IMG/VR virus record: IMGVR_UViG_3300034196_000113
Coordinates: 1-59,045 of that record
Reading direction: 5' to 3' (one strand)
From: a virus
Lineage: Duplodnaviria; Caudoviricetes
Length of the DNA stretch: 59,045 nucleotides
How positions within the stretch are numbered: position 1 is the stretch's first letter; every line of letters starts with the position of its first letter. Below the pieces are notes generated by a model that was not told the DNA's origin, did no database searches, and saw nothing but the letters and a program-made list of their open reading frames with translations. The position numbers and the translations under genes were made by a program. This document shows positions 1 to 59,045 of the stretch, in pieces.

Positions 1-173
1 CGCCTTCGCCCAGGGGGACGCCGGACCCTCGCCCCTGACCCTCGCCCAGGGGGACGCTCGCCTTCGCCCAGGGGGACGCCGGACCCTCGCCCCTGACCCT
101 CGCCCAGGGGGACGCTCGCCTTCGCCCAGGGGGACGCCGGACCCTCGCCCCTGACCCTCGCCCTGGGGGACGC
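1..173. repeat. Three tandem copies of a 58-bp GC-rich unit
   Basis: cgccttcgcccagggggacgccggaccctcgcccctgaccctcgcccagggggacgct at 1-58 and 59-116, near-identical copy at 117-173. Confidence 0.95.
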
Positions 174-372
174 GAACAAAAACCCCTCGCGGTTTTCGCC
201 CCTTAAATACCCGACATTTTCACTTAAAATACCCGACGGTTTCGCTTAGTAGACGCCACGTTGCGCGGGCGACCCGAGGACGCCGCGTGCTAGTAGACGG
301 ACAGTGGATTTTTAGTAGACTTTTCGTATACAACAGCCCTCCCAACTGGTCGTGGGAGCCCCTGGTTGGTTG

Positions 373-493
373 CATACATGGTCAAAAAGGGGCCTGGAGC
401 GGTTTCGAGAAAGCCCATACACGGTCGAAAAGGGGCCTGGACCGGTTGCGAAAAAGCCCCTGACCGGCCGCATACACGGTCGAAAAGGGGCCT
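373..493. repeat. Three dispersed ~23-bp direct repeats
   Basis: catac(a)(t/c)ggtc(a/g)aaaaggggcct at 373, 416 and 471; tagtagac also occurs x3 at ~247, 291 and 312. Confidence 0.85.
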
Positions 494-509
494 AAGCCGA
501 TTTCCAGTT

Positions 510-1394
510 TTACCGTTTCGCTTTCGCGAATCCTTCGGCAATCGCGCGGCTCAGTTGGCCCGACCATTTTGCTTTGAAGACCCGCCGCGAGACGCCGATG
601 AAGTCATAGCGCTGGCGATATTCGGGTGCGCCGCGGACGATGATTAGGATCGGGGCGATTTTTCCTTTGGCCCGCTGGCGCTCCCAGATCGCGCGAACGC
701 CGCGGATGGTCGCGACGAAATACTTGGAGCGCTGGGCCGGTTCGTCGGGGAGGATGCGCTTGCGCGCCCGGGTGCCGGGACGGTTGCTGATGGGGTCGAG
801 CATGGCGCCTTGGTCCGAGAGGATCTTCGTCCAGGTGCCGGGGGGCACGTTGCCGTAGCGGTCGAGTTTGATCTTGCCGGGCACAATGTATTCGTCGCTG
901 CGCAGAAGTCCGTGGGCGCGCAACGCATTCTCCACGCCCTTGGGCCGGCGGGGCCCGCCGCGGATCTGGGGCATGAGGTATTTGGCCGCGGCATTGTTGC
1001 TTGAAGACGAGCCGCGCAGGCGCTTGGAGACCCGATAGGTGCCGGTCTTTTTTTGGTTCTTGGACTGCTGCTCCATGCTCTGGCCCGAGTAGGCCGCGGC
1101 TGGCAGGCTTGGCATATCGTTTTCGGAGTCTTTGAGCCAGACGCGGGCCCAGGGTTCGGCTTTCGTGGCGCCCTGCATGTAGACCGAGCGCAACGTGAAA
1201 GGCGTCGGCCGGTCGAAGACCCGCTCCATTTCCCTCGGCTGTTCCTCTTTGATGTCTTTCGCGGTGCGCGTCAGTGCCACAACGGCCGCGAATCCGACGT
1301 TGCGAAGCGCCTGGTCGAGCTTGAGCTTGATCTGCCCGGGAGTGGGACCGCGACGGGTGACCGTGACGAGGTGGGAAAGGGCGCTATAAGCCAT
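510..1394 (-). CDS. Phage neck/tail-completion-like protein (gpZ-like)
   Basis: ALTRTA...FDRPTPFTLRS motif seen in lambdoid proteins usually encoded near the packaging region; likely start MAYSAL at 1394. Confidence 0.55.
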   Translation of the reverse strand: MAYSALSHLVTVTRRGPTPGQIKLKLDQALRNVGFAAVVALTRTAKDIKEEQPREMERVFDRPTPFTLRSVYMQGATKAEPWARVWLKDSENDMPSLPAAAYSGQSMEQQSKNQKKTGTYRVSKRLRGSSSSNNAAAKYLMPQIRGGPRRPKGVENALRAHGLLRSDEYIVPGKIKLDRYGNVPPGTWTKILSDQGAMLDPISNRPGTRARKRILPDEPAQRSKYFVATIRGVRAIWERQRAKGKIAPILIIVRGAPEYRQRYDFIGVSRRVFKAKWSGQLSRAIAEGFAKAKR

Positions 1395-1502
1395 AAAAAA
1401 AGGGGACCGGCGCAGGGAGTGGAGGGGGAGAGGGTTGCGCGCGGCCCCGCATAAGTGCAAGCGAGACGACAGGGACAGGAGAGAACAGTAACAGAATGGG
1501 TT

Positions 1503-1943
1503 CTATAAGTCCTCGGGCGGCGATTCAGGTTCCGAGAGGCTATCGGATTCTTCCAAAGGATAGACGGCCGCGACCATCACGATCATTTGGGCGATGAAGT
1601 CGCCGGCCACAATCTCCACTCGCTCGGTGCCGTGGTTGCGCATGTAGACATGGATCTCGCGCCGGCAGTCGCCATCGACTACGCCAGCCTCCACCACGCG
1701 CCCCTGTTGGGGGCCCGAGCTAAGGTCGCGGATCATCCCGAATTCCATCGTTGGTATCCCGATATCCGGGATGCCTTTGGCGCTGGCCGGGTCGATCTCC
1801 CAGGCGAACCCGGTTGGGATCTTGGCGACCTCCCCGGGGTCGATGACGGTGCCCTCGCTGGCCTGGAGGCGCCATCCTGGAGCCCCGCGGGCGATGCGCT
1901 GGGGCAACGGCAGTTGGTGATCGCCTACGCGTTGGATTCGCAT
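1503..1943 (-). CDS. dUTPase-like protein with degenerate motifs
   Basis: LPLP, IPTGF, GVVDGD, GDFIAQM follow the trimeric dUTPase fold; motif 5 (RGxxGFGSTG) is missing. Confidence 0.75.
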   Translation of the reverse strand: MRIQRVGDHQLPLPQRIARGAPGWRLQASEGTVIDPGEVAKIPTGFAWEIDPASAKGIPDIGIPTMEFGMIRDLSSGPQQGRVVEAGVVDGDCRREIHVYMRNHGTERVEIVAGDFIAQMIVMVAAVYPLEESDSLSEPESPPEDL

Positions 1944-2200
1944 CGGTCGTCGCGCTCCGGTTCAAGGTCTTCCAAGCCGCGTTCGATCTCTGGATGCAGC
2001 AGGGCCGCATCGGTGTAGTCCACACACCGTCTCCAGGTGCCGCGTCCGGGGATGCGTAGGCGATGCTTTGAGGCTCGCGCGCAGCGGTCGATGGTCCCGC
2101 CCGTCTTTCCGTCGCCCCGAAACGTCCCGGCGCGGTGATGGGCGCACCAGGCGCCCCCGCAGGTAATATCGGTTTCGATGGGCGGGAACTGGGAAGCCAT
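1925..2200 (-). CDS. Hypothetical Cys-containing protein
   Basis: 91-aa ATG ORF in the minus-strand operon, overlapping the next gene. Confidence 0.5.
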   Translation of the reverse strand: MASQFPPIETDITCGGAWCAHHRAGTFRGDGKTGGTIDRCARASKHRLRIPGRGTWRRCVDYTDAALLHPEIERGLEDLEPERDDRCESNA

Positions 2201-2222
2201 CGTCGCGCGGCCCCATTACTGC

Positions 2223-2741
2223 CTACGCGACCGGCATCCGCTTACCGCGCCGGCTGGCCGAGGGCGCCGCATCCGGATCGGCCGGATCCACGAATGCGGC
2301 CTGGGCCGCGGCCACGGGATCGCGTTGCCGGGCCGATTCATCCTTGGCGCGCTTGGCTTGGTCCTCCTTGACGGCGCGTTCCAATTGCTGGTCGAACAGA
2401 TCGAACTGGACCGGATCGCCGAGGGCGCGCCGGCCGACCTCGTAGCTAAGGTCGTAATTCACCTTGGCTTCGTCCTTGAGCTTGACGTAGCGCATGGCCG
2501 ACCTCAGGGCGTCTTTGTTGACCGCAAAGTCCGCGTTGAGCTGGGCGAAGATGGCGGTCTTGCTGGCCGTCAGTTCGATGCGCTTTTCGTCGATGTCTTC
2601 GACTTGGCGAACGGCTTCTCGGATCTTGTCGAGGAAGCCTTCGTCGGGGTTTTTCAGGATCTCCGACGGGGGGCCGGCACCCCCCGCTCCTGCTCGCCGG
2701 TCGGCTAGGTTCGACACGCTGGAATTGTTGGTTCTAGCCAC
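2223..2741 (-). CDS. GapR/DUF2312-like DNA-binding protein
   Basis: Helical segment IREAVRQVEDIDEKRIELTASKTAIFAQL...NKDALRSAMR resembles GapR. Confidence 0.55.
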   Translation of the reverse strand: MARTNNSSVSNLADRRAGAGGAGPPSEILKNPDEGFLDKIREAVRQVEDIDEKRIELTASKTAIFAQLNADFAVNKDALRSAMRYVKLKDEAKVNYDLSYEVGRRALGDPVQFDLFDQQLERAVKEDQAKRAKDESARQRDPVAAAQAAFVDPADPDAAPSASRRGKRMPVA

Positions 2742-3393
2742 TGCGGGCGCCTCCGGGTATTTTCAGGATTCCGAGGTTTTTGAAAATGCGGTACGTGAGA
2801 TTGATCGCGTAGCCGTTGCGCACTTGCCCGCCTGTGAAGCGCAACAGGGTCCACCCCAGGGCTTGGGCCTCGCCGTATTTCACGCAATCGGCCGTGAAAC
2901 CCTTGGTGCTGGTATGTCGCCCGTGCCCGGGAGCGCCTTCGATCTCCACTGCCATGCGCAGAGTTGGCCAGGCGAAATCCATTCTCCAATCGCGCAATCC
3001 ACTGGACAGCAGTAGGTCTTTGAAGTTGCCCTTGCCGACGTTGTTGCCGTCGATATCCCAGCCGGCCGCTTCCGCGCCGAACCTGTAGTTGCGCACCGGT
3101 TCGGGGAATCGCAGCGTGCGCAGTTGGGCGAGGAAGGGGACTTCCCACTTGTCGCGATCCGCCTTAGCCCGAGCGGAGCGCAGTTGCGCCGCGGCGCTCT
3201 TAGGCGCGGCAGCGGTCGTTGCTTTGACCGTCGGCTTGGGCTTGGGCTTTGACTGGGATTGGGATTGCGCAACGACGGTTGGCGGTTTCGCGTCGATGTC
3301 GAGGCCGAGCTGGAGCTGGAAGCGTTCATAGTCCGCGTCCGTACACTGATCTGCGAGCCGTGAGGCCCAAGGCGGGAGGATTGCGGAAGGCAT
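2734..3393 (-). CDS. PD-(D/E)XK endonuclease, DUF559/Vsr-like
   Basis: YRF...WRMDFAWP...AVEIEG...GRH...D..KY..A...GW.LLRFT. Confidence 0.75.
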   Translation of the reverse strand: MPSAILPPWASRLADQCTDADYERFQLQLGLDIDAKPPTVVAQSQSQSKPKPKPTVKATTAAAPKSAAAQLRSARAKADRDKWEVPFLAQLRTLRFPEPVRNYRFGAEAAGWDIDGNNVGKGNFKDLLLSSGLRDWRMDFAWPTLRMAVEIEGAPGHGRHTSTKGFTADCVKYGEAQALGWTLLRFTGGQVRNGYAINLTYRIFKNLGILKIPGGARSG

Positions 3394-3414
3394 TCGCTCG
3401 AGGACGATGCTCGA

Positions 3415-3876
3415 TCAGTGGCGAACGAGGCTGAGCAAATTGGCGATGCAGCGCAGGCCGGCGGCGCGTTGCTCGGGGGTGCGTCGCGAGTAGCCGGCGA
3501 TGGTCAGTCCGCGGTTGCGGGCCCGCTGGTCGTCGGGGTGGGACAGGGCGCAGGCGGTACGGAATTCGGCGATGCTCGGTGGCCAGGGGCAGGTTGCGCG
3601 GCAGATCGACAGTCCGCGGGCGATTTCCTCTGGCGTGGCGCCGGCCAGTCCCTCGGCCCATTCGAGTGCAAGCACTTCGGTCGCAAAGCCGGCAATGTTC
3701 TTTTCCCATTTCACGCCCCAGATCATGGCGAAATGCTCTAAGAGCAGGGCGATCTCGGATTCAAAATGGAAGTTTGCCGCCGGGGAAGAGGCTCTTAAGG
3801 TGCTCGAATTTAAGTCGGTGTTGTTCTTTTCGCTGTTCGTTGAGAGTGAATGCGTCTGGGGTGTGGGCTGTGCCAT
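3415..3876 (-). CDS. Replication protein P-like helicase loader
   Basis: EWAEGLAG...IARGL..CR...WPPSIAEFR..C motif; directly downstream of the O-like gene. Confidence 0.7.
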   Translation of the reverse strand: MAQPTPQTHSLSTNSEKNNTDLNSSTLRASSPAANFHFESEIALLLEHFAMIWGVKWEKNIAGFATEVLALEWAEGLAGATPEEIARGLSICRATCPWPPSIAEFRTACALSHPDDQRARNRGLTIAGYSRRTPEQRAAGLRCIANLLSLVRH

Positions 3877-4972
3877 TGGTCTTTCCACCGGGGTTGCTAT
3901 TGAGCGGCGTGTCGAGCTGACCGATGTAGTTTTCGCAATTGCTGGATCGGAATAGCGTGGCGGGTCGCAGGTATTGCCGCATGGCGTCGTCCGATCCCCA
4001 TTCCGCCGTCTTGCGGTCGATGACCCGTAACAGTTCCGACTTACCGTAATCCAGGATGCGCGCTTTGGCTAGGGCGGCGCCAGCCGTCGCCTTGCCGGTG
4101 TTCGTGCGGCTGCGGAAGGCGGTTCCGGCTTTCGCGTTGAGGTAATCGTACACATCGTCCACATCGTGCATCGTCGGGCTACTGCCCGACAAATGTGGAG
4201 GTTGCGGTTGGTGTTCGGGGATCGGCGCGGGGGGGGACAGGGGGAGGTCTTTTTGTTTACCTTCTTTGTTTATGTCTAATGATCGCGCGCGCGAGGCAAG
4301 CGTGTCCGAGCAATCTTTGACCACTTCGGGGGCAAAATCGGGGGCGAAAGGGGCGGGGGGGGTGCAATGGGTTGCATCGGGGGAAGTCCGGGGGGTGCAA
4401 CCGGTTGCATCGGGGAATCCCCGGGGGGTGCAACCGGTTGCATCGGGGAATCCCCGGGGGTGCAACTGGTTGCATCGGGCAATCTCCCAGGTGGGTGGTG
4501 GATTGGATGGCTCAGGCGCCGCATTATTGTTCATAAGCACCGGCCCTATTCGGATCGTGGTCGCGTAATCATACACAGCCCAGCTACTCTTGGGTTCGGG
4601 AACGGATGAAGGAGGGGGATTGGACGGGCGTCGAGCGCTATCGCCCCGTGTTCTTTCACGTAGTTTCTTATCCGACAATCGGTCGGTCGCCGGGGCTATA
4701 TCCCCGACCGCAAGACGGTAAACCGGGGCCCTTCCAGGCGTGCGCTCCAACGTCAATAAACCCCCCGTTTCCAGGCTTAGAATGCAGTACCGGATGGCGC
4801 GCTTCGTCAGTCCGATGTCCCGCTCCAGCCGTTTCATATTCGGCACGGCAATGTGATCCCCGGTGTTGTCGTCACCCCGGCTCGCCTGTCTGGCGAGCGA
4901 CACGAGGATAAATTTCGCGCTTGGATTCGCAATCTCTTGGCCATAAGCCCAGTTCATCGCCGCATCGCTCAT
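3761..4972 (-). CDS. Phage replication initiator (O-like) with N-terminal HTH and conserved phage C-terminal domain
   Basis: MS..AMNWA...SAKFILVSLA N-terminus; YLN.KAG..FR...W..D..M.QYLRP.TLF C-terminus; internal iterons. Confidence 0.8.
   Translation of the reverse strand: MSDAAMNWAYGQEIANPSAKFILVSLARQASRGDDNTGDHIAVPNMKRLERDIGLTKRAIRYCILSLETGGLLTLERTPGRAPVYRLAVGDIAPATDRLSDKKLRERTRGDSARRPSNPPPSSVPEPKSSWAVYDYATTIRIGPVLMNNNAAPEPSNPPPTWEIARCNQLHPRGFPDATGCTPRGFPDATGCTPRTSPDATHCTPPAPFAPDFAPEVVKDCSDTLASRARSLDINKEGKQKDLPLSPPAPIPEHQPQPPHLSGSSPTMHDVDDVYDYLNAKAGTAFRSRTNTGKATAGAALAKARILDYGKSELLRVIDRKTAEWGSDDAMRQYLRPATLFRSSNCENYIGQLDTPLNSNPGGKTNGTAHTPDAFTLNEQRKEQHRLKFEHLKSLFPGGKLPF
4361..4479. repeat. 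Four palindromic iterons inside the O-like gene (putative lytic origin)
   Basis: ggtgcaaNNNgttgcatcggg at 4361, 4394, 4427 and 4459 (spacing 33/33/32). Confidence 0.8.
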
Positions 4973-4981
4973 TGCCGTCCC

Positions 4982-5350
4982 CTAGCATTGGCGCCGACGC
5001 GCGTTGAGTTCGTTGTCCCTGATGCGCTGGTTACGCGAGATTTCGATGAAAGCGGCTTGGACATCCGGGTTCATTGGAATCGACTTGTCGCCGCGCAGGT
5101 AGCGGTCGATGAAATACGCGTCGTCCACTCCGACCGTGGCGCAGGCCTCCAGGCCGCGGGCGACGAACTCGACGGGGGAGCCGAACTCGTCGGCCAGGGC
5201 GGCGGCTTTGGCCCACGAGAAGCGCTCGGCTAGCTCGGGGGCGTCGAGGATGCGGATGTTCTGCGAGGTGTAGGAAGGGTCGTCTGGGGGGGCCTGGGGG
5301 GCGTCGGACGGGTCTGGGGTGCGATCTAGCGCATGATCTGTCTCGGTCAT
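4982..5350 (-). CDS. Hypothetical protein
   Basis: 122-aa ATG ORF with normal composition, upstream of the O-like gene. Confidence 0.6.
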   Translation of the reverse strand: MTETDHALDRTPDPSDAPQAPPDDPSYTSQNIRILDAPELAERFSWAKAAALADEFGSPVEFVARGLEACATVGVDDAYFIDRYLRGDKSIPMNPDVQAAFIEISRNQRIRDNELNARRRQC

Positions 5351-6227
5351 GGGGAGGGTCCAGGGGTAAGGGGTAAATCCGGGCGCGCGAAATCCTTCCG
5401 GCGCAAAGGATTATGGCCGGTGCGGGGATTGTCGCGGCGTGGAAGTCGCACGCGAACGAACGGAACCGGGGCGCGGGGGCGTTGCTGGGGGCCATAACGC
5501 CGGCTCTTCTGCGTGCGGGGGAACGGCGAGGGCTCCAGGGGTACAATCAATCCTGGGGTGTGTCGCTGTCGCGTCGCCGGCTCTGGGACGCACTGGGGCC
5601 GGGGGATTGCAGCCGGCCCGAGACAGGGGCGAAAGGTTTGGACGAGCGGCGTTGCTGCGCAGTTCCGAAACCGGCCGCTAAACGGCGCTCTGAGCGCCCG
5701 AGCGGGCGACCCGCTACTCCCCTACCGGCCCCCCGGTCGTGAAACGCCTGCGCAAGCCGTCCGTGCGTCCCGGGAGGCATCGCGGACCCCTTCCGAGGGC
5801 TCCCCAAAGGCACCGACCGAATTTTCCGGCTTTCCGGATGTCCGTCTTTCTTGAAGGGCCCACCGGTTGCTGGTGCGCGGTGTCCAACGAGTCGTCGGCG
5901 TCATGCGGCGACCGTTGGGCCCTTCCCTCCCCTCCCCTCCCCTCTTGGTCCCCTCCCCCTCTTCGGCTTTCCCGCTTCGGCCCCTCTGCGCCCCGGTGCC
6001 TTCCGGCGTGCCCGGGAGCCGTCCGCATCCTCCCCGTCGGCAGCCTCTTCGATTCGGATCTGTCCGCACCCTGGGTGTAGGGGGCGGGCTGGGATCTTGA
6101 CGCGCGGATCTGGTTTTTTTTGGGCGCGATTTCCAAGGAAGCGCGCACGCTCGCGTTTTCCGTTTTAAGGTTTTAGAGTTTTAGAGAGGTTTTTCGCCAT
6201 TAAAATCAGTGGGCTACAGGGGTATAT

Positions 6228-6290
6228 GTGGACAAATCTCCTGTTCAAAGTGGACAAATCTCCTGTTCAAAGTGGACAAATCTCCTGTTC
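6228..6290 (+). repeat. Plasmid origin iterons, 3 x 22 bp
   Basis: gtggacaaatctcctgttc(aaa) at 6228, 6250 and 6272, preceded by a T-rich tract at ~6160-6210. Confidence 0.92.
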
Positions 6291-6316
6291 TATGTGACAT
6301 TATTTGAGCGTGTCCC

Positions 6317-6325
6317 TGTGGATAA
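6317..6325 (-). promoter_or_regulatory. DnaA box
   Basis: TGTGGATAA is the reverse complement of consensus TTATCCACA; lies between the iterons and rep. Confidence 0.8.
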
Positions 6326-6345
6326 CTTTTAGCCTGCGGATAACC

Positions 6346-7224
6346 ATGACTCCTGCCGATAGCTCGCTCGTCACTCAAGCAAACCAAGTTGTTGAATCGT
6401 CTTACAAATTGACGCTGGCCGAGAAGCGCCTAATCCTCGTCGTGTTGACGAAGATCGACAGCCACCCCGACAAGCCCGCGGCACGGCCGGAAACGCTGAT
6501 CGAGATCGACGCAAGCGAGGTATCGGCGCATTTGCACCTGCCGCAGAGCGAGGCATATTTGATGCTCAAGGAAGCCGCGGATCGTCTGGCCGAGCGCTGG
6601 ATCATTATCGACCGGCCCCACCCCAGGAAGCCGAAGATGAAGCAGACCAAGACCCGTTGGGTGTCGGCGATTTCCTACATACCGGACGAAGGCAAGGTGC
6701 TTCTGCGCTTAGCCGAGGACGTGCTTCCGTATCTCACGCATCTGGCCGGCGAGTTTGTCCGCTACAGCATCGACCAAGTCGCCGATATGTCGTCGGTTTA
6801 CGCGATCCGGTTCTATGAGTTGCTGTTGCAATGGCTGGGGGAAGGTCAACGCGACGTTCCGCTTGACTGGCTGCGGGAAAAATTCGCGCTTCCCGATTCC
6901 TATAGCAACATTCGCGACTTGAAGCGCCGGGTTGTCGATCCTGCCGTAGAGCAGATCAACCTACATAGCAACCTCGAGGTTTCCTACGTACAGCGCAAGC
7001 GCGGGCGAATCGTGCAGTCGTTTCTTTTCACGTTCGGTGTCAAACAAGAACCCAAGCCGGCGCCCGCCGCCAAGCGTTCTCCCCGCACCAACAAGAAGGC
7101 GGAAACAGAAGCCCGGATAACCGCCGCGGCCAAGCCCGGCGAAACCCGCGAGCAGGTAATAGATCGGCTGGAACAGCTCCGCAAGCTCAAGGACGCCGTG
7201 AACGCCCCGGCGCCTAAGCCTTGA
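6346..7224 (+). CDS. repB: Plasmid replication initiator, Rep_3/RepB family
   Basis: LVTQANQVVESSYKLTLAEKRLI, RWVSAI.Y, S.YAIRFYELL.QW, DLKRRVVDPAVEQIN motifs; adjacent iterons. Confidence 0.92.
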   Translation: MTPADSSLVTQANQVVESSYKLTLAEKRLILVVLTKIDSHPDKPAARPETLIEIDASEVSAHLHLPQSEAYLMLKEAADRLAERWIIIDRPHPRKPKMKQTKTRWVSAISYIPDEGKVLLRLAEDVLPYLTHLAGEFVRYSIDQVADMSSVYAIRFYELLLQWLGEGQRDVPLDWLREKFALPDSYSNIRDLKRRVVDPAVEQINLHSNLEVSYVQRKRGRIVQSFLFTFGVKQEPKPAPAAKRSPRTNKKAETEARITAAAKPGETREQVIDRLEQLRKLKDAVNAPAPKP

Positions 7225-7423
7225 CCAACTGCTCTGGCAAACACCCTTGCGCGGTTGTTTTGTCCCACCCGAGAACGCCCGTCTCCTGGTCGAAGCGGAC
7301 AAAAACATACACGGCGTTGTGGCTACTTACGGTCCCTTGCTCGCAGTCGGGGTGGTTTACGCTGTCGGCATGGTTCGGTACATAGATCACACGCTGCCCG
7401 TCTTCGACCTCTTCGATGTTCAT
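7214..7423 (-). CDS. Hypothetical SH3-like small protein
   Basis: 69 aa, GQRVIYVP...EQGTVSS...VFVRFD. Confidence 0.6.
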   Translation of the reverse strand: MNIEEVEDGQRVIYVPNHADSVNHPDCEQGTVSSHNAVYVFVRFDQETGVLGWDKTTAQGCLPEQLVKA

Positions 7424-7707
7424 CGCGTGTCGGTCTTCTTCCTAGGCCCCGGCAGAATCCCCGCGCCCGCCTGCCCGACCGTGCTCGGGGCAGGTTCCGC
7501 CCGGGGGATGTCGTCGAGGGCGAACAGGTTGCCCGGGGGGATCGCGTAGGGCACCCCGTCGACCTCTATGGTGTGGCGCCGACCGATCTTTTTGGACCCC
7601 AAGGCGACCACGGTGCCGATCTTGTCGTGAAGGTACGACGCTCGGTTGGTCGTGCGGCTTCCGTAGCGGATCCGCACGCGGGTTCCTATTTCCGGCCAGC
7701 TCAGCAT
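7420..7707 (-). CDS. Hypothetical protein
   Basis: Likely start MLSWPEIGTRVRI at 7707; overlaps both neighbours. Confidence 0.55.
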   Translation of the reverse strand: MLSWPEIGTRVRIRYGSRTTNRASYLHDKIGTVVALGSKKIGRRHTIEVDGVPYAIPPGNLFALDDIPRAEPAPSTVGQAGAGILPGPRKKTDTR

Positions 7708-8057
7708 ACCGAGACGATCCTTGGTGGAGGGGTGGGCACCACCACTTCGGCTCCCGGCCGCGGTTTCGGTTCCGGCCCGTAAACGGGAAGGGGCTTGCGC
7801 GCGGCATCCAGATGGGCGAACACCCGCTCGATCTTGAGAACGCCGGGGTCTTCGATCTCGCGCCGCTCCAGCTTGCGCAGCCACTCCAGCCCCACGTCGC
7901 TTTGCCGCCCGATCTGTGCCAGCACCGCGGATTTCGACCTCCCGTCGGCCAGCGCCGCGCGCACCGACTTATCGAGTAACTTGTACGTTCGGTGTAAGAG
8001 CGAGGACGCGGGGATCGGGGCGCGTTTTGTTGATGGCGATGCGTTCTTTCTTCTCAT
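7701..8057 (-). CDS. Cro/XRE-like HTH regulator
   Basis: LAQIGRQSDVGLEWLRKLERREIEDPGVLKIERV is an HTH; first gene of the leftward early operon. Confidence 0.7.
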   Translation of the reverse strand: MRRKNASPSTKRAPIPASSLLHRTYKLLDKSVRAALADGRSKSAVLAQIGRQSDVGLEWLRKLERREIEDPGVLKIERVFAHLDAARKPLPVYGPEPKPRPGAEVVVPTPPPRIVSVC

Positions 8058-8154
8058 AATGCGCAGAATCTCTAAGATATTTGGCCGCTGGCCAACGACT
8101 AGACTGTTATCCGGCTGCATTGTACCGGGGAAAAGATTCCCGGGCGAGGACACG

Positions 8155-8445
8155 AGCCGTATCGAGCGCGAGAACCGTCTAAGTAGTGCGACCAGCCGTT
8201 GAGTCGAGAGTACCGGGGTCGAAAGCGAAGCCGTGTGGAAAGAGGGAACCGGAGCGACTACGCGATAGCCGCAACGTCAACGAGAATCGAACTACCCGTG
8301 CGATAGTCGTGCAGTCGAAGAGTACCGGTCTGAAGACGCGACACTCAGCCGCTCCAGCGACGCGAATCGAGGGACAAGAGCGACAGCCGTCTTTCCAGTG
8401 AGGACCGGTTCGGATGCGCGACATCCCGAAAAGGATACGTGAAAA
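8155..8445 (+). ncRNA. TIGR-like dual-repeat guide array, block 1a (~7 units plus a partial unit)
   Basis: AGCCG-N9-YGAGAACCG-N9-YGCGA units, e.g. agccg tatcgagcg cgagaaccg tctaagtag tgcgacc. Confidence 0.85.
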
Positions 8446-8450
8446 TACTG

Positions 8451-8479
8451 TTGTCACGGTAATGTTTTGTTGGTAGGAT
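8451..8479 (+). promoter_or_regulatory. Sigma70-like promoter inside the array locus
   Basis: TTGTCA-17 bp-TAGGAT with extended -10 TG, followed by a leader hairpin. Confidence 0.65.
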
Positions 8480-8511
8480 TTTCCCGGTGGCAGGGATGCC
8501 GCTGGCCAATG

Positions 8512-8628
8512 AGCCGGGTAAAATGCGAGAACCGTTGGTAAAGCGCGACAAGTCGTGTTCGATACCAGAACCGAACCAGCGATGCGATAAGTCTTGCTCG
8601 TTGTGCGAATCGTAAACAATGCGCGAAA
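8512..8628 (+). ncRNA. TIGR-like array block 1b (3 units)
   Basis: Same dual-repeat units as block 1a. Confidence 0.85.
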
Positions 8629-8632
8629 GCTA

Positions 8633-8842
8633 ATGACGAACGACCCCGACGACAATCCCCCGTCTCCGAGTTATGACGACCCGGTATTCTTCACGCCAGG
8701 TTGCACGGTGCTGTATCAAGAAGTCGCCTGGGTGGTCCGCCGCGTCAATGTCGGAGCGGACGGGAAGGTCTACTCGCTGAACATCGACCGGCCTGGGGTG
8801 ACGACGTGCGTGGGGCCGAGTCATGTGATTAGGGTTGAGTGA
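8633..8842 (+). CDS. Small hypothetical protein embedded between array blocks
   Basis: 69-aa ATG ORF exactly filling the repeat-free gap; its TGA overlaps the next AGCCG. Confidence 0.65.
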   Translation: MTNDPDDNPPSPSYDDPVFFTPGCTVLYQEVAWVVRRVNVGADGKVYSLNIDRPGVTTCVGPSHVIRVE

Positions 8843-9845
8843 GCCGACATCAACACGGGAACCGTGCCGGATATGCGAAGCCTGGGGTAACGTGGGATCT
8901 GTGTCAACAGTGCGAAGTCGGGCAAAGGGCGAGAACCGTTTCGGAAGTGCGAAGCCGTTGTCAGAGTGTGGACCGCGCCATCTGCGCGAAGTCGGGCGAA
9001 TTGCGAGTACCGAATCAGAAGTGCAAGCCGCCATGTCAACGAGAACCGTGGAAGACAAGCGATCAGTCGAGTTGTGGGCGAGAACCGCGCGCGAAGTGCG
9101 ATAGCCGGGTTCCGCGTATGAAGCGCGCCCGAAATGCGATAGTCGAGAAATCCGCGAGAAACCGTGCGTTTAGTGCGATAGTCGAGAAGTCAGCGGGAAC
9201 CGTGCGGGGGTGCGATGAACGAGCCGAAAAGCCGGCGAGAACCTAAGACCAAATGCGAGTCGTGAAGCCGATGTGAATCGGTATAGTTGTGCGACAATCC
9301 GTAAATATAGCGAGAACCGCATCTTGAGTGAGAAGCCATGAAATTGGCGTGAACCGGAGAAGTTGTGCGATAGCCGCAAAGTATGCGAGAACCGGAAGGC
9401 CGACGCGATAGCCGGGCGGATGCGAGATACCGCAGTCGAGGTGCGAGAAGCCGTGAAGTAGGTCAGAACCGGAAAACGAACGCGATAGCCGTTCCGTCTG
9501 TGGGAACTGTACGTGCGGTGCGATAGCCGCGTAGATCGCTAGAACCGAAGCAAGCGCGCATTAGGTCAATAGCCGTATGAAATGTGAAAACCGGGCCGCG
9601 CGTGCGACGAGCCGACAGACTAGCAAGAACCGAAAACGATGCGCGATCAGCCGCTTGTCCAGCCTGAACCGTATGAAGAATGCGACCAGCCGCAATGCTG
9701 ACGAGAGCCGCGAACCCTGCGCGAGAAGCCGCTAAGAAAGAGTGAACCGTGCCGTCAATGCGATCAGTCGTAATTGACGTGAGAACCGTACAACCTGCGC
9801 GCGAAGCCGCAACATGAGTCTGAACCGTGACAATAAAGCGAGAGC
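8842..9845 (+). ncRNA. TIGR-like array block 2 (~26 units)
   Basis: Continuous ~38-39 nt period with two alternating repeats and unique 9-nt spacers. Confidence 0.9.
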
Positions 9846-9853
9846 AACAAACA

Positions 9854-11044
9854 ATGAATGAAGCAAGTGCGATACCGAGCGACGACAGCGAAAAAGACGG
9901 CAAGAAGTTCAAGAAGAAAGAACTCAAGGAGCAGTTGGCCAAGAAGGCAAAGGAGATCAAAGAGCAGACCAAGGAAATGCTGGAGCAGGAGAAGCCGCCC
10001 GAACAGTTGCAGCCGATGATCCGGCTGAACAAAGACGGGGTTGCCGCCCTGTTGGCCGGGCAATCCGGGGGGCCGATGCCGTCGGCGGGGGTTGCCGGGG
10101 CGTCGAATATCTCCGAGGCGCGCATCCTGGTCGATCTGTATTACGCGATGCAGGAGTACCGCAAGGGCTTCGACAATCAGGTGGGGGCCATCGAGCGGGG
10201 GGCCGATCAGGCGACCACGCACGTCAGCGCAGACTTCATCGGCACCCAAATCGACGTGCTGGAGAGCAACGCCAAGCTGTTCCTCGAGGTGTTCGCGTCC
10301 TCGCATCCCATGTGGGGCTGGTTTAAGGCCGTGCATGGGATCGGTCCCGTGCTCGCCGCCGGGCTCATTGCCCACTTCGGAAGCCGCGCCCTCCCGCCCA
10401 CGGTGGGCCATTGGTGGCGATTCGCAGGCCTCGATCCCAGCCAACGATGGTTGAAAGCCGATGCGCTGTCCGACCTGTGGAACGAGCAGGAAGGCGACAT
10501 CGACCAGCGGACCCGCAACGTCGCGGCCATTGTGGGCCGCTCGCCCGACACGGTGATTCGGGATGCGACCGTCGATTTTAAGACCGGGGAGACCAAGCCG
10601 CTGACCCGGGCGGGAGCGCTCAAATCGTTGGCGCGGATTCCGTTCAATCGGCCATTGAAGACCCTTTGTTGGAAGGTCGGAGATCAATTCGTGAAGCTGG
10701 GGGCCAGAGAGGACGCCTTTTATGCTCGGTATTACCGCAACCGCAAAGCCCAAGAGATCGCCCGCAATGAGGCCGGCGAGCGTGCCGCATTGGCTGCGAA
10801 GACCTTATCTGAAAAACCGAGCCATGCGCAACGGGCGACCTATGCGGACGGGCGCTTACCGGACGGGCGGGTAGACTTAATGGCGAGACGGGCGACCGTC
10901 AAGTTGTTTCTCTCTCATTTGCATGAAGTGTGGTGGAGGGTCGAGCATGACGGAGAAATGCCGCCGAAGCCATTCTCTGTAAGCATTCAGGGTCATGCAC
11001 ATTACATACCGCCACCACACTTGGATGCCGTAGGGCTGGAATAG
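9854..11044 (+). CDS. Nop/IS110-like RNA-binding protein without a nuclease domain (TasA-like)
   Basis: HGIGPVLAAGLIA...WWRFAGLDP...PFNRPLKTLCW...FYARYY...MARRATVKLFLSHL match the Transposase_20/Nop fold; no N-terminal DEDD RuvC motif; flanked by arrays. Confidence 0.85.
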   Translation: MNEASAIPSDDSEKDGKKFKKKELKEQLAKKAKEIKEQTKEMLEQEKPPEQLQPMIRLNKDGVAALLAGQSGGPMPSAGVAGASNISEARILVDLYYAMQEYRKGFDNQVGAIERGADQATTHVSADFIGTQIDVLESNAKLFLEVFASSHPMWGWFKAVHGIGPVLAAGLIAHFGSRALPPTVGHWWRFAGLDPSQRWLKADALSDLWNEQEGDIDQRTRNVAAIVGRSPDTVIRDATVDFKTGETKPLTRAGALKSLARIPFNRPLKTLCWKVGDQFVKLGAREDAFYARYYRNRKAQEIARNEAGERAALAAKTLSEKPSHAQRATYADGRLPDGRVDLMARRATVKLFLSHLHEVWWRVEHDGEMPPKPFSVSIQGHAHYIPPPHLDAVGLE

Positions 11045-11046
11045 AG

Positions 11047-12826
11047 AGTCGTACAGCGCGCGAGAATCGACGCCAGAGTGCGAGCCTGGCGAGAGGTCTG
11101 AACCGAATCGAACGCGCGACAAGTCGAGTAGTACGCGAGAACCGTATGCCAAGCGCGAGAAGCCTGGATTTTGGCGAGAACCGTACCAAGCACGCGATAG
11201 CCGTCTTGGAGGCGAGAACCTGACAAATAGTGCGATAAGTCGGGCCTTTTGTGGGAACCGTATAAACGGCGCGACCAGCCGCAGCTCCAACAAGAACCGT
11301 CCCGCCCGTGCGATAGCCGTGGGATCTATGTGAACCGGGCGAAAGGAGCGACAAGCCGAATTCCAGGCGTGAACCGAATGCGAAGCGCGACAAGTCGTGA
11401 ATACTGCGTGAGCCGTACAAGAGGCGCGACCAGTCGAAAACCAAACGTGAACCGAAACCGATACGCGATTAGCCGTATTGGCTGTGGGAATCTACACCGT
11501 GGCGCGATAGCCGGGCCTTTGGCGAGAACCGTATTCGCAACGCGAGAAGCCGCACAGTTCGCGTGAACCCCTTGTCTGGTGCGACAAGCCGTGAAGCTAG
11601 TGAGAACCGAACACTGAGTGCGAGAAGCCGTGAAGCGTGCGAGAACCGTCAATCTAACGCGAGAAGCCGTGAACCGTGAGTGAATCGTCACGCGAACGCG
11701 ATAAGTCGAGCAGGCGACGAGAACCGAGTAGCGGACGCGATAGCCGTGATAAAAGCGGAGAACCCGAACACCAAACGCGATAGCCGCGGACTCGGCGTGA
11801 ACCGAGCAGTTCGCGCGATGAATGATCCGGGATGAAGGCGAGTACCGTTGAGGTAGCGACCAGCCGTGAAAGCCAAGAGAACCGTCGCGGATATGCGAGA
11901 AGCCGCGAAGAAGACGTGAACCGAAAGCGTAGTGCGAGAAGCCGCGAAGAAGACGTGAACCTAAGGCGTAGTGCGATAAGCCTCACGTATACGAGAACCG
12001 TGGAGGCGTGCGATGAAAGAGCCGTGAATTACGTTAGAATCGTAGCCGTCGCGCGATGAGTCGAGAAAATAGCGAAAACCGTTTCTAGAGTGCGATGAGT
12101 CCAGAAAAGAGTGAGAAACCGCCGGAATAGTGCGATCCGCGCCAAACGCGAAAGCCGGGCCTAGTGTGAATAGCCCGTAGAGATATGAGAAACCGAGAGA
12201 ATTGAGCGAGTCTTGAGGGTACACGAAGCGAACTACGCGTGCGATAAGCCGGAAGTAAAGCCAGAACCGATTCTCGCGTGCGACCAGCCGTGGGAGTAAG
12301 TGTAACCGTCGGGCCGGCGCGACCAGCCGTTAATCAGGTGGGAACCGTCTATAAAGTGCGAGAAGCCGCGGATCGTGTTTGAACCGACTGGGCCATGCGA
12401 GAAGCCGCGCGGTTCGCGAGAACCGAAATGAAGGCGCGACAAGCCGACGAACTAACACGAACCGTTATCGGGGTGCGACCAGCCAATTGAACTGGCGAGA
12501 ACCGCGTGGGTGATGCGAGAAGCCGTGACAGGCATTTGAACCGTGTAGGTAATGCGACCAGCCGCCTAACTGGCGAGAACCGTAAGAAAAACGCGACCAG
12601 CCGTGTCTAATGAGTGAATCGTGCCGATGGTGCGAGAAGCCTTCAACCCAGTGTGAATCGGAAGAACTGTGCGACCAGCCGTCAGTTCAGCGAGAATCTG
12701 AGTTGGAGTGCGATAAGCCGGCAGACAGAGCGAACCGGAATAAGGAGCGAAGCCGTATGATCACGCGTGCCGACCCAAAGCGCGATCAGTCGAGATAGCC
12801 AAGAGAACCGGTGAAGTCGCGCGATG
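11047..12826 (+). ncRNA. TIGR-like array block 3 (~46 units)
   Basis: Starts 2 nt after the Tas stop codon; e.g. agccg tgaagctag tgagaaccg aacactgag tgcgaga agccg. Confidence 0.9.
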
Positions 12827-13126
12827 GAGTACCCTACTCTTTGCCGCAGGGATGCGGCACCACTCGGCGATCAGAGTTCTACGATGATAAAGCTCAAGAA
12901 ACTGAACAAAGAGAAGTGGGAAGCAATCGAATACCTCACGATTTGGCAGTTCGCTTGTATTGCCAACGACGTGGAGCCGCCGGAGTCGTTAGAGGAATTC
13001 CTGGACTCGTATGCCGGGTTCGTGCATATCGGGGTCTTGTTTATGATGCTCTCTATTGCAGAGAAAGCCGGTCAATTCGAGATTATAAAAAACCCCGACG
13101 AGCCGGATAAGAAGGTTGTTCACTGA
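12824..13126 (+). CDS. Hypothetical protein
   Basis: 100-aa ORF whose ATG lies within the last edge repeat (gcgATG); an internal start (MIKLKK) is possible. Confidence 0.6.
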   Translation: MEYPTLCRRDAAPLGDQSSTMIKLKKLNKEKWEAIEYLTIWQFACIANDVEPPESLEEFLDSYAGFVHIGVLFMMLSIAEKAGQFEIIKNPDEPDKKVVH

Positions 13127-13141
13127 GCGGGCGATACCGGA

Positions 13142-14092
13142 ATGAGCCAAGACTTGATCGTTGTGCAGAAAGGCGACCCGTGGGAGCCCCCGGCGATCAT
13201 CTACGATCTGCCGGCCGAGCAGTATTTCGGCATCGAAGCGGCCAGCTCGCATTTGTTGTCCGCGATGGTGCGGCAATCCCCGCTGCACGCGAAGACCGAG
13301 AAGCCGCCGACCAAGGCCAAAGACCTGGGGTCGCTGGCCCACCTGATGATCCTGGAGCCCGACCGGGCGGCGACGGACGTGCAGGTTAAGCCGCGCAATG
13401 CCGACCGTGCGAGCAATGCCGGGAAGCGGGCGCTGGTGGGGTGGATGCTGGAGATATTGAAATGTCCCGAGCCGGCGACGACCCCGGGGCTTGCGCCGGG
13501 CAAGGCGCTGGACGAAATGCTCGCGGTGCTGGAGCCCATGCTTGCAACGTCCGATGCGTTCGTGGCGACCCAGCAAACATTCGAGACGGCGCAGCGGATG
13601 CGCGATTCGGTATTTGCCAAGGCGATTGGGCGGGCTATCTTTGAAGACGGGAAAGCGGAAGTGACGATGCTCGCCAAAGATCCGGAGACCGGCGTGCTGT
13701 GCCGGATCAGGGCGGATTGGATGCCCGATGGCCACTGGTTGATGGTGGATCTGAAATCGGCGGCGAGCGTGTGTTACGACGAGTTTGCCAAGGCGGCGGG
13801 GAAATATAACTACCATATCCAAGCCGCGTTTTATCGGCATGTGGAAGCGCTGGTCAGCGGCGTCTTGAAGAAAAAATTCCTGCATGTGGTGGTAGAAAAC
13901 GTCGAGCCGTTCGACTGTGCATTCTACGAGCTGGACGAGGTTGCTCTGGATCACGGGACGCGGCGCTACGAACAGGGACTCGATTTATATGCCCGCTGTA
14001 TGTTGGCGGGATATTTCCCGGGGGTGCAATGGGATTGGGGGGTCAACGATTACCGGATCGAGTCGCTGCAATTGCCCAAGTGGGCGCTGTAG
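13142..14092 (+). CDS. RecE/ExoVIII-like PD-(D/E)XK exonuclease (DUF3799-like)
   Basis: GSLAHLMILEP, CRIRADW...VDLKS, Y.YHIQAAFY. Confidence 0.85.
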   Translation: MSQDLIVVQKGDPWEPPAIIYDLPAEQYFGIEAASSHLLSAMVRQSPLHAKTEKPPTKAKDLGSLAHLMILEPDRAATDVQVKPRNADRASNAGKRALVGWMLEILKCPEPATTPGLAPGKALDEMLAVLEPMLATSDAFVATQQTFETAQRMRDSVFAKAIGRAIFEDGKAEVTMLAKDPETGVLCRIRADWMPDGHWLMVDLKSAASVCYDEFAKAAGKYNYHIQAAFYRHVEALVSGVLKKKFLHVVVENVEPFDCAFYELDEVALDHGTRRYEQGLDLYARCMLAGYFPGVQWDWGVNDYRIESLQLPKWAL

Positions 14093-14134
14093 CGCGCCGG
14101 GACCATTCTTCACTTTGCGAGAGCACCCAAGCCC

Positions 14135-15418
14135 ATGCCCAACGAAATGGCAACGATTCAGTCGTCGAACGAAATGACGCTGGTCTCCCGGCCGCAACCC
14201 GTCAACATTTTCGGTACACCGGAGAATTTCGCCTTTGCCGCCCGGATGGCCAAAGCCTTCACCAGTTCGGCCTTGGTGCCTAAGCACTACCGGGGCGAGG
14301 AAAACCTGGGGAGCGTCCTGATCGCAATCGACCTGGCGAACCGGCTGGACGTGTCCCCGCTCATGGTCATGCAAAATATGTCCCCTATCGAGGGCAAGCC
14401 GGCCTGGAGTTCCAAGTTCCTGATCGCGGCCGTGAACGCGAGCGGGCGCTTTACCCCGTTGCGGTTCAAATTCGAGCGGGACGAGAAGCCGCACGACGTG
14501 GAGTGGACCGACTACGTGTGGGGCGACGGGAAGCGCCCGACGCCCACGAAGAAGGTGGCGAAGGACATTTTGAACCGACGGTGCCGCGCCTACGCGACGG
14601 ATCTGCGCACCGGCCTGGAGTTGGAAGGGCCGGAAGTCTCCATCGTCATGGCCATCCAAGAGCGATGGTATTTCCGCAATGGGTCCAAATGGCCCACGAT
14701 GGGCGAGCTGATGCTGAGCTACCGGGCCGCGAGCCTTTGGACCGGCATCTTCGCGCCCGAGCAGACGATGGGGTTGCCCACGGCAGACGATGCGGCCGAC
14801 GCGATCGATGTCACGCCCGAGCGGGTGATGGAGACGAAGGAACCGGAAGTGGCCAGCGGATTGGACTCGCTGTCGGCGCGGGCCCGCGAACTGCGCGAGA
14901 AGGAGACGGACGCAGGGCCCACCGAGCCCGAGCCCACCCCCGCGCCCAAGGAAGCCAAGAAAGCGCCCGAGGACGATGCCGATGCGGATGTGTCGGGCGA
15001 ATGGCCCCGCGCCGCGCCCAATGGCGTGCTCTACGACGCCCGCGGCGTAACGCATATCCCCGGCTGTCACTCGGGCGGAAAGACCTGTAACCGGGACGGG
15101 TCTTGGCGGCTGCGTAAGGGAGTGGCCGAAGTGGCGGCGAACGCGATGGAAGCCCGCTACCCGAGAGTCGACCCGAAGAGCCTCGAGGCCCCTCCCCCGC
15201 CGGATGACGAACCCGGCGAGGCGTTCGCGGCGCCAACAAAAGGCGGGGACAATGACGGCCCCAGTTACGACGACGCCCTAGAGTGGATCGCGTCGGCCGA
15301 TACCACCGAAGAAGTCGACGGGGGTCTGGACGCGGCGCGCGATCTGGATCTTAGCGAGGGACAGCGGGCGGATCTCGTGGAGTATGCCGAGAAGCGCCGG
15401 GCGGAATTGATGAGGTAG
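14135..15418 (+). CDS. RecT/Beta-like ssDNA annealing protein with a long acidic C-terminus
   Basis: AKAFTSSALVPKHYRG...IAIDLANRLDVSPLMVMQN...GKPAWSSKFLIA; ML.YRAA; adjacent to the exonuclease. Confidence 0.75.
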   Translation: MPNEMATIQSSNEMTLVSRPQPVNIFGTPENFAFAARMAKAFTSSALVPKHYRGEENLGSVLIAIDLANRLDVSPLMVMQNMSPIEGKPAWSSKFLIAAVNASGRFTPLRFKFERDEKPHDVEWTDYVWGDGKRPTPTKKVAKDILNRRCRAYATDLRTGLELEGPEVSIVMAIQERWYFRNGSKWPTMGELMLSYRAASLWTGIFAPEQTMGLPTADDAADAIDVTPERVMETKEPEVASGLDSLSARARELREKETDAGPTEPEPTPAPKEAKKAPEDDADADVSGEWPRAAPNGVLYDARGVTHIPGCHSGGKTCNRDGSWRLRKGVAEVAANAMEARYPRVDPKSLEAPPPPDDEPGEAFAAPTKGGDNDGPSYDDALEWIASADTTEEVDGGLDAARDLDLSEGQRADLVEYAEKRRAELMR

Positions 15419-15420
15419 GA

Positions 15421-15537
15421 AGTCGTCGCGGTTGCGAGAACCGAGACTTGCGTGCGAGAAGCCTTGCGAGAAGCGAGAACCGCTAACGACGTGCGACAAG
15501 CCGTCCGAAAGACAAGAACCGTCCCGCGAGTGCGATG
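15421..15537 (+). ncRNA. TIGR-like array block 4 (3 units)
   Basis: agtcg tcgcggttg cgagaaccg agacttgcg tgcgaga..., starting 2 nt after the RecT-like stop codon. Confidence 0.85.
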
Positions 15538-15543
15538 CTAACC

Positions 15544-15574
15544 GGGTGGGCCGCAGGGCCCACCCTCCCCTTTT
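15544..15574 (+). terminator. Putative intrinsic terminator closing the array operon
   Basis: gggtgggcc-gcag-ggcccaccc hairpin followed by tcccctttt, between convergent operons. Confidence 0.6.
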
Positions 15575-15968
15575 AGTAATGCGCCGCCGGAGGAACCGGG
15601 CCCGGGTCTTCGGTGCCGGGCAGCAACTCCGGGTCGGGCTGGGGCTCGCCTTCTCCACCTTCCCCACCTTCCCCGGGCAGCGAATGGGCCGAGACGGCTT
15701 CCGCAAGCACCTGAGTTTGCGCGTCGAGCGCATCGCGTAGGGCCGTGAGTGCGGCCGGATCGTTCTCGGCAATCGCTTCGTCGAGCTTGTCGCGGATGCC
15801 GGTGATGAGGGTAACCGCCGAGTCGATGGCGCCGCGATTTTCTTCCACTTCCGCGCGCAGACTGTCGAGTAGCTGGGACATAGTATGTGTTCGCTCCAAG
15901 AGAATATCGAGTTGGGCCGTCATTGTAGAGTCCGGTTGGACGAAGACCCGCACTTCTACGAGAGGCAT
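15573..15968 (-). CDS. Hypothetical coiled-coil phage protein
   Basis: LRAEVEENRGAIDSAVTLITGI helical ORF; start may be at 15881. Confidence 0.65.
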   Translation of the reverse strand: MPLVEVRVFVQPDSTMTAQLDILLERTHTMSQLLDSLRAEVEENRGAIDSAVTLITGIRDKLDEAIAENDPAALTALRDALDAQTQVLAEAVSAHSLPGEGGEGGEGEPQPDPELLPGTEDPGPVPPAAHY

Positions 15969-16004
15969 TGGGTTAGACCTTTGTGTGTCGCCGGAAGAAT
16001 AGCA

Positions 16005-16421
16005 TCAAACTGCCTGGGTGGTGACGAACGCGGCGGTTACCCGGTAGATCCGATCCGGCCACTGTGAAACCGCTTCGACCTGGACCAGTTCTTCGACCTC
16101 CAGGCCCCCCTCGCTTTGGGACCGGTCGAACATCACGGCGAAGGTGACCGCATTGCCGATGGTCAACGTCCGCTCGGGATCGGCCGGATCGTTGAACAAC
16201 ACCTTGAGCGCTTGCAGTTCCTCCAGGTTGAAGAGCCCGCAATAGCCGTCGGAGATTTGGCCGGTCTGGATGACGATGCGCCGCCCGGAGAGCATCGTAC
16301 TCTGCTCGATTAGGAGCGCGCCGGTTAGAAGTTGGGTGTGTTCCTGCATCAAGGGCGAAAAGCCATGCCGGTTGTTCCAAACCACCCCCTGCGGAAAGGT
16401 GAAGTCGTCGAGCGTTACCAT
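16005..16421 (-). CDS. Virion tail protein
   Basis: Probable start MVTLDDF at 16421; LTGALLIEQ...GRRI motif typical of siphophage tail-tip accessory proteins. Confidence 0.65.
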   Translation of the reverse strand: MVTLDDFTFPQGVVWNNRHGFSPLMQEHTQLLTGALLIEQSTMLSGRRIVIQTGQISDGYCGLFNLEELQALKVLFNDPADPERTLTIGNAVTFAVMFDRSQSEGGLEVEELVQVEAVSQWPDRIYRVTAAFVTTQAV

Positions 16422-16426
16422 AATTT

Positions 16427-18850
16427 TTAGAACACTTCGATTTCGATGGAAGGAAGTTCGGGGCCTAGGTCTTGGATCCGCCCATCCTTCACCCAGACCG
16501 GTGTGCCGAGCGAGAGGGCGAGCGCTTCGTTCGCGCGCACCCGCAGGGTTCCCCCGCCGATGGGCTGGACGGTGACCGTGCCGTCGCCATGCAGTATAGA
16601 CACCGCGCCCAGCAGCAGCGGGAACTCGGGGAGGATGCGTTTCCATGCGGCCCACTGGTTGGAAGTTTCCTCGCCGATGGTGACCGTTTGCTTGACCGAG
16701 AGCTTGCCGCCGGAGTTGGTGACGGCGATGCCGACCGAGTTGGCGATGCCGCGATGGTCGTCCCCGCCCAGCTCCACCGAGATTAGTTGACCGATTTCGA
16801 CCAATGGGAAGTGCGCGCCGCCCAGCGGAAGCTCGAACGTGCGAACCTGGGGCTGGCGTTCTTGGGCCGCGAGCAACCGGGAGCCGAAGAGTCGGGCCCC
16901 GTCCGTGTGGGTGACGAGCGGGGAGATTCCGGTTTCGGGGATGTGGTGGTCGCCGGCCGTGCCGGAGCGCCAGACGCGCGCGAGCATTCCGCCAACCTCC
17001 TGCCCGTGGACGTAGACGGCATTGGCTTGGGCGGGGAAGCTGGTCGCGAGCGAGAGCACGCGCAACGCCGCATCGGGCACAACCAGATCGGGATCGGTTT
17101 CGTCGTAGTGCCAGGGCAGGACCGGATAGCGCGGCTGCACAACCAGCACCCGCTCGGCCGGCTGCGGGATGACCACGAGCCCCACGCTGAGCGCCGCTTG
17201 ATGGATCGCTTGAATCGGGGATTGGTTTTGCCAGCCGTAGGCGCCGGCCGGGATCAGCCAATCGGGGGTGCCGGGAGCGAACTCCAGGGACCACGGGGAG
17301 CCGAACGGAATGGACTCGGCCATTGCCTGTTGGATGGTGCGGTCGAATGCGGTGGACCCGGACGTGGCTTCTTGGGCGGGGGTGGCCAGCTCGGCGGATA
17401 GTCCGCGGCCCGACACGCGCACGGTGCGCCGGTTGAATGCCCGGTCGTGACCCCATTCCTCCACCACAAGGTGCCAAATTCGGTCGTCGATGCGGGCCTC
17501 GAGGATGACCGGCTCGCCCAACGCCGACGGCATGACGGCCTCGAGCGCATCGGCCCCGCCGATGGACCCGCTCCAGGCATAGGACCAGGAGTCGCAGTCG
17601 AGCGAGATCCCGAGAGAGACCGGTGCAACGGGCAAGCGGTCGCTCAGGCGGACCAGCTCAATGTCGTGGAACACGATATAGCTCCTGCGGCGCGGGATCG
17701 TAAAGGGTTCGCGAAGGCTGAAATCGCACCCGAGAACGCCCAGGTCGAGCCGGGCGCCGGGCGGGAGCGGATAGCCGAGGCAGAGGCGTGCGCTCCAGGT
17801 CGGTTCCCAGGGACCGGGGGGTTCGACTACCGGGAGACGGGCGACGTACAGGATGAGCCCCGCGTCCCTCCAGGTCGGCAGACGGGCGACCAGCAGCGGG
17901 AGGCCTGCGGCAAAGCGAAAGCGCAGCGAGTCCTGGACCCGGCCCGCATCGCGCCATCCGTGCAACGCCCGGCCTGCGCGCCCCGGGTTGATGCGCCGCG
18001 GGTACTCTCCGGGGAAATCGACTGCGTTCCAGGGCGGCGGATAGTCGAGATACCGGAACAGATTGAAATCGTTTGGACCAATCAGGAGCGGCAGGGGCTC
18101 GTCGAAGTGCGGGGACTTGGGCTTCCAGCTCGCCGCCGGGCCGACCCGCTCCCCTCGCCCACCCTGCCAGCGCCCGAGGCGCGCGGCCTGCGCCCGTGCC
18201 GCCCCCGTCCAGCCTACCGGCGCCCGCCCGGCCACCGGCTTGCCGTCTCGCCAGGGCGCCGCCGCGGACCCGGCAGACGCCGGAACGGATCGCCAGCCGG
18301 GGCGTTCGTGCCGCGTTGCAGCCGTCGCGTCTCGCCAGGGCGCGGGAGACGCGCCAACCGCTCCTGGAGCCTCCACGAACCGGATCGCGTGGGCGGCGTC
18401 CGTGGCCAGGGCTTCGCGCCAGGATGCAGGCGAACGCCCGACGGTATCGCTGAGCAGGTTGGGATCGTAGGAGACGGCGACGATGGCCCGCGGGGAGCTG
18501 GTCCGGGCGACCACCTCCACGCGGCGCACGTCGAAGACCTTGCCTGCAAACTGGGGGGCACGGGTCTGGGCGGATATCGCCAGCGGGAGGATCTGCCCGA
18601 CGATGGCCGCGAGGCGCGGTGCACGAGTGCGACCGGAGATCGCCAGCGAGCGGTTGTTGGTGGGCTCTTCCCCGGTCCCTCCGAGGTTCAGTCTGGGATT
18701 GCCGATGGCCCCTTTGAGATCGAGTGCCGCCGAGACTGGCGGTTGTCCGCCTTCCGACTCGGCCTCGAAATAAACCCAGCCTTCCGCTATCTCGTAACCT
18801 GTCGCAAGATCGAAGTCTACGGCATCGAATAGCGGAGAAGAGTACGACAC
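16427..18850 (-). CDS. Tail tip/hub-like structural protein
   Basis: 807 aa in the tail module; PRYPVLPW, NAVYVHG, and an OB-like C-terminus. Confidence 0.7.
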   Translation of the reverse strand: MSYSSPLFDAVDFDLATGYEIAEGWVYFEAESEGGQPPVSAALDLKGAIGNPRLNLGGTGEEPTNNRSLAISGRTRAPRLAAIVGQILPLAISAQTRAPQFAGKVFDVRRVEVVARTSSPRAIVAVSYDPNLLSDTVGRSPASWREALATDAAHAIRFVEAPGAVGASPAPWRDATAATRHERPGWRSVPASAGSAAAPWRDGKPVAGRAPVGWTGAARAQAARLGRWQGGRGERVGPAASWKPKSPHFDEPLPLLIGPNDFNLFRYLDYPPPWNAVDFPGEYPRRINPGRAGRALHGWRDAGRVQDSLRFRFAAGLPLLVARLPTWRDAGLILYVARLPVVEPPGPWEPTWSARLCLGYPLPPGARLDLGVLGCDFSLREPFTIPRRRSYIVFHDIELVRLSDRLPVAPVSLGISLDCDSWSYAWSGSIGGADALEAVMPSALGEPVILEARIDDRIWHLVVEEWGHDRAFNRRTVRVSGRGLSAELATPAQEATSGSTAFDRTIQQAMAESIPFGSPWSLEFAPGTPDWLIPAGAYGWQNQSPIQAIHQAALSVGLVVIPQPAERVLVVQPRYPVLPWHYDETDPDLVVPDAALRVLSLATSFPAQANAVYVHGQEVGGMLARVWRSGTAGDHHIPETGISPLVTHTDGARLFGSRLLAAQERQPQVRTFELPLGGAHFPLVEIGQLISVELGGDDHRGIANSVGIAVTNSGGKLSVKQTVTIGEETSNQWAAWKRILPEFPLLLGAVSILHGDGTVTVQPIGGGTLRVRANEALALSLGTPVWVKDGRIQDLGPELPSIEIEVF

Positions 18851-18856
18851 GCTAAC

Positions 18857-20506
18857 TCATCGGTCGGGGAAGACTACAGCCGGGGGCGTGAAGTTTGCCG
18901 TATACCGGGCTACACCCTTGGTAATTCTTACTTCGTCAATGTTTCCAAAGAATTTATGCGAAGGATTTGTATCGTCTGCCCCGATAACCGCTCTACCGCC
19001 ACCGGGAATACCGATGGCATTCGCATAAGTAACATTTCCTAGAGGAACGCCGTCTTGGTAATAGGTAATAACCGAACCAGAACGCACCCAGGCAACGTGC
19101 GTCCACGTCGTTAATGGGAGTGGAGTCCCGGTCGCCGTTAGCAAATTACCACCACCGATGAACGTAACGGAGGCGCCAGAGCCATCGAATCCAAGCAAGA
19201 ACGGATATCCGCGCGCGGATACCCAATCCCCGAAAACGCACCGATATGAGCTTCCAGGCTTCGCAAAAACGAACGCTTCAAACGTGAAATCTCCAGGGAA
19301 GTAAAAATCAACGCTCGTCCCGGTATAAATACAGCCACCCGTCCCGTTTAAGTCGAGAGACGAGCTTCCTTGCTTCTTAATGCCAGTAACATGCTTTGCA
19401 GTTCCGACAGTCGTAAGGGCGCCTCCTTTTGTAGCCGTAAATACCGCCGAGTCGTTTGCCCCTTCCATATGGCACAACAGAACGACATTGGCGAAGTATG
19501 GATCTGCCCCAGGGTCGGCCTCAAGGAACGCCGCAGTCGGAGGCGTAAAGTTTGCGGTGTAACGTGCAAGTCCTTTGGTGATTCTTATTTCGTCGAGATA
19601 GCCATGGAAGCCTCCCAAAATTTCTCCGTTATACAGGCATCCGCCAATTCGAGACACCGAAGACGATAAACTACCGGAGGTAGTCCCCGTTGCGTCCAAT
19701 ACCCCGTCGAGAAATAACCGGCGCGCAGTCCCTTGGCGGGTCAATGCAAAGTGGTGCCAAGCGTTAAGCGTAACCGTCGTCGCGCCAAGAAGTTCCCCGT
19801 CCCCGTTTCTAAACGCATAAAGTTTGTTGCTATTATCTTCTTTGAAGCCAAGAAGAAAGCGATTGGTGAAATCCGTTGCGGAATCGTATTGGCTATAAAT
19901 GTATCTGCCCCATGCCACGCTCGAAGAGTAACTAATCGGGAAAAACCACCCCTCAATCGTATAATCCTCGGAAGCAATAAGCGAAACCCCTGCACCAATA
20001 GCGTCCCCATCTCCGTCGAAATAAGCGGATGCCGTTCCGAACTTCTTTTGCGCAGTTACCTGTTTAGCATTGCCTGCAACGGCTATCGTTTTTCCTTTAA
20101 CGTCTACGAATGCTGTGGACTGGTCGGCCCCGTCCATATGCAGCAATAACACCACCTTGGCCCAATGCTCATCGTAGGCTATTGCCATCACTTCGACATG
20201 CGGCTCAATCCGCCCATGAACGAGCGGCCTGACCCCATCCCCGTAATCGCAAACGACAAGGTAAGTCTCCCCAGCCTTCATCACCAGCCCAAGGTTATCC
20301 TCGAACTTGTAATAGCCGTTAACTGCACTGGCGATAACCTTCGCCCGAAACTCCAGATCCGCATAGTTGTGAAGCGAAACAACCGCGGCGACTGGTTCTC
20401 CGTTTAACCGGGCAACGCCTTCGATGGTGTAAATGTTGCCCGCGAATCCTCCGAGCCCGACCCAGTTGCCCGTAACCGTATTCCAAACTTGCGGCGAATA
20501 GCTCAT
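18857..20506 (-). CDS. Receptor-binding protein with two LamG/ConA-like domains
   Basis: Duplicated LLxHM(D/E)GA...W.H.A..R.G...DE.RITKG.ARYTANFTPP; lower GC. Confidence 0.8.
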   Translation of the reverse strand: MSYSPQVWNTVTGNWVGLGGFAGNIYTIEGVARLNGEPVAAVVSLHNYADLEFRAKVIASAVNGYYKFEDNLGLVMKAGETYLVVCDYGDGVRPLVHGRIEPHVEVMAIAYDEHWAKVVLLLHMDGADQSTAFVDVKGKTIAVAGNAKQVTAQKKFGTASAYFDGDGDAIGAGVSLIASEDYTIEGWFFPISYSSSVAWGRYIYSQYDSATDFTNRFLLGFKEDNSNKLYAFRNGDGELLGATTVTLNAWHHFALTRQGTARRLFLDGVLDATGTTSGSLSSSVSRIGGCLYNGEILGGFHGYLDEIRITKGLARYTANFTPPTAAFLEADPGADPYFANVVLLCHMEGANDSAVFTATKGGALTTVGTAKHVTGIKKQGSSSLDLNGTGGCIYTGTSVDFYFPGDFTFEAFVFAKPGSSYRCVFGDWVSARGYPFLLGFDGSGASVTFIGGGNLLTATGTPLPLTTWTHVAWVRSGSVITYYQDGVPLGNVTYANAIGIPGGGRAVIGADDTNPSHKFFGNIDEVRITKGVARYTANFTPPAVVFPDR

Positions 20507-21411
20507 ACCGGCATCACTCGCTTACCGATGAGAAGGTCGTTGTATTTATCTTCGGAGTCGAGCAGGAGCACGTTATGTTCTACTGCCGGGACGAACATCG
20601 AATAGCGGCCTTGCACATCGCTTTGTGCAGTGGTAATAAACTCCCCAGCACGAGAAATCGCCTGCACGGTGCGGATTGCTGGATCTCCTTTAGCGTCTCG
20701 GATGCAGTCTATACCGGAACCGGAGTTTGCTATCGTTCCCATCAAACTTCCGGGAACGGGGAAGTTAGCCGTATGCAAAGCCACATCTTGAACAATAAAA
20801 AAATCCTGTAAATAGCCTGCATACCCCCTACCTCCAAAATTTGCATCGCCTGAAATATAAAACGATGTGGAAAGATCAACAATGGTTATGGAACTAGTCA
20901 GTGACGCTACAGACACCCCATCAAGCCATAACGACCATAAATTATTATCCCCCCGAGACACTTCAATATAATGCCAAGCCCCATCTGCCACGTTCCCGGA
21001 AGAAGCGGCGAGCATTGGCACGGAATCGTTATAATCCGACACATACAATTGAAGTCTTCCGTTAGAAGCTCCAGGGTTAAAAAATAGCGCCCAAGCTCCA
21101 GAAGTAAAACTATAAGACGAAGGCTGGGTCATAAGGCAGGTATAATGGGTAGCGGAAGTCGTTTTAACCCATAATCCAATAGTAAATTTTTTGTTGCCTA
21201 ACTTGATGCTCTTCGTGGTAGCCAAATAAGAAGTGCTTCCGTTAAAGTACCCGCTACTGCCGTAAAACTTAGATTGATCCGTTTTTATACTGGCTCCCCC
21301 ATAGCCAATAACCGGGCTCTTAGCGAGAGAGTATTCTTTGAAGACGGTGCCATTGTTCGCCCCATTCATCGGCAATAACAGAACGCATTTATCGTAACTT
21401 GCGATTGCCAT
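20503..21411 (-). CDS. LamG/ConA-like virion protein
   Basis: LLLPMNGANNGT...WHYIEVSR...ALHTANF. Confidence 0.75.
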   Translation of the reverse strand: MAIASYDKCVLLLPMNGANNGTVFKEYSLAKSPVIGYGGASIKTDQSKFYGSSGYFNGSTSYLATTKSIKLGNKKFTIGLWVKTTSATHYTCLMTQPSSYSFTSGAWALFFNPGASNGRLQLYVSDYNDSVPMLAASSGNVADGAWHYIEVSRGDNNLWSLWLDGVSVASLTSSITIVDLSTSFYISGDANFGGRGYAGYLQDFFIVQDVALHTANFPVPGSLMGTIANSGSGIDCIRDAKGDPAIRTVQAISRAGEFITTAQSDVQGRYSMFVPAVEHNVLLLDSEDKYNDLLIGKRVMPV

Positions 21412-21417
21412 CGGCGC

Positions 21418-21816
21418 TTACCCCTCTGCAATAACCTGCGAAGTAATCGCCGCGAGGGCGCCCTGCACGAAGCTGGCGTTTTCCACAATGATCGCCGCCC
21501 CCGACCCGGCCACGCCCACATCTGCATCGGAAACCACGGCACCGACCGAGTCCAGATAGCGGCCCCAGACCGGGCTACCGGCCGCGAGGATCATAGCCGG
21601 AGCCGGGATCGCGCCGGTCCATACCCCGTCCTCTGCAACCCCGCTCGGGTCGGGCAACTCGAATTCGCAGAGTTTGACCTGGGCGCCGACTGCGGTGTCC
21701 GGGGAAGCCGGGCGCGCCGAGGTGTAGAGCCGGAGTTTCCCCCCGTTGAGCCATATGGAATGCTGGACGGCGCGGATCTGGCGCCGGGCGCTGGCAAAAG
21801 CAACGAGATCGCTCAT
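21418..21816 (-). CDS. Virion structural protein
   Basis: GGKLRLYTSARPASPDTA motif; start MSDLV at 21816. Confidence 0.65.
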   Translation of the reverse strand: MSDLVAFASARRQIRAVQHSIWLNGGKLRLYTSARPASPDTAVGAQVKLCEFELPDPSGVAEDGVWTGAIPAPAMILAAGSPVWGRYLDSVGAVVSDADVGVAGSGAAIIVENASFVQGALAAITSQVIAEG

Positions 21817-22163
21817 TCGCCTTCGGCCGGCAGCTCGGCATCGTGCGCCACCATGTTGGCCCAAGCGAAGCTGAACAAGGCGACGAACAGCTCTTGGTAG
21901 GTCAACGTCGGATTGCCCGGCAGCGGCTCGTTGGTTTCCGGGTTCAACAGCGGAAATGACGCGCCCATATCGGCCGGGCGCCGCACAACGAATTCGTCGA
22001 GAAACACGGGGGCTTGCGGTTCGTCGCCAATGAACATCGCTTTTTCGCGGCGTTGCAGCAACGAGAAATTCCCGCCGATGGGATACTCGAAATACATGCT
22101 ACAGGTGCGCACGTAGCTCTTGGCCGGTTGCGCGGCGATGGCTTGCTCGTCGTATTCGGTCAT
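21813..22163 (-). CDS. Hypothetical protein, possibly a tail-fibre chaperone
   Basis: 116 aa directly after the fibre gene. Confidence 0.6.
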   Translation of the reverse strand: MTEYDEQAIAAQPAKSYVRTCSMYFEYPIGGNFSLLQRREKAMFIGDEPQAPVFLDEFVVRRPADMGASFPLLNPETNEPLPGNPTLTYQELFVALFSFAWANMVAHDAELPAEGE

Positions 22164-22180
22164 GATTGAACCTCAGTGAA

Positions 22181-24589
22181 TTACCAGGACGCCAAGGCGG
22201 CGCGTTTCCAGACGTTCGGCGCCACGCAAGTATAGAAAAAATCGGAGTCGAAACAGGTCTCGCCGGTCAGACCAGGTGCGGTCGCACTCGCTGGAGTGCG
22301 CGCCGTATCGGAAAGCCTTAGCTTATTGCTGGACGACTTGATTAACAGCGTACCGTCGGAGGCAACGATAAAGCTCGCATAAAAACCCGTGCTATAGCCT
22401 ATCCGCAGTTGCTCGCTTGTGCTGATAACGTGTAGCTTTGCACTAAGGGTTGTTGTGCCTATCGCTAACGTGCCATTGATATAATTAGATGCTGTACCTG
22501 ACATATACAGGTTCCAGCGATTAGCGGCAGCGGGTATGTTTCCATAGAAACCATAGTTATTAGTTGCTCCAATTAAAGAAGCCTCTACATTATACCCATA
22601 TTGATTCGTTACGGTAGCTGCCGCTCCTATAGTACCTTGAGATGCAAAGAAATGAGTTAAGTTAGTTGTAAATACAACATCTTGAACGCCTAATTGCGAT
22701 CTAACTCCATAGCCTGCTGATATTGCATCAGATTGAACGACACTGTTAATATATATAGCATAGGCAGAAGATGCTCCGTTAATTATTTTATCTATATAAA
22801 GGCGAGCTATAGCCGCAGGAGTAGCACCTATAGTTAGATTACTATTTGTAATAAGACGCAAACCTGAACTACTTAAGATAGTATTACCAGCACTATCTAC
22901 CGTAAAACTCGCATACTTCGTCGCGTCATAGCCTAAGCGTAGTTGTTCGGTAGTAGCTGTTACGTGCAGCTTGGCAGAGATCGTGGTGCTACCGATGCCT
23001 AGCGTTCCTGCCATATAGTTAGGTGCAGTGCCGGCAGCATAGAAGTTCCAGTTATTATTAGGGCCAATAGGAAGTTGGCTTGAAAAACCATAGTTTGTTA
23101 GAGCGCCAACAATGTTAGAAAAGGCAACATATCCTTGTTGACTGGTTACTATAGATCCGACCCCTATTGTACCCTGCGATGCAGCATAGTGTACTAATCC
23201 GGTTAATGTAAAGACATCTGCTACTGTACCCAATGCTGTCCTACACGCATACATAGCCGCAGTTACGTCTGCTTGTACTGTACTAGCTAAATAGACTAAA
23301 TTTATATTAGAAGCGCCAGTAACATTTCTTTGAACGGTTAAAGCCGAATAAGGAGATGCAAAATTAATAGTTCCAATTGTTGCTCTGGCATTAAATACGA
23401 TATTCGACTGCGCGTAACAAGTTAGTTTTCCTTCATTGTCTACCGCAAAACTCGCATACTTATCCGCGTCATACCCTAACCTTAACTGCTCCGTTATCCC
23501 TGTAACCTTCGCTAACCCGGTAAAGTTAGGCGACTCTAGCGGCGCGTAATAGCTCCCCTGCTGCCCGTCCAGCAGGTCGGCATCGAGCCCGGAGTCAGGC
23601 CCGTCGACCCCGAGCAATTTCGACAACACATCCGCCGCGGTGTAGAGCGCGGATTCGAGCTTGGCGGCCAGCGCCGCCGGAAGCGCGGCCATCAGCGCCC
23701 GCTCGGCGGCGGTCAAAATCTTCGCCGTTGCAGTCTCGACCAGGACCGAGACCTCCGCGCCAGGCTGCACGGAAGAGTCGGCCAGGGCGCCCTGCTCCGT
23801 GGTCGCTTTGCCATTGAGGGCGGTCTGTTGAGCCGTCGAGACGGGCTTAGATGCGTCGGCGGTATTGTCGACGCTGGCGAGGCCGACCATCGCTTTGGTA
23901 ATTCCGCCAACGGTCCCGGTGAACGTGGGGCTCGCCAACGGGGCTTTGAGCGCAATCGCTGTTGCTTGCGCAGTGGAGACGGGCTTTCCCGCATCGGTCG
24001 TGTTGTCGACGTTGCTCAGGCCGACCATGGCTTTCGTAATGCCGGCGACGGTCCCAGTGAACGTCGGGCTGGCAATGTTCGCCTTGAGCGCCAACGCCGC
24101 AGGCTGTACCGCAGAGCTGGCTAGGGCGCCCTGGGCAATGCTGGCCTTTAGATCCAACGCGGCCTGTTGGGCGACGGACACGGGCTTTGCGGTATCGGGA
24201 GTGTTGTCGACGCTGGCAAGACCCACCATAGCTTTGGTGATACCGCCAACGGTCCCGGTGAACGTGGGGCTATCGAGGCTCGCCTTGAGATCGAGCGCCT
24301 CCTGCAATCCAGCGACATGACCAAGGGCATGGCCGTGCAATGCCGCGGCCTTTCCGGCGAGTCCTTCAATGAGCCCGACGATATCCTCCAGGGCGTGCAG
24401 ATGCTCCAGAGCGGCCTTTTCCGCCAATGCCGCATCGAGTACGCCCGGCTGTACCGCCGAGTCGGCCAATTCTCCCTGCGCGCCCGTGGCGAATCCCGTC
24501 TCGGGGAAGATCCCAGGGGGGCCTTGCAGGCCGGTGACGACGACAATGCGCGGTCCGCCTACAGAGACGACGACACGATTAACCGACAT
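22181..24589 (-). CDS. Tail fibre protein with internal repeats
   Basis: 3x SPTFTGTV.GITKAMVGL..VDNT.D..KPVS.AQ; GLDADLLDG; 3x EQLR.GY; C-terminal WKRAALASW. Confidence 0.85.
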   Translation of the reverse strand: MSVNRVVVSVGGPRIVVVTGLQGPPGIFPETGFATGAQGELADSAVQPGVLDAALAEKAALEHLHALEDIVGLIEGLAGKAAALHGHALGHVAGLQEALDLKASLDSPTFTGTVGGITKAMVGLASVDNTPDTAKPVSVAQQAALDLKASIAQGALASSAVQPAALALKANIASPTFTGTVAGITKAMVGLSNVDNTTDAGKPVSTAQATAIALKAPLASPTFTGTVGGITKAMVGLASVDNTADASKPVSTAQQTALNGKATTEQGALADSSVQPGAEVSVLVETATAKILTAAERALMAALPAALAAKLESALYTAADVLSKLLGVDGPDSGLDADLLDGQQGSYYAPLESPNFTGLAKVTGITEQLRLGYDADKYASFAVDNEGKLTCYAQSNIVFNARATIGTINFASPYSALTVQRNVTGASNINLVYLASTVQADVTAAMYACRTALGTVADVFTLTGLVHYAASQGTIGVGSIVTSQQGYVAFSNIVGALTNYGFSSQLPIGPNNNWNFYAAGTAPNYMAGTLGIGSTTISAKLHVTATTEQLRLGYDATKYASFTVDSAGNTILSSSGLRLITNSNLTIGATPAAIARLYIDKIINGASSAYAIYINSVVQSDAISAGYGVRSQLGVQDVVFTTNLTHFFASQGTIGAAATVTNQYGYNVEASLIGATNNYGFYGNIPAAANRWNLYMSGTASNYINGTLAIGTTTLSAKLHVISTSEQLRIGYSTGFYASFIVASDGTLLIKSSSNKLRLSDTARTPASATAPGLTGETCFDSDFFYTCVAPNVWKRAALASW

Positions 24590-24941
24590 GAGTCTGGTCC
24601 TTTATGACGTTCAAATAAACCGTCTCGGTCGACATCACGGTGCCGTCGGCGTAGCGCATTTCCAGATCGAAACTATGCAAGCCCACCGGGAACAGCGCCG
24701 TTGCCGCGGCGCTTACGCGCAGATCCACCCTCCCGGCAAGCCCGTCGATTTCGAGTACGCCAGTCTCCGATGGTTCGTCGCCGATATCGAGCAGCAAAGC
24801 GTCGGTGACGAACTCGCGCAATTGCAGCCGGGCACGACAGCCGGAAAGGTCCAACGCGGGACCGGTTTCGGATTCCTGATGCCACCAGAACTGCTGGAGC
24901 CAGGTATCGCCGCGTATGATCGAAATGGCTGGATTTCTCAT
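24579..24941 (-). CDS. Virion protein (BppU N-terminal-like)
   Basis: IIRGDTW...DLSGCRARLQLR...FDLEM; start at 24941. Confidence 0.65.
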   Translation of the reverse strand: MRNPAISIIRGDTWLQQFWWHQESETGPALDLSGCRARLQLREFVTDALLLDIGDEPSETGVLEIDGLAGRVDLRVSAAATALFPVGLHSFDLEMRYADGTVMSTETVYLNVIKDQTHVG

Positions 24942-24943
24942 TA

Positions 24944-25243
24944 CTATGGCATCGGTTCTGGGGTGATGTAGTCTGCAATGGCGGCATTCACTGGTTGTCC
25001 CGTATCGTCGAAAGCGACGACGAAATAGCCTCCTAATTTGTATGCGATACAATCGAACGTATAAGCGCCGTCTGTATTGCTCACAGTCTCGGCAATTAAA
25101 ATCCCGCTACGACGGGAATACAAGCAAACGCGATAAGCGCCGGCTAGACCGAGGCGCGAGACGTGCTCGGAAATTCTGTAACGCCCACTCTCGTTTCCCA
25201 TTGGAAGCAAAACCGAAACGCCTTCGATGAGTACGTGGCTCAT
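24944..25243 (-). CDS. Small virion protein (transthyretin-like beta sandwich)
   Basis: RV.LY.RRSG.LIAET.S..DGAYTF; ATGA overlap with the upstream gene. Confidence 0.65.
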   Translation of the reverse strand: MSHVLIEGVSVLLPMGNESGRYRISEHVSRLGLAGAYRVCLYSRRSGILIAETVSNTDGAYTFDCIAYKLGGYFVVAFDDTGQPVNAAIADYITPEPMP

Positions 25244-26325
25244 TGCCATGGACCCTCGATCTGAATAACGGCCTTCCCTATATATTGGGAATTGCTGTCT
25301 TCGACATACGCGTCTATAAACATCCCGGCCAGTCCGTTTGGCAAGATAATGGTTGACTTGTGCGAAGGTAACACCGATTTGTTTTGGTAAGGTTGAAGTA
25401 TTCCACGCAACCACCCGTAAATTACTCCAGCCTTAAGATATGGTTTTAGAAATACAAGCGTAGAACCTGGAAGAGTCGTTGTTGGCCCTCCAATACCCCA
25501 AAACCCAGTGACAAAAGAGGCTAAACCACTTGCCAAAAATCCAGCAACACCAGAAAAAGACCGAGCACGATAAATTTTCGAGTCAACAGTCCCCAAAACC
25601 GCCTGCACGTCGTTAAACAAATAAGCGTTCCATGTATCCCCTACAATCAGCGACGCATGATCTCCAAAAGAAAACGTAGTCAGACCGAGCCGACCAAAAT
25701 TCCAGTACCTTCCCCAGAAGAGATAAACGGTTTTGTCGTCGGCAACTAGAATCCAGGGAGCCGCAGCACCCGAATTCAAGTTCTTATCCACGACACCTGC
25801 CGAGGCAGCCAGGGTTCCTGAATCTATTCCCGTCATTGCCTCGTACATCGTCGGAGTAAATTGCGTGCTAGTTTCCTCGAAACGGTAATACAAACGTGGA
25901 CCCCCGATACTCGCAGACCGATAAACGCCCTTGGCTGTTCCCGTATAGACCAACTCCCACCCGGCAGGAGCACGTTTGACCGTGATCGTCCCGGTTGCCG
26001 TTTGATCGGAAACCCCTGGCGTTAGAAACGTAAAATGCGTCGAGTCAGGAACCGACGCAACCCGAAAGCGTCCGCTGAGAGCCGCAGGGGTCGCCCCAGT
26101 CACTATTACGACCGGCCCCGTTGTCCCCACCATTGCGAGCCCGTGCCCTCCGCTAACGGTTGCTGTCGCCACACCGGAAGATACAACAAGGCTACCGATA
26201 ACAACCGATCCGAATCCAGTGACTAGACAGGCTGAAATCATAGCCTTTACTGTCTCTGCACCAGAAACAATTGGCGGAGCGCCAGTCATCGTAGAATCGA
26301 AATAGCATACGGTTGTGTCTATCAC
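25240..26325 (-). CDS. Virion structural protein
   Basis: F.STM.GAP...ACLVTGFG...K.APAGW; lower GC C-terminal half. Confidence 0.7.
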   Translation of the reverse strand: MIDTTVCYFDSTMTGAPPIVSGAETVKAMISACLVTGFGSVVIGSLVVSSGVATATVSGGHGLAMVGTTGPVVIVTGATPAALSGRFRVASVPDSTHFTFLTPGVSDQTATGTITVKRAPAGWELVYTGTAKGVYRSASIGGPRLYYRFEETSTQFTPTMYEAMTGIDSGTLAASAGVVDKNLNSGAAAPWILVADDKTVYLFWGRYWNFGRLGLTTFSFGDHASLIVGDTWNAYLFNDVQAVLGTVDSKIYRARSFSGVAGFLASGLASFVTGFWGIGGPTTTLPGSTLVFLKPYLKAGVIYGWLRGILQPYQNKSVLPSHKSTIILPNGLAGMFIDAYVEDSNSQYIGKAVIQIEGPWQ

Positions 26326-26376
26326 GATTGCGCGCCCATAATTTCTAAGTCTATAGCCATATCGGTTACTCGTACC

Positions 26377-29300
26377 CTAGGCGTCTACATTACCGATCAA
26401 GAGCAATTCGACCCGGTCTACAAGCCCCGACGGATCGCCCGGCTGAATCGCCCGCACCGCATCGAGCGGATAGCACGCCCCCGCGATTGTGAAGCGCAGA
26501 CAGTTGCCGGTCGCCCACCCGATGCCCCACCCGCGATAGTCGATGGTGAAATAGGGCTTGCCGGTGAGTTGGTTGACCGGCGCGCAGTCCTGGCTGACGG
26601 TCCCGATCCCGATCACACCCAGATTTTCGCCGACAACTCTAAAGTCCGTGGCGCTGGTGAACTGCACCAGGAACCGATCCGGATAGGCGCTTTCGTTGGT
26701 GACCTTGAGCGGGTAGATGGCGTTGTTGTACTGCGCCAGCGGGGCCGATCCGATCAAGCTATCGGACCAGGCAGAGGTCCAGGTCGCTTGCGCGAAGAGC
26801 CCCACCACCCGGGCCTGGAGCGTGCCGATGTAGAGCACGCCCGAGAGGTACGTTTCGCCGGCCGGGTAATTGTGCGTCAAGGGGCCCAGCAGGGTGACCG
26901 ACCCATTGATGTCGGCGCTTCGGATGCGGCGCAGATCGGCCACGGTGTGCCGAATCGCGTAAGGGGCAACCAACCCGGTCAGCGGCAGCGGGTTCGCCAT
27001 CGTCACAACCCCCAGCTCCCGGTTGACGGTGTAGAGGTCCGCCGGAAGCCGCACGCCCGCGGAGTCTTCAATGGCGACGCGATAGAGCCGGGTGCGCCCG
27101 CAGTCGATTGCCTGGCTGGCCGAGAGGGTTGGCCGGGAGACGGACGCGGTGTGATGCACCAGGGCGAGCATCCCCGGGCGCAGGATGAGCGCCTTGCCGT
27201 CGGGCGGGAGCTTGGCGGCATTGATGCCGAGCAGATCGGAGTCGGGCGGCATGTACGCCTGACCGACAGCGTTGTAGACGATCGAATCCGACAGCACCAT
27301 TTGCGGCTTCCAGACCATCGCAATCCCGCCGATGGTTTCTGCGGCGTCCGCGTTGTACCACTCGGCGACCAACTCTTCCGGGGTCAGGGCGGATACCGCC
27401 CGGTAATGCCCGAACTTCACTGCCACCACGCCGGTTTGCGCGTCGACCTGAATGGTCGCGTCGGTATCCTCGACATAGCCGTCTTCGTCGACGGTCTTGC
27501 TCTTCGCCGCCCCTTCCAGCGTGGACCAGCGCAGTTGGAACGAGCCGGAGCGGATGGGCGAAACGACGGTCATAAAAACCGCCTGCGAAACCGGATGGGC
27601 CCCGATCTCGGTGGTCAGCGCATCCAGCGCGATATCCGGCGCCCCGCCGGCCACCCAGGATGTGATGCGGGCAATCCCGGCCGCTTGATCGAGCGTCCCG
27701 GCCTGCATCCCCGCCCCGGTCGCGGGGCTGGGGTCGCGATAGATCGCCCCGGCCATGTGGACGTAGAGCGCGCCGGCCAAGCGAAAGCGCAAGCTGTTGG
27801 GGGTGATCTGCTCGCCCCAGGTCTTGTTAAGGTCGATCTCCAGCGCCGTCAGGGCCGAGGTTTCGGTGGTGGTGCTATCGCCGCCGACCGGGCGATAGCG
27901 CACCCGCACATCCCCGTTGGCGAAGACCATTTGGCACGCCGTCATTTCGGTGCCCATGAACCAAGTGACGGTCCTTGAATAAGCCGTCGCGGACGATCCG
28001 AACGGCACGGTCCCGCTCGTAACCTTGGTGCGGTATTGCGGGACCGGATAGCTCGCCGTGAAGTCGGGAAGCCACGAAAGGGTGCGGGCGCCGTAGTTGA
28101 CCGATCCGTTAGAGCCGCCGGAAACGACGAGGGCCCCGGCCCCGTTATCGCGCACCCGCTTGGTCACCGTGATGATGTTGCCGCGCGAGTCGGAGAGCAC
28201 GTCGCCATCCCGGGTGGCGAAGACCGGGTATTCGATCTCGACCAGACCCGCGCGCGGGACGAGGTCCATCTGCAACAGCAGCGTTCCGCCGGGCTCGCGG
28301 GCCGGGGCCGAGAACGTCTGTTCGGACAGCGGGCCGTGATCGTAGGTCAGGCTGAGCACCGTGCCGGCCGGCGGCAGGACGCTCGGGCGGATCTCGTAGT
28401 AGCCGTCGGAATAGCGGATGGTGCCGGTGCCTCCGGTGCCGGCGAGAATCCCGGCGCCGTTGTCGACCAGGGCGAAGTTGCCGGCGCCGACCGTCCAGGC
28501 GGCATGGACCGTCCCCGGTGCCGCCCCGGCGTTCGCCAGGGTGCCGCGCCAGGCGGGCGTGGCCAGCGCCGAGCCCCCGCGCGCGACGGTTGTGATGGGT
28601 ACGCCCCACACCAGCATGATCGCGCTATCCACGTCCGGGAGGGCGCCCGTGGTGATCTGCACGGTCCCGGTCGACAGCGACATCACGCCCGAGCCGTAAC
28701 TGCTATCGACGCCCAGCAGCGTGCCGTTGCCCCCGTCGGCCAAGGTGTACCAGTTCCCCGCCGCCCGGTAGGACACCCGCAGGCTCCCCGGGCTCGGGAT
28801 CGGCTCGACCGTGGTCACGTACACGTAGCCCTGATTCTCGACGGTGACCGGGATCGCGGCGGTATTGCCGACCCGGATGGGCGCGGCCGACGGCTTCCAG
28901 GTCGCCGTTTTTTGGTTGGCCCCGAACGCCGGGCAGGCGGTATTCCAGGTGACCGTCCCCGCCGAATAGCTGACCGCACCGACGACGGTGCCGCCCATGA
29001 GGGCGGATCCGGCCGAGTCGACGATGGTGGAGCCGGCGCACGCAATCGACAGGGTGCCGGGGTAGATGCCGGTCCCCAGAAACCACGAGAGGTTCGGCCC
29101 GATGCAATTGGCGGTTGTCGTCGACGAGACGGTTGCGGCGTTCGCCAGGACCAGGGTCGCCACGGTCGCTGCCGGCGTGGTATCCGCAATCGGGGTTTCC
29201 GCCAGTGCGGTGGGAATGATCGGCGCGTACAGGTTATCGACCCGCACCGAATAGGCGCCGAAGTCCGCGTTGGCGACCAGCGCTTTGATGCCGCACATCT

Positions 29301-29973
29301 CCACGGCATAGGGATCGTAATTGGAGTCGTAGATCAGCGTGCCCGGCGCATTTGCCGGGGCGAAGCGTGTCGGCTCGGACCCGCTGTAGGCGTTCTTCAA
29401 CGGCTCGGCGACTTCCAGCACCACTTGCTTGATGTAGTACGGGCCGTTGATATCGGTCAGCGTCAAATCCGATGTGAGCACCCGCGTAATCCAGGCCACC
29501 TCGGAAATCGTTCCGGTGACCAGGAAGATGCGCCCGTTGACCGACGGCAATTTCGCTTCCGGGCGTTGCCACAGGGTGATCGAGCGCTGCCCGTGGGACC
29601 ACAGGTATCCGTCCCAGCGCCCCCCGCGCACGATGGCGCCCTCCAGCTTGCCCACCAGGGCCGTGCGGTCGTCGTAGAACGAACCGGTGGAGAACGCGCA
29701 GACCGTCACCCCCGCGCCCAGCGGCGGCGAGACAATCGCGAAGCCGGCGTCCAGGTATTTGTCGGTGTCGTTGCTCTTTACCAGGGCGTAGACCTTGCGG
29801 ATCGACACGTCCCCGGCCGCATAGTCAACGTCGGTAATGTCGTCGAAGATTTGGTTTTCGATGCCGGAAACGATCTCGGTCCCGACCATCCGTCCGCCAC
29901 CGTCCGGTTGATCGGTCATGCGTTCCGACTTATAGAAGCGCAGGCTATCCGCGGTAATGGCCATCGTGGGCAA
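26377..29973 (-). CDS. Large tail structural protein
   Basis: 1198 aa; SERMTD..DGGGRM...G.VSIRKVY N-terminus; follows the tape measure gene. Confidence 0.75.
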   Translation of the reverse strand: MPTMAITADSLRFYKSERMTDQPDGGGRMVGTEIVSGIENQIFDDITDVDYAAGDVSIRKVYALVKSNDTDKYLDAGFAIVSPPLGAGVTVCAFSTGSFYDDRTALVGKLEGAIVRGGRWDGYLWSHGQRSITLWQRPEAKLPSVNGRIFLVTGTISEVAWITRVLTSDLTLTDINGPYYIKQVVLEVAEPLKNAYSGSEPTRFAPANAPGTLIYDSNYDPYAVEMCGIKALVANADFGAYSVRVDNLYAPIIPTALAETPIADTTPAATVATLVLANAATVSSTTTANCIGPNLSWFLGTGIYPGTLSIACAGSTIVDSAGSALMGGTVVGAVSYSAGTVTWNTACPAFGANQKTATWKPSAAPIRVGNTAAIPVTVENQGYVYVTTVEPIPSPGSLRVSYRAAGNWYTLADGGNGTLLGVDSSYGSGVMSLSTGTVQITTGALPDVDSAIMLVWGVPITTVARGGSALATPAWRGTLANAGAAPGTVHAAWTVGAGNFALVDNGAGILAGTGGTGTIRYSDGYYEIRPSVLPPAGTVLSLTYDHGPLSEQTFSAPAREPGGTLLLQMDLVPRAGLVEIEYPVFATRDGDVLSDSRGNIITVTKRVRDNGAGALVVSGGSNGSVNYGARTLSWLPDFTASYPVPQYRTKVTSGTVPFGSSATAYSRTVTWFMGTEMTACQMVFANGDVRVRYRPVGGDSTTTETSALTALEIDLNKTWGEQITPNSLRFRLAGALYVHMAGAIYRDPSPATGAGMQAGTLDQAAGIARITSWVAGGAPDIALDALTTEIGAHPVSQAVFMTVVSPIRSGSFQLRWSTLEGAAKSKTVDEDGYVEDTDATIQVDAQTGVVAVKFGHYRAVSALTPEELVAEWYNADAAETIGGIAMVWKPQMVLSDSIVYNAVGQAYMPPDSDLLGINAAKLPPDGKALILRPGMLALVHHTASVSRPTLSASQAIDCGRTRLYRVAIEDSAGVRLPADLYTVNRELGVVTMANPLPLTGLVAPYAIRHTVADLRRIRSADINGSVTLLGPLTHNYPAGETYLSGVLYIGTLQARVVGLFAQATWTSAWSDSLIGSAPLAQYNNAIYPLKVTNESAYPDRFLVQFTSATDFRVVGENLGVIGIGTVSQDCAPVNQLTGKPYFTIDYRGWGIGWATGNCLRFTIAGACYPLDAVRAIQPGDPSGLVDRVELLLIGNVDA

Positions 29974-29982
29974 GCCCTCGCT

Positions 29983-32900
29983 TCAAGATGAATAGATGCG
30001 GGCCCGTCGCAGCGCCGCGATGAGGTTGGTTTCCTGACCTTCGACAACATCGACCGGCGTGGTCTTTCCCGCCGATACGAGTTCGACGCGCACGGTGCGG
30101 AAATAACCCCGCTTGCCTTGGGTATCGGTGAGCGCGTTCCCAGCCTGCGTTTCCTTGGCCGCTTGTTGCTCGTCCAGTTTAGCCCGACGCGCGTCGAATA
30201 GCTCTTTGGCGGTACTGGGCGCGGCTTGGGCGGGCTCGCCATAGGCCCCTTGTTGCTCGAGCCATTTGCGGTATTCCTCGGCAATTAGTCCCTGCCGGTC
30301 TCCGGGGCTCGCGGCTTGGACCCGGCTGATATCGGTGCCGTACTGCTTGAACAGTTGCTCGAAGTCGACGAACATTTTGCGCGAGGCGTTGGCGTCTTTG
30401 AGTTCCTTGGTTTTGGAAAGGATCTCGTCGAGTGCTGCCTTGTACTCTTCGGCCCCGAGTACGCCCCGCTCGAATGCCTCGCGCAAGGCCCGCCCCAGCG
30501 CTTCGATCTCCTGACTGGACGCCGCAGCGGCAATCGCCTGGCGCACGTCGTCCATGGTCTTGACGCCTTTCGCCCCGGCCTTGGCGAATTCCTCCCCGAG
30601 CACGCGTTGCTGATTGGCCAGCGCCCGGGTTGCGTCCAGGGCATCGCGCTTGGCCTTTACGTCGATCCCCATGCGCTTGGCCGACAGCCCGGCCATTTCC
30701 GCCATATCGCGCATCGCGTCGACAGCGGCGCGTTCTTCCATGGTGAAGTCGCCATCGGCTTTCGCGGCAATCTCCATCGCGTTCGTCTTCTGGCGCAGGA
30801 GTTCGGCTTCTTCGCGCTTCGCGTCCGCCGACTCGCGCAGCAGATTGAGTTCCTGCCGGTACAGTTCCGCGGTGAGATTGAGGGCGACAATCTCTTCGCC
30901 GGCCGCCGTCGCCATGTCGCGGCGGCGCGCAATGTCGGCCATTTGGATGTCGGCGCGGGCGGCGAGAAGCGCCTGCTCGCGCCCGAGGGCCGCAACCTTC
31001 TCGTCGATCCGGGTTGCCGCGTCTTCGGCCGCATCCGCGACCAGTTTGACGGACAGGGCCAGGTCGCGATGCAGTTGCGCGGAGCGTGCGGTGGCAATCT
31101 CGTCGGCCGCTTGGGTCACCGACAGTTCTTCGATCTGGATTTTGGCGGCGAGGTAATCGGCCGTCAGCGCTTGAAGGTCGTCCCCTCCCGTGCGCGCCGC
31201 TTCGTAATAGCGCTCGCTGATATCGAGCAGGTTGGCTTTGGCCGCAGTCAATTCCCGGGTGCGCGCTTCCGCCTCTGCCAGCGCACCGAGTTCGGCCACG
31301 ATGGCATCCTGCGCGTTCTTCAACTCGATCAGCTTGGCGGATTGATCGCCGTAGGTCAGGGTCGCGGCTTTGGTCGCCACCTGCTCGGCCTGGAGCGCTT
31401 CCACATGGGCGAGCCCGGCATCCGCCGCGGCCCGTGCCGCAACCGCATCGCGCTCCAGCGTCGCAATGTGGTCCTTGACCGCGGCGCTATCGGCCCCCCG
31501 CTGTTGCGCCTGTTGCCGAGCCACCAAGAGCCGGGCTTCGGAGACCGCCAGGACGTTGCGCGTCGCCTGCTCTTCGGCCTGCGCGGCGGCAACCTCGTTG
31601 ATCTTCGCCGCCGACAGCAGATCGAGCGCTTGGCGTTCCGAGCCGAGTGCCTTTAGCGTGCTCGCCTTGGTTTCCAGCAGTTCCGTTTCGGATTTGGCGC
31701 GTTTGCGGTTGGCCTCGATATCCTTTTCCAGCGCCTTGACGGTGCGCGCATAGGCCGAGTCCACGTCGCCCATTCCCTGGACCAGTTCCTTGGCAACGGC
31801 AATGCCCCGCTGCCAGGTGCCGTTGCGCTTGTCTTCGACGATCAGTCCGGATTCAACCCCGTCGCGGTACTGCTTCATCGTTTCGATGTTGAGCCCGGTC
31901 TGGAAATTGACCTCCTTGAGCATCTTGGCCAGCCCTTCTTTGGACGCCTTGGCCTTATCCTCCTGCTCGCGGTAATCCCGATAGTTGGCGCTAACCGCCT
32001 GCAACCCTTCGTCGAGTTTGCGGAAGCCGGCCGCGCCGATCTCGGTCCCCATCGCCCACTCGCGCAGCATCGCGCCCACTTCGTAGCCCATCCAGATGGA
32101 CATCGACGCGTTGAGCGCCCCGCTCAAACTCCCCAGTTCCTTGAGGGCCCCGCCGAACGAAGCCAGCCCGGACTTGAGGGCCGACTGCGCCTTGACGGTC
32201 TTGGTAATCGCCGCGCTGTTGGCAAGTTCGGCCGCGGCCACGGCTGCAACGTCGCCCTTGTGCGCGTTGCGTAGCATGGCCAAGCGCGACTCTTCCATCA
32301 CCAAAGCGGCCGTTGTGCCGGCCGTTGCCTCGAATTGCCGTGCCAGCGCCCGCTCGGCCAACGTGACCTCGGTGTTCGCCAACCGCAATTTGATCCGCGC
32401 CCGCGCGAGGGCTTCGGTGAATTCGGCGTCCTGGGCCAGCGCCGGGGCCGCGGCCAGCGCCGCCTCCGACAATGCGATGGTGGACTCCACCACCAGCTTG
32501 GTATTCTTCGCTTCGCTCAAGCGCGCCACACCCATCCGTGCGCTGACCCCCGCGGCTTCTTGCGCGGCCCGGGTGGATTGGATCGTCGCTTCGGCTTTCT
32601 GGATCTCGGCCGCGGCGGCGAGCTTGGCGTCTTCGGCGCGCCCCAGATCGTTCATCGCGAGGGCTCGCCCGGCCTCGGCTTCCTGGAGGGCCAGCTTCAA
32701 GGAGCGCTCTTGCGCCAGGGCAAGTTCCTTCTTCGACTTGACGACCAACCCTTCCGAGCTGACAACGGCCGTATTGGACGCGATGCTCGCGCGCTTGGCC
32801 TGGTCCGCGGCCATGAGCGATGCGCTCCAGATCCCCACCACGCTCGCCCCGCGCAGCAGGAGCGTAATCATCGCCACCATGCCGACGGTGTCGATCGCAT

Positions 32901-33801
32901 CGCCGACGTTGTGCAGGTTGTTCGCGAGGAACTGGAGCGACTTAGCGAACGCCTCGGTCATTTCCGGCACTTTGTCGGCCGTGCCGAGATATTCCGTGAA
33001 GGCGCTCTTCAAGTTCTCCATCGCGCGACCGATGGTCAGCGGGATGGTCTCGGCCTGCTTGCGCCATTCCTCCGACATGCCGGCAATGGACCGGCGAAGC
33101 ACTTGGCTGGTGATCTGCCCCTGCATCGCCAGGTCGCGCAATTGGCCCTTGGAGACGCCTAGCTCCTTGGCCATCGCGTCCAGGATGACCGGCGACTGTT
33201 CGGCCACCGCATTGAATTCCTCGCCGCGCAGCACGCCGCTCGCCATTGCTTGGCTGAACTGCATGATGGCGCCGCCGGCTTCGGAAGCGCTGGCCCCGGA
33301 GAGCAACAGGGCGTCGCTCATCGCCTGGACCATGCCGAGCAATTCTTCCTGCGAGACGTTTTGCTCGGAAAGCCCTTGGGCGAGGCGTGCGTAGAGCGTG
33401 CCCACGTCCTTGAGCGGGGTGCGCGACTCCTGGGCGATCTGCGCGATCCGGCCCATGGTCTGCGCGGTGTTGGCGCCCTCTTCTCCGAAGATGGCAACCC
33501 GGGCCGTGAGTTCTTTCCACGTGTCCGATAGCTCGCCCACCTGTTGCAGCGGGGCAAGCAGCGAGAGGATCAGGCCGCGGATCTCGTTCAGGGCCAGGGC
33601 TTTCAACCCCAGCGACTTGAGCGAGGTGCCGAAGCGGTCGGACGCGCGACTGGTTTGATCGAAACTGGAGGTAAGGGAATCGGTACTGCGGTCGAGCTTA
33701 TCGAGCGTCGCGCCGGCACGGGCACCCTCTGCGCTCAGTTGGTCCCTGAGCGCAAGGATGACTTCCGTTAGATAGGCGTCGCGTGCGCCGATAGTCGCCA
33801 T
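29983..33801 (-). CDS. Tape measure protein
   Basis: 1272 aa, Ala-rich helical; QFSQAMASGVLRGEEFNAVAEQ motif. Confidence 0.92.
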   Translation of the reverse strand: MATIGARDAYLTEVILALRDQLSAEGARAGATLDKLDRSTDSLTSSFDQTSRASDRFGTSLKSLGLKALALNEIRGLILSLLAPLQQVGELSDTWKELTARVAIFGEEGANTAQTMGRIAQIAQESRTPLKDVGTLYARLAQGLSEQNVSQEELLGMVQAMSDALLLSGASASEAGGAIMQFSQAMASGVLRGEEFNAVAEQSPVILDAMAKELGVSKGQLRDLAMQGQITSQVLRRSIAGMSEEWRKQAETIPLTIGRAMENLKSAFTEYLGTADKVPEMTEAFAKSLQFLANNLHNVGDAIDTVGMVAMITLLLRGASVVGIWSASLMAADQAKRASIASNTAVVSSEGLVVKSKKELALAQERSLKLALQEAEAGRALAMNDLGRAEDAKLAAAAEIQKAEATIQSTRAAQEAAGVSARMGVARLSEAKNTKLVVESTIALSEAALAAAPALAQDAEFTEALARARIKLRLANTEVTLAERALARQFEATAGTTAALVMEESRLAMLRNAHKGDVAAVAAAELANSAAITKTVKAQSALKSGLASFGGALKELGSLSGALNASMSIWMGYEVGAMLREWAMGTEIGAAGFRKLDEGLQAVSANYRDYREQEDKAKASKEGLAKMLKEVNFQTGLNIETMKQYRDGVESGLIVEDKRNGTWQRGIAVAKELVQGMGDVDSAYARTVKALEKDIEANRKRAKSETELLETKASTLKALGSERQALDLLSAAKINEVAAAQAEEQATRNVLAVSEARLLVARQQAQQRGADSAAVKDHIATLERDAVAARAAADAGLAHVEALQAEQVATKAATLTYGDQSAKLIELKNAQDAIVAELGALAEAEARTRELTAAKANLLDISERYYEAARTGGDDLQALTADYLAAKIQIEELSVTQAADEIATARSAQLHRDLALSVKLVADAAEDAATRIDEKVAALGREQALLAARADIQMADIARRRDMATAAGEEIVALNLTAELYRQELNLLRESADAKREEAELLRQKTNAMEIAAKADGDFTMEERAAVDAMRDMAEMAGLSAKRMGIDVKAKRDALDATRALANQQRVLGEEFAKAGAKGVKTMDDVRQAIAAAASSQEIEALGRALREAFERGVLGAEEYKAALDEILSKTKELKDANASRKMFVDFEQLFKQYGTDISRVQAASPGDRQGLIAEEYRKWLEQQGAYGEPAQAAPSTAKELFDARRAKLDEQQAAKETQAGNALTDTQGKRGYFRTVRVELVSAGKTTPVDVVEGQETNLIAALRRARIYSS

Positions 33802-33804
33802 GGG

Positions 33805-34218
33805 CTAGGTCTTATTTTGGGAACCCATCTTGTCTTTCATCTGGCGCATCACAGCCGCCACGTCCGCGACCGAACTGCGAATCGACTTCTGGTGTTCGAT
33901 TAGGTCTTTCTGCATCACGCAATCCCCTTCGACCGTGCGCAAGAGCCCTTCCAGCTTGACCTCGATTCCCCGCGTGCGCCGCCCGCAGACCCGGTGCTCT
34001 TGATCGAGCCGGGCATGGGATTCCCACAGGCGGCGAATCTGATCGTCGCGCGTGGCCAGGCGCTCTTGCCACACGGCGCTGGCTTCCACCCGACGTTCCT
34101 CGGCGTCCTCGAATTCCTTGGCGATATGCGAGAGCATATCGTTGGACGCCATCCGCAAGAGCCCTAGTAACGCAATCACCACGGTAACCACCGTGCCGAA
34201 AAGGGCCCACTCGTTCAT
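33805..34218 (-). CDS. Membrane-anchored coiled-coil protein (lysis-associated?)
   Basis: N-terminal TM segment (ALFGTVVTVVIALLGLL) followed by coiled coil; next to the endolysin. Confidence 0.55.
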   Translation of the reverse strand: MNEWALFGTVVTVVIALLGLLRMASNDMLSHIAKEFEDAEERRVEASAVWQERLATRDDQIRRLWESHARLDQEHRVCGRRTRGIEVKLEGLLRTVEGDCVMQKDLIEHQKSIRSSVADVAAVMRQMKDKMGSQNKT

Positions 34219-34553
34219 GCTGGCGATTCCGCACCGGGTTGTTGTTGGGCGAGCTGCTTATTGCGGTAGATGCGCCACAGTTCCCGGAGTTTGGAGAACG
34301 CGGACGCGAACGCCGCAATGCCGGCCATTGCCATAATCAGCAAGTCGTTGCTCGCCGCGAGCATCGGGCCTGCCGCATCCAATGCGATAATTGCATCCTC
34401 GAAGCTGACTCCGTTCGCCATCAGCGGGCCGACCTTGGCCCAAAACGACTCGAATGCCTGTTGAAAGGTCAGGATGCTCGCCATGACCACCAGCACCCGC
34501 CCGCGCAACAGCGACAGCCCCAAAGAATCCTTCTGGGAATACTCGGCGTCCAT
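34215..34553 (-). CDS. Holin-like membrane protein
   Basis: Two hydrophobic segments and a basic C-terminal stretch; adjacent to the endolysin. Confidence 0.55.
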   Translation of the reverse strand: MDAEYSQKDSLGLSLLRGRVLVVMASILTFQQAFESFWAKVGPLMANGVSFEDAIIALDAAGPMLAASNDLLIMAMAGIAAFASAFSKLRELWRIYRNKQLAQQQPGAESPA

Positions 34554-34555
34554 TT

Positions 34556-34885
34556 CTACTTACACTCCCCCAACGAATAGTGATTCGGATCTTGGAAACG
34601 TCCGCCCCAGCTCCCGCCTTGGGTTTCCCACCAAAGCCCGAGCGGCCGGTGCTCTTCCCCGGATGCCAGATATTTCCCGTTCTTGAATAGATTAAGGTCG
34701 ATGGCCAAGCGCCGCTTGTGAAAACTGTTGGGCGTGCTATAGCTCATCTTGACGCCGAGCTTGCCGTGAACGCGCGGGTCGCGAAAGGCATCCCCGAGCG
34801 TCACTTCAAAGCCTTGTTCGACCGCATAAAGAATTAAGTGCGCCGCCATTACGGCGAATTTCGATTGAAGTTGGCGTTCCGTCAT
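34556..34885 (-). CDS. Endolysin, M15 family peptidase
   Basis: R...S.H..RLAIDLNL...WGGRF.D.NH Zn-peptidase motif; start at 34885 or upstream at 35035. Confidence 0.85.
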   Translation of the reverse strand: MTERQLQSKFAVMAAHLILYAVEQGFEVTLGDAFRDPRVHGKLGVKMSYSTPNSFHKRRLAIDLNLFKNGKYLASGEEHRPLGLWWETQGGSWGGRFQDPNHYSLGECK

Positions 34886-35061
34886 TCCGGCATCCTCGTA
34901 AAACCCGCCATCGCAAACGGCAGGGAACCTAGTCATATCGCGACTTTCTCCAGTTAGTTCGTCGCGGATCGTTTGTACGAGTTTGCGAAAGGTTTCACCG
35001 TCGAACGCAACAGTGCGGCGCCCGCGGGCTGGCACGACGACACTCCCCGCGGGCCCAACGC

Positions 35062-36105
35062 CTAGGCAGCGGCATACATCAGATTGGTATCGAACGTATA
35101 CGGCTCGGAATATCCCTCGGGAGTCTCCAATTCTCCGCTGAGCGTCAGCAATTTGAATTCCGGGCTTTCCGCCTGGGCAACGAACTGCTGGGCTTCCGAG
35201 GTATAAGCCACAACCTTGTGAACGGTTAAAAATCCCTTGTCGCCGTTTTTGATATCCTTGGCCTTTCCCCGAATACGGAAGGTGACCGCATCCTTGGTCG
35301 CCCCGCGGAAGCGCACGCCGGTTACCGCGCGCGAATCGGCGAAACCGGACACGGCATCGCCGGGCGCCAGATCGCCGCCCGGCAATGGCTTAACGGTTCC
35401 ATACAACGGGTCTACGGAAAAATCGGATCCTTGAACGAGTGCGGTCGGTTCCACGATTGCAAAACTCGATGTGGAGTTTGGCTGAGTCGTCCATGAGGCG
35501 ACCGTGATGGTATCGGCATCGTTGTCGGCAATGGCAACAACTTGGCCACTTCCTGCGCCGCCGGTAATCGCGACCGATTTGCCGACCAGTCCGTCCGGGG
35601 TCCATCCCGCGCCCGTCGCCTCCAGGGTCGTGGAAGTCGCACTCGCCACATTGCCCGACGCCATCCCGGTTGCGGCCGGGCTATGCCCTTTGTGCAGGAC
35701 CACGGATTCCGCGATCAGATTGGTATCCCCGGTGTCGATGTTGAATCCGATCTGGTCGACGAATCCCATAAAGGCGTGACCGGTGCGCGCGGGCTTCGCG
35801 ATGGGGGACATTTTCGCCGCCAGCGCCGCCGCGAGCATGGACATTTCCATGGGTACGCTCTGGCGGTTGACCACGTCGCGGGTCGACAGAGTGAGGGTCG
35901 GCGAACCGGTGCCGATCAAGAACGTGTCGATGGTCTGCGCAAAGGTATCGTCGGGGCGCGACGACACGTTCTTGATGTTGGTGGGCTCGGGCTTGGTAAT
36001 GCTCAGATCGACCAGATTCTTCGCATCCGTATAGTTGCCCCAGCGCTGGTTGTCGTCGTCCCACAGCGAAAGTTGCGCCTCGGTGGTGAGGATGGTAACG
36101 GACAT
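35062..36105 (-). CDS. Major tail (tube) protein
   Basis: 347 aa after the head-tail genes; LTLSGELETPEG.SEPY C-terminus. Confidence 0.7.
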   Translation of the reverse strand: MSVTILTTEAQLSLWDDDNQRWGNYTDAKNLVDLSITKPEPTNIKNVSSRPDDTFAQTIDTFLIGTGSPTLTLSTRDVVNRQSVPMEMSMLAAALAAKMSPIAKPARTGHAFMGFVDQIGFNIDTGDTNLIAESVVLHKGHSPAATGMASGNVASATSTTLEATGAGWTPDGLVGKSVAITGGAGSGQVVAIADNDADTITVASWTTQPNSTSSFAIVEPTALVQGSDFSVDPLYGTVKPLPGGDLAPGDAVSGFADSRAVTGVRFRGATKDAVTFRIRGKAKDIKNGDKGFLTVHKVVAYTSEAQQFVAQAESPEFKLLTLSGELETPEGYSEPYTFDTNLMYAAA

Positions 36106-36147
36106 GGTGCAAGCGCCTCCGAAGTGGCAGGGTTAATAATTGGATCT

Positions 36148-36624
36148 TCAATCGGGGACGAAGGGACGGTTGCGCAATTCGGTTGCCGCACGCACCACGA
36201 ATACAACGGCCACGTCGACATAGTTGCCGCCCAGGCGGTTGCGGGCCCACGAGTCGGCGAGGATGCTCCCGATTCCAAGCGGCTTGTCGAGATCCTCCCA
36301 ATCGCCTATCGAGCAACAGCGAACCACGTCGTCATAGGCAAGCCGGGCGACCGCTTTGTAATTGTCCGGAGTGGCGATCACGGTCAGACGAACCGCAACC
36401 TTGTATTGCAGGATCGCCGCCCGGCCGGGACCGGTATCGACCTTCGTCCATTCTCCTTGGTCGTCGTCGTATTCGGCGAACGGTTCGGGGCCTTGATCGC
36501 CGGGGGGCGCGCCGTCAATGAAAATGCGCTCCGGCGCAAGCGTGATCGAATAGCCGCGGGCTACGTCGATTTTCGACAGTCGAAGCCGAAACCACGCGGC
36601 CACTTGCTGTTCGATGTTGTCCAT
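36148..36624 (-). CDS. Tail terminator-like protein
   Basis: RL..I....GY motif and synteny; start MDNIEQ at 36624. Confidence 0.6.
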   Translation of the reverse strand: MDNIEQQVAAWFRLRLSKIDVARGYSITLAPERIFIDGAPPGDQGPEPFAEYDDDQGEWTKVDTGPGRAAILQYKVAVRLTVIATPDNYKAVARLAYDDVVRCCSIGDWEDLDKPLGIGSILADSWARNRLGGNYVDVAVVFVVRAATELRNRPFVPD

Positions 36625-36965
36625 CAGTAGATCGCCGGCACCAGACCCAAAAGCCACAGCCCGCCTTTCGGGCGGAAGTCCTCGACCGCATACAACGCGG
36701 ACGCGTCGATCCAGGCGTAATCCCCGGGGTGCGGATCGGGCACGTCGGCCATCCCCACATAGGCCGCAACGGCCGCTTCCCAGGGACGCTCCGAGTCCCC
36801 GAGGTCGTCGCCGATGTCGCCGGCATCGGCAATCCATTGGATGCGCAGCGCTCGGGTCTCCCCGGTGGCCGCAAACCGGTAGAAGCCGTCTTCTCCGATC
36901 AGGTCGAGAATCGCCGCGGCCATGATCGGATCGTCGGCACTCCCGACATACCGGCTCGTCGACAT
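36624..36965 (-). CDS. Head-tail joining protein (FII-like)
   Basis: Synteny after the major capsid gene; P..GD motif. Confidence 0.55.
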   Translation of the reverse strand: MSTSRYVGSADDPIMAAAILDLIGEDGFYRFAATGETRALRIQWIADAGDIGDDLGDSERPWEAAVAAYVGMADVPDPHPGDYAWIDASALYAVEDFRPKGGLWLLGLVPAIY

Positions 36966-38023
36966 TAGGTGCGCCTGCCCCGCTGGAGCATTCCGGGACG
37001 GGTACACATGAACAGCGGGTAGGAGTACAGCTCGGCCTTGACCCACGCCGCTTGGTTGAAGTCGCCGCCCGCATCGGGATCGACCACCAGCCGGGAATAG
37101 AGATCGCGGCCGGGCTCGTTGACCGTGCCGAAGAACTCGCCGGGGCTAAAGGCCGCGAGGAAGGCGCCGACGGCACCGATGGGGACGAACTTCACGAGAT
37201 CGGTGCCGATCCCCACAGTCGAGCCGTCGTCGGTTCCGCGGAAGTTCACCCAGACCACCCCGCCGTAGGAGAACGACTCGTAGGGCTGCGCCATGGTGCG
37301 CAGTTCCGAGGCCTGCGACTGATTGAGATAGGTCGCAGTCACTTCCTTGTTGGTCGTGAGGTCGTCGAAGAAGTTGTCGCCGCAGATCCCGAGCAGATAG
37401 GTCCGCCCTTCGACCCAAGCCCCTTGCGAGGCGACCTTCGCTTGGCGGATAAGCTGGTTGATCTTCTTGCGCAGGGCCCCGGGTGCCGGGTTGGCGTTGT
37501 CCAGATCGAAGTCGATCTCGGCCGCTTGCGCAATCCCGAACTCGGTGAACCAGTTGTGAATAACCGCCCCGTCGGCATCGAGCACGATGCCCTGAATGGC
37601 CCCGAGCTTTTGCCGTTCCCAGGTCAGCTCGAAATTGCGGGCAACGCCGGTCACCCCGTCGAGGCGCCGCTTGATTTCGCTCTGCACCTGTTGCAGCTCG
37701 CTTTCGGTCCCGAACGCCCGAATCCCTTCCACTTCCGCGGCGGTAATCGTCGCGGCATCGGCCAGACGCGCCGTGTTGAAGTTCCGGATGATCCGCTTTT
37801 CGGCATTGCGGTCGCGGTTGATCGGCTCGCCGCGCTGCGACGTTTGAATCACGCTCAGGACGCCCGAGCGCTCTTCGACGGTGACGAACGGGGTACGGAC
37901 CCGGCGCACATCGAACAAGTTAAGCTGACTGATTCCGCTCGGCTGAAACTGCGTCTTTTCGACAGCCGTCGTCATTTCGATGAGTGTAAAACCCTTGTTC
38001 CTGAAAATGTCCATCATGGCCAT
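36965..38023 (-). CDS. Major capsid protein (lambda gpE family)
   Basis: MDIF...F...EMT.A; IRAFGTE; GAIQG.VLDADG; YPLFMCTRP. Confidence 0.9.
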   Translation of the reverse strand: MAMMDIFRNKGFTLIEMTTAVEKTQFQPSGISQLNLFDVRRVRTPFVTVEERSGVLSVIQTSQRGEPINRDRNAEKRIIRNFNTARLADAATITAAEVEGIRAFGTESELQQVQSEIKRRLDGVTGVARNFELTWERQKLGAIQGIVLDADGAVIHNWFTEFGIAQAAEIDFDLDNANPAPGALRKKINQLIRQAKVASQGAWVEGRTYLLGICGDNFFDDLTTNKEVTATYLNQSQASELRTMAQPYESFSYGGVVWVNFRGTDDGSTVGIGTDLVKFVPIGAVGAFLAAFSPGEFFGTVNEPGRDLYSRLVVDPDAGGDFNQAAWVKAELYSYPLFMCTRPGMLQRGRRT

Positions 38024-38054
38024 AGCGGTATACCCCGATAGCGGTTAATAACGA

Positions 38055-38426
38055 TTAAACCCCTTTGATAAGCCGGATCTTGAGCGCGGCGAGTTGTCCG
38101 ATAGCCGTTGCTTTAGCGGGATCGGCAATACCGTCGGGCCAAATGATGTCGTGGTCGTTGACATCGCACGCCCAGTTGTGGACAACGCACGGCTTATCGT
38201 CATCGGTGGCATCGACCGGATACATGAGAATGCCCGCGGCCACTTCCGCGCCGCCGGCCCCGGCGGCATCGAGTGCCGTATAGCCGCCAGCGACTTTCCC
38301 GAGCACGGTGCCGGTGTCGAGGTTATTCCCCTCCACCAGAACGGCCCCGATGGTGCGCGACTTGCCGTTGGGCAATTCGCTGACGAGGTACTCGAGGGGA
38401 TACCTGCCTTCGGTCAACGTGGTCAT
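38055..38426 (-). CDS. Head decoration protein (gpD-like)
   Basis: EYLVSE...SR...GTVLGK...G.EVAAGIL...VDAT. Confidence 0.85.
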   Translation of the reverse strand: MTTLTEGRYPLEYLVSELPNGKSRTIGAVLVEGNNLDTGTVLGKVAGGYTALDAAGAGGAEVAAGILMYPVDATDDDKPCVVHNWACDVNDHDIIWPDGIADPAKATAIGQLAALKIRLIKGV

Positions 38427-38455
38427 TGTTGCAATACCTCGGAGCGCATCGGTTG

Positions 38456-39766
38456 TTAGCGGGTTTCGCTGGGCTTGGCGAATGCAATCGCCCACCCCTG
38501 GCGAGCGGTAGCCAGTTCCTTATCCTCGTCGCCACGGTCGCTGTCCGCGCCGATATCGGGGTTGCCGATCTTGGTCATCATTTCCGCGAACTGATTGCTC
38601 GGGGCGCTTGCGGCAACCGTCGCCGGCAAGGCGGCAAGGACTTCGGCGGCGGCTTCTTGGGTCATGGCGGGAACCTTGGCCAAGGCAATGGCGTGCGGCT
38701 CGCGCCCTTTGGCTTCCTGACTGCCCAAGATGGCGAAGACGCGGGTGCGCTCGGCGGCGGCGGAATCGGCCCCGACGCTGGCGATCTTGGCGAGAATCTG
38801 GGATTCGGACGCATCCGCCGGCAGTCCCAGCGCTTCGGAAACGATGCTCATGTGGTTATCCTCGAGGAGTGGGGTGGAGGCGCCGGGCATAAAGACCCGC
38901 ACGTTCATTTGAGAGACCAGCCGTTCGATCAGCGCATCGGGGGTGTCGAGCCTATCGGCCAAACCCGCCGCGACGGCTTCTTCTCCCATAAAGCAATCGG
39001 CATCGGTGGCGACGATTGCCGCGTGTTCCTGTTTGCGGTTGACGGCGACCAGATCGACGAACATGGTATAGAGCGTGTCGATGCGGCCCTGAATACGCGC
39101 GGCCACGTCGGCGGGGATGTCCTTATACGGGGTGCCGTCGGTCTTATGCTTCCCGGCGAAGAATTCGGTAATGACAATCCCTTCTTTCTTGAGCAGGGCT
39201 TCCATCGACACATGCCGGCAGTACACGCCGATTGAACCGACCGTTGCGGTTTGGGAGACCGAAATGGTGTCGCAGGCGCTTGCCAGGGCGTAGCCGGCGG
39301 AACAGGCCGACTCCGAGACGGCGGCGTGAACCGGCTTGCGCTTGGCCGCTTGCGCGATCAGGACCGCGGTGTCGAACAACGCGCCCACCTCGCCCCCCGG
39401 GGTGTCGAAGACCGGCACGATGGCGCGCACCTGGGGATCGTCCAGGGCGGCGGCGAACATTTGGGCGATCTGCTGATAGCCGACGAGGTAGTTGCACTCG
39501 GCGTCGTAGCGCCCGCGATGCAGGAGGGGCCCGTAGACCGGGATCACGGCCACCCCCCGCTCCACCCGCAGCCCGCTTTGTTCGGCGCGCTCCTGGGCGC
39601 CCACGACGAAGGCTTCGGGGGAGATCGGCTCTTCGCGGCGCAGGGCCGCTTCGATCCCCGGCAGCATCGCCTCAAGCGCGGCCGGAAGAATTAACAAGGG
39701 GGTGTTGTAAATGCGGGCCCAGTGGCGCACGGGCGCGAACGCGGCGCGGGCGCTTTTGTAGGTCAT
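38456..39766 (-). CDS. Prohead protease S49 with C-terminal scaffold (gpC/Nu3-like)
   Basis: DTPGGEV, ACSAGYALAS, VGSIGV motifs; likely internal start MSIVSEALGL after a GAGGA RBS. Confidence 0.9.
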   Translation of the reverse strand: MTYKSARAAFAPVRHWARIYNTPLLILPAALEAMLPGIEAALRREEPISPEAFVVGAQERAEQSGLRVERGVAVIPVYGPLLHRGRYDAECNYLVGYQQIAQMFAAALDDPQVRAIVPVFDTPGGEVGALFDTAVLIAQAAKRKPVHAAVSESACSAGYALASACDTISVSQTATVGSIGVYCRHVSMEALLKKEGIVITEFFAGKHKTDGTPYKDIPADVAARIQGRIDTLYTMFVDLVAVNRKQEHAAIVATDADCFMGEEAVAAGLADRLDTPDALIERLVSQMNVRVFMPGASTPLLEDNHMSIVSEALGLPADASESQILAKIASVGADSAAAERTRVFAILGSQEAKGREPHAIALAKVPAMTQEAAAEVLAALPATVAASAPSNQFAEMMTKIGNPDIGADSDRGDEDKELATARQGWAIAFAKPSETR

Positions 39767-41406
39767 GCGGGCTTATCCTCGTTGCTGGGAGCGTCCTCGG
39801 GTGCGTCGGTATCGGCGTTTTCCGCCCCGAGATCGACGCCACCGGGCGCGGCGGCGGTTGGCGTGTAGAGTTGAACCCCGATGTCCGCCGCGTAGGTCTC
39901 GATAATCTTTTGCTGGTCGAGCACTTCCATCCAATCGGTGCCCTGTTCTTGGCACTCGATAGCGAGGTTGGAGATTCCGGATTCCATGCGCTTCTGCGCG
40001 CCGATGGCTTCTTTGGCCGGATCGACCCAGCCGCGCCCGGACATGGTCCAACGGCGCACGGTCGACCAGGCATAGCGGTTGTCGTAGAAGCCGGGGCACG
40101 CCACCGCACCCGCATTGACGGCTTCTTCCAGCCACAATCCGTAGATCGCGTTTAGCCAGTTCTCTTCGAGCCAACTGCGCCGCGACATGAAATAGCGCCA
40201 CCCTTCCAGGAGCGCCGCGCGTGCGCTCGAATAATTGGTCTTGGTGAAGTCCTTGCTCAGCAACTCGTAGGGCATGTTCAGTCCCGCGGCAATGTTGCGC
40301 AGGACCGATTCCATGAATTCAGAGAAGGCGTTGTTCGGCCGGGACGGGGTGAACCCGACGAACTTCGCGCCCAGGGGGAGCGCGAGCGTTGCGCCGGGTT
40401 TGAGGGTTGTGCTGCGCCTGGAATCGGCGACCGATTTCGCCCAGAGGTCTTGCGGGGTCATGCCGCTGCCGCCCTGGGCCTTGAACAATCCGGCGGACGC
40501 CTCGGCGTCCAGGGCGGATTCCAGTACCCCGGCGACCAACGAATTGGCGATGACCGCTTGCAGCTCCACGCGCGGGTAATGGGTGGCCATGCGGAACTCG
40601 CGCATGACGGCCGCAACGAGGGGCTTGCCGACCGACTGCCCCGGCCGGTCCTTGTCGTAGAGGTGGATCACCCGCTGCCGGCCCCACGGGTAGAATGCGG
40701 GCACGCGCCGGTACTGGAACTGGTCGCCGAAACTCGGCGGGCCGGATTGGAAGCGTTCGTCGCCCGGGTGCGACTTGCGGATCCAGAAGTGAGTCGTGGC
40801 CCCGTCCCGGTCGATCTCTTTGCCGCCGCGGATATTGGTGCGCCCGGTCCAGAACTCGGGCGTTTGCAGTCGATGCGATTCGATGACTTGCAGGCGGGTA
40901 TTCCACCGGCACCCGGGGCGCGGGCGCCAGATGGGAATGGCCAGCGCCGACCCGGTCAGGAACCAACTCCCGAGTGCCTGGATCGTCAGGCCCCGCAGGT
41001 TCAAGTCGCGCGCCGCGTCAATCTCGCTCGGGGTATGCGCCCAACTCTCGAATTCCGCGCGCGTAATGCGCGACCAGTCTTCGGCCTGATCGTTGGTGAG
41101 CCCAAGAAGTTGCGCGACCGGGGACGGATTGAGGCGAAGCTGGTGCCCGACGATGCAGTCTTTGAGGGTCTGGTTCGCGCCGGCCACATAGCCGTTGTTG
41201 CGCTCCAGGTCGACGTTGCGGTCGCGGATCAGCGGCAGTTCGTCAAGCAACACCGCATCGGCCGAGCCCGAAGACGGTTGCCAGCCGGCCATGGCCGGGT
41301 CTTCGTAGCTCGCCGCCGCATGGTTGGCGTCGGCCCGCGCCGGCACCCACGCGCCCGTGTCGGCCTCGGGGCGCAACCGCGGCTTGGGATAGAGGTCCAG
41401 AGGCAC
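39763..41406 (-). CDS. Portal protein, lambda family
   Basis: DLERNNG, NYSSARAALLE, GWVDPAKE. Confidence 0.93.
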   Translation of the reverse strand: MPLDLYPKPRLRPEADTGAWVPARADANHAAASYEDPAMAGWQPSSGSADAVLLDELPLIRDRNVDLERNNGYVAGANQTLKDCIVGHQLRLNPSPVAQLLGLTNDQAEDWSRITRAEFESWAHTPSEIDAARDLNLRGLTIQALGSWFLTGSALAIPIWRPRPGCRWNTRLQVIESHRLQTPEFWTGRTNIRGGKEIDRDGATTHFWIRKSHPGDERFQSGPPSFGDQFQYRRVPAFYPWGRQRVIHLYDKDRPGQSVGKPLVAAVMREFRMATHYPRVELQAVIANSLVAGVLESALDAEASAGLFKAQGGSGMTPQDLWAKSVADSRRSTTLKPGATLALPLGAKFVGFTPSRPNNAFSEFMESVLRNIAAGLNMPYELLSKDFTKTNYSSARAALLEGWRYFMSRRSWLEENWLNAIYGLWLEEAVNAGAVACPGFYDNRYAWSTVRRWTMSGRGWVDPAKEAIGAQKRMESGISNLAIECQEQGTDWMEVLDQQKIIETYAADIGVQLYTPTAAAPGGVDLGAENADTDAPEDAPSNEDKPA

Positions 41407-41408
41407 GC

Positions 41409-41675
41409 TCAGAACCCCAGCCCGTTGTAGAGCGCGCCGCCGACCGGCTTGACCAGCCCGAGCTGGGCGTCGATGGCCGCTTGGAGCCGGGCGATATAGG
41501 CGTCGAGATCGCCGAGCTGGCTATATTGGTAGGTGCGGACCTGGCCCGCATTCGCGATGTGGAAGGGTTTGCGGGAGGTCGCTATCGAATGGCGCGCGGT
41601 GAGGGCTTCCAGCAACCACAGTTGCAGCATTTCGATTGAAAGCGAACGCAGGGCGGAGACATCGTCGGTTTGCAT
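41409..41675 (-). CDS. gpW-like head completion protein
   Basis: 88 aa directly before the portal gene; Y....L.DL.AYIARL. Confidence 0.7.
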   Translation of the reverse strand: MQTDDVSALRSLSIEMLQLWLLEALTARHSIATSRKPFHIANAGQVRTYQYSQLGDLDAYIARLQAAIDAQLGLVKPVGGALYNGLGF

Positions 41676-41711
41676 AGTGCCGACAAAGCTATGTGCCCCA
41701 GCGTGCGCAAT

Positions 41712-42083
41712 CTACGCAGAATTCTGCCGGGCCCGGTTAGCGATGTCGGAAATGACCTGGCTGAACGTGCGCCGCTTGATGCCATAGCGCCGGCAAATAC
41801 CGTCGCGGATATCGGCCATCGAGCGGGGGTGACCGGATTTCGCGTTGTGGGCCAACTCGGCATTCCAGTCGGCCCAGATGCGCGCGTTGCGCTTGGCGAG
41901 GTCGACGCTATGCACATAGATCGTGCGGGTGCCGAAGTGCTCGCGGATTGCCGCCTCCAAGTCTTCGGCGAGCGCTTCCGCCCGCTCGGGCTCGACCTGG
42001 CAGGCGAGCAGCATCGCGCGCGTCTGCGAGGCGACGAACTCAAGGAGCGTCGTCGTCGCGAGGTCTCGGCGTTGCGTGGTCAT
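41712..42083 (-). CDS. Mor/C-family transcription activator
   Basis: HFG.R.IYV...RNARIW.DWN...ICRRYGIKRRT..QVI. Confidence 0.7.
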   Translation of the reverse strand: MTTQRRDLATTTLLEFVASQTRAMLLACQVEPERAEALAEDLEAAIREHFGTRTIYVHSVDLAKRNARIWADWNAELAHNAKSGHPRSMADIRDGICRRYGIKRRTFSQVISDIANRARQNSA

Positions 42084-42417
42084 TGTCGGCCTGGGGCCGC
42101 AGGTTTGCATTCGTCGTTCCTGCCTTGGTGCGCGCCTCGTAGCCCATCGTCCAGGCCGCGATCAGCGTCTTGCGTTGGTCGTCCGGGACCATCGCCCAGT
42201 AATCCTTGCCAAAGGCATTGCAAAGCGCCTCTTGAGCGACGCTGTCGATGCCGTCGTAGACGATGGTATGGAGCATTTCGGTGGCCTCGGTCAGCGAGTC
42301 GGCAAGCCCTTCGACTTTCAGCGCAACCTTTTGCATGGCCGCGCAGATCGACCGCACCGAGCCGGCAATCTCTTCGTAGCTTTGGGCTTCCAATTCTTTT
42401 TCGGAAAGAGTAACCAT
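42040..42417 (-). CDS. Hypothetical protein
   Basis: 125-aa ATG ORF in the operon. Confidence 0.55.
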   Translation of the reverse strand: MVTLSEKELEAQSYEEIAGSVRSICAAMQKVALKVEGLADSLTEATEMLHTIVYDGIDSVAQEALCNAFGKDYWAMVPDDQRKTLIAAWTMGYEARTKAGTTNANLRPQADNDHATPRPRDDDAP

Positions 42418-42423
42418 CGCGCG

Positions 42424-42657
42424 CTACTCCGAGTCTTCGTCGTCGCGTTCGGTGTAATCGACATTCCCGCACCATTCGAGGCCAAGCGCTTTGGCAACCG
42501 TCTGCGCGGTTTTCTTGGCCATGGTCTCTCCGACCATAAAGGGCCCGCCGTAGTATGCCTTGGATGTTGGGTTGAGTTGGCGCATCCCGCACCCTGGCAC
42601 GGCATTATCTGTAATGAGCGATCCGCACTTTCCGTACCATGCTTTAATCGGCGACAT
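42424..42657 (-). CDS. Hypothetical protein
   Basis: Start MSPIKAWY; YYGG.FMVGET motif. Confidence 0.55.
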   Translation of the reverse strand: MSPIKAWYGKCGSLITDNAVPGCGMRQLNPTSKAYYGGPFMVGETMAKKTAQTVAKALGLEWCGNVDYTERDDEDSE

Positions 42658-42677
42658 CGGTTTCGGTCTCCTGTGTA

Positions 42678-44723
42678 TCAGCCTTGCAGCCACGGGTCGG
42701 ACGGTTGCCACGACGCCACATACGCGGGGCGTTCGGTCGGTTCTTGTCCGACGGGCGCCGGGCGGGTCTTGAGAATCTGGATCTGATTGGCGGCGAACCA
42801 CGCAGATCCCTCGCAGTCGAGAAAGTGATTGGCGCGATGCTTCTTCCACGTCGGCACGCCGCGCGCGTCGATCAGCCGGCTTTCCGAAGCGATCTGCTTG
42901 CAGTATTCGTCGTCGATATCCGCCGGCAGGTGCCAGACCATTTCTTTGCGCGCCGAGTGCTTAATGCGGGAGTGGACCCAGCTCTTCAAAACGTCGGTAT
43001 TCAGATGCCAGAGTTTAAGCCCGTAGCGCTTGATTTTCCCGCGCGTGTCAACCTCGGGGCGCGCGGCTTTCCACCAGCTATCCATCGTGTCCCGGCCCTT
43101 GGTCGGGATGCAGGTATCGTTGGCCGCGCAGAATTCGTAGACGCGTTGTTCGCGGTAGCCGGAGTCGATGGCGACCAGGGACACCCGCAGCCCGCCGAAC
43201 ACGCCATCCACAACCCGGGCCTTGAACTGCGTCCAGATATCCTCTTGGTCGGTGTCGCCGTAGAGCACGCCGCGTTGGACTAGGAAACTCTCGAAATTCG
43301 GGTCGTCGCTCGGCACCCAGCCGCGCACCACATACTGGATTTCCGCTTCGTTGAGGTCGGTGCCGACGGTCAACGTGGTCACCGGCTCGGGCACTTCGCC
43401 CAGGCGGTACGTGGACCGCTGCGCCAGGCTCAACACTTCCGTCCAGGGAGGGGTTTCCCCGCGCGCGAGGAAGCATTCCCCGAAGAGCGTGTTGTAAACG
43501 CCCTGGAGCCGCTGGGGCAACTCGCTCTTGAGCGCCAGGACCAGCTTGGACGCCATGCGTCCCCAGGTGTTGCGTGCGCTGAACGAGCACAGTCCGGAGA
43601 CCCAGAAGCTCGCGTTGGTAGCGCCGCGGGGCAGGACGCAATCCCCCCACGGCACGCGCACCGGCACCGATTGAGCCCCGCCCTCTTCGTGCAGGAGGAA
43701 CCCGGGCCCCTCGGGTCCGTCGTCGGCCACGCACCCCCAGTCCTTTTGGTAGTCGGCCGGCTTCTGCCCGGGGGCGACCATGCAGCCGCGGGCGTTCATC
43801 CATGAGCGGGATTTGTCGCGGATCTCCGACCCGCAGTTGGGGCAGACGATGTGCCCCTGCTCAAGCGCCTGCTCGGGCGTAACATCCTCGAGCGGGCGCA
43901 GGAGTTTGGATCGTGGAATGAAGTAGACCGAACACTCGGGGCAGGGCCAGGACCATTCGTGGCGCGTGCATTCCTGCCAATAGCGCCAGATGGCGGATAC
44001 CACGTCGTCCGAGCGGGCCCAGTGCTCCAGGCCGGTCACCGGATGCCGCTCCGCTTCTACCGACCCGTGGGTGGGCGTGCTGGTGCCTCCGACCACGCCT
44101 TCCGGGAAGCTCGCGGTGATGGCTTGGGCCATATCGACGACGGTCCCCTCCCCTGCCGTGGGCCGCTCGGCTTCGATACCGTCTATTTCGTCGATCATTA
44201 CCACGCCGGCCGCATCGGCTTTGAGCCCCGTATCCGAGCCGGCCCAAGTGAAGCGTAATGAAACCGAATTGACGATCTTGACGTGTTTCTTACACTTCTG
44301 GCCCCGCAGCGTTTTACTCCAGAGCGAAGCGGTAGACTCCAGCATGAATTGGACTTTCGGCTCGATCACATCGTCCACGTTATCGCGGGTGGGGCCGATG
44401 TAGAGGATCGGAGTCGGGTCGTCGTCGAGGCGTTGCCCGGCGACGTTGAAGATAACCCCGTTGGTCTTGGCCATTTGGCGGGCCATGACGAAGAAGATTT
44501 CCCGCAGTTGCCAGACCATGAACGCGCGGGCAATGGGGATCACATAGGGCGTGCGCGAGGTCCGCATCCTGCCCTTTTCCGCCGATCCGGCCGGGAGCCG
44601 CCGATTGGTATCAGCCCACTGGTCAGGCGTCCTGTTGGGCGGCGGGGCGATGATCTTCGCCGCTTGGACCGCGTAGTTCCTCTGCGAGCTGGGTAATCTC
44701 GGCGGCGAGCTGTTCTCGAACAT
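42678..44723 (-). CDS. Terminase large subunit (GpA family)
   Basis: RTPY, ARQMAKT Walker A, DEID Walker B, STPT, PCPEC, IDSG, NHFLDCE. Confidence 0.93.
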   Translation of the reverse strand: MFENSSPPRLPSSQRNYAVQAAKIIAPPPNRTPDQWADTNRRLPAGSAEKGRMRTSRTPYVIPIARAFMVWQLREIFFVMARQMAKTNGVIFNVAGQRLDDDPTPILYIGPTRDNVDDVIEPKVQFMLESTASLWSKTLRGQKCKKHVKIVNSVSLRFTWAGSDTGLKADAAGVVMIDEIDGIEAERPTAGEGTVVDMAQAITASFPEGVVGGTSTPTHGSVEAERHPVTGLEHWARSDDVVSAIWRYWQECTRHEWSWPCPECSVYFIPRSKLLRPLEDVTPEQALEQGHIVCPNCGSEIRDKSRSWMNARGCMVAPGQKPADYQKDWGCVADDGPEGPGFLLHEEGGAQSVPVRVPWGDCVLPRGATNASFWVSGLCSFSARNTWGRMASKLVLALKSELPQRLQGVYNTLFGECFLARGETPPWTEVLSLAQRSTYRLGEVPEPVTTLTVGTDLNEAEIQYVVRGWVPSDDPNFESFLVQRGVLYGDTDQEDIWTQFKARVVDGVFGGLRVSLVAIDSGYREQRVYEFCAANDTCIPTKGRDTMDSWWKAARPEVDTRGKIKRYGLKLWHLNTDVLKSWVHSRIKHSARKEMVWHLPADIDDEYCKQIASESRLIDARGVPTWKKHRANHFLDCEGSAWFAANQIQILKTRPAPVGQEPTERPAYVASWQPSDPWLQG

Positions 44724-45306
44724 TAAACTCTTCGCGTTTGAGGATGGCCCGCGCTTCGGCGGGGGTCTCCAGGTTGCACATGGTGGGTGCCAGGCGCGCG
44801 ACCATCGACCCGAAGGCGGCGACCACCAGGCCCGCCAGGGTCACCCAGCCGGCCTCGCAGTCCTCGCGCGGCACCAGATTGCGCTCGACGGCCTGCCGCT
44901 CCAGTTGGGCGCGGATGCGTTGCTCGCGAATCAGCATGAGTTTTTCGTCGGCCATGCGCCCGGCATCGTCGTGACCCTCGGCCTTGCGCTTCCACTTCTC
45001 CATGTACCACGGCACCGATTGGCGGAAGTCGAATACGCCGCGGGATTCCCGGGGCATGTTCTCTTCGCGCACCAACCGCTGGACCCCGGTACGCCCGATG
45101 CCCATCACGGCACCGAGATCGTCCGCCGAGCCGTGAAAGCGATTCTCCCGCAAGTGCAGGATGTAGGCCTGAGTACACTTGAAGATATCGAATTTGCCGT
45201 CCAACGGCGGGGGAATAACCTTCTCGACTTGAAGAGCCTGTACTTCCGGCTCCGACAGATTGAAGAGGGCGGCGACTGCGGCTAAGTTCTCTGCTCGCAA
45301 GGACAT
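44623..45306 (-). CDS. Terminase small subunit (Nu1-like, two wHTH units)
   Basis: Two HTH-like repeats plus a coiled coil, upstream of terL. Confidence 0.8.
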   Translation of the reverse strand: MSLRAENLAAVAALFNLSEPEVQALQVEKVIPPPLDGKFDIFKCTQAYILHLRENRFHGSADDLGAVMGIGRTGVQRLVREENMPRESRGVFDFRQSVPWYMEKWKRKAEGHDDAGRMADEKLMLIREQRIRAQLERQAVERNLVPREDCEAGWVTLAGLVVAAFGSMVARLAPTMCNLETPAEARAILKREEFNVREQLAAEITQLAEELRGPSGEDHRPAAQQDA

Positions 45307-45430
45307 AGTTCGTTTCCCAAACTCGATTTTCTACATTGTTGTTTTTCTTGATTTTTTCGACTAAACCGGATCTAATATCCTCGCATGTAATTTTTTCCCC
45401 AAAACAGGCTCGAAAAACGGTGAGTTCGCT

Positions 45431-45589
45431 ATGTTCGACCCGGAAACAATGAAGCCCATCTTTCTCTTCCTCGGCTTGATGTCGACCAGTCTATGCCTCG
45501 GCTACTGGATCACCGAAGATGCCGTGCGACCCAGATTGGCGTTCGGCGCCGCCGGCATTACGTCGTTTCTCATTTATAGCGTGCTTTGA
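45431..45589 (+). CDS. Small two-TM membrane protein (52 aa, below the ORF track cutoff)
   Basis: MFDPETMKPIFLFLGLMSTSLCLGYWITEDAVRPRLAFGAAGITSFLIYSVL*; stop overlaps the start region of the next ORF. Confidence 0.55.
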   Translation: MFDPETMKPIFLFLGLMSTSLCLGYWITEDAVRPRLAFGAAGITSFLIYSVL

Positions 45590-45609
45590 CACGCGAGAGC
45601 ACAAAAAGT

Positions 45610-46479
45610 ATGACCGCTGCAAGCAAGCGTACCACCGGCATCGAGTGGACAACCCATACCTGGAACCCGTTTGTGGGCTGTAACGTCCACAGTGCGGGAT
45701 GCTCCCACTGCTATGCCATGCGCCAGGCTTGGCGCTTGGAACATGCCTTCAAAATGCCCCAATACCTGGGGACCACCACCAAAGTCAACGGCAATCCCGT
45801 GTGGACCGGAGTCGTCAACCGGGCGGCAACCACCATGAAGTTGCCCTACAAGCTCGCACCGGGATTGATCTTCGTCAACAGTATGTCCGACTTCTTCCAC
45901 CCCAATGCGGAAGACGCATGGCGCCTGGAAGCGCTGGGAGTGATGCAGGACTGCCCCCAGCACCAATTCCAGATTCTCACCAAGCGGCCCGAGTTAATCG
46001 CCCCGTTTGCGCAACGGTGTGCCCTGGATCGAGGGCCGGGGAACTGGTTTCCCGATAACGTCTGGATCGGGGCCACCGTCGAAGACGCGCGGGTCACGCA
46101 CCGCATCGACACGCTTCGGGGGGTGCGCGCGGCCGTGCGCTTCCTCTCCTGCGAGCCCCTAATCGGCTCGCTCGATTTCCCGGATCTGACGGGGATCGAC
46201 TGGGTCATTTCCGGGGGCGAATCGGGACCGGGCGCCCGGCCGATGAACCCCGATTGGATTCGCGAACTGCGCGACCAGTGCAACGTCGAAGACATCCCCT
46301 ACTTCTTCAAGCAGTTCGGGACCATCGGCAACAACCCGCTCTTCCGCTCCCCGCCGCCCGGGGTATCCGGCACAAAGTGGGTGGAAATGAACGATCCCGT
46401 CGGTAAGGGAGGATCGCGGATCGACGGGGTCGAATGGAAGCAATGGCCATCCGCCTACGTTCCCCCCGATCTGTTATAG
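45610..46479 (+). CDS. Gp37Gp68/DUF5131 family radical-SAM-like protein
   Basis: IEWT..TWNP..GC...SAGC.HCYA, FVNSMSD.FH, QILTKRP, FLSCEPL, WVISGGESG. Confidence 0.92.
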   Translation: MTAASKRTTGIEWTTHTWNPFVGCNVHSAGCSHCYAMRQAWRLEHAFKMPQYLGTTTKVNGNPVWTGVVNRAATTMKLPYKLAPGLIFVNSMSDFFHPNAEDAWRLEALGVMQDCPQHQFQILTKRPELIAPFAQRCALDRGPGNWFPDNVWIGATVEDARVTHRIDTLRGVRAAVRFLSCEPLIGSLDFPDLTGIDWVISGGESGPGARPMNPDWIRELRDQCNVEDIPYFFKQFGTIGNNPLFRSPPPGVSGTKWVEMNDPVGKGGSRIDGVEWKQWPSAYVPPDLL

Positions 46480-46489
46480 GACATCGCCT

Positions 46490-46696
46490 ATGAGCTGGAG
46501 CCGTCCGACCGTCACCCCCGACCCGGACGGCATCCATGCTGTCTTGGACTTCGGCTCCCAGCGCATCACGGTCTGTCACGATGCCGTCGGTCACTGGGTC
46601 CACGTCGACACTTGGCGCGTCTACTCTGTCGATGGCATCCTGTTGTGGGCCCCGCCTTCGGTACGGGCCCTGCCCGAATACATGCGCCGCCGATAA
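46490..46696 (+). CDS. Hypothetical protein
   Basis: 68-aa ATG ORF with AGGA upstream. Confidence 0.5.
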   Translation: MSWSRPTVTPDPDGIHAVLDFGSQRITVCHDAVGHWVHVDTWRVYSVDGILLWAPPSVRALPEYMRRR

Positions 46697-46734
46697 GTCG
46701 ATCCTTCCCCCAACAAATCGAGTACACCCCTTCT

Positions 46735-47307
46735 ATGGACCAGAAAGTTCACCCCGGAAGCGCCCACGTCTGGTTGAAAAAAACCGTCAAGGCGTTTCTC
46801 GACTACCGCTACGATCGGCCGGCTGCAATCGATGTCCCCTGCGGGAGTTGCCACGCCTGCTGCTACGGCTACGAAACGGAGGTCCGCGACAGCGACGACC
46901 CCAGCCTTGAACGCGTCCCGGGCGTGAAGTACGCCTACAGCCTTCCCCAGGAAGCGGACGGACGGTGTAAATACTTCATGGATGAGCAGTGCCAGGTCTA
47001 CGACAAGCGCCCGGCCTGCTGCCGGATCTACGATTGCCGCCAAATGTTCTTCGCGCGCACCCGGGGCAAGCGCACCGACATCAACGCGGCAATCGAACGC
47101 TGGAGCGATACGCAGGTCGTCAAGACGCTCGAGGACAAGGCCGCGCTCCTGCTATTCAGGGTGGTGCGCGAAGACGCGGTACGAATGGCGAACGGGTTGC
47201 GGGAAGGCGAGGACGGCACGAACTGCGAGGATATCGCGATGATGACGGTGATCCTCGCCGGGATGAAGCTCGGCATGATCTCGGAATCCGACAGGCCCCA
47301 AGCATGA
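46735..47307 (+). CDS. YkgJ family Cys-cluster (Zn/Fe-S) protein
   Basis: CGSCHACC...C.Y....C.VY..RP.CCR.YDC. Confidence 0.8.
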   Translation: MDQKVHPGSAHVWLKKTVKAFLDYRYDRPAAIDVPCGSCHACCYGYETEVRDSDDPSLERVPGVKYAYSLPQEADGRCKYFMDEQCQVYDKRPACCRIYDCRQMFFARTRGKRTDINAAIERWSDTQVVKTLEDKAALLLFRVVREDAVRMANGLREGEDGTNCEDIAMMTVILAGMKLGMISESDRPQA

Positions 47308-47723
47308 CTGCGACCTTGCGAGTCGGTCTCGGAATCCTCGCCGCCCTGGGGGCCTGCTCCGGGTACGCTGCCAACGAAGCGATGGGCGTTCCCTGTTTTG
47401 TGGAGTGGGACTTTCCCCAGACCTACGAGCCAACCATCGACGGGTTCCGCGTCTATGTGGACGGCGCCGCCCGCGCAGAGGTAAAGCCGCACGAGCGCTC
47501 CGCACCCTGCGGGGTACTGATGGCTGGTCCCCATGCGTTTTGGGTCTCGGCATACCGAGTCGCCACCGAATGGTACAAGGAAGAGGCCCAATTCATCGTC
47601 CCTACCGCTCCGATCCAACCCAATCCGACCTGCGGCCCGGAGACTTGGCCGGATCGTACCTGCGGGCTATCCGACCCGCCCCAAGGCACCGTCTACGAAA
47701 ATGGGGCCGTCCCGCCGCCCTGA
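47304..47723 (+). CDS. Exported protein / putative lipoprotein with an FN3-like domain
   Basis: Signal peptide with LGAC lipobox-like motif; W......IDGFRVY...F.VSAY. Confidence 0.55.
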   Translation: MTATLRVGLGILAALGACSGYAANEAMGVPCFVEWDFPQTYEPTIDGFRVYVDGAARAEVKPHERSAPCGVLMAGPHAFWVSAYRVATEWYKEEAQFIVPTAPIQPNPTCGPETWPDRTCGLSDPPQGTVYENGAVPPP

Positions 47724-48328
47724 ACGAGCATGGCCCCGTAGTGGGTCATGTCGTCCAAATTCCCCGTGTAGTACCCGTGCCACCAGGCAATGCCGTAGCC
47801 CGCGGCCCCGACGATCTCCCCGAGTTTCTGCTGGCAGAATTCCAGGTAGTGGGCCCGCACTTTGTCGTTGCCCCACTGGGCCGCGGCTTTCTTGGTCGAG
47901 CCCACCTTCCAGGCGCCCTTGACGCGCGCGTTCTGCCTCAAGCCGTCGTTCACGGCGAGGACCATCCGCGGGGCGAGAAGGCGACGGGCTTTGAAGAACC
48001 CCTCAATGGTGGGCCAGGGCTCGCCGAAGGGATCAACGTCCAGGACTTCCACCGTGGAGGTCCGAAAGAGCCCCGCCCCGAGCATCGCTTCCGCCTTGCC
48101 CTCGTAGATCGCCCAGGTCGGGCGCTGGCGTGCCAGAAACTCGGCTTTGTCCGGGTCTTTCTCGATAGCGCCGCCCGGGAAGCCGCTATACAGCCGCTTC
48201 CAGATTTCCCCGCGTCCGCCATGCGTCTCCAGGACGAACGGCTTAGCGATTCCCAGCCGCTCCAGCAAGTTCCGCCGCAACGCGATCTTCTCCGCCCCGG
48301 TCGAGTTGACTTGCCGAATCACGGTCAT
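47693..48328 (-). CDS. SAM-dependent methyltransferase-like protein
   Basis: VLETHGGRG (motif I-like), IEKD, LDVDPFGEPW (DP[FY]G motif). Confidence 0.65.
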   Translation of the reverse strand: MTVIRQVNSTGAEKIALRRNLLERLGIAKPFVLETHGGRGEIWKRLYSGFPGGAIEKDPDKAEFLARQRPTWAIYEGKAEAMLGAGLFRTSTVEVLDVDPFGEPWPTIEGFFKARRLLAPRMVLAVNDGLRQNARVKGAWKVGSTKKAAAQWGNDKVRAHYLEFCQQKLGEIVGAAGYGIAWWHGYYTGNLDDMTHYGAMLVQGGGTAPFS

Positions 48329-49040
48329 TGGAATCGACTCCCTGCCATTGCAGATAGACGCGGGCAAGCTCCTGGATCGCCTCTGCCCGATTGATCTTGC
48401 CGGTTGCGGCAATCGCCCGCTCGACCAGCTCGGCCTCGTCGATCAGGTACACGGCTTTGATAACAACCTTGCGCTCGCTGAACGACTTTTGAACCGAGTC
48501 GAAGTTGGTCTTGTCGCGGCCCACGTATTGCGCGGCCAGTTCCAGGGCTTCGCGCGCCTGCGCCTCCAGGTCGTCGAACAGGCCGACCATCGCATCGCTG
48601 CCGGCGGGCCCGTCGTGGCGAATCTCGTTCAGGTTGCGCTGGACCGCGGAATAGTCCGCTTCCGATAGCGCCGTGAGGGCATCGTGCGAGGCCAGGGCGA
48701 TGCGCTCTTCGTCGTCGGTCAGCGTCAGGGGCTCGACCGGAACCTTCTCCCCCGCCGCCTTGGACAGCATCGTTCGCAGATGCCCGTCGATGATGAGGTC
48801 GTGCCGGCCGGTGCGCCGGCTCACCTTCACCCGATCCGTCCAACCCAGCTCGGAGAGCACGCCCCGCATGATCGCTCGCTGGTGCTCCGGGTGGATCCGC
48901 CAGTTATCCGGATGGGCCAGGAGCGTGTCCGGATCGACCCATTCGACCTTGCTCGGATCGGCGAACTTGGAGCGGAAAGCCCCGCGGGGGCCGGTGGATT
49001 GCGCCGCCGGAGGGCGCCGTTTGCTTGGTATGTCGCTCAT
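48243..49040 (-). CDS. ParB/Srx N-terminal domain protein
   Basis: HPDNWRIHP..Q...L.ELGW...IIDGHLR. Confidence 0.8.
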   Translation of the reverse strand: MSDIPSKRRPPAAQSTGPRGAFRSKFADPSKVEWVDPDTLLAHPDNWRIHPEHQRAIMRGVLSELGWTDRVKVSRRTGRHDLIIDGHLRTMLSKAAGEKVPVEPLTLTDDEERIALASHDALTALSEADYSAVQRNLNEIRHDGPAGSDAMVGLFDDLEAQAREALELAAQYVGRDKTNFDSVQKSFSERKVVIKAVYLIDEAELVERAIAATGKINRAEAIQELARVYLQWQGVDSNDRDSASQLDRGGEDRVAAELAGAAGNR

Positions 49041-49135
49041 GCGGTCATTGTAGCAGGGATTTTCCGGCGAATAGGTTGTTTCAAAAACCGTCGGATTTTA
49101 ATTATTGGAAAGACCCAAAAACGCGTGCGATATCA

Positions 49136-49165
49136 TTGACGCATGGGAAAATTTTACCGTACTAT
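49136..49165 (+). promoter_or_regulatory. Strong sigma70-like promoter
   Basis: TTGACG-18 bp-TACTAT with AT-rich upstream sequence. Confidence 0.75.
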
Positions 49166-49169
49166 TGAC

Positions 49170-49745
49170 ACTCGGGATTCCCCTGTACACCGGATGTATC
49201 GGACGCCCGAATCGCTCGGGATCGCCTATCTAAGGATAGGGACGCGATCCGACCGGATAACGCAACCTGCGACCGCTCACGCGATGCCAGGATGCTAAAC
49301 CGGACCCGTACCGCGCGGAATTGCGACCGGATCGGACCTTGCGCAGTGAGAGCAAGCGCAGGCAAAGAGACCGACTCGCAATGGCTCAAGGGGAAGCACG
49401 AGGCTTCCGGAGCAACGACTTTACCGCAGTGTCGCTCGATGGTCGGACATGACTTCCCACCCCATCGAGTTTCATTCGGACCCTGATAGCTTGGGGAAAG
49501 GACAAAAGCTAGACCGGCCTAACCCGCATCCTTGGGGCCTTAAACCGTAAATCGTAGGATGCAAGGGAGACACGCGAACCTATCGGTTCCTGGAGTCTCC
49601 CGCCCGCCCTTGGTGCTGCGCCGTAGCTTCACCGGGGAACGCGGGAGTAATCGGGTCTCCCTCTGAATGAAAGGCCCGATGCGAAACCCGATGGGTTTCG
49701 TTCTGCGTATTCGGTCGAATGCGCAGAATAAAGACCATCATTCCG
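49170..49745 (+). ncRNA. Candidate structured RNA / long 5' leader
   Basis: No convincing ORF; many inverted repeats, e.g. 49526/49556, 49565/49595, 49650/49672, 49682/49693, 49701/49716. Confidence 0.5.
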
Positions 49746-49761
49746 AGTTGCGAGATCATTC

Positions 49762-50784
49762 ATGGACAATTTGAGCAATTGCGTCACCACGGTCAAGCCT
49801 TCTTATGCCGCGATGTCGATAGAGTGCTTTTTGAGGGCGCGGACCCCCGTTTTTCTGTGGGGCCCCCCGGGTATTGGGAAATCGGACGTGGTCCGTCAGG
49901 TCGCCAAGCGCGCCGGCAGGACCGTGATCGACATTCGGGCCGTGCAGTTCGACCCGGTCGATCTGCGGGGCATTCCTGCCCGCGACAAGCGGGGCTATAC
50001 CGTCTGGTCGATCCCGGATCTGTTGCCGCGCGAAGACAGGGACGGCCCCGAGGGCATCCTGTTTCTGGACGAGCTGACTTCGGCCTCGCTGTCCATGCAG
50101 GCAGCGTGCTACCAGCTCGTACTGGATCGCAAGCTCGGGGATTACGTCCTGCCCGACGGCTGGGACATTATCGGCGCCGGGAACCGGGAGACCGACCGGG
50201 GCGTGACGATTCGGATGCCCACCCCGCTGGCGAATCGGTTCGGTCACCTGGACGTGGCGACCGATTTGAAGGACTGGTGCCGCTGGGCGAATAAGAAGGG
50301 CATCGAGCCCGAGATTATCGCGTTCCTGCGCTTCCGGCCGGAGCTTCTGCACGCGTTCGACCCCCGCTCCGGCGAGAAGGCGTTTCCGACGCCCCGGTCT
50401 TGGGAAATGACCAGTCGGACCTTCGCCGCCGATGTCCCGCTGGCCGTGCAGATGCCCGTCTATGCCGGGCTGGTCGGACAGGCCGCGGCTATCGAACTGA
50501 CCGGGTTCCTGCGGATCTGGGCAACCCTGCCGTCGATTGACGGCATCTTGATGAATCCCCAGACCGCGCCGGTCCCGACCGAAAGCTCGGCCCTGTTCGC
50601 CGTCACTGCCGCGCTTGCCAAGCGGGCCGACGATGCGAACTTCCCCCGGGTGTGGACCTATGCGAAGCGCCTGCCCCCCGAGTACACCGTTCTTCTTATG
50701 AGCGATGCCACCCGACGCAATTCGGCGTTGGAGCAAACCAAATCGTTCGTCGAGTTCGGTAGCGAATACGCGGACGTGCTATGA
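49762..50784 (+). CDS. MoxR-like AAA+ ATPase
   Basis: GPPGIGKS Walker A, LFLDE Walker B, AGNR, LANRF, FPTPRSW. Confidence 0.9.
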   Translation: MDNLSNCVTTVKPSYAAMSIECFLRARTPVFLWGPPGIGKSDVVRQVAKRAGRTVIDIRAVQFDPVDLRGIPARDKRGYTVWSIPDLLPREDRDGPEGILFLDELTSASLSMQAACYQLVLDRKLGDYVLPDGWDIIGAGNRETDRGVTIRMPTPLANRFGHLDVATDLKDWCRWANKKGIEPEIIAFLRFRPELLHAFDPRSGEKAFPTPRSWEMTSRTFAADVPLAVQMPVYAGLVGQAAAIELTGFLRIWATLPSIDGILMNPQTAPVPTESSALFAVTAALAKRADDANFPRVWTYAKRLPPEYTVLLMSDATRRNSALEQTKSFVEFGSEYADVL

Positions 50785-50999
50785 ATTACAACACCGTTAT
50801 CGGCTCGGCAAAGGCGATTGTCGACGGCAAAGAGACCTATCTGTCTCGGTGTACGCCGATTGACCCGTTGCCGCAGTGCGAGCACTGCATTCGGCAAGAC
50901 GTGCGCTTACCTCCCCTGCTGGAGTACAGCGCTGCGAAATGTTGGGGTGTGGGGCCGTGCTTATTCATAACCGGCGAGAACATCAAACGCAGTAAGTAG
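50781..50999 (+). CDS. Small Cys-rich hypothetical protein
   Basis: 72 aa, ATGA-coupled, CEHC motif. Confidence 0.5.
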   Translation: MNYNTVIGSAKAIVDGKETYLSRCTPIDPLPQCEHCIRQDVRLPPLLEYSAAKCWGVGPCLFITGENIKRSK

Positions 51000-51070
51000 G
51001 AACCTTGACCAGAGCCCCGGACGCCGGGGCTCGCGCCAGGGCTCTTTCCTGGATTAAGCGAGAACCGACC

Positions 51071-52051
51071 ATGAGCGACAAACAGTTCGCAATTCCCGAT
51101 CTGACCGAAAAGGCCGTGATCGTTCGACACACCGTGACGGGCAAAGGCTACGGGAGTAGCCGCAAGGATAAGGATCTGTCCGAACAGATCGCCAAGGATA
51201 ACGGCGCCCAGGACAAATCGGTCAGGGCATCGAAGATCCTGATTAACCCCAGCTTCACACAAAAGCTGAGCGATGTGGCAACCAAGTCCTACCAGCGCAA
51301 CATCGTTCAGACGTTGCCTTGGAACGATAAGGGCTACCGCATCCTCCCGACGACCAATTATTGGGAGTACATGAGGGAGCAAGGCGCCTTCCGGGAGCAA
51401 TTCAGGGACGCGGTTGCGGATTTTTCCCAGCAATACCCGAACGCGATTGAAGAAGCGCGCGGCAGACTCGGGCGCCTGTTCAAACTCAGCGACTACCCGG
51501 AGATCAACAAGCTCTTCGAGCGGCACCCCAAGACCGGACAGTTCAAGCGCTTCTGCATCGGACATCCGGAGTTCGGGATCGACGTTCAGCCGCTTCCGAC
51601 CGGCGACGATATCCGCATCCAGATTCACGGCGAGGAAGTGAGCCGGATTCAGGCCGCAATCAAGGCCAGATTGCAGACCACGATTAACGTGGCTGTGCGG
51701 GATCTGTGGGCCCGGCTGCGCGACCCCATCGAGAATCTGGTGGAGCGATTGGACCGCTACGAGGTTGCCGACCGCAAGAGTTTCCAATCCGCGTGGGTCG
51801 AGCACATCAAGGACATCGTTGAATTGATCCCCCGGCTGAACCTGACGGGCGATCCGGAGATCGAGAACATCGCGGCAGAGGCGCGGCACTTCCTGTGTCG
51901 CTGGAATTCGGATCAGCTCAAAACGTCCAAGCCCACCCGGCAACTGGTGCGCGCCGCCGCGAGCGATATCCTCGCCAAGATGAGCGTCTACTGCGGCACG
52001 GTGGACGATGACGACGATGAAGACGATCTGGAGTTGGAGGAAGCGGCATGA
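51071..52051 (+). CDS. DUF3150-like helical protein (MoxR/vWA cluster partner)
   Basis: TLPW.DKG.RILP, F...DYP, LNLTGDP. Confidence 0.65.
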   Translation: MSDKQFAIPDLTEKAVIVRHTVTGKGYGSSRKDKDLSEQIAKDNGAQDKSVRASKILINPSFTQKLSDVATKSYQRNIVQTLPWNDKGYRILPTTNYWEYMREQGAFREQFRDAVADFSQQYPNAIEEARGRLGRLFKLSDYPEINKLFERHPKTGQFKRFCIGHPEFGIDVQPLPTGDDIRIQIHGEEVSRIQAAIKARLQTTINVAVRDLWARLRDPIENLVERLDRYEVADRKSFQSAWVEHIKDIVELIPRLNLTGDPEIENIAAEARHFLCRWNSDQLKTSKPTRQLVRAAASDILAKMSVYCGTVDDDDDEDDLELEEAA

Positions 52052-52263
52052 GCATCGCGTATTGTTGCCCGACATGCGGTGGATCGGTATTCAGCGTGTG
52101 CGTAACGCAGATCGCCACCGTCGAGTTTACGGAAGACGGAGAGCACGAGGTATCGGATGTGCGCGGCGACGTGTATTGGGACGATAACACGCCGGTAACG
52201 TGCGATGGGTGCGGCGAGCACGATATCTTAAAACTCTTCAAGGCATTGGAGGAAGCGGCATGA
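52048..52263 (+). CDS. Small zinc-ribbon protein
   Basis: CPTCG...CDGCG. Confidence 0.7.
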   Translation: MSIAYCCPTCGGSVFSVCVTQIATVEFTEDGEHEVSDVRGDVYWDDNTPVTCDGCGEHDILKLFKALEEAA

Positions 52264-52502
52264 GCAACGAATACTTGTTCACCGTCATAGCCCATGTGAC
52301 CGTTGACGCCGATAGCGAAGAGGCGGCGCGAGAAGCAATGTGGAATTCCTGCCTGTATCAGGAAGAAGACGTTGACTATAACGGCATCGAAGTCTACGTC
52401 AACGCGCAGGACGCAATAGACGGCTCGCTGATCGAGATATACGACCCGGAAACCAAGGTCCGTACCGATATTGCCGTTAAGCAAATGGAGGAAGCGGCAT
52501 GA
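52260..52502 (+). CDS. Small acidic hypothetical protein
   Basis: Start MSNEYLF with GGAGG RBS; V.ADSEEAA.E. Confidence 0.7.
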   Translation: MSNEYLFTVIAHVTVDADSEEAAREAMWNSCLYQEEDVDYNGIEVYVNAQDAIDGSLIEIYDPETKVRTDIAVKQMEEAA

Positions 52503-52759
52503 CCGACGAACCCCAAGCCCAACAGACCCCGGAGTTCATCTTTCGTCAGGAGGTCTTGCGGCGCATCGACCTTCTGAACGAACGGGCATTCACGTTGAAG
52601 CTGTCCCTTATGCGGGAAATGCGGGAAACGCAAAACCTGTCGGCGACCGGCTTCGTCCACGATGCCCAGCGCCGGTTCCACGAAGTGGAATGTCCCCTAA
52701 TGTCCGAGCAATCCCAGCTCCACCGTGAGCTGGCCGCTTTGGAATCCCTGATCGCCTAA
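52499..52759 (+). CDS. Hypothetical protein
   Basis: 86 aa, GGAGG RBS, ATGA overlap. Confidence 0.65.
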   Translation: MTDEPQAQQTPEFIFRQEVLRRIDLLNERAFTLKLSLMREMRETQNLSATGFVHDAQRRFHEVECPLMSEQSQLHRELAALESLIA

Positions 52760-52838
52760 GTCTCCACCCGCCTGCCCCGTTTCGAGGAACGGGGCTTTCG
52801 AGTGCGGTCTTTCCGACCACACGCTACAGGAGACCCCC

Positions 52839-53246
52839 ATGTCGGCTTTTCTCTGCTCGCCGCAGCATATTGCTGCAATCGTTTGCTTCGGCCCGATTAC
52901 CGACGACTACGGCCACTATTCCGTTGGCCCCTTGCCCGAGGAAGTCGCCGAACTGTTGGCCCGCGAAAACGTAAAGAGCGTGGACTATCGCTATCCGCGC
53001 GATATCGACGAGCAAGTCAACGAGGTATTCGTTAAAGAGTGCATCGCCGCGGCAAAGATACTCAACAAGAAAAGACCGAACGTCTATACCGCGGTGCAGG
53101 TTATCAAACTCTGCAATTCGCTGGACTACCAGTCTTGCGAGCATCCCGGCTGGGAAGCGTCGAATGCGAAGGAGACGCTTGACGCCATAGTCGCTATCGC
53201 AATCAGGAACCTGCCCGGTTACGAAGCCGCCGAGTGGAGCATTTAG
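52839..53246 (+). CDS. Conserved hypothetical mobile-element protein
   Basis: MSAF.C...HI...EN..SV.YRY...LDYQSCEH..W; AGGAG RBS. Confidence 0.7.
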   Translation: MSAFLCSPQHIAAIVCFGPITDDYGHYSVGPLPEEVAELLARENVKSVDYRYPRDIDEQVNEVFVKECIAAAKILNKKRPNVYTAVQVIKLCNSLDYQSCEHPGWEASNAKETLDAIVAIAIRNLPGYEAAEWSI

Positions 53247-53248
53247 CA

Positions 53249-54742
53249 ATGAAGTCCGACGAACCGAGTAGGTCTCTGAACAGGATGGAGATCGCGCGCA
53301 TCGCGATGGTCCTGGAAGCGCCGTTTTTCGGGGCGCTTGCACTCAAGCTGAAACTGACCGAAGCCCCGTGGCTTCCGTATGCGATGGCCGTTGACGGAGT
53401 GCATCTGTACTATCACAAAGATCGCATTTTAGCGATTAACATGGGCCAGCTAAAAGGAATGATCTGCCATGAGACGCTGCATGTGGCCTTGGGCCACCCG
53501 TGGCGCGCGAAGGGCCGCGATCCCGACCGGTGGAATGTGGCGGCTGACTATGTGATTAACCCGATGGTGATATCGGCCGGCATGGAGTTGGCCGACGGGA
53601 TGCTCTTCGCGCCCGAATTCGACGGGCTTCCGTCGGAAACCGTCTATGCTCGGCTGGGGAAGAAGGACGGCGACCCGAACGCATCGGCGCCCCCCGAGGA
53701 AGAGCAGGGCGAAGAAGGGGAGGAACAAGGCGATGGCCAGGGAGAAGGCGAAGGGGAAGAGGAAGGCGAGGGAGAGCAGGAAGGGGAGCAGGAGGGCGAG
53801 GGAGAAGGGGACGGCGAGGGAGAGGGAGAGGGCGACGGAGACGCCGACCTGGAAAGCCAAGGAGAGGGCTCGGGCGAGGGAGAGGGCGGGGGAGAAGGGG
53901 ACGGTCAGGGAGACGGGGACGGGGACGGTGGAGAGGGAGAGGGAGAGGGCCAGGGAGACAGCCAGGGCGACGGACATGCGCCCTCCCCTACCGCGACCAC
54001 GCCCGACGGTCGCCCGCTACCCAGCCCGGAAGCGGCCGGGTCCGGGGCCGTCCTGGAGCCCCCTCCGGACGAGAACGGCAACCCCCAGAGCGATTCCGAC
54101 GCAACCGAACAGGAAGCGGAATGGAAGATGGCGGTTGCCCAAGCCGCCCAGCTCGCCCGCGCCGCCGGCAAGCTGCCCGGTTTCATGGAAGAGATCCTGA
54201 AAGACGATCTGGCCCCAAAGGCACCTTGGCAACAACTGTTGCGCCAGTACATGAACAGCTATGCCAAGGACGACTATACGTGGCAGAAACCCAACAGGCG
54301 CCATGTGGCGAACGGGCTATACCTGCCGAGCATCCGATCCGAAACGGTCGGGACCATCGCGCTCTTTTTCGACACGTCGGGATCGATCGATAGCGTCATG
54401 CTCGCCCAGTTCGTGGCCGAAGTGAATTCGATCCTCGAGGACATCAAGCCCGAACGACTCCTGTTGATCCAGGTAGACACCCAGGTCAACGAGGTCCAGG
54501 ACTTGTCCTACGACGATTTGCCCTTCGAGTTCACGGCCAAGGGCCGCGGGGGTACGTACTTCCAACCGGCATTCGACTGGATCGAAGAGCAGGAGATCGA
54601 ACCGGTGTGCGCGGTGTACCTCACCGACATGGCGCCGGGCGACGTTCCCCGAGATCCGGGGTATCCGGTGCTGTGGGTGGACTTCGCCGCCTACGATTGG
54701 CTTCCCGACATGCCGTTCGGCGAACGGATCTACATTCAATAG
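53249..54742 (+). CDS. Metallopeptidase-vWA protein (DUF2201-like)
   Basis: HETLH, WN.A.D..IN, long G/E/D linker at ~53700-53975, DTSGS MIDAS, GRGGT.F, YLTD. Confidence 0.88.
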   Translation: MKSDEPSRSLNRMEIARIAMVLEAPFFGALALKLKLTEAPWLPYAMAVDGVHLYYHKDRILAINMGQLKGMICHETLHVALGHPWRAKGRDPDRWNVAADYVINPMVISAGMELADGMLFAPEFDGLPSETVYARLGKKDGDPNASAPPEEEQGEEGEEQGDGQGEGEGEEEGEGEQEGEQEGEGEGDGEGEGEGDGDADLESQGEGSGEGEGGGEGDGQGDGDGDGGEGEGEGQGDSQGDGHAPSPTATTPDGRPLPSPEAAGSGAVLEPPPDENGNPQSDSDATEQEAEWKMAVAQAAQLARAAGKLPGFMEEILKDDLAPKAPWQQLLRQYMNSYAKDDYTWQKPNRRHVANGLYLPSIRSETVGTIALFFDTSGSIDSVMLAQFVAEVNSILEDIKPERLLLIQVDTQVNEVQDLSYDDLPFEFTAKGRGGTYFQPAFDWIEEQEIEPVCAVYLTDMAPGDVPRDPGYPVLWVDFAAYDWLPDMPFGERIYIQ

Positions 54743-54817
54743 AACGCAACTACGGCGCCCCGCGGGGTGCCGACTGGTGCGCTCTTTCGCGCATCGCGAG
54801 TAAAGCGAGACAAAAAG

Positions 54818-55849
54818 ATGAAAGTAAAAATCTGCCGCTCTTCCGGGTATTTGAGGGAGAAAACCATCGAGACAGGGCAAAACCAGCCGCGCACCGTAGA
54901 GGTCGAGGTCTCCCCCTCGTTGCTGAGCGAAGAGGCCCGGCGAATCGTTGTCGATCATAATTCCGGGATCTTCCCGTCAACCATTGACGACATCCAGGAG
55001 CGGCATAGCGGTCACTTCTTTTCGCACAACTTCGAGTCGGATGTCGAGTTGGAGGATATCGGCCACGGGCTTATCGAAGAACTGATCGTCAAGGCGTTCG
55101 CTTCGGTCAACGCCGAGGTTGAAGAGATGAAAGCCAAGACGGCTATGTTGGCGCAGGAAGAGCAGGCGCGCAAAGAAGCCGGGGACGCCGCATTCGCGGA
55201 GCGAGCCGCCGCGTTCTTGGCCGATCCGACCGCACTCGTTTTTTCGGTGAAGTTTTTCGAGAAACACCCGATGGCGGACGCGGTTCTTGAAGAGCAAAAG
55301 CGCCGCAAGGAAGCCCACGAAACGGAACAGACCGAACGGCGCAAACTTCAGAACGTCGCATGGCTTTCCGAGTATGGCACCCAGAGCCAGCGGGAGCGCT
55401 ACGCCCGCGGCCTGCTGGACGAGCAAGAGATTGTCGACGGTCTTACCGAAATCGAGTTTTCACGATTCGACGATGGGATCGAGCGCTTCGTCCGGTTGAA
55501 AAAGGCCGATCTTTCGAGGGCAATCGACTCCGGTTATGACGACGATACCACCGAAACCGAGTGCTCTTACAAGCGCCGGGACTTCGAGAACGAAGACCCG
55601 CTTCCGGCATCGGTCTTCGATGCCTTGGCGAAGATCGAAGATCGCGCGGAAGATTGCAACGTGGACATCGAGCTTCACCAGACCGCGGTTTATTGGAGCA
55701 CCTCCGATTGGCCGGAGTTGCGCCGCTGGAAGGTCGTCGCAAGGAAGATCGTCGGGATCTACACCTTGAAGCGGGAATACATGCTGCCCGGAGTCGAAGA
55801 CTGGGTTGCCATGACTTCGGCTTCGACAGCGACCAAGCCCAACGCCTAA
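54818..55849 (+). CDS. Hypothetical protein
   Basis: 343-aa acidic ORF, start MKVKIC. Confidence 0.65.
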   Translation: MKVKICRSSGYLREKTIETGQNQPRTVEVEVSPSLLSEEARRIVVDHNSGIFPSTIDDIQERHSGHFFSHNFESDVELEDIGHGLIEELIVKAFASVNAEVEEMKAKTAMLAQEEQARKEAGDAAFAERAAAFLADPTALVFSVKFFEKHPMADAVLEEQKRRKEAHETEQTERRKLQNVAWLSEYGTQSQRERYARGLLDEQEIVDGLTEIEFSRFDDGIERFVRLKKADLSRAIDSGYDDDTTETECSYKRRDFENEDPLPASVFDALAKIEDRAEDCNVDIELHQTAVYWSTSDWPELRRWKVVARKIVGIYTLKREYMLPGVEDWVAMTSASTATKPNA

Positions 55850-55936
55850 CTCATAGCCTGTAGCCGGCTGCCCCCTTGAGAGAGGGGGCTTCCGGGTGCG
55901 CGCTTCTGCGCATCGCCAAAGAGCGAGACGCAACTA

Positions 55937-56479
55937 ATGAATCACTCGGATAGCTGCAAGCGGTTCACGGAGGAATACCGGCAAACGGTTACGACGTTCA
56001 CTCTCCAGCATCCCGACCATTGCGGCGCGTGCGGCGGATGGGGAATGGTCACTACCACTGGATGCTCAGTCCCCTACGGGAGCACCAACGTCAACCTGCC
56101 CGACGATACCGACCCCTGCCCGGCCTGCGTCGAGCAAGGCCGCTGCCCGTGGTGCTGGAAAGAGTCGCTAAGCCAGGACGATACCCTGTGCCTGGAGTGC
56201 GGATGGGAAGACGGCAAGAGCGAAGGATTGCCCGAGCCCTACGAGTGCGAGTGCTGGGACGACCTGGAGATAAACCCCAGCCGGATGCTCATCAAGTCGA
56301 TCACCATCAGGGTACACATCGACGAACCCAAGGGCCCGGAGGGAATGGTTATCGAGCTTGACCCGATCTTCGATCAAATCGACTTTTCCAACGAAGTCGA
56401 AAAAGCAATGCGGGCCATCGTCGAAAAGAACGCGTTGCTCAAAGAGCTGAACGTCAGCATCAGCTATTACGACAACTAA
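55937..56479 (+). CDS. Cys-rich (zinc-finger) hypothetical protein
   Basis: CGACGGWG, CPAC, CPWC, CLEC. Confidence 0.65.
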   Translation: MNHSDSCKRFTEEYRQTVTTFTLQHPDHCGACGGWGMVTTTGCSVPYGSTNVNLPDDTDPCPACVEQGRCPWCWKESLSQDDTLCLECGWEDGKSEGLPEPYECECWDDLEINPSRMLIKSITIRVHIDEPKGPEGMVIELDPIFDQIDFSNEVEKAMRAIVEKNALLKELNVSISYYDN

Positions 56480-56495
56480 CGGTAGGAGATTTTTC

Positions 56496-57194
56496 ATGCA
56501 AGACCTTACGAAGCCCCCGGCTCGATTCGTCTACCAACTGTCCGACGGCACTATAGCCGTGGAAATGTTCAAGGTCAGTGCCCTGCATCTAACCTGCCTC
56601 ATGGGCGCGATGGCGAAGGACAAGGACGACGCCAGGTACTACCTGAAAGGCATCTACCTGGACATGGAGCGTTCCATGCTTGTGGCGACCAACGGCCACA
56701 TCATGGCGACCTGCCCGGTCTACCTGGATCGCGACGCCCATTGGCCCGAGTTGATCGCGTTCATCAAAGAGCGCGCCGAGAAGAAGACCGAGTTCGGCGC
56801 CCGCTGGTGGAACCACCCGGCCGAGTTGATCTTCCGCCCCGAGAAGGCGCCCAGCACGCGCAGCCAATTGGTTTCGGTCGATCTGCGGACCATGCGGATC
56901 TGGGACAGCTTGAACAAGGGGAAGGCATTCGAGCGCTATATCGAGGCAATGGAAGACGGGCAATTCCCGGCCTGGAAAAGGGTCCACCTGTGGGAAGTCG
57001 ACTACCCGGCATCCCCTGCGTCCATCAAGCCGGATACCAGCGACGGGATCGGCCTTGACGTGTCGATTCTCTCCAAGGTCTGGAACGGCCCGGTCAAACT
57101 GGCAACGATCCCGGGGCACACCGGGTTCCTGATACGCCCAATGGCAGTGGACGCGCAGGACGTGCAAATCACCCTAATGCCAACCCGCATCTAG
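56496..57194 (+). CDS. Beta-sliding-clamp-like (partial) protein
   Basis: DARYYLKGIYLD...LVATNGH...GQFP.W.RV...LMPTRI resembles DnaN domains. Confidence 0.65.
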   Translation: MQDLTKPPARFVYQLSDGTIAVEMFKVSALHLTCLMGAMAKDKDDARYYLKGIYLDMERSMLVATNGHIMATCPVYLDRDAHWPELIAFIKERAEKKTEFGARWWNHPAELIFRPEKAPSTRSQLVSVDLRTMRIWDSLNKGKAFERYIEAMEDGQFPAWKRVHLWEVDYPASPASIKPDTSDGIGLDVSILSKVWNGPVKLATIPGHTGFLIRPMAVDAQDVQITLMPTRI

Positions 57195-57249
57195 CCCCTC
57201 CACGAGCCCCGCTTCGGCGGGGCCGAACGATTCTAACGCAGGACTACCA

Positions 57250-57594
57250 ATGAACGAGTCTAACAGCCTGGTAGAGATCACCATCGGCAATGTGTCCTAT
57301 CGTTGCATCCCGGATTGGGGGTGTTATGCGAACGGGCGCTTCGCCTTGATGTTTTACGATGCGACGACCGGCGAGGCTATTCACAAGGCATCGGTCAATC
57401 TCGTCGATCACCCGCTTGAGCCCTACGAAATGGTCTTGAACAACGACTACGACATCGAGCCGGATCTGGTCCGCGCCGGCATCGCAGCCCCGTCTCACCG
57501 CAAGATCGTCGAGGTACGTCCTTGGGGCAACATCGAGTGGAACGTCTGCCGGCTGATTGATCCGCCCCAGATACCGGGCCATCTGGAGGCGTAG
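57250..57594 (+). CDS. DUF4313-like protein
   Basis: YANGRFAL...GE....ASVNL...LVRAGI. Confidence 0.55.
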   Translation: MNESNSLVEITIGNVSYRCIPDWGCYANGRFALMFYDATTGEAIHKASVNLVDHPLEPYEMVLNNDYDIEPDLVRAGIAAPSHRKIVEVRPWGNIEWNVCRLIDPPQIPGHLEA

Positions 57595-57953
57595 TGAAAG
57601 TCCGACTGACCAACACGACCATGATGCCGCTATCCGGGCAGTACCAGTGCCAGGAGATCGAAGAGCAGGCGTTTGTGTCGCATCTGGTTGCCTACTGGCG
57701 CCAGGGGATCGTGGTTTCCTACATCGGCTACCCGACAAATCAAGCCTACATCCGCGAAATCTCGGGCATCAACGTGCCCATCAACCGGGGGCCGACCGAA
57801 CTGGAGCCCGGCGACATCATGCTCTGTATGCGGGTGCTCTACGAGCAACAGGACCAGCAACGCAAGCAACCCTCCGACGGCTCCCGACGCTGGGAATTCC
57901 GCGAAGGGCCAAGGCGTTGGCAGTTCTTCCTCGTGCGCTACCAGACACTCTAG
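57594..57953 (+). CDS. DUF1874/STIV B116/AcrIII-1-like protein
   Basis: L.N...SYIGY.T....I.E.SG..VP.NR....L.PGD matches the S.IGH..T...G....NR...L..GD pattern. Confidence 0.65.
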   Translation: MKVRLTNTTMMPLSGQYQCQEIEEQAFVSHLVAYWRQGIVVSYIGYPTNQAYIREISGINVPINRGPTELEPGDIMLCMRVLYEQQDQQRKQPSDGSRRWEFREGPRRWQFFLVRYQTL

Positions 57954-57997
57954 GACAAGGCCTTCTTTTTGGTTTGGGACACGGAAGTCCCGCTTCT

Positions 57998-58750
57998 CTA
58001 AAACGACAAGCCGAGAAGCAGATTGGACGGGTAGTGTCCGCGCTTCTTCTTGTACATCCGCTCAGCCTTTTCGGCCTGTTCCGCTGGCAATTCGCCAATC
58101 CACATAATAAAGGGCTTCGCTGCCTTCCGCTGGTTACAGTCTCTACAACACGCGACGAGGTTGTTCGCCGAGTGTTCCCCGTTCAACGCCAACGGCTCCA
58201 TATGGTCGATTACCGTATTCTCTTCGCAGAGTATCCGGTCGCAATATGGACAGCTTTTGCGCTCACCCAATATAGCGGGAAAGTCGACCGTTCCGTCCTT
58301 AAGTAAGGCGACACGTTCCCTTCTTTTTCCTGCCACGTAAACCTGATAGTGCCTGTACGCAGGATCGGTTTCCCTCCTGTTTTTCTGGTACAACCTCGAA
58401 TCCTCCCTGTTTTGCTCAAGGTTCCCGTAATAGCGCCGCTTGAAGTATCCGTCGTCGCGCCGTTTGTCAGCGTTTGTCTTAAGCCCGCATTTGCGCGAGC
58501 AATACTTGGCAGTCGACGCTCTTCCCGACATATCGGCCCCGCATCTTGCGCATTTGCGTTGCGCCGGGGGTTCCGGTTTCGGGGAACAGGTGCGTTTGTA
58601 AGAAAATTTTTGTTGGCAAGACTTCGAGCAGAATCTTGTTTGCCCAATGGTCCATGAAATGTCCTTTCCACACTCGCGGCAGACTTTTGACATGGCGGGC
58701 GACCGAATCGGCGGGATTCGTTCAGACATCCGGCCTGTTCGTTTGTCCAA
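57998..58750 (-). CDS. HNH endonuclease with N-terminal zinc fingers
   Basis: CPYC...DH.EPL...G.H...NLV.CC..CN..K; two CxxC...CSxxC units. Confidence 0.88.
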   Translation of the reverse strand: MDKRTGRMSERIPPIRSPAMSKVCRECGKDISWTIGQTRFCSKSCQQKFSYKRTCSPKPEPPAQRKCARCGADMSGRASTAKYCSRKCGLKTNADKRRDDGYFKRRYYGNLEQNREDSRLYQKNRRETDPAYRHYQVYVAGKRRERVALLKDGTVDFPAILGERKSCPYCDRILCEENTVIDHMEPLALNGEHSANNLVACCRDCNQRKAAKPFIMWIGELPAEQAEKAERMYKKKRGHYPSNLLLGLSF

Positions 58751-58932
58751 AACAGATCACCCTATGGTTTCTGTAGTAAAATTCGCCCGTTACACGACGT
58801 GCGAACAACTCCGCCCGCCACCCCCCGGAAGGACCCCAAGTATAGACATCTCGTTTACGAAACCTATTGGTTTTCTTCATTCGATCTTCATTCAATGTGT
58901 ATAGCGCGAATGAGTTTTCTTATTCGATTCGT

Positions 58933-59045
58933 CATTGCCTATCCATTGCCTATCCATTGCCCCGTCATTGCCCCGTCATTGCCCCATGCTATTCAATAGA
59001 ACGCGCGGTTTGTATTCTATTCCCTGCCCCCTGCCCCCTGCCCCC
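58933..59045. repeat. Short tandem repeats at the window end
   Basis: 11-bp cattgcctatc/cattgccccgt x5, then 7-bp ctgcccc(c) repeats to the end. Confidence 0.85.

Follow-up and report, generated by a model that had tools for sequence, protein, structure and literature searches.

The region 8155-15535 of the stretch of DNA analysed here (the window, 59,045 bases), whose gene annotation bears out the earlier view of the element as a phage and shows it to be tailed, is a genuine TIGR-TasA RNA-guided DNA-binding system carried by a peat-soil phage; taken whole, the locus is best explained as a TIGR-TasA system of the dual-repeat kind in a tailed phage, a reading to which we assign a probability of about 0.85. 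Both this kind of system and the action of TasA as an RNA-guided repressor are already in print (2025-26), and the locus is unusual chiefly for the size of its guide-RNA array, which exceeds the usual length some four- to fivefold. It lies in the early region, beside a divergent gene and two replication-initiator genes, and interleaves five array blocks with five ORFs:

8084..8098, + strand: leader motif GCCGCTGGCCAACGA, 57 nt upstream of block 1a
8155..8421, + strand: TIGR block 1a, 7 units, opening with AGCCG (3' half of an edge repeat) and closing with CGCGA
8422..8511, + strand: non-repeat gap of 90 nt between blocks 1a and 1b, containing a hairpin with GCAGGGATGC (8490-8499)
8451-8479, + strand: sigma-70-like site TTGTCA-17-TAGGAT in the same gap, a lead only
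8498-8512, + strand: second copy of the leader motif (GCCGCTGGCCAATGA), running into block 1b
8512..8626, + strand: TIGR block 1b, 3 units
8633..8842, + strand: 69-aa ORF set within the array, gene-like in its GC3 of 0.74
8842..9841, + strand: TIGR block 2, 26 units, ending 12 nt upstream of the tasA start codon
9854..11044, + strand: tasA, encoding a solo-Nop Tas protein of 396 aa
11047..12824, + strand: TIGR block 3, 46 units (44 parsed and 2 degenerate), starting 2 nt past the tasA stop codon
12824..15418, + strand: three genes between blocks 3 and 4 (Pfam/PHROG annotation), the first, from 12824, an ORF of 100 aa that matched neither Pfam nor PHROG
13142-14092, + strand: PDDEXK/exonuclease VIII-like gene, among these three
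14135-15418, + strand: RecT-like annealing-protein gene, among these three
15421..15535, + strand: TIGR block 4, 3 units, starting 2 nt past the RecT-like stop codon and closing with TGCGA
15544..15574, + strand: terminator-like hairpin with a 9-bp G+C-rich stem and a 4-nt loop, followed by UCCCCUUUU

Four points of interest in this layout are the 85 guides, the genes lying within 0-12 nt of array blocks, the near-duplicate neighbouring units and a Phe where a catalytic Tyr would be expected.

The array comprises about 85 units in five blocks on the same (+) strand, 82 of them in the first four (7 + 3 + 26 + 46) and 3 at 15421-15535. The preliminary description of this DNA had counted about 82 units within 8.15-12.83 kb, a number that our parse together with two units read by eye reproduces for the four blocks at 8155-12824, but it had missed the fifth. 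A strict pattern, AG[CT]CG (at most one mismatch)-N9-[CT]G[AT]GAACCG (at most two)-N9-[CT]GCGA (at most one), has 67 matches on the + strand of the window and none on the - strand, 64 of them inside 8155-12824 and 3 at 15421-15535. A relaxed tiling parse gives 81 units, or 83 once those at 8990 and 9258, which have one base in common with a neighbour, are added by hand; the two degenerate units (~12136 and ~12210), read by eye in gaps of 36-37 nt, stand outside the 83. As a control for chance, GAACCG-N9-YGCGA with at most one mismatch occurs 75 times in the window, 69 of these on the + strand within the arrays, against 6.46 +/- 2.66 (largest 16) in 100 dinucleotide-preserving shuffles. Contigs from two other peat-metagenome runs (X2 and X3) show zero letter differences over pieces of the array, e.g. 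8176-9207, 11361-12388 and 12556-12939, and the array is therefore no artefact of a single assembly.

Each unit of about 39 nt reads AG(C/T)CG, 9 nt, YG(A/T)GAACCG, 9 nt, YGCGA, an edge repeat of 12 nt (5' half YGCGA with YG as box D, 3' half ..AGCCG with CCG as box C) alternating with a loop repeat of 9 nt (YG-WGAA-CCG, in which an A-rich tetraloop-like linker separates box D from box C), and both boxes are identical between the two repeats, box C reading CCG or TCG in 72 (edge) and 70 (loop) of 83 units. Start-to-start spacings are 39 nt in 43 cases, 38 nt in 14 and 37 nt in 8, together 65 of the 76 spacings below 60 nt, while 76 A spacers and 74 B spacers among the 83 units are 9 nt long. 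The layout and the period of ~38-39 nt proposed earlier hold up in both pattern and parse, except that the repeats are rather degenerate and that the ninth spacer base is a half-fixed position, being a purine in 71 (A) and 72 (B) of the 72 units whose two spacers are both 9 nt, so that spacer A consists of eight free bases and a purine. In these 72 units, 71 A spacers and all 72 B spacers are unique, as had been said of nearly all of them. Every block starts with AG(C/T)CG lacking a preceding YGCGA, again as described, and every block ends with (Y/A)GCGA, including block 1a, which had been named as the exception. The free spacer positions have a G+C content of 47% (window, 61%). Also correctly anticipated were the agreement with the published dual-repeat anatomy (Faure et al. 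2025, PMC12045711), the CCG-type variant, in which CCG replaces the CCA of TaTasR in both repeats, and the very large repertoire, which is several times the 'most often 5 to 15' units given for TIGR arrays (PMC12045711) and also exceeds the mean of ~16 obtained by dividing 65,635 tigRNAs over 4,126 dual-repeat arrays (Xu et al. 2026, preprint 10.64898/2026.09.09.750476).

Genes and blocks abut closely: the 69-aa ORF, an orphan with no hit but itself among proteins of 37-121 aa and no Pfam or PHROG match, has its ATG 6 nt past block 1b and lends the A of its TGA stop to block 2 as first base, and the last base of block 3 is the A of the next ORF's ATG. The leader motif occurs in 2 exact copies, and 4 matches with at most two mismatches compare with 0.55 expected; promoter-like sites in the region number 4 in a consensus scan, not above the shuffles (2.3 +/- 1.7). 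The hairpin at 15544-15574 is absent from the listing of that scan, folds at -23 kcal/mol (z -2.35, a stability equalled by 1 in 200 shuffles) and is likely to be the end of a + strand transcription unit with all five blocks.

The 396-aa protein is, on its predicted structure, a nuclease-free Tas protein (TasA), as the preliminary description proposed. It comprises a K/E-rich N-terminal helix with a disordered stretch (1-85), a coiled-coil hairpin (~87-147) and a Nop domain (~150-396) whose conserved C-terminal motif GHAHYIPPP includes the invariant H381. A phmmer search of the PDB finds TIGR-TasR 9mty (E 6e-6), and a profile built from 39 homologues retrieves 9mty (1.4e-20), TasH (1.2e-8) and IS621 (1.3e-5); at E <= 1e-3 its family counts 2304 cluster representatives (50% identity). 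The AF2 model (pLDDT 87.5, pTM 0.78) is all-helical and lacks a nuclease domain, and its best 10 Foldseek matches are TasR or TasH chains only. The fold comparison with Tas, IS110 and Nop5 proteins that had been proposed ranks, by VIA-align, TasH (Z 18.3-18.9, 223-237 residues, rmsd 3.0-4.4 A) and TasR (Z 17.5, 194 residues, 2.8 A, 25% identity) above IS621/ISCro4 (Z 13.0-13.3) and Nop5 1nt2_B (Z 7.1), the TasH and TasR alignments beginning at model residue ~80, equivalent to TasH 62-66 or TasR 112, past their nuclease domains. In the Transposase_20/Nop fold claimed earlier, the Transposase_20 part was overstated, since that Pfam match scores 15 bits (E 0.033) where 21.3 are required; the real support lies in these sequence and fold matches. 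A homodimer with its interface along helices 87-113 and 122-147 is predicted: it scores 0.45 where the best of 3 controls scores 0.00, 73% or more of the contacts recur between runs, and the pLDDT of the partner is 80 or above. Among proteins of solved structure, the mark passed here is attained by 20 of the 30 that are pairs and by 1 of the 23 that are single chains; since structures of Tas dimers already exist, the pass may simply echo them.

Relatives of TasA with 58-64% identity come from IMG/VR (L003/G003, L002/G002, L001/G001), from metagenome contigs (L007, L009) and from a MAG contig (L010, SACH01000605), the last, 64% identical, having an entry in the Tas catalogue already in print. 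Around tasA in L001-L003, L007 and L009 lie arrays built of the same repeats, including the loop repeat (Y/A)GAGAACC(G/A), and every relative has a purine as its ninth spacer base; L003 also has the 12-nt edge repeat and the 39-nt unit, while L009 (63% identical) carries CCA in edge and loop repeats alike, which fits the box covariation described for TIGR arrays. Their arrays hold ~20-27 units against 85 here (~20 in L002, 13+7 in L003, ~26 in L009) and have zero guides in common with ours, the closest differing at 6-7 of 18 positions. The phage backbones are otherwise unrelated: the large terminase and portal are 22% and 24% identical to those of G003, and no counterpart of either was matched in G001 or G002.

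Could the locus be a decaying relic, in which TasA or most of the array is dead and the large size comes from dead units being amplified in tandem by neutral processes? The loop repeat has YG as its box D in only 56 of 83 units; a full set of four motifs (C = YCG, D = YG) survives in only 35 units, while 39 units retain three, 8 retain two and 1 retains one, whereas all four persist in 19 of 20 units of L002 and 13 of 20 of L003, and because of this degeneracy part of the array may be non-functional. Near-duplicate units, moreover, sit side by side: the closest 2 of 2556 guide pairs differ at 1 and 4 of 18 positions (11901/11940 and 11626/11665, both adjacent; smallest distance in column-shuffled controls, ~5.3), which, on the main reading too, hints that the array grew at least partly by whole-unit tandem duplication followed by point divergence. 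Phe374 occupies the position of Tyr289 of SpTasH, which forms the RNA-processing dyad of that enzyme with His296 (PMC13421893), and self-processing by the TasH mechanism is hence doubtful, even if the invariant His381 aligns with His296. Decay is nonetheless improbable: the tasA ORF is intact and keeps all columns invariant in the 39- and 30-homologue alignments (of each of which it is the first row), Phe374 is the majority residue of its clade and not a private mutation, and the tight unit and spacer lengths, block ends falling exactly at edge-repeat halves, unique spacers and identical sequence in two other runs all speak against it.

Even less probable is that the guides act on the phage's own genes, e.g. 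in lysis-lysogeny or replication control, and not on foreign DNA. The early-region setting would suit such a role, 'regulation of the viral lifecycle' is named as a possible function in the preprint 10.64898/2026.09.09.750476, and guide 11704 matches 5701-5718 at 16 of 18 bases; yet the best self-matches of the 72 guides (mean 13.42/18, maximum 16) are not above the controls (13.19-13.33, maximum 17, in five shuffled A/B pairings; 13.49 in the opposite orientation), and inside the arrays 9 hits of at least 14/18 compare with 8-13 in controls. That the gene encodes an IS110-family transposase and that its repeats resemble a bridge RNA or are ordinary tandem-repeat DNA (CRISPR array, minisatellite or repeat protein) is barely credible: the weak Pfam match, PHROG 4285 ('transposase', E 4.5e-31), the IS621 Z of ~13 and a 39-nt period divisible by three are outweighed by the lack of a DEDD/RuvC domain and of any beta-sheet domain in the model, an IS621 alignment confined to its residues 124-319, Tas chains 4-6 Z units higher, ~85 units in place of one two-loop bridge RNA, two distinct repeats, one of 9 and one of 12 nt, whose alternation is unlike CRISPR, array-overlapping ORFs of at most 135 aa (+ strand) or 220 aa (- strand) without the high GC3 typical of the phage's genes, and zero Rfam family matches.

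For the TIGR-TasA system, a mechanism may be drawn from the published family, in which TasA binds unit-length RNAs (PMC12045711) and is a tigRNA-dependent repressor (preprint 10.64898/2026.09.09.750476). Blocks and interleaved genes would be transcribed as one long + strand RNA ending at the hairpin 15544-15574, a TasA dimer would bind each unit via its box C/D motifs, and cutting in the edge repeats would release guides of ~39 nt and, since genes abut array blocks, trim the mRNAs as well. The TasA2-tigRNA complex would then occupy an 18-bp DNA site of the form 5'-A + revcomp(B)-3', in which spacers A and B would each pair with a different strand, a geometry that we derived from the published 8-nt 3' overhang and 'C - 5 rule' (PMC12045711); as TasA lacks a nuclease, it would block transcription or replication there. 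Such sites may lie outside the phage genome, in the host or in rival mobile elements, targets that the preliminary description stated too firmly.

In comparison with known systems, TasA shares a Nop-type RNA-binding domain with the IS110-family bridge-RNA recombinase IS621 (PDB 8wt6) and with the box C/D snoRNP protein Nop5 (PDB 1nt2), but lacks the DEDD catalytic domain of the former and the fibrillarin-binding domain of the latter, and its RNA is an array of minimal guides in place of a bridge RNA or a K-turn snoRNA. It resembles TaTasR (PDB 9mty) and SpTasH (PDB 9w03, 9w04, 21kl; Salicola phage CGphi29) in its coiled-coil and Nop fold, and TasR in the motifs GIGPV..AGL and GH..YI.PP, but has no RuvC or HNH domain and bears a ~60-residue insertion (~199-258) absent from SpTasH. 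The closest likeness, judged by published description, is to FpTIGR-TasA of Flavonifractor plautii (PMC12045711) and MbTasA (preprint 10.64898/2026.09.09.750476), which are likewise described as phage-carried solo coiled-coil and Nop proteins with arrays on either side of the gene, edge repeats that alternate with loop repeats (8-12 nt each), two 9-nt spacers and the same box C/D in both repeats; half edge repeats at block ends and a terminator after the last block are also as published for TIGR arrays (PMC12045711). The present system differs from these two in its ~85 units, in a unit of 39 and not 36 nt, owing to the edge repeat of 12 nt and still within the published range of repeat lengths, in its CCG box C, in its five blocks interleaved with five ORFs and in its more degenerate repeats.

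[quoted passage not shown] The five blocks of units and the genes between them all lie on the plus strand and abut one another.

Blocks and interleaved genes
8155-12824, plus strand: blocks 1a, 1b, 2 and 3
between blocks 1b and 2, plus strand: 69-aa ORF, starting 6 nt past block 1b, its stop overlapping block 2 by one base
9854-11044, plus strand: tasA, starting 12 nt past block 2 and ending 2 nt short of block 3
after block 3, plus strand: next ORF, its ATG overlapping block 3 by one base
15421-15535, plus strand: block 4, beginning 2 nt past the stop of the RecT-like gene

A strict unit pattern, AG[CT]CG (at most one mismatch), 9 nt, [CT]G[AT]GAACCG (at most two), 9 nt and [CT]GCGA (at most one), matches 67 times on the plus strand of the whole 59,045-base window and never on the minus strand, with 64 of the matches within 8155-12824 and the other 3 at 15421-15535. 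A tiling parse that also permits 8- and 10-nt spacers yields 81 units; two more, each overlapping its neighbour by one base, give the 83 on which the anatomy counts below are based, and two degenerate units lying in gaps of 36-37 nt bring the array total to 85. The preliminary description had counted 7+3+26+46 units in blocks 1a to 3, figures that the block parse returned exactly while adding a fifth block of 3 units, and its assignment to the TIGR dual-repeat arrays is sustained by 85 tandem units with edge and loop repeats and two spacers of about 9 nt, beside a tas gene. The half-unit pattern GAACCG-N9-YGCGA (at most one mismatch) is found at 75 places, of which 69 fall in the arrays, whereas 100 shuffles give 6.46 ± 2.66. 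At least three peat metagenome runs contain this phage; contigs from two other runs span parts of the array with zero differences to the window, one further run being possibly the source of the window DNA and hence not counted as independent. An Rfam search of 7900-15800 returned no family at the gathering score.

The protein encoded amid the blocks could, by its labels, be taken for an IS110-family transposase, since PHROGs calls it 'transposase' (phrog_4285, E 4.5e-31) and its only Pfam family is Transposase_20, at a sub-threshold 15 bits versus a cut-off of 21.3. Its closest relationships lie elsewhere. A single-sequence search of the PDB finds the TIGR protein TaTasR (9mty, E 6e-6), and a profile of 39 homologues ranks TasR 9mty (1.4e-20) and TasH (1.2e-8) ahead of the IS110-family bridge-RNA recombinase IS621 (1.3e-5). 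The AlphaFold2 model is all-helical (pLDDT 87.5, pTM 0.78); its top ten Foldseek matches are TasR or TasH chains throughout, and VIA-align gives Z scores of 18.3-18.9 for TasH, 17.5 for TasR, about 13 for IS621 and ISCro4 and 7.1 for Nop5 (1nt2). IS110 elements are recognized by an N-terminal DEDD (RuvC-like) catalytic domain and one bridge RNA per element, neither of which fits this locus: the model has no beta-sheet domain, Pfam shows no DEDD_Tnp_IS110 match, and the IS621 alignment spans residues 124-319 of that enzyme only. An IS110-family transposase is thus very unlikely. So is a CRISPR array: it would have one repeat of about 25-36 nt, spacers of similar size and cas genes nearby, but here repeats of 9 nt and 12 nt alternate, the spacers measure 9 nt, and none of the ORFs scanned (33 with PHROGs, 32 with Pfam) has a cas-like annotation.

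[quoted passage not shown] The structural alignments begin at about model residue 80 and at residue 62-66 of TasH or residue 112 of TasR, past the nuclease domain of each, and in the model residues 1-85 would form a K/E-rich helix and a low-confidence loop; with neither an HNH nor a RuvC domain, the protein is a TasA. Both the coiled coil and the Nop domain that mark Tas proteins are found by PDB sequence and fold matches, in a family of 2304 cluster representatives at E ≤ 1e-3. TasA is also predicted to form the symmetric dimer through its coiled coil, the homodimer running through helices 87-147 with a score of 0.45, its 3 controls scoring 0.00 at best; the runs share at least 73% of their contacts, and the partner pLDDT is at least 80. 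Of proteins with known structures, 20 of 30 solved as pairs reach the score mark, as does 1 of 23 solved as single chains; Tas dimers are among the solved complexes, and the prediction may reproduce them. Separately, an insertion of some 60 residues in the Nop domain (about 199-258), modelled as a beta hairpin and three short helices, has no counterpart in SpTasH, the Tas protein of Salicola phage CGphi29, and is conserved in the close clade and variable across the wider family.

SpTasH is described in PMC13421893 as cleaving its own precursor using Y289 and H296, a dyad situated in the C-terminal loop of its Nop domain and reportedly conserved in dual-repeat systems (10.64898/2026.09.09.750476, section 10). 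When the SpTasH sequence (gene at L011:14395-15324) is aligned with TasA by hhalign profile comparison (probability 97.4%), H296 falls on H381 and Y289 on F374. H381 is invariant in both homologue alignments (39 and 30 homologues), and a near-invariant tyrosine, Y384, follows it by three residues, as in TaTasR. The phenylalanine at the position equivalent to Tyr289 is relevant to the question of whether TasA proteins of this clade process their own precursor.

Within the array, start-to-start spacing is 39 nt in 43 cases, 38 in 14 and 37 in 8. The edge repeat of about 12 nt reads YGCGA, 0-2 free bases and AGCCG, and the 9-nt loop repeat reads YG-WGAA-CCG. All five blocks begin with AG(C/T)CG and end with (Y/A)GCGA, and, in keeping with the published arrangement of block ends and terminator, a terminator-like hairpin, strong and with a U-run, is present after the last block only. 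Spacers are almost all unique (71/72 A, 72/72 B), and their ninth base is a purine in 71/72 A and 72/72 B spacers, as it is in every relative with parsed guides, so that only 8 positions per spacer are free. Removal of this fixed base lowers the purine content of the spacers from 60-62% to 55-57%, the level of neighbouring plus-strand genes, and purine-richness was accordingly discarded as a feature of the spacers. Nine of the 72 A spacers begin with TGAA. At the block borders, GCCGCTGGCCAAYGA recurs at 8084-8098 and 8498-8512, preceding blocks 1a and 1b, and a hairpin with GCAGGGATGC occurs at 8490-8499 and 12846-12855, the first copy 12 nt ahead of block 1b and the second 21 nt past the end of block 3; both motifs may act as leader or processing signals, or may be remnants of a leader duplication.

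Given their shared strand and tight packing, the blocks and the interleaved genes would form one long transcript; no RNA run with the locus is found among the sequencing runs listed. The window, which is the entire virus record, is that of a tailed phage: it has genes for a large terminase, portal, protease, major head protein, tape measure and tail as well as exonuclease VIII-like and RecT-like genes, and neither an integrase nor ParB is found among the ORFs scanned. Two different replication-initiator genes, one phage O-like with Phg_2220_C (3761-4972, minus strand) and one of plasmid-type Rep3 with WH1 and WH2 (6304-7224, plus strand), together with the lack of an integrase among the scanned ORFs, suggest that this may be a plasmid-like prophage. 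Genes for a MoxR-like AAA ATPase and a DUF2201 metallopeptidase/VWA-like protein (49762-50784, 53234-54742) share one plus-strand cluster, and a DUF5131 gene lies at 45586-46479; a search for tRNAs as a clue to the host found none.

Relatives of TasA at 58-64% identity are carried by three IMG/VR contigs (L001-L003), two metagenome contigs (L007, L009) and one MAG contig (L010), the last of which is listed in the published Tas catalogue. The same loop repeat recurs in the arrays of L001-L003, L007 and L009.

Arrays of relatives
L002: 20 units of 36 nt
L003: 13+7 units of 39 nt, with the edge repeat of the window
L009: about 26 units, with CCA replacing CCG in both repeats

The window array and the related arrays share no guides. 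The phage backbones are otherwise unrelated, which indicates that the tasA-array module moves between phages. TasA matched no GenBank phage by tblastn at E ≤ 1e-3, a scan of a viral-contig collection with the single TasA protein gave no relative, and blastn of public collections with the head and packaging genes gave 5 weak capsid-gene matches only. The record of L002 (G002; L015-L017) has two tasA genes about 2 kb apart (about 18005-18910 and 20883-21953), 32% and 62% identical to TasA of the window, with the 20-unit array directly before the second.

The array itself holds hints of how it grew, a process called an enigma in the Discussion of the 2025 paper (PMC12045711). The two closest of 2556 guide pairs, with 1 and 4 differences, are directly adjacent units, whereas column-shuffled guides have a minimum distance of about 5.3. 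Tandem Repeats Finder flags four patches of similar neighbouring units (11587-11701, 11901-11976, 12059-12135 and 12481-12596) in which the likeness is not confined to the repeats: a single one of 18 spacer bases distinguishes unit 11901 from unit 11940, and the A spacers at 11587, 11626 and 11665 all begin with TGAAGC or TGAACC. L002 and L003 each contain near-duplicate units six units apart, and together these observations point to duplication and divergence of units, the adjacent near-duplicates being direct, if modest, evidence on array expansion. Guides two units apart are also slightly more alike than random pairs (mean 11.66 versus 12.39 differences, a value matched or undercut in 1 of 2000 permutations), with no excess likeness at lags 1, 3 and 5; duplications of two units at a time may have left this trace, or it may be an effect of multiple testing.

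For the targets, each guide was taken as 5'-A+revcomp(B)-3', an 18-mer geometry that we derived from the 8-nt 3' overhangs and the C - 5 rule described in PMC12045711, and the opposite orientation was run as well. Against the array-masked window, the 72 guides had a mean best match of 13.42/18 and a maximum of 16, on a par with shuffled pairings and with the opposite orientation, and they matched the arrays themselves no more than shuffled pairings did, so that the phage's own genome is, by these sequence comparisons, not targeted above chance. Neighbouring repeat-spacer junctions gave nothing above controls, and none of the 72 guides spelled a ribosome-binding site and start codon (0.6 ± 0.8 in shuffles). 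The guide at 11704 matches 16/18 at 5701-5718, between a minus-strand ORF (5031-5546) and the Rep3-type initiator gene, which is chance level because shuffled controls reach 17/18. In 96.7 kb of the relatives' loci the best match was 16/18, as in controls; in three whole related virus records no guide matched at 16/18 or better, and the 10 matches at 15/18, against 2-6 in 10 shuffles, are a weak excess on which we place no reliance.

In the reverse direction, 2 of 16 parsed guides of record G003 (L003:7602 and L003:5911) nearly match the window in the A+revcomp(B) geometry, about 0.07-0.19 being expected from non-cognate pairs and the other orientation.

Near-matches of G003 guides
48774-48791: 17/18, in a 151-aa ORF (48684-49139) of no assigned function and without a homologue in G003
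14332-14349: 16/18, in the RecT-like gene

Given 12 cross-comparisons, these matches are only a lead and may be due to chance. By chance alone, any one 18-mer should turn up about 17 times in a genome collection of 596 billion bases, and several times in one of tens of billions, a background against which a handful of exact scans could not tell signal from noise. Guide G+C at the free spacer positions is 47% versus 61% for the phage, and spacer G+C lies below locus G+C in 5/5 relatives with parsed guides, in L003 by only about 2 points.

Natural targets and guide acquisition are stated as open questions in the Discussion of PMC12045711. To the following answer we give roughly one chance in four: TIGR arrays might gain specificities without adaptation machinery, by tandem duplication of units and subsequent point divergence, the 85-guide array being an unusually far-run case; the low-G+C guides would constitute a broad repressor repertoire against A+T-richer sites, e.g. 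promoters, of the host or of rivals; and cutting in the edge repeats would also release the interleaved early genes as individual mRNAs. With about 85 different guides in one phage, a target search gains several-fold in statistical power over one with the usual 5-15, and the other contigs of the peat metagenome runs with this phage should include its host and rivals.

The locus is a real TIGR-TasA, a published kind of system, and what sets it apart is its size, its interleaving with genes and its hints on array growth. In the window YG opens and CCG closes both edge and loop repeats, at the positions where the TaTasR tigRNA has its box D (UG) and box C (CCA) according to section 8 of PMC12045711. 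Box C is CCG or TCG in 72/83 edge and 70/83 loop repeats and box D is YG in 76/83 and 56/83, so that both kinds of repeat carry the same boxes; all four are intact in 35/83 units, versus 19/20 in L002 and 13/20 in L003, whose repeats are cleaner than those of the window. The CCA found in both repeats of L009 is the edge-loop covariation described for TIGR arrays. As in that same section on TaTasR, the linker of the loop repeat is A-rich, and the edge repeat, judged by its bases, could form the extra G-C pair (YG-C...G-CCG) reported in PMC12045711.

Follow-up and report, generated by a model that had tools for sequence, protein, structure and literature searches.

The exonuclease/annealase gene pair that lies between TIGR guide arrays in a phage DNA of 59,045 nucleotides (the whole stretch analyzed, hereafter the window) is probably an ordinary recombination module that is co-resident with a TasA cassette in an early DNA-metabolism operon. 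Nothing in this analysis pointed to an action of RecE/RecT (RecET) on the arrays or to its recruitment by Tas. Their adjacency can be explained by the habit of TIGR-tas cassettes of this Tas subfamily to sit in the DNA-metabolism/recombination module of phages.

Organization of the TIGR-Tas locus

The elements of the locus follow one another on the + strand in the order array 1, orf82, array 2, tas, array 3, orf100, recE, recT, array 4, and terminator, with arrays at every intergenic position.

8150-8625, +, TIGR array 1; degenerate units with a period of 36 to 42 nt, 8 strict units
8594-8842, +, ORF of 82 aa (orf82) between arrays 1 and 2; no family match
8842-9850, +, TIGR array 2; 20 strict units, terminal half edge GCGA at 9838-9841
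9827-11044, +, tas, nuclease-less TasA-type Nop-domain protein; likely true start ATG 9854, giving 396 aa
11045-12824, +, TIGR array 3; about 45 units of 39 nt, 34 strict units
12824-13126, +, ORF of 100 aa (orf100); no family match, start uncertain (alternative ATG 12884)
13142-14092, +, predicted RecE/ExoVIII-like PD-(D/E)XK exonuclease (DUF3799), 316 aa; Pfam, PHROG, and PDB matches
14135-15418, +, predicted RecT-like single-strand annealing protein, 427 aa; residues 23-282 form the core, and an acidic extension of 145 aa makes up the C terminus
15419-15535, +, TIGR array 4; three intact units of 39 nt, bounded by the half edges GAAGTCG (15419-15425) and GCGA (15532-15535)
15544-15574, +, intrinsic-terminator-like hairpin; 9-bp GC stem (15544-15552/15557-15565), loop GCAG, then U-tract UCCCCUUUU to 15574

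Every element described in an earlier sequence-only reading of this DNA was recovered at the position it had been given. That reading was right in placing a small ORF, an ExoVIII-like exonuclease, and a RecT-like annealase after array 3, and the pair is indeed bracketed, by array 3 upstream and array 4 downstream. Each array unit combines an edge repeat (GCGAnnAGYCG), a 10-nt spacer A, a loop repeat (GAGAACCG), and a 10-nt spacer B, with a period of 39 nt. TIGR-like units occur on the + strand only, and 65 of them pass strict criteria (8, 20, 34, and 3 in arrays 1 to 4); the four arrays together hold about 90 units, which is unusually long.

The array boundaries follow a common geometry. Array 3 opens with the half edge (AG)AGTCG (11045-11051), its AGTCG starting at 11047, 2 nt past the tas stop codon TAG (11042-11044), and closes with the half edge GCGA (12821-12824), the A of which is also the A of the ATG of the next ORF. 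In array 4 the loop repeats begin at 15436, 15475, and 15514, an exact 39-nt spacing, and the opening half edge has its AGTCG beginning at 15421, again 2 nt beyond a stop codon, the TAG of recT (15416-15418); the equal gaps after tas and after the annealase are as first described. The terminator hairpin proposed to follow the last array is also present, folding at -30.3 kcal/mol (z -2.7) ahead of its U-tract, and a simple terminator scan missed it because only 4 U fall in the 8-base window of the scan. It stands between the operon and a convergent ORF (15573-15968, - strand). Truncated edges at 11045-11051, 12821-12824, 15419-15425, and 15532-15535, together with the hairpin at 15544-15565, agree with the truncated edge repeats at array ends and the terminator after the last array described in Faure 2025 (Science, PMC12045711). 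Under this published rule, the 3-unit array would be the normal 3' end of a TIGR locus, with recET as cargo inside it.

Tas, exonuclease, and annealase

The tas product matches phrog_4285 (5e-31). When the Tas family profile (A1) was compared with the PDB, it found 9mty_A at 1.2e-17 and chains named TasH at 7e-7, relating this array-adjacent protein to solved Nop-type Tas chains. The former chain, named by its depositors as an IS110-type C-terminal domain protein, is presumably the published TasR. A Pfam search of Tas returned nothing above threshold, and neither Pfam nor PHROGs revealed an HNH or RuvC domain, as expected of the TasA subtype. A total of 854 Tas homologues were found (P0001 being 396 aa long). 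A GHAHYIPPP loop is conserved in the family, with GH.HYI.PP invariant or nearly so. Residues 1-95 are Lys/Glu-rich and lie outside the conserved core.

The sequence-only reading had recognized an ExoVIII-like exonuclease and a RecT-like annealase, and family matches bear out both. The product of 13142-14092 is, by homology, a RecE/exonuclease VIII-type nuclease: it scores 79.2 bits (5e-22) against Pfam DUF3799 (PF12684), for which the cut-off is 26, and matches phrog_412 "exonuclease VIII" at 2.7e-61 and the Escherichia coli RecE structure 3h4r at 7.2e-16. The product of 14135-15418 is, by the same kind of evidence, a divergent RecT-like annealase. Residues 23-282 match phrog_561 "RecT-like ssDNA annealing protein" at 3.7e-51, and phrog_4171 is matched at 1e-10; there is no Pfam match even at an E value of 10, including to PF03837, and no PDB match by sequence or by profile. 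PF03837 is matched by 4 of the 22 members of the annealase homologue set; of the two identified, that of locus L002 lies above the cut-off (79.5 bits) and that of L236 below it (21.2 bits versus 24). The L002 protein also falls in phrog_561 (3.5e-81), linking the annealase at the profile level to a Pfam-positive RecT. Direct comparison of the annealase profile (A2) with a canonical RecT profile (A5) by hhalign gave a probability of 3% and an E value of 0.014. The annealase gene comes directly after its DUF3799 partner, in the same orientation and at a distance of 42 nt. The small ORF ahead of the pair has a positional counterpart in L004, an 82-aa ORF with no detectable similarity to orf100.

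Transcription of the locus

That the genes are cotranscribed, as had been proposed, is plausible for the whole arrays-tas-recET stretch, judging from its layout. Gaps between elements across the arrays/recET unit are 0 to 42 nt, and the terminator scan called no + strand site within 11045-15540; the sole + strand call within the unit falls inside tas (10887-10900), on a weak hairpin of 5 bp. Promoter-like sites numbered 4 versus 3.0 expected from shuffles and are not in excess. The half edge repeats at both ends of each array further suggest that recET is enclosed by the transcription unit of TIGR-Tas. Contigs from two other peat runs cover the junctions at 12556-12939, 12783-12933, and 15339-15732 (the last from run X2) with 0 differences, so the junctions are not the artifact of a single assembly.

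Recombination genes near other tas genes

The sequence-only reading had also raised the possibility that the nuclease-free Tas recruits recombination to RNA-specified sites. In a functional partnership of this kind, nuclease-less TasA-tigRNA complexes and the exonuclease/annealase would act together: a guide-placed Tas would stall replication or open the DNA, and RecE/RecT would resect and anneal, leading to RNA-guided recombination or to nuclease-in-trans interference with competing elements. The survey of Tas homologues for DUF3799/RecT that had been suggested as a check shows that the linkage does recur, but in a minority of loci. Among the 160 Tas-homologue loci surveyed, 14, from about 10 lineages, have a RecT-like or ExoVIII-like gene close to tas and mostly in the same orientation; so does 1 of 34 genome loci. 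The flanking DNA examined contains none at the remaining 146 of the 160.

Several features of the linked loci would fit a partnership. The operonic linkage spans Tas proteins with just 33 to 63% identity to that of the window, as well as unrelated phage backbones; of the three nearest Tas relatives that have long flanks, two (L002 and L004) carry an exonuclease and a RecT directly downstream of tas, in genomes that have almost nothing else in common with the window. An array adjoins the recombination module in five lineages (the window, L004, L076/77, L064, and L101), with 0 genes or one small ORF between. When 277 ORFs that neighbor tas on its own strand, from 74 dereplicated loci, were assigned to Pfam families, RecT and DUF3799 ranked highest in the first half of this census, and the full counts were RecT 5, DUF3799 4, PDDEXK_1 4, YqaJ 3, Sak 2, DNA_pol_A 3, Helicase_C 6, and methylases 6; recombination genes together are the commonest identifiable same-strand neighbor in this census, which has no matched early-phage-gene control. 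Across 50 tas-bearing viral records, RecT/ExoVIII families, where present, lie within 10 kb of tas, except in G037, a linear contig with the gene at its opposite end.

Other observations weigh against a partnership, beginning with the many loci that lack the module. The other frequent neighbors of tas are general DNA-metabolism genes such as polymerases, helicases, methylases, and SSB; the largest BLAST clusters around tas were methyltransferase, RecT-like, helicase, DNA polymerase, ExoVIII, HNH, and SSB. Arrays generally adjoin whichever gene precedes or follows them, be it tas, recT, or exo. The partner families are nonorthologous between loci (phrog_412 and phrog_561 in the window, phrog_434 and phrog_561 in L002, phrog_412 and phrog_148 in L004), and the reverse survey, centered on the nearest RecT/RecE relatives, found tas or a true array at 0 of 81 loci. 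The C-terminal extension of RecT is common to the window and L004 and absent from L002, and no C-terminal feature is common to all tas-linked RecTs. RecE requires DNA ends, while TasA provides none. A ParB-like operonic partner with arrays between genes is an accepted precedent (Faure 2025, PMC12045711), and the partnership retains a small share of our confidence, but nothing found here points to recruitment of recombination by Tas. We give a similarly small chance to the broader reading that exonuclease/annealase modules are a second recurrent cotranscribed TasA partner after the ParB-like one, with arrays punctuating the operon, Tas processing freeing the recET message, and Tas-tigRNA marking sites for RecE/RecT, as a natural system of RNA-guided recombination or nuclease-in-trans interference. 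Ordinary pL-operon synteny, named beforehand as the alternative, fits the data better than a dedicated partnership.

Origin of the array after recT

The position of array 4 might instead record a secondary rearrangement of no functional meaning, in which a recET cassette entered, by insertion or recombination, a downstream array that had been continuous, so that 3 units and the terminator now stand beyond it. The cassette spans exactly from the GCGA half edge (12821-12824) to the GAAGTCG half edge (15419-15425), and the two joined would make one complete edge repeat. An array follows recT in the window only, versus none in L004 and L076, and the order is permuted to recE-recT-array-tas in L064 and L101. 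The same half-edge geometry flanks tas, however, and as a general rule for array ends it is no proof of insertion; sequence composition does not shift around the cassette, and no relative was found in which an array of these spacers runs on unbroken. We consider such an event rather unlikely, and it would be compatible with an ordinary co-resident module, of which it would be the historical route.

Least credible, and in our view highly improbable, is that RecET serves array maintenance or acquisition by annealing at the short repeats to insert, duplicate, or shuffle spacer pairs, as the sequence-only reading had also considered. The conserved stretches are just 11 and 8 nt, and RecT/Red-type annealing needs homology far longer than this. 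RecET is missing from most TIGR loci, long ones included; array content is identical in contigs of the three peat runs carrying the phage (the window and two others); in the arrays of this locus, no spacer A clearly recurs in combination with another spacer B; and the lone tandem duplication (11895-11972; spacer A identical, 1 mismatch in spacer B), which could be read in its favor, is expected from replication slippage. The great length of the arrays would also favor it, about 90 units here versus a mean of about 16 from the figures of the Xu 2026 preprint (10.64898/2026.09.09.750476; 65,635 tigRNAs in 4,126 dual-repeat arrays), as would the statement, made both there and in Faure 2025 and anticipated in the sequence-only reading, that TIGR systems have no known adaptation genes.

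Comparison with known systems

The locus resembles the dual-repeat TIGR-TasA systems of Faure 2025 and the Xu 2026 preprint in its two alternating short repeats and two short spacers per unit, its phage setting, arrays on both sides of a nuclease-less Nop-domain Tas, truncated terminal edges, and a final terminator. It differs in having 10-nt spacers and units of 39 nt (arrays 3 and 4, and also L004) rather than the "uniform 36-nt" guides of the preprint, about 90 units in four arrays, and non-tas genes (orf82; orf100-recE-recT) between arrays. Faure 2025 does describe exceptions in which spacers reach 12 nt. Unlike in the tasParB-tasA operons of that paper, the partner here is an exonuclease/annealase pair and not a ParB-like CTPase; the literature searched, supplementary tables aside, contained no such partner of TIGR-Tas and no TIGR-RecET link. 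TasA repressed transcription in the reporter assays of the preprint with no partner needed.

The pair itself is arranged as in Rac prophage RecE/RecT and lambda Red exo/bet (early-left operon of lambdoid phages), with exonuclease then annealase on one strand of an early operon, a nuclease matching the structure of E. coli RecE, and a conserved operon position occupied by nonhomologous alleles in different phages. It departs from them in an annealase too divergent for Pfam RecT and carrying its C-terminal extension, in having no recognized Gam-like gene, and in being flanked by guide-RNA arrays.

For an ordinary co-resident module, we envisage a peat phage or phage-plasmid with a very large TIGR-TasA locus of the dual-repeat type, in whose transcription unit a standard RecE/ExoVIII-type 5'-3' exonuclease and RecT-family annealase, with a small ORF ahead, would be embedded. 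A single early promoter upstream of about 8150 would transcribe the entire 7.4 kb. Tas retains the C-terminal H/Y loop to which cleavage of edge repeats has been attributed; by cutting the arrays into 39-nt tigRNAs, it would free gene-sized mRNAs, among them orf100-recE-recT. RecET, expressed alongside the guides, would perform the usual phage recombination and recombination-dependent replication; it would not serve the arrays, and Tas would not need it.

Implications

The origin of TIGR arrays and the natural role of nuclease-less TasA are stated as open questions in both Faure 2025 and the Xu 2026 preprint. The locus described here contains protein-coding cargo embedded between arrays, each obeying the array-end rule, and guide processing should consequently also cut the operon mRNA into gene-sized pieces. 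Recombination modules are among the commonest neighbors of this Tas subfamily. A functional linkage would suggest that RNA-guided recombination occurs in nature. If the linkage has no function, which we think more likely, the early DNA-metabolism operon is simply where TIGR-tas cassettes reside, and a neighboring RecET should not be taken for an adaptation module by annotators and tool builders.

Arrays and the tas gene

Four blocks built on a 39-nt repeat unit lie in the window from about 8150 to 15535, all of them on the + strand. Within a unit, an edge repeat of 11 nt (GCGAnnAGYCG) and a loop repeat of 8 nt (GAGAACCG) alternate with two spacers of 10 nt each. This is the same dual-repeat architecture as that of the TIGR arrays described in the available text of Faure et al. 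2025 (PMC12045711). Strict counting gives 65 units (8, 20, 34, and 3 in array order), and an estimate by length gives ∼90 units with 10-nt spacers over 8150-12824 and 15419-15535. In the available portion of the Xu 2026 preprint, dual-repeat guides are uniformly 36 nt, and the totals stated there correspond to a mean of ∼16 units per array. Units of 39 nt also occur in a different phage (locus L004). The record, 59,045 bases with an estimated completeness of 74%, has near-identical copies among peat-metagenome contigs from three runs. An Rfam search of 7800-15800 returned no family with an E-value of 0.1 or below, and a search for tRNA genes found none.

The tas gene lies between array blocks 2 and 3 (9827/9854-11044). 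Its longest ORF opens with a GTG at 9827, within the last array unit, while the ATG at 9854, 12 nt after a half edge GCGA, fits the database protein P0001 (396 aa). We counted 854 tas homologues, and the family profile, its C-terminal GH.HYI.PP loop included, matches Tas chains of solved structure (1.2e-17 for 9mty_A; 7e-7 for chains named TasH). Neither an HNH nor a RuvC domain was found in the window Tas, which is therefore a TasA-type protein. Single-sequence searches of viral contigs and a GenBank phage collection returned no Tas relatives, unlike the alignment-based scans, which recovered them. One homologue from an Endozoicomonas genome (P0046, 39% identical to the window Tas) goes under 'IS110 family transposase' in NCBI/UniRef records and PHROG 4285 carries the label 'transposase'; mis-annotation of this kind is probably widespread among Tas proteins.

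Genes other than tas also sit between sub-arrays. This is the case for orf82 in the window (8594-8842), for an 80-aa ORF in L064 (9312-9554), and for a kinase-like ORF with an 89-aa ORF in L003 (8329-9201), three different phages in which cargo genes punctuated by arrays may reflect a general habit. L003 further has two tas paralogues, both phrog_4285-type (6937-8082 and 10013-11095), arrays with different periods (40 and 36 nt), and, following on, a convergent 2027-aa DarB-like antirestriction gene.

Further features of the element lie upstream. Three exact 22-nt direct repeats, iteron-like, at 6228-6290 directly precede a Rep3-family plasmid initiator (region 6228-7224; Rep3_N 6e-31, Rep3_C 2e-19), and since the same record carries tail-like genes, the element looks like a phage-plasmid. 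A 58-nt tandem repeat (1-173, three copies, 99% matches) stands at the record start, and a 33-nt repeat with 4.2 copies at 4357-4497 includes the palindrome TGCAACCGGTTGCA.

The recombination cassette

Features from the end of array 3 to the end of the unit
12821-12824, +, half edge GCGA at the end of array 3, its final A being the A of the orf100 ATG
12824-13126, +, orf100, 100 aa, no recognisable family
13142-14092, +, recE, 316 aa, starting 15 nt past orf100; Pfam DUF3799 at 79 bits (cut-off 26)
14135-15418, +, recT-like gene, 427 aa, starting 42 nt past recE; residues 23-282 match phrog_561 'RecT-like ssDNA annealing protein' at 4e-51
15416-15418, +, recT stop TAG, then GA and AGTCG, a 5'-truncated edge repeat
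15419-15535, +, array 4, three perfect-period units with loops at 15436, 15475, and 15514; closing half edge GCGA at 15532-15535
10 nt past array 4, hairpin with a 9-bp GC stem and tail UCCCCUUUU; −30.3 kcal/mol, z −2.7

The succession of array 3, a small ORF, an ExoVIII-like exonuclease, a RecT-like annealase, a 3-unit array, and a hairpin, read earlier from the sequence alone, was confirmed in full, with no differences at the junctions in contigs of two other runs. The 2-nt gap claimed for both recT and tas also held, the tas stop having the same form (TAG, AG, AGTCG). The ESM Atlas gave no named family for orf100. Further matches of the recE product are phrog_412 'exonuclease VIII' (3e-61) and, at 7e-16, the C-terminal domain of Escherichia coli RecE, for which a structure is solved (3h4r). 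The annealase had no match to Pfam RecT even with the E-value limit raised to 10. That model is matched by 4 of the 22 members of the annealase's homologue set; of two such homologues identified, that of L002 is above the cut-off and that of L236 below. Profile-profile comparison of the set with Pfam-positive RecTs gave a probability of 3%. On PHROG evidence and its position after the nuclease, we call the protein RecT-like.

Residues 285-427 form an acidic C-terminal extension of 145 aa that includes a stretch with Cys and His (phrog_29341, 2e-5). The extension is common to the window annealase and the otherwise different L004 RecT and absent from the 80 nearest RecT relatives and from L002. 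In the ESM Atlas, its extreme C terminus shows weak similarity (TM 0.33-0.36) to the tails found in other annealase clusters, a lead only.

Every window array follows the array-end rule set out in Faure 2025, and only the last carries a terminator; with the 3-unit array, the TIGR locus thus ends in the usual manner at its 3' side. The terminator-like hairpin faces a convergent gene. Between the arrays, orf82, tas, and orf100-recE-recT are cargo blocks, and the composition profile showed no island around recET.

Co-transcription of these genes, proposed earlier, is plausible. Gaps on the + strand within the unit are 0-42 nt, a pattern scan called no + strand terminator-like site over 11045-15540 (the sole such call inside the unit being a weak hairpin within tas, 10887-10900), and promoter-like sites show no excess (4 against 3.0 expected). 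Given these observations, a single 7.4-kb transcript is the simplest reading, one that we infer from the sequence. Edge repeats are reported to be cut internally by the H/Y dyad of Tas (Xu et al. 2026 preprint). If the window Tas cuts in this way, guide processing would also free gene-sized mRNAs, and cleavage adjacent to 12824 would hit the orf100 start codon or its immediate neighbourhood. A 150-aa ORF on the − strand (7701-8153), with no family match, diverges from the start of array 1 and, judging by position, may regulate the TIGR-recET operon. The interval between this ORF and the array yielded no convincing promoter.

Recombination genes at other Tas loci

We collected 160 Tas-homologue loci (80 viral and 80 metagenome contigs), with a callable tas ORF in 143 that collapsed to 93 groups besides the window, 66 of them flanked on one or both sides by 3 kb or more; an additional 34 loci came from genome contigs. 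HMMs of RecT-like and ExoVIII-like clusters, run on all six-frame ORFs, matched in 14 of the 160 loci (L002, L004, L031, L032, L041, L051, L054, L061, L064, L070, L076, L077, L101, and L117). The linkage is therefore recurrent, in about 10 lineages, but confined to a minority of loci. A single genome-contig locus matched (1/34), belonging to the same provirus as L061. In a whole-record search of 50 tas-bearing viral records, phrog_561 was found in 1, phrog_148 in 6, and phrog_412 in 5, all within 10 kb of tas apart from G037, a linear contig that has the gene at its opposite end.

Gene order at loci with a full exonuclease-annealase pair beside tas
Window: array-tas-array-orf-exo-recT-array
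L004: array-tas-array-orf-exo-2 ORFs-recT
L076/L077 group: tas-array-exo-recT
L064: exo-recT-array-orf-array-tas-array
L101: exo-recT-array-tas
L002: array-tas-orf-exo-recT-SSB
L041: recT-exo-exo-SSB-tas

As in the window, the array begins at the recT stop codon in L064 and L101, and in L076 the exonuclease ATG immediately follows an edge repeat. Among tas loci with full pairs, only the window has arrays on both sides of the pair.

Among same-strand ORFs lying no more than 3.5 kb from tas (277 ORFs, 74 dereplicated loci), a Pfam census counted RecT 5, DUF3799 4, PDDEXK_1 4, YqaJ 3, and Sak 2, next to Helicase_C 6, methylases 6, and DNA_pol_A 3. In the reverse direction, tblastn (E 1e-5) with the Tas proteins from the dereplicated groups found no tas in 80 viral loci that carry the nearest RecT relatives (35-45% identity) or in one RecE locus, and none of these loci had a genuine array. 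Segments of 36-nt periodicity in two of the RecT loci (L164 and L227) were coding repeats and were rejected as arrays.

Array dynamics and spacer targets

Two adjacent units at 11895-11972 are near identical, with the same spacer A and 1 mismatch in spacer B. This is a tandem duplication of a unit, directly indicating one way in which arrays can grow. Similar spacers are in modest excess, which positional base bias can produce. The suggestion that RecET drives spacer acquisition or shuffling found no support: reassortment of A and B spacers gave no clear case in the window arrays, and the arrays did not differ among the three peat runs. We regard such a role as very improbable.

None of the 65 spacer pairs, in both orders with 0-2 nt gaps, matched the window outside the arrays at ≤2 mismatches, and 3 mismatches gave 2 matches against ∼1.4 expected. 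Across 283 loci (3.4 Mb) there was no target at ≤1 mismatch and 2 matches at 2 mismatches, about chance level.

Probable co-residence of Tas and RecET

The location of RecET beside Tas is probably best explained by co-residence rather than partnership. Other recurrent tas neighbours belong to general early DNA metabolism (methyltransferase, helicases, family-A polymerase, HNH, SSB, and thymidylate synthase), and Tas cassettes evidently reside in that module. By analogy, lambdoid-style positional conservation with allele replacement would explain the recurrent linkage.

A functional partnership, in which Tas would for instance recruit recombination to RNA-specified sites as the sequence-only reading proposed, seems to us unlikely, and the recruitment itself is unsupported. 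It would fit the census, where recombination genes are collectively the most frequent identifiable same-strand tas neighbour, and the three phages with the closest Tas: filtered tblastx against the window found only tas, a weak recE match, and one more gene shared with G003, yet two of the three have an exonuclease-annealase pair directly downstream of tas. However, 146 of the 160 Tas loci have no such gene in the DNA examined, where many flanks are short, and the 81 loci of the nearest RecT/RecE relatives contained neither tas nor a genuine array. The partners are also non-orthologous, with nucleases of phrog_412 or phrog_434 and annealases of phrog_561 or phrog_148. Since arrays adjoin whichever gene is next, as they do tas, the 2-nt junction characterises arrays rather than recT. 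RecE, moreover, needs DNA ends, and a nuclease-less Tas makes none. We keep a small place for partnership and a still smaller one for a role in array dynamics. In the reporter assays of Xu 2026, TasA proteins required no partner for target binding and repression, which also speaks against a need for RecET.

The only operonic TasA partner noted in the available text of Faure 2025 (PMC12045711) is ParB-like, with arrays sometimes between genes. Literature searches, with term searches inside TIGR papers, turned up nothing that connects TIGR with RecE, RecT, or annealases; apparent matches proved to be words such as 'rectangles' and 'recent' or mentions of oligo annealing. The supplementary neighbour tables of Faure 2025, which lay outside the search, may list such neighbours. 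As the earlier reading had it, no adaptation machinery is known for TIGR, and the available text of the Xu 2026 preprint says likewise.

TIGR-Tas and RecET are each already known. The association of Tas with exonuclease/annealase modules is recurrent but unproven, and the locus is distinguished by its 39-nt units, the exceptionally large array complement, and the nesting of recombination genes between arrays.
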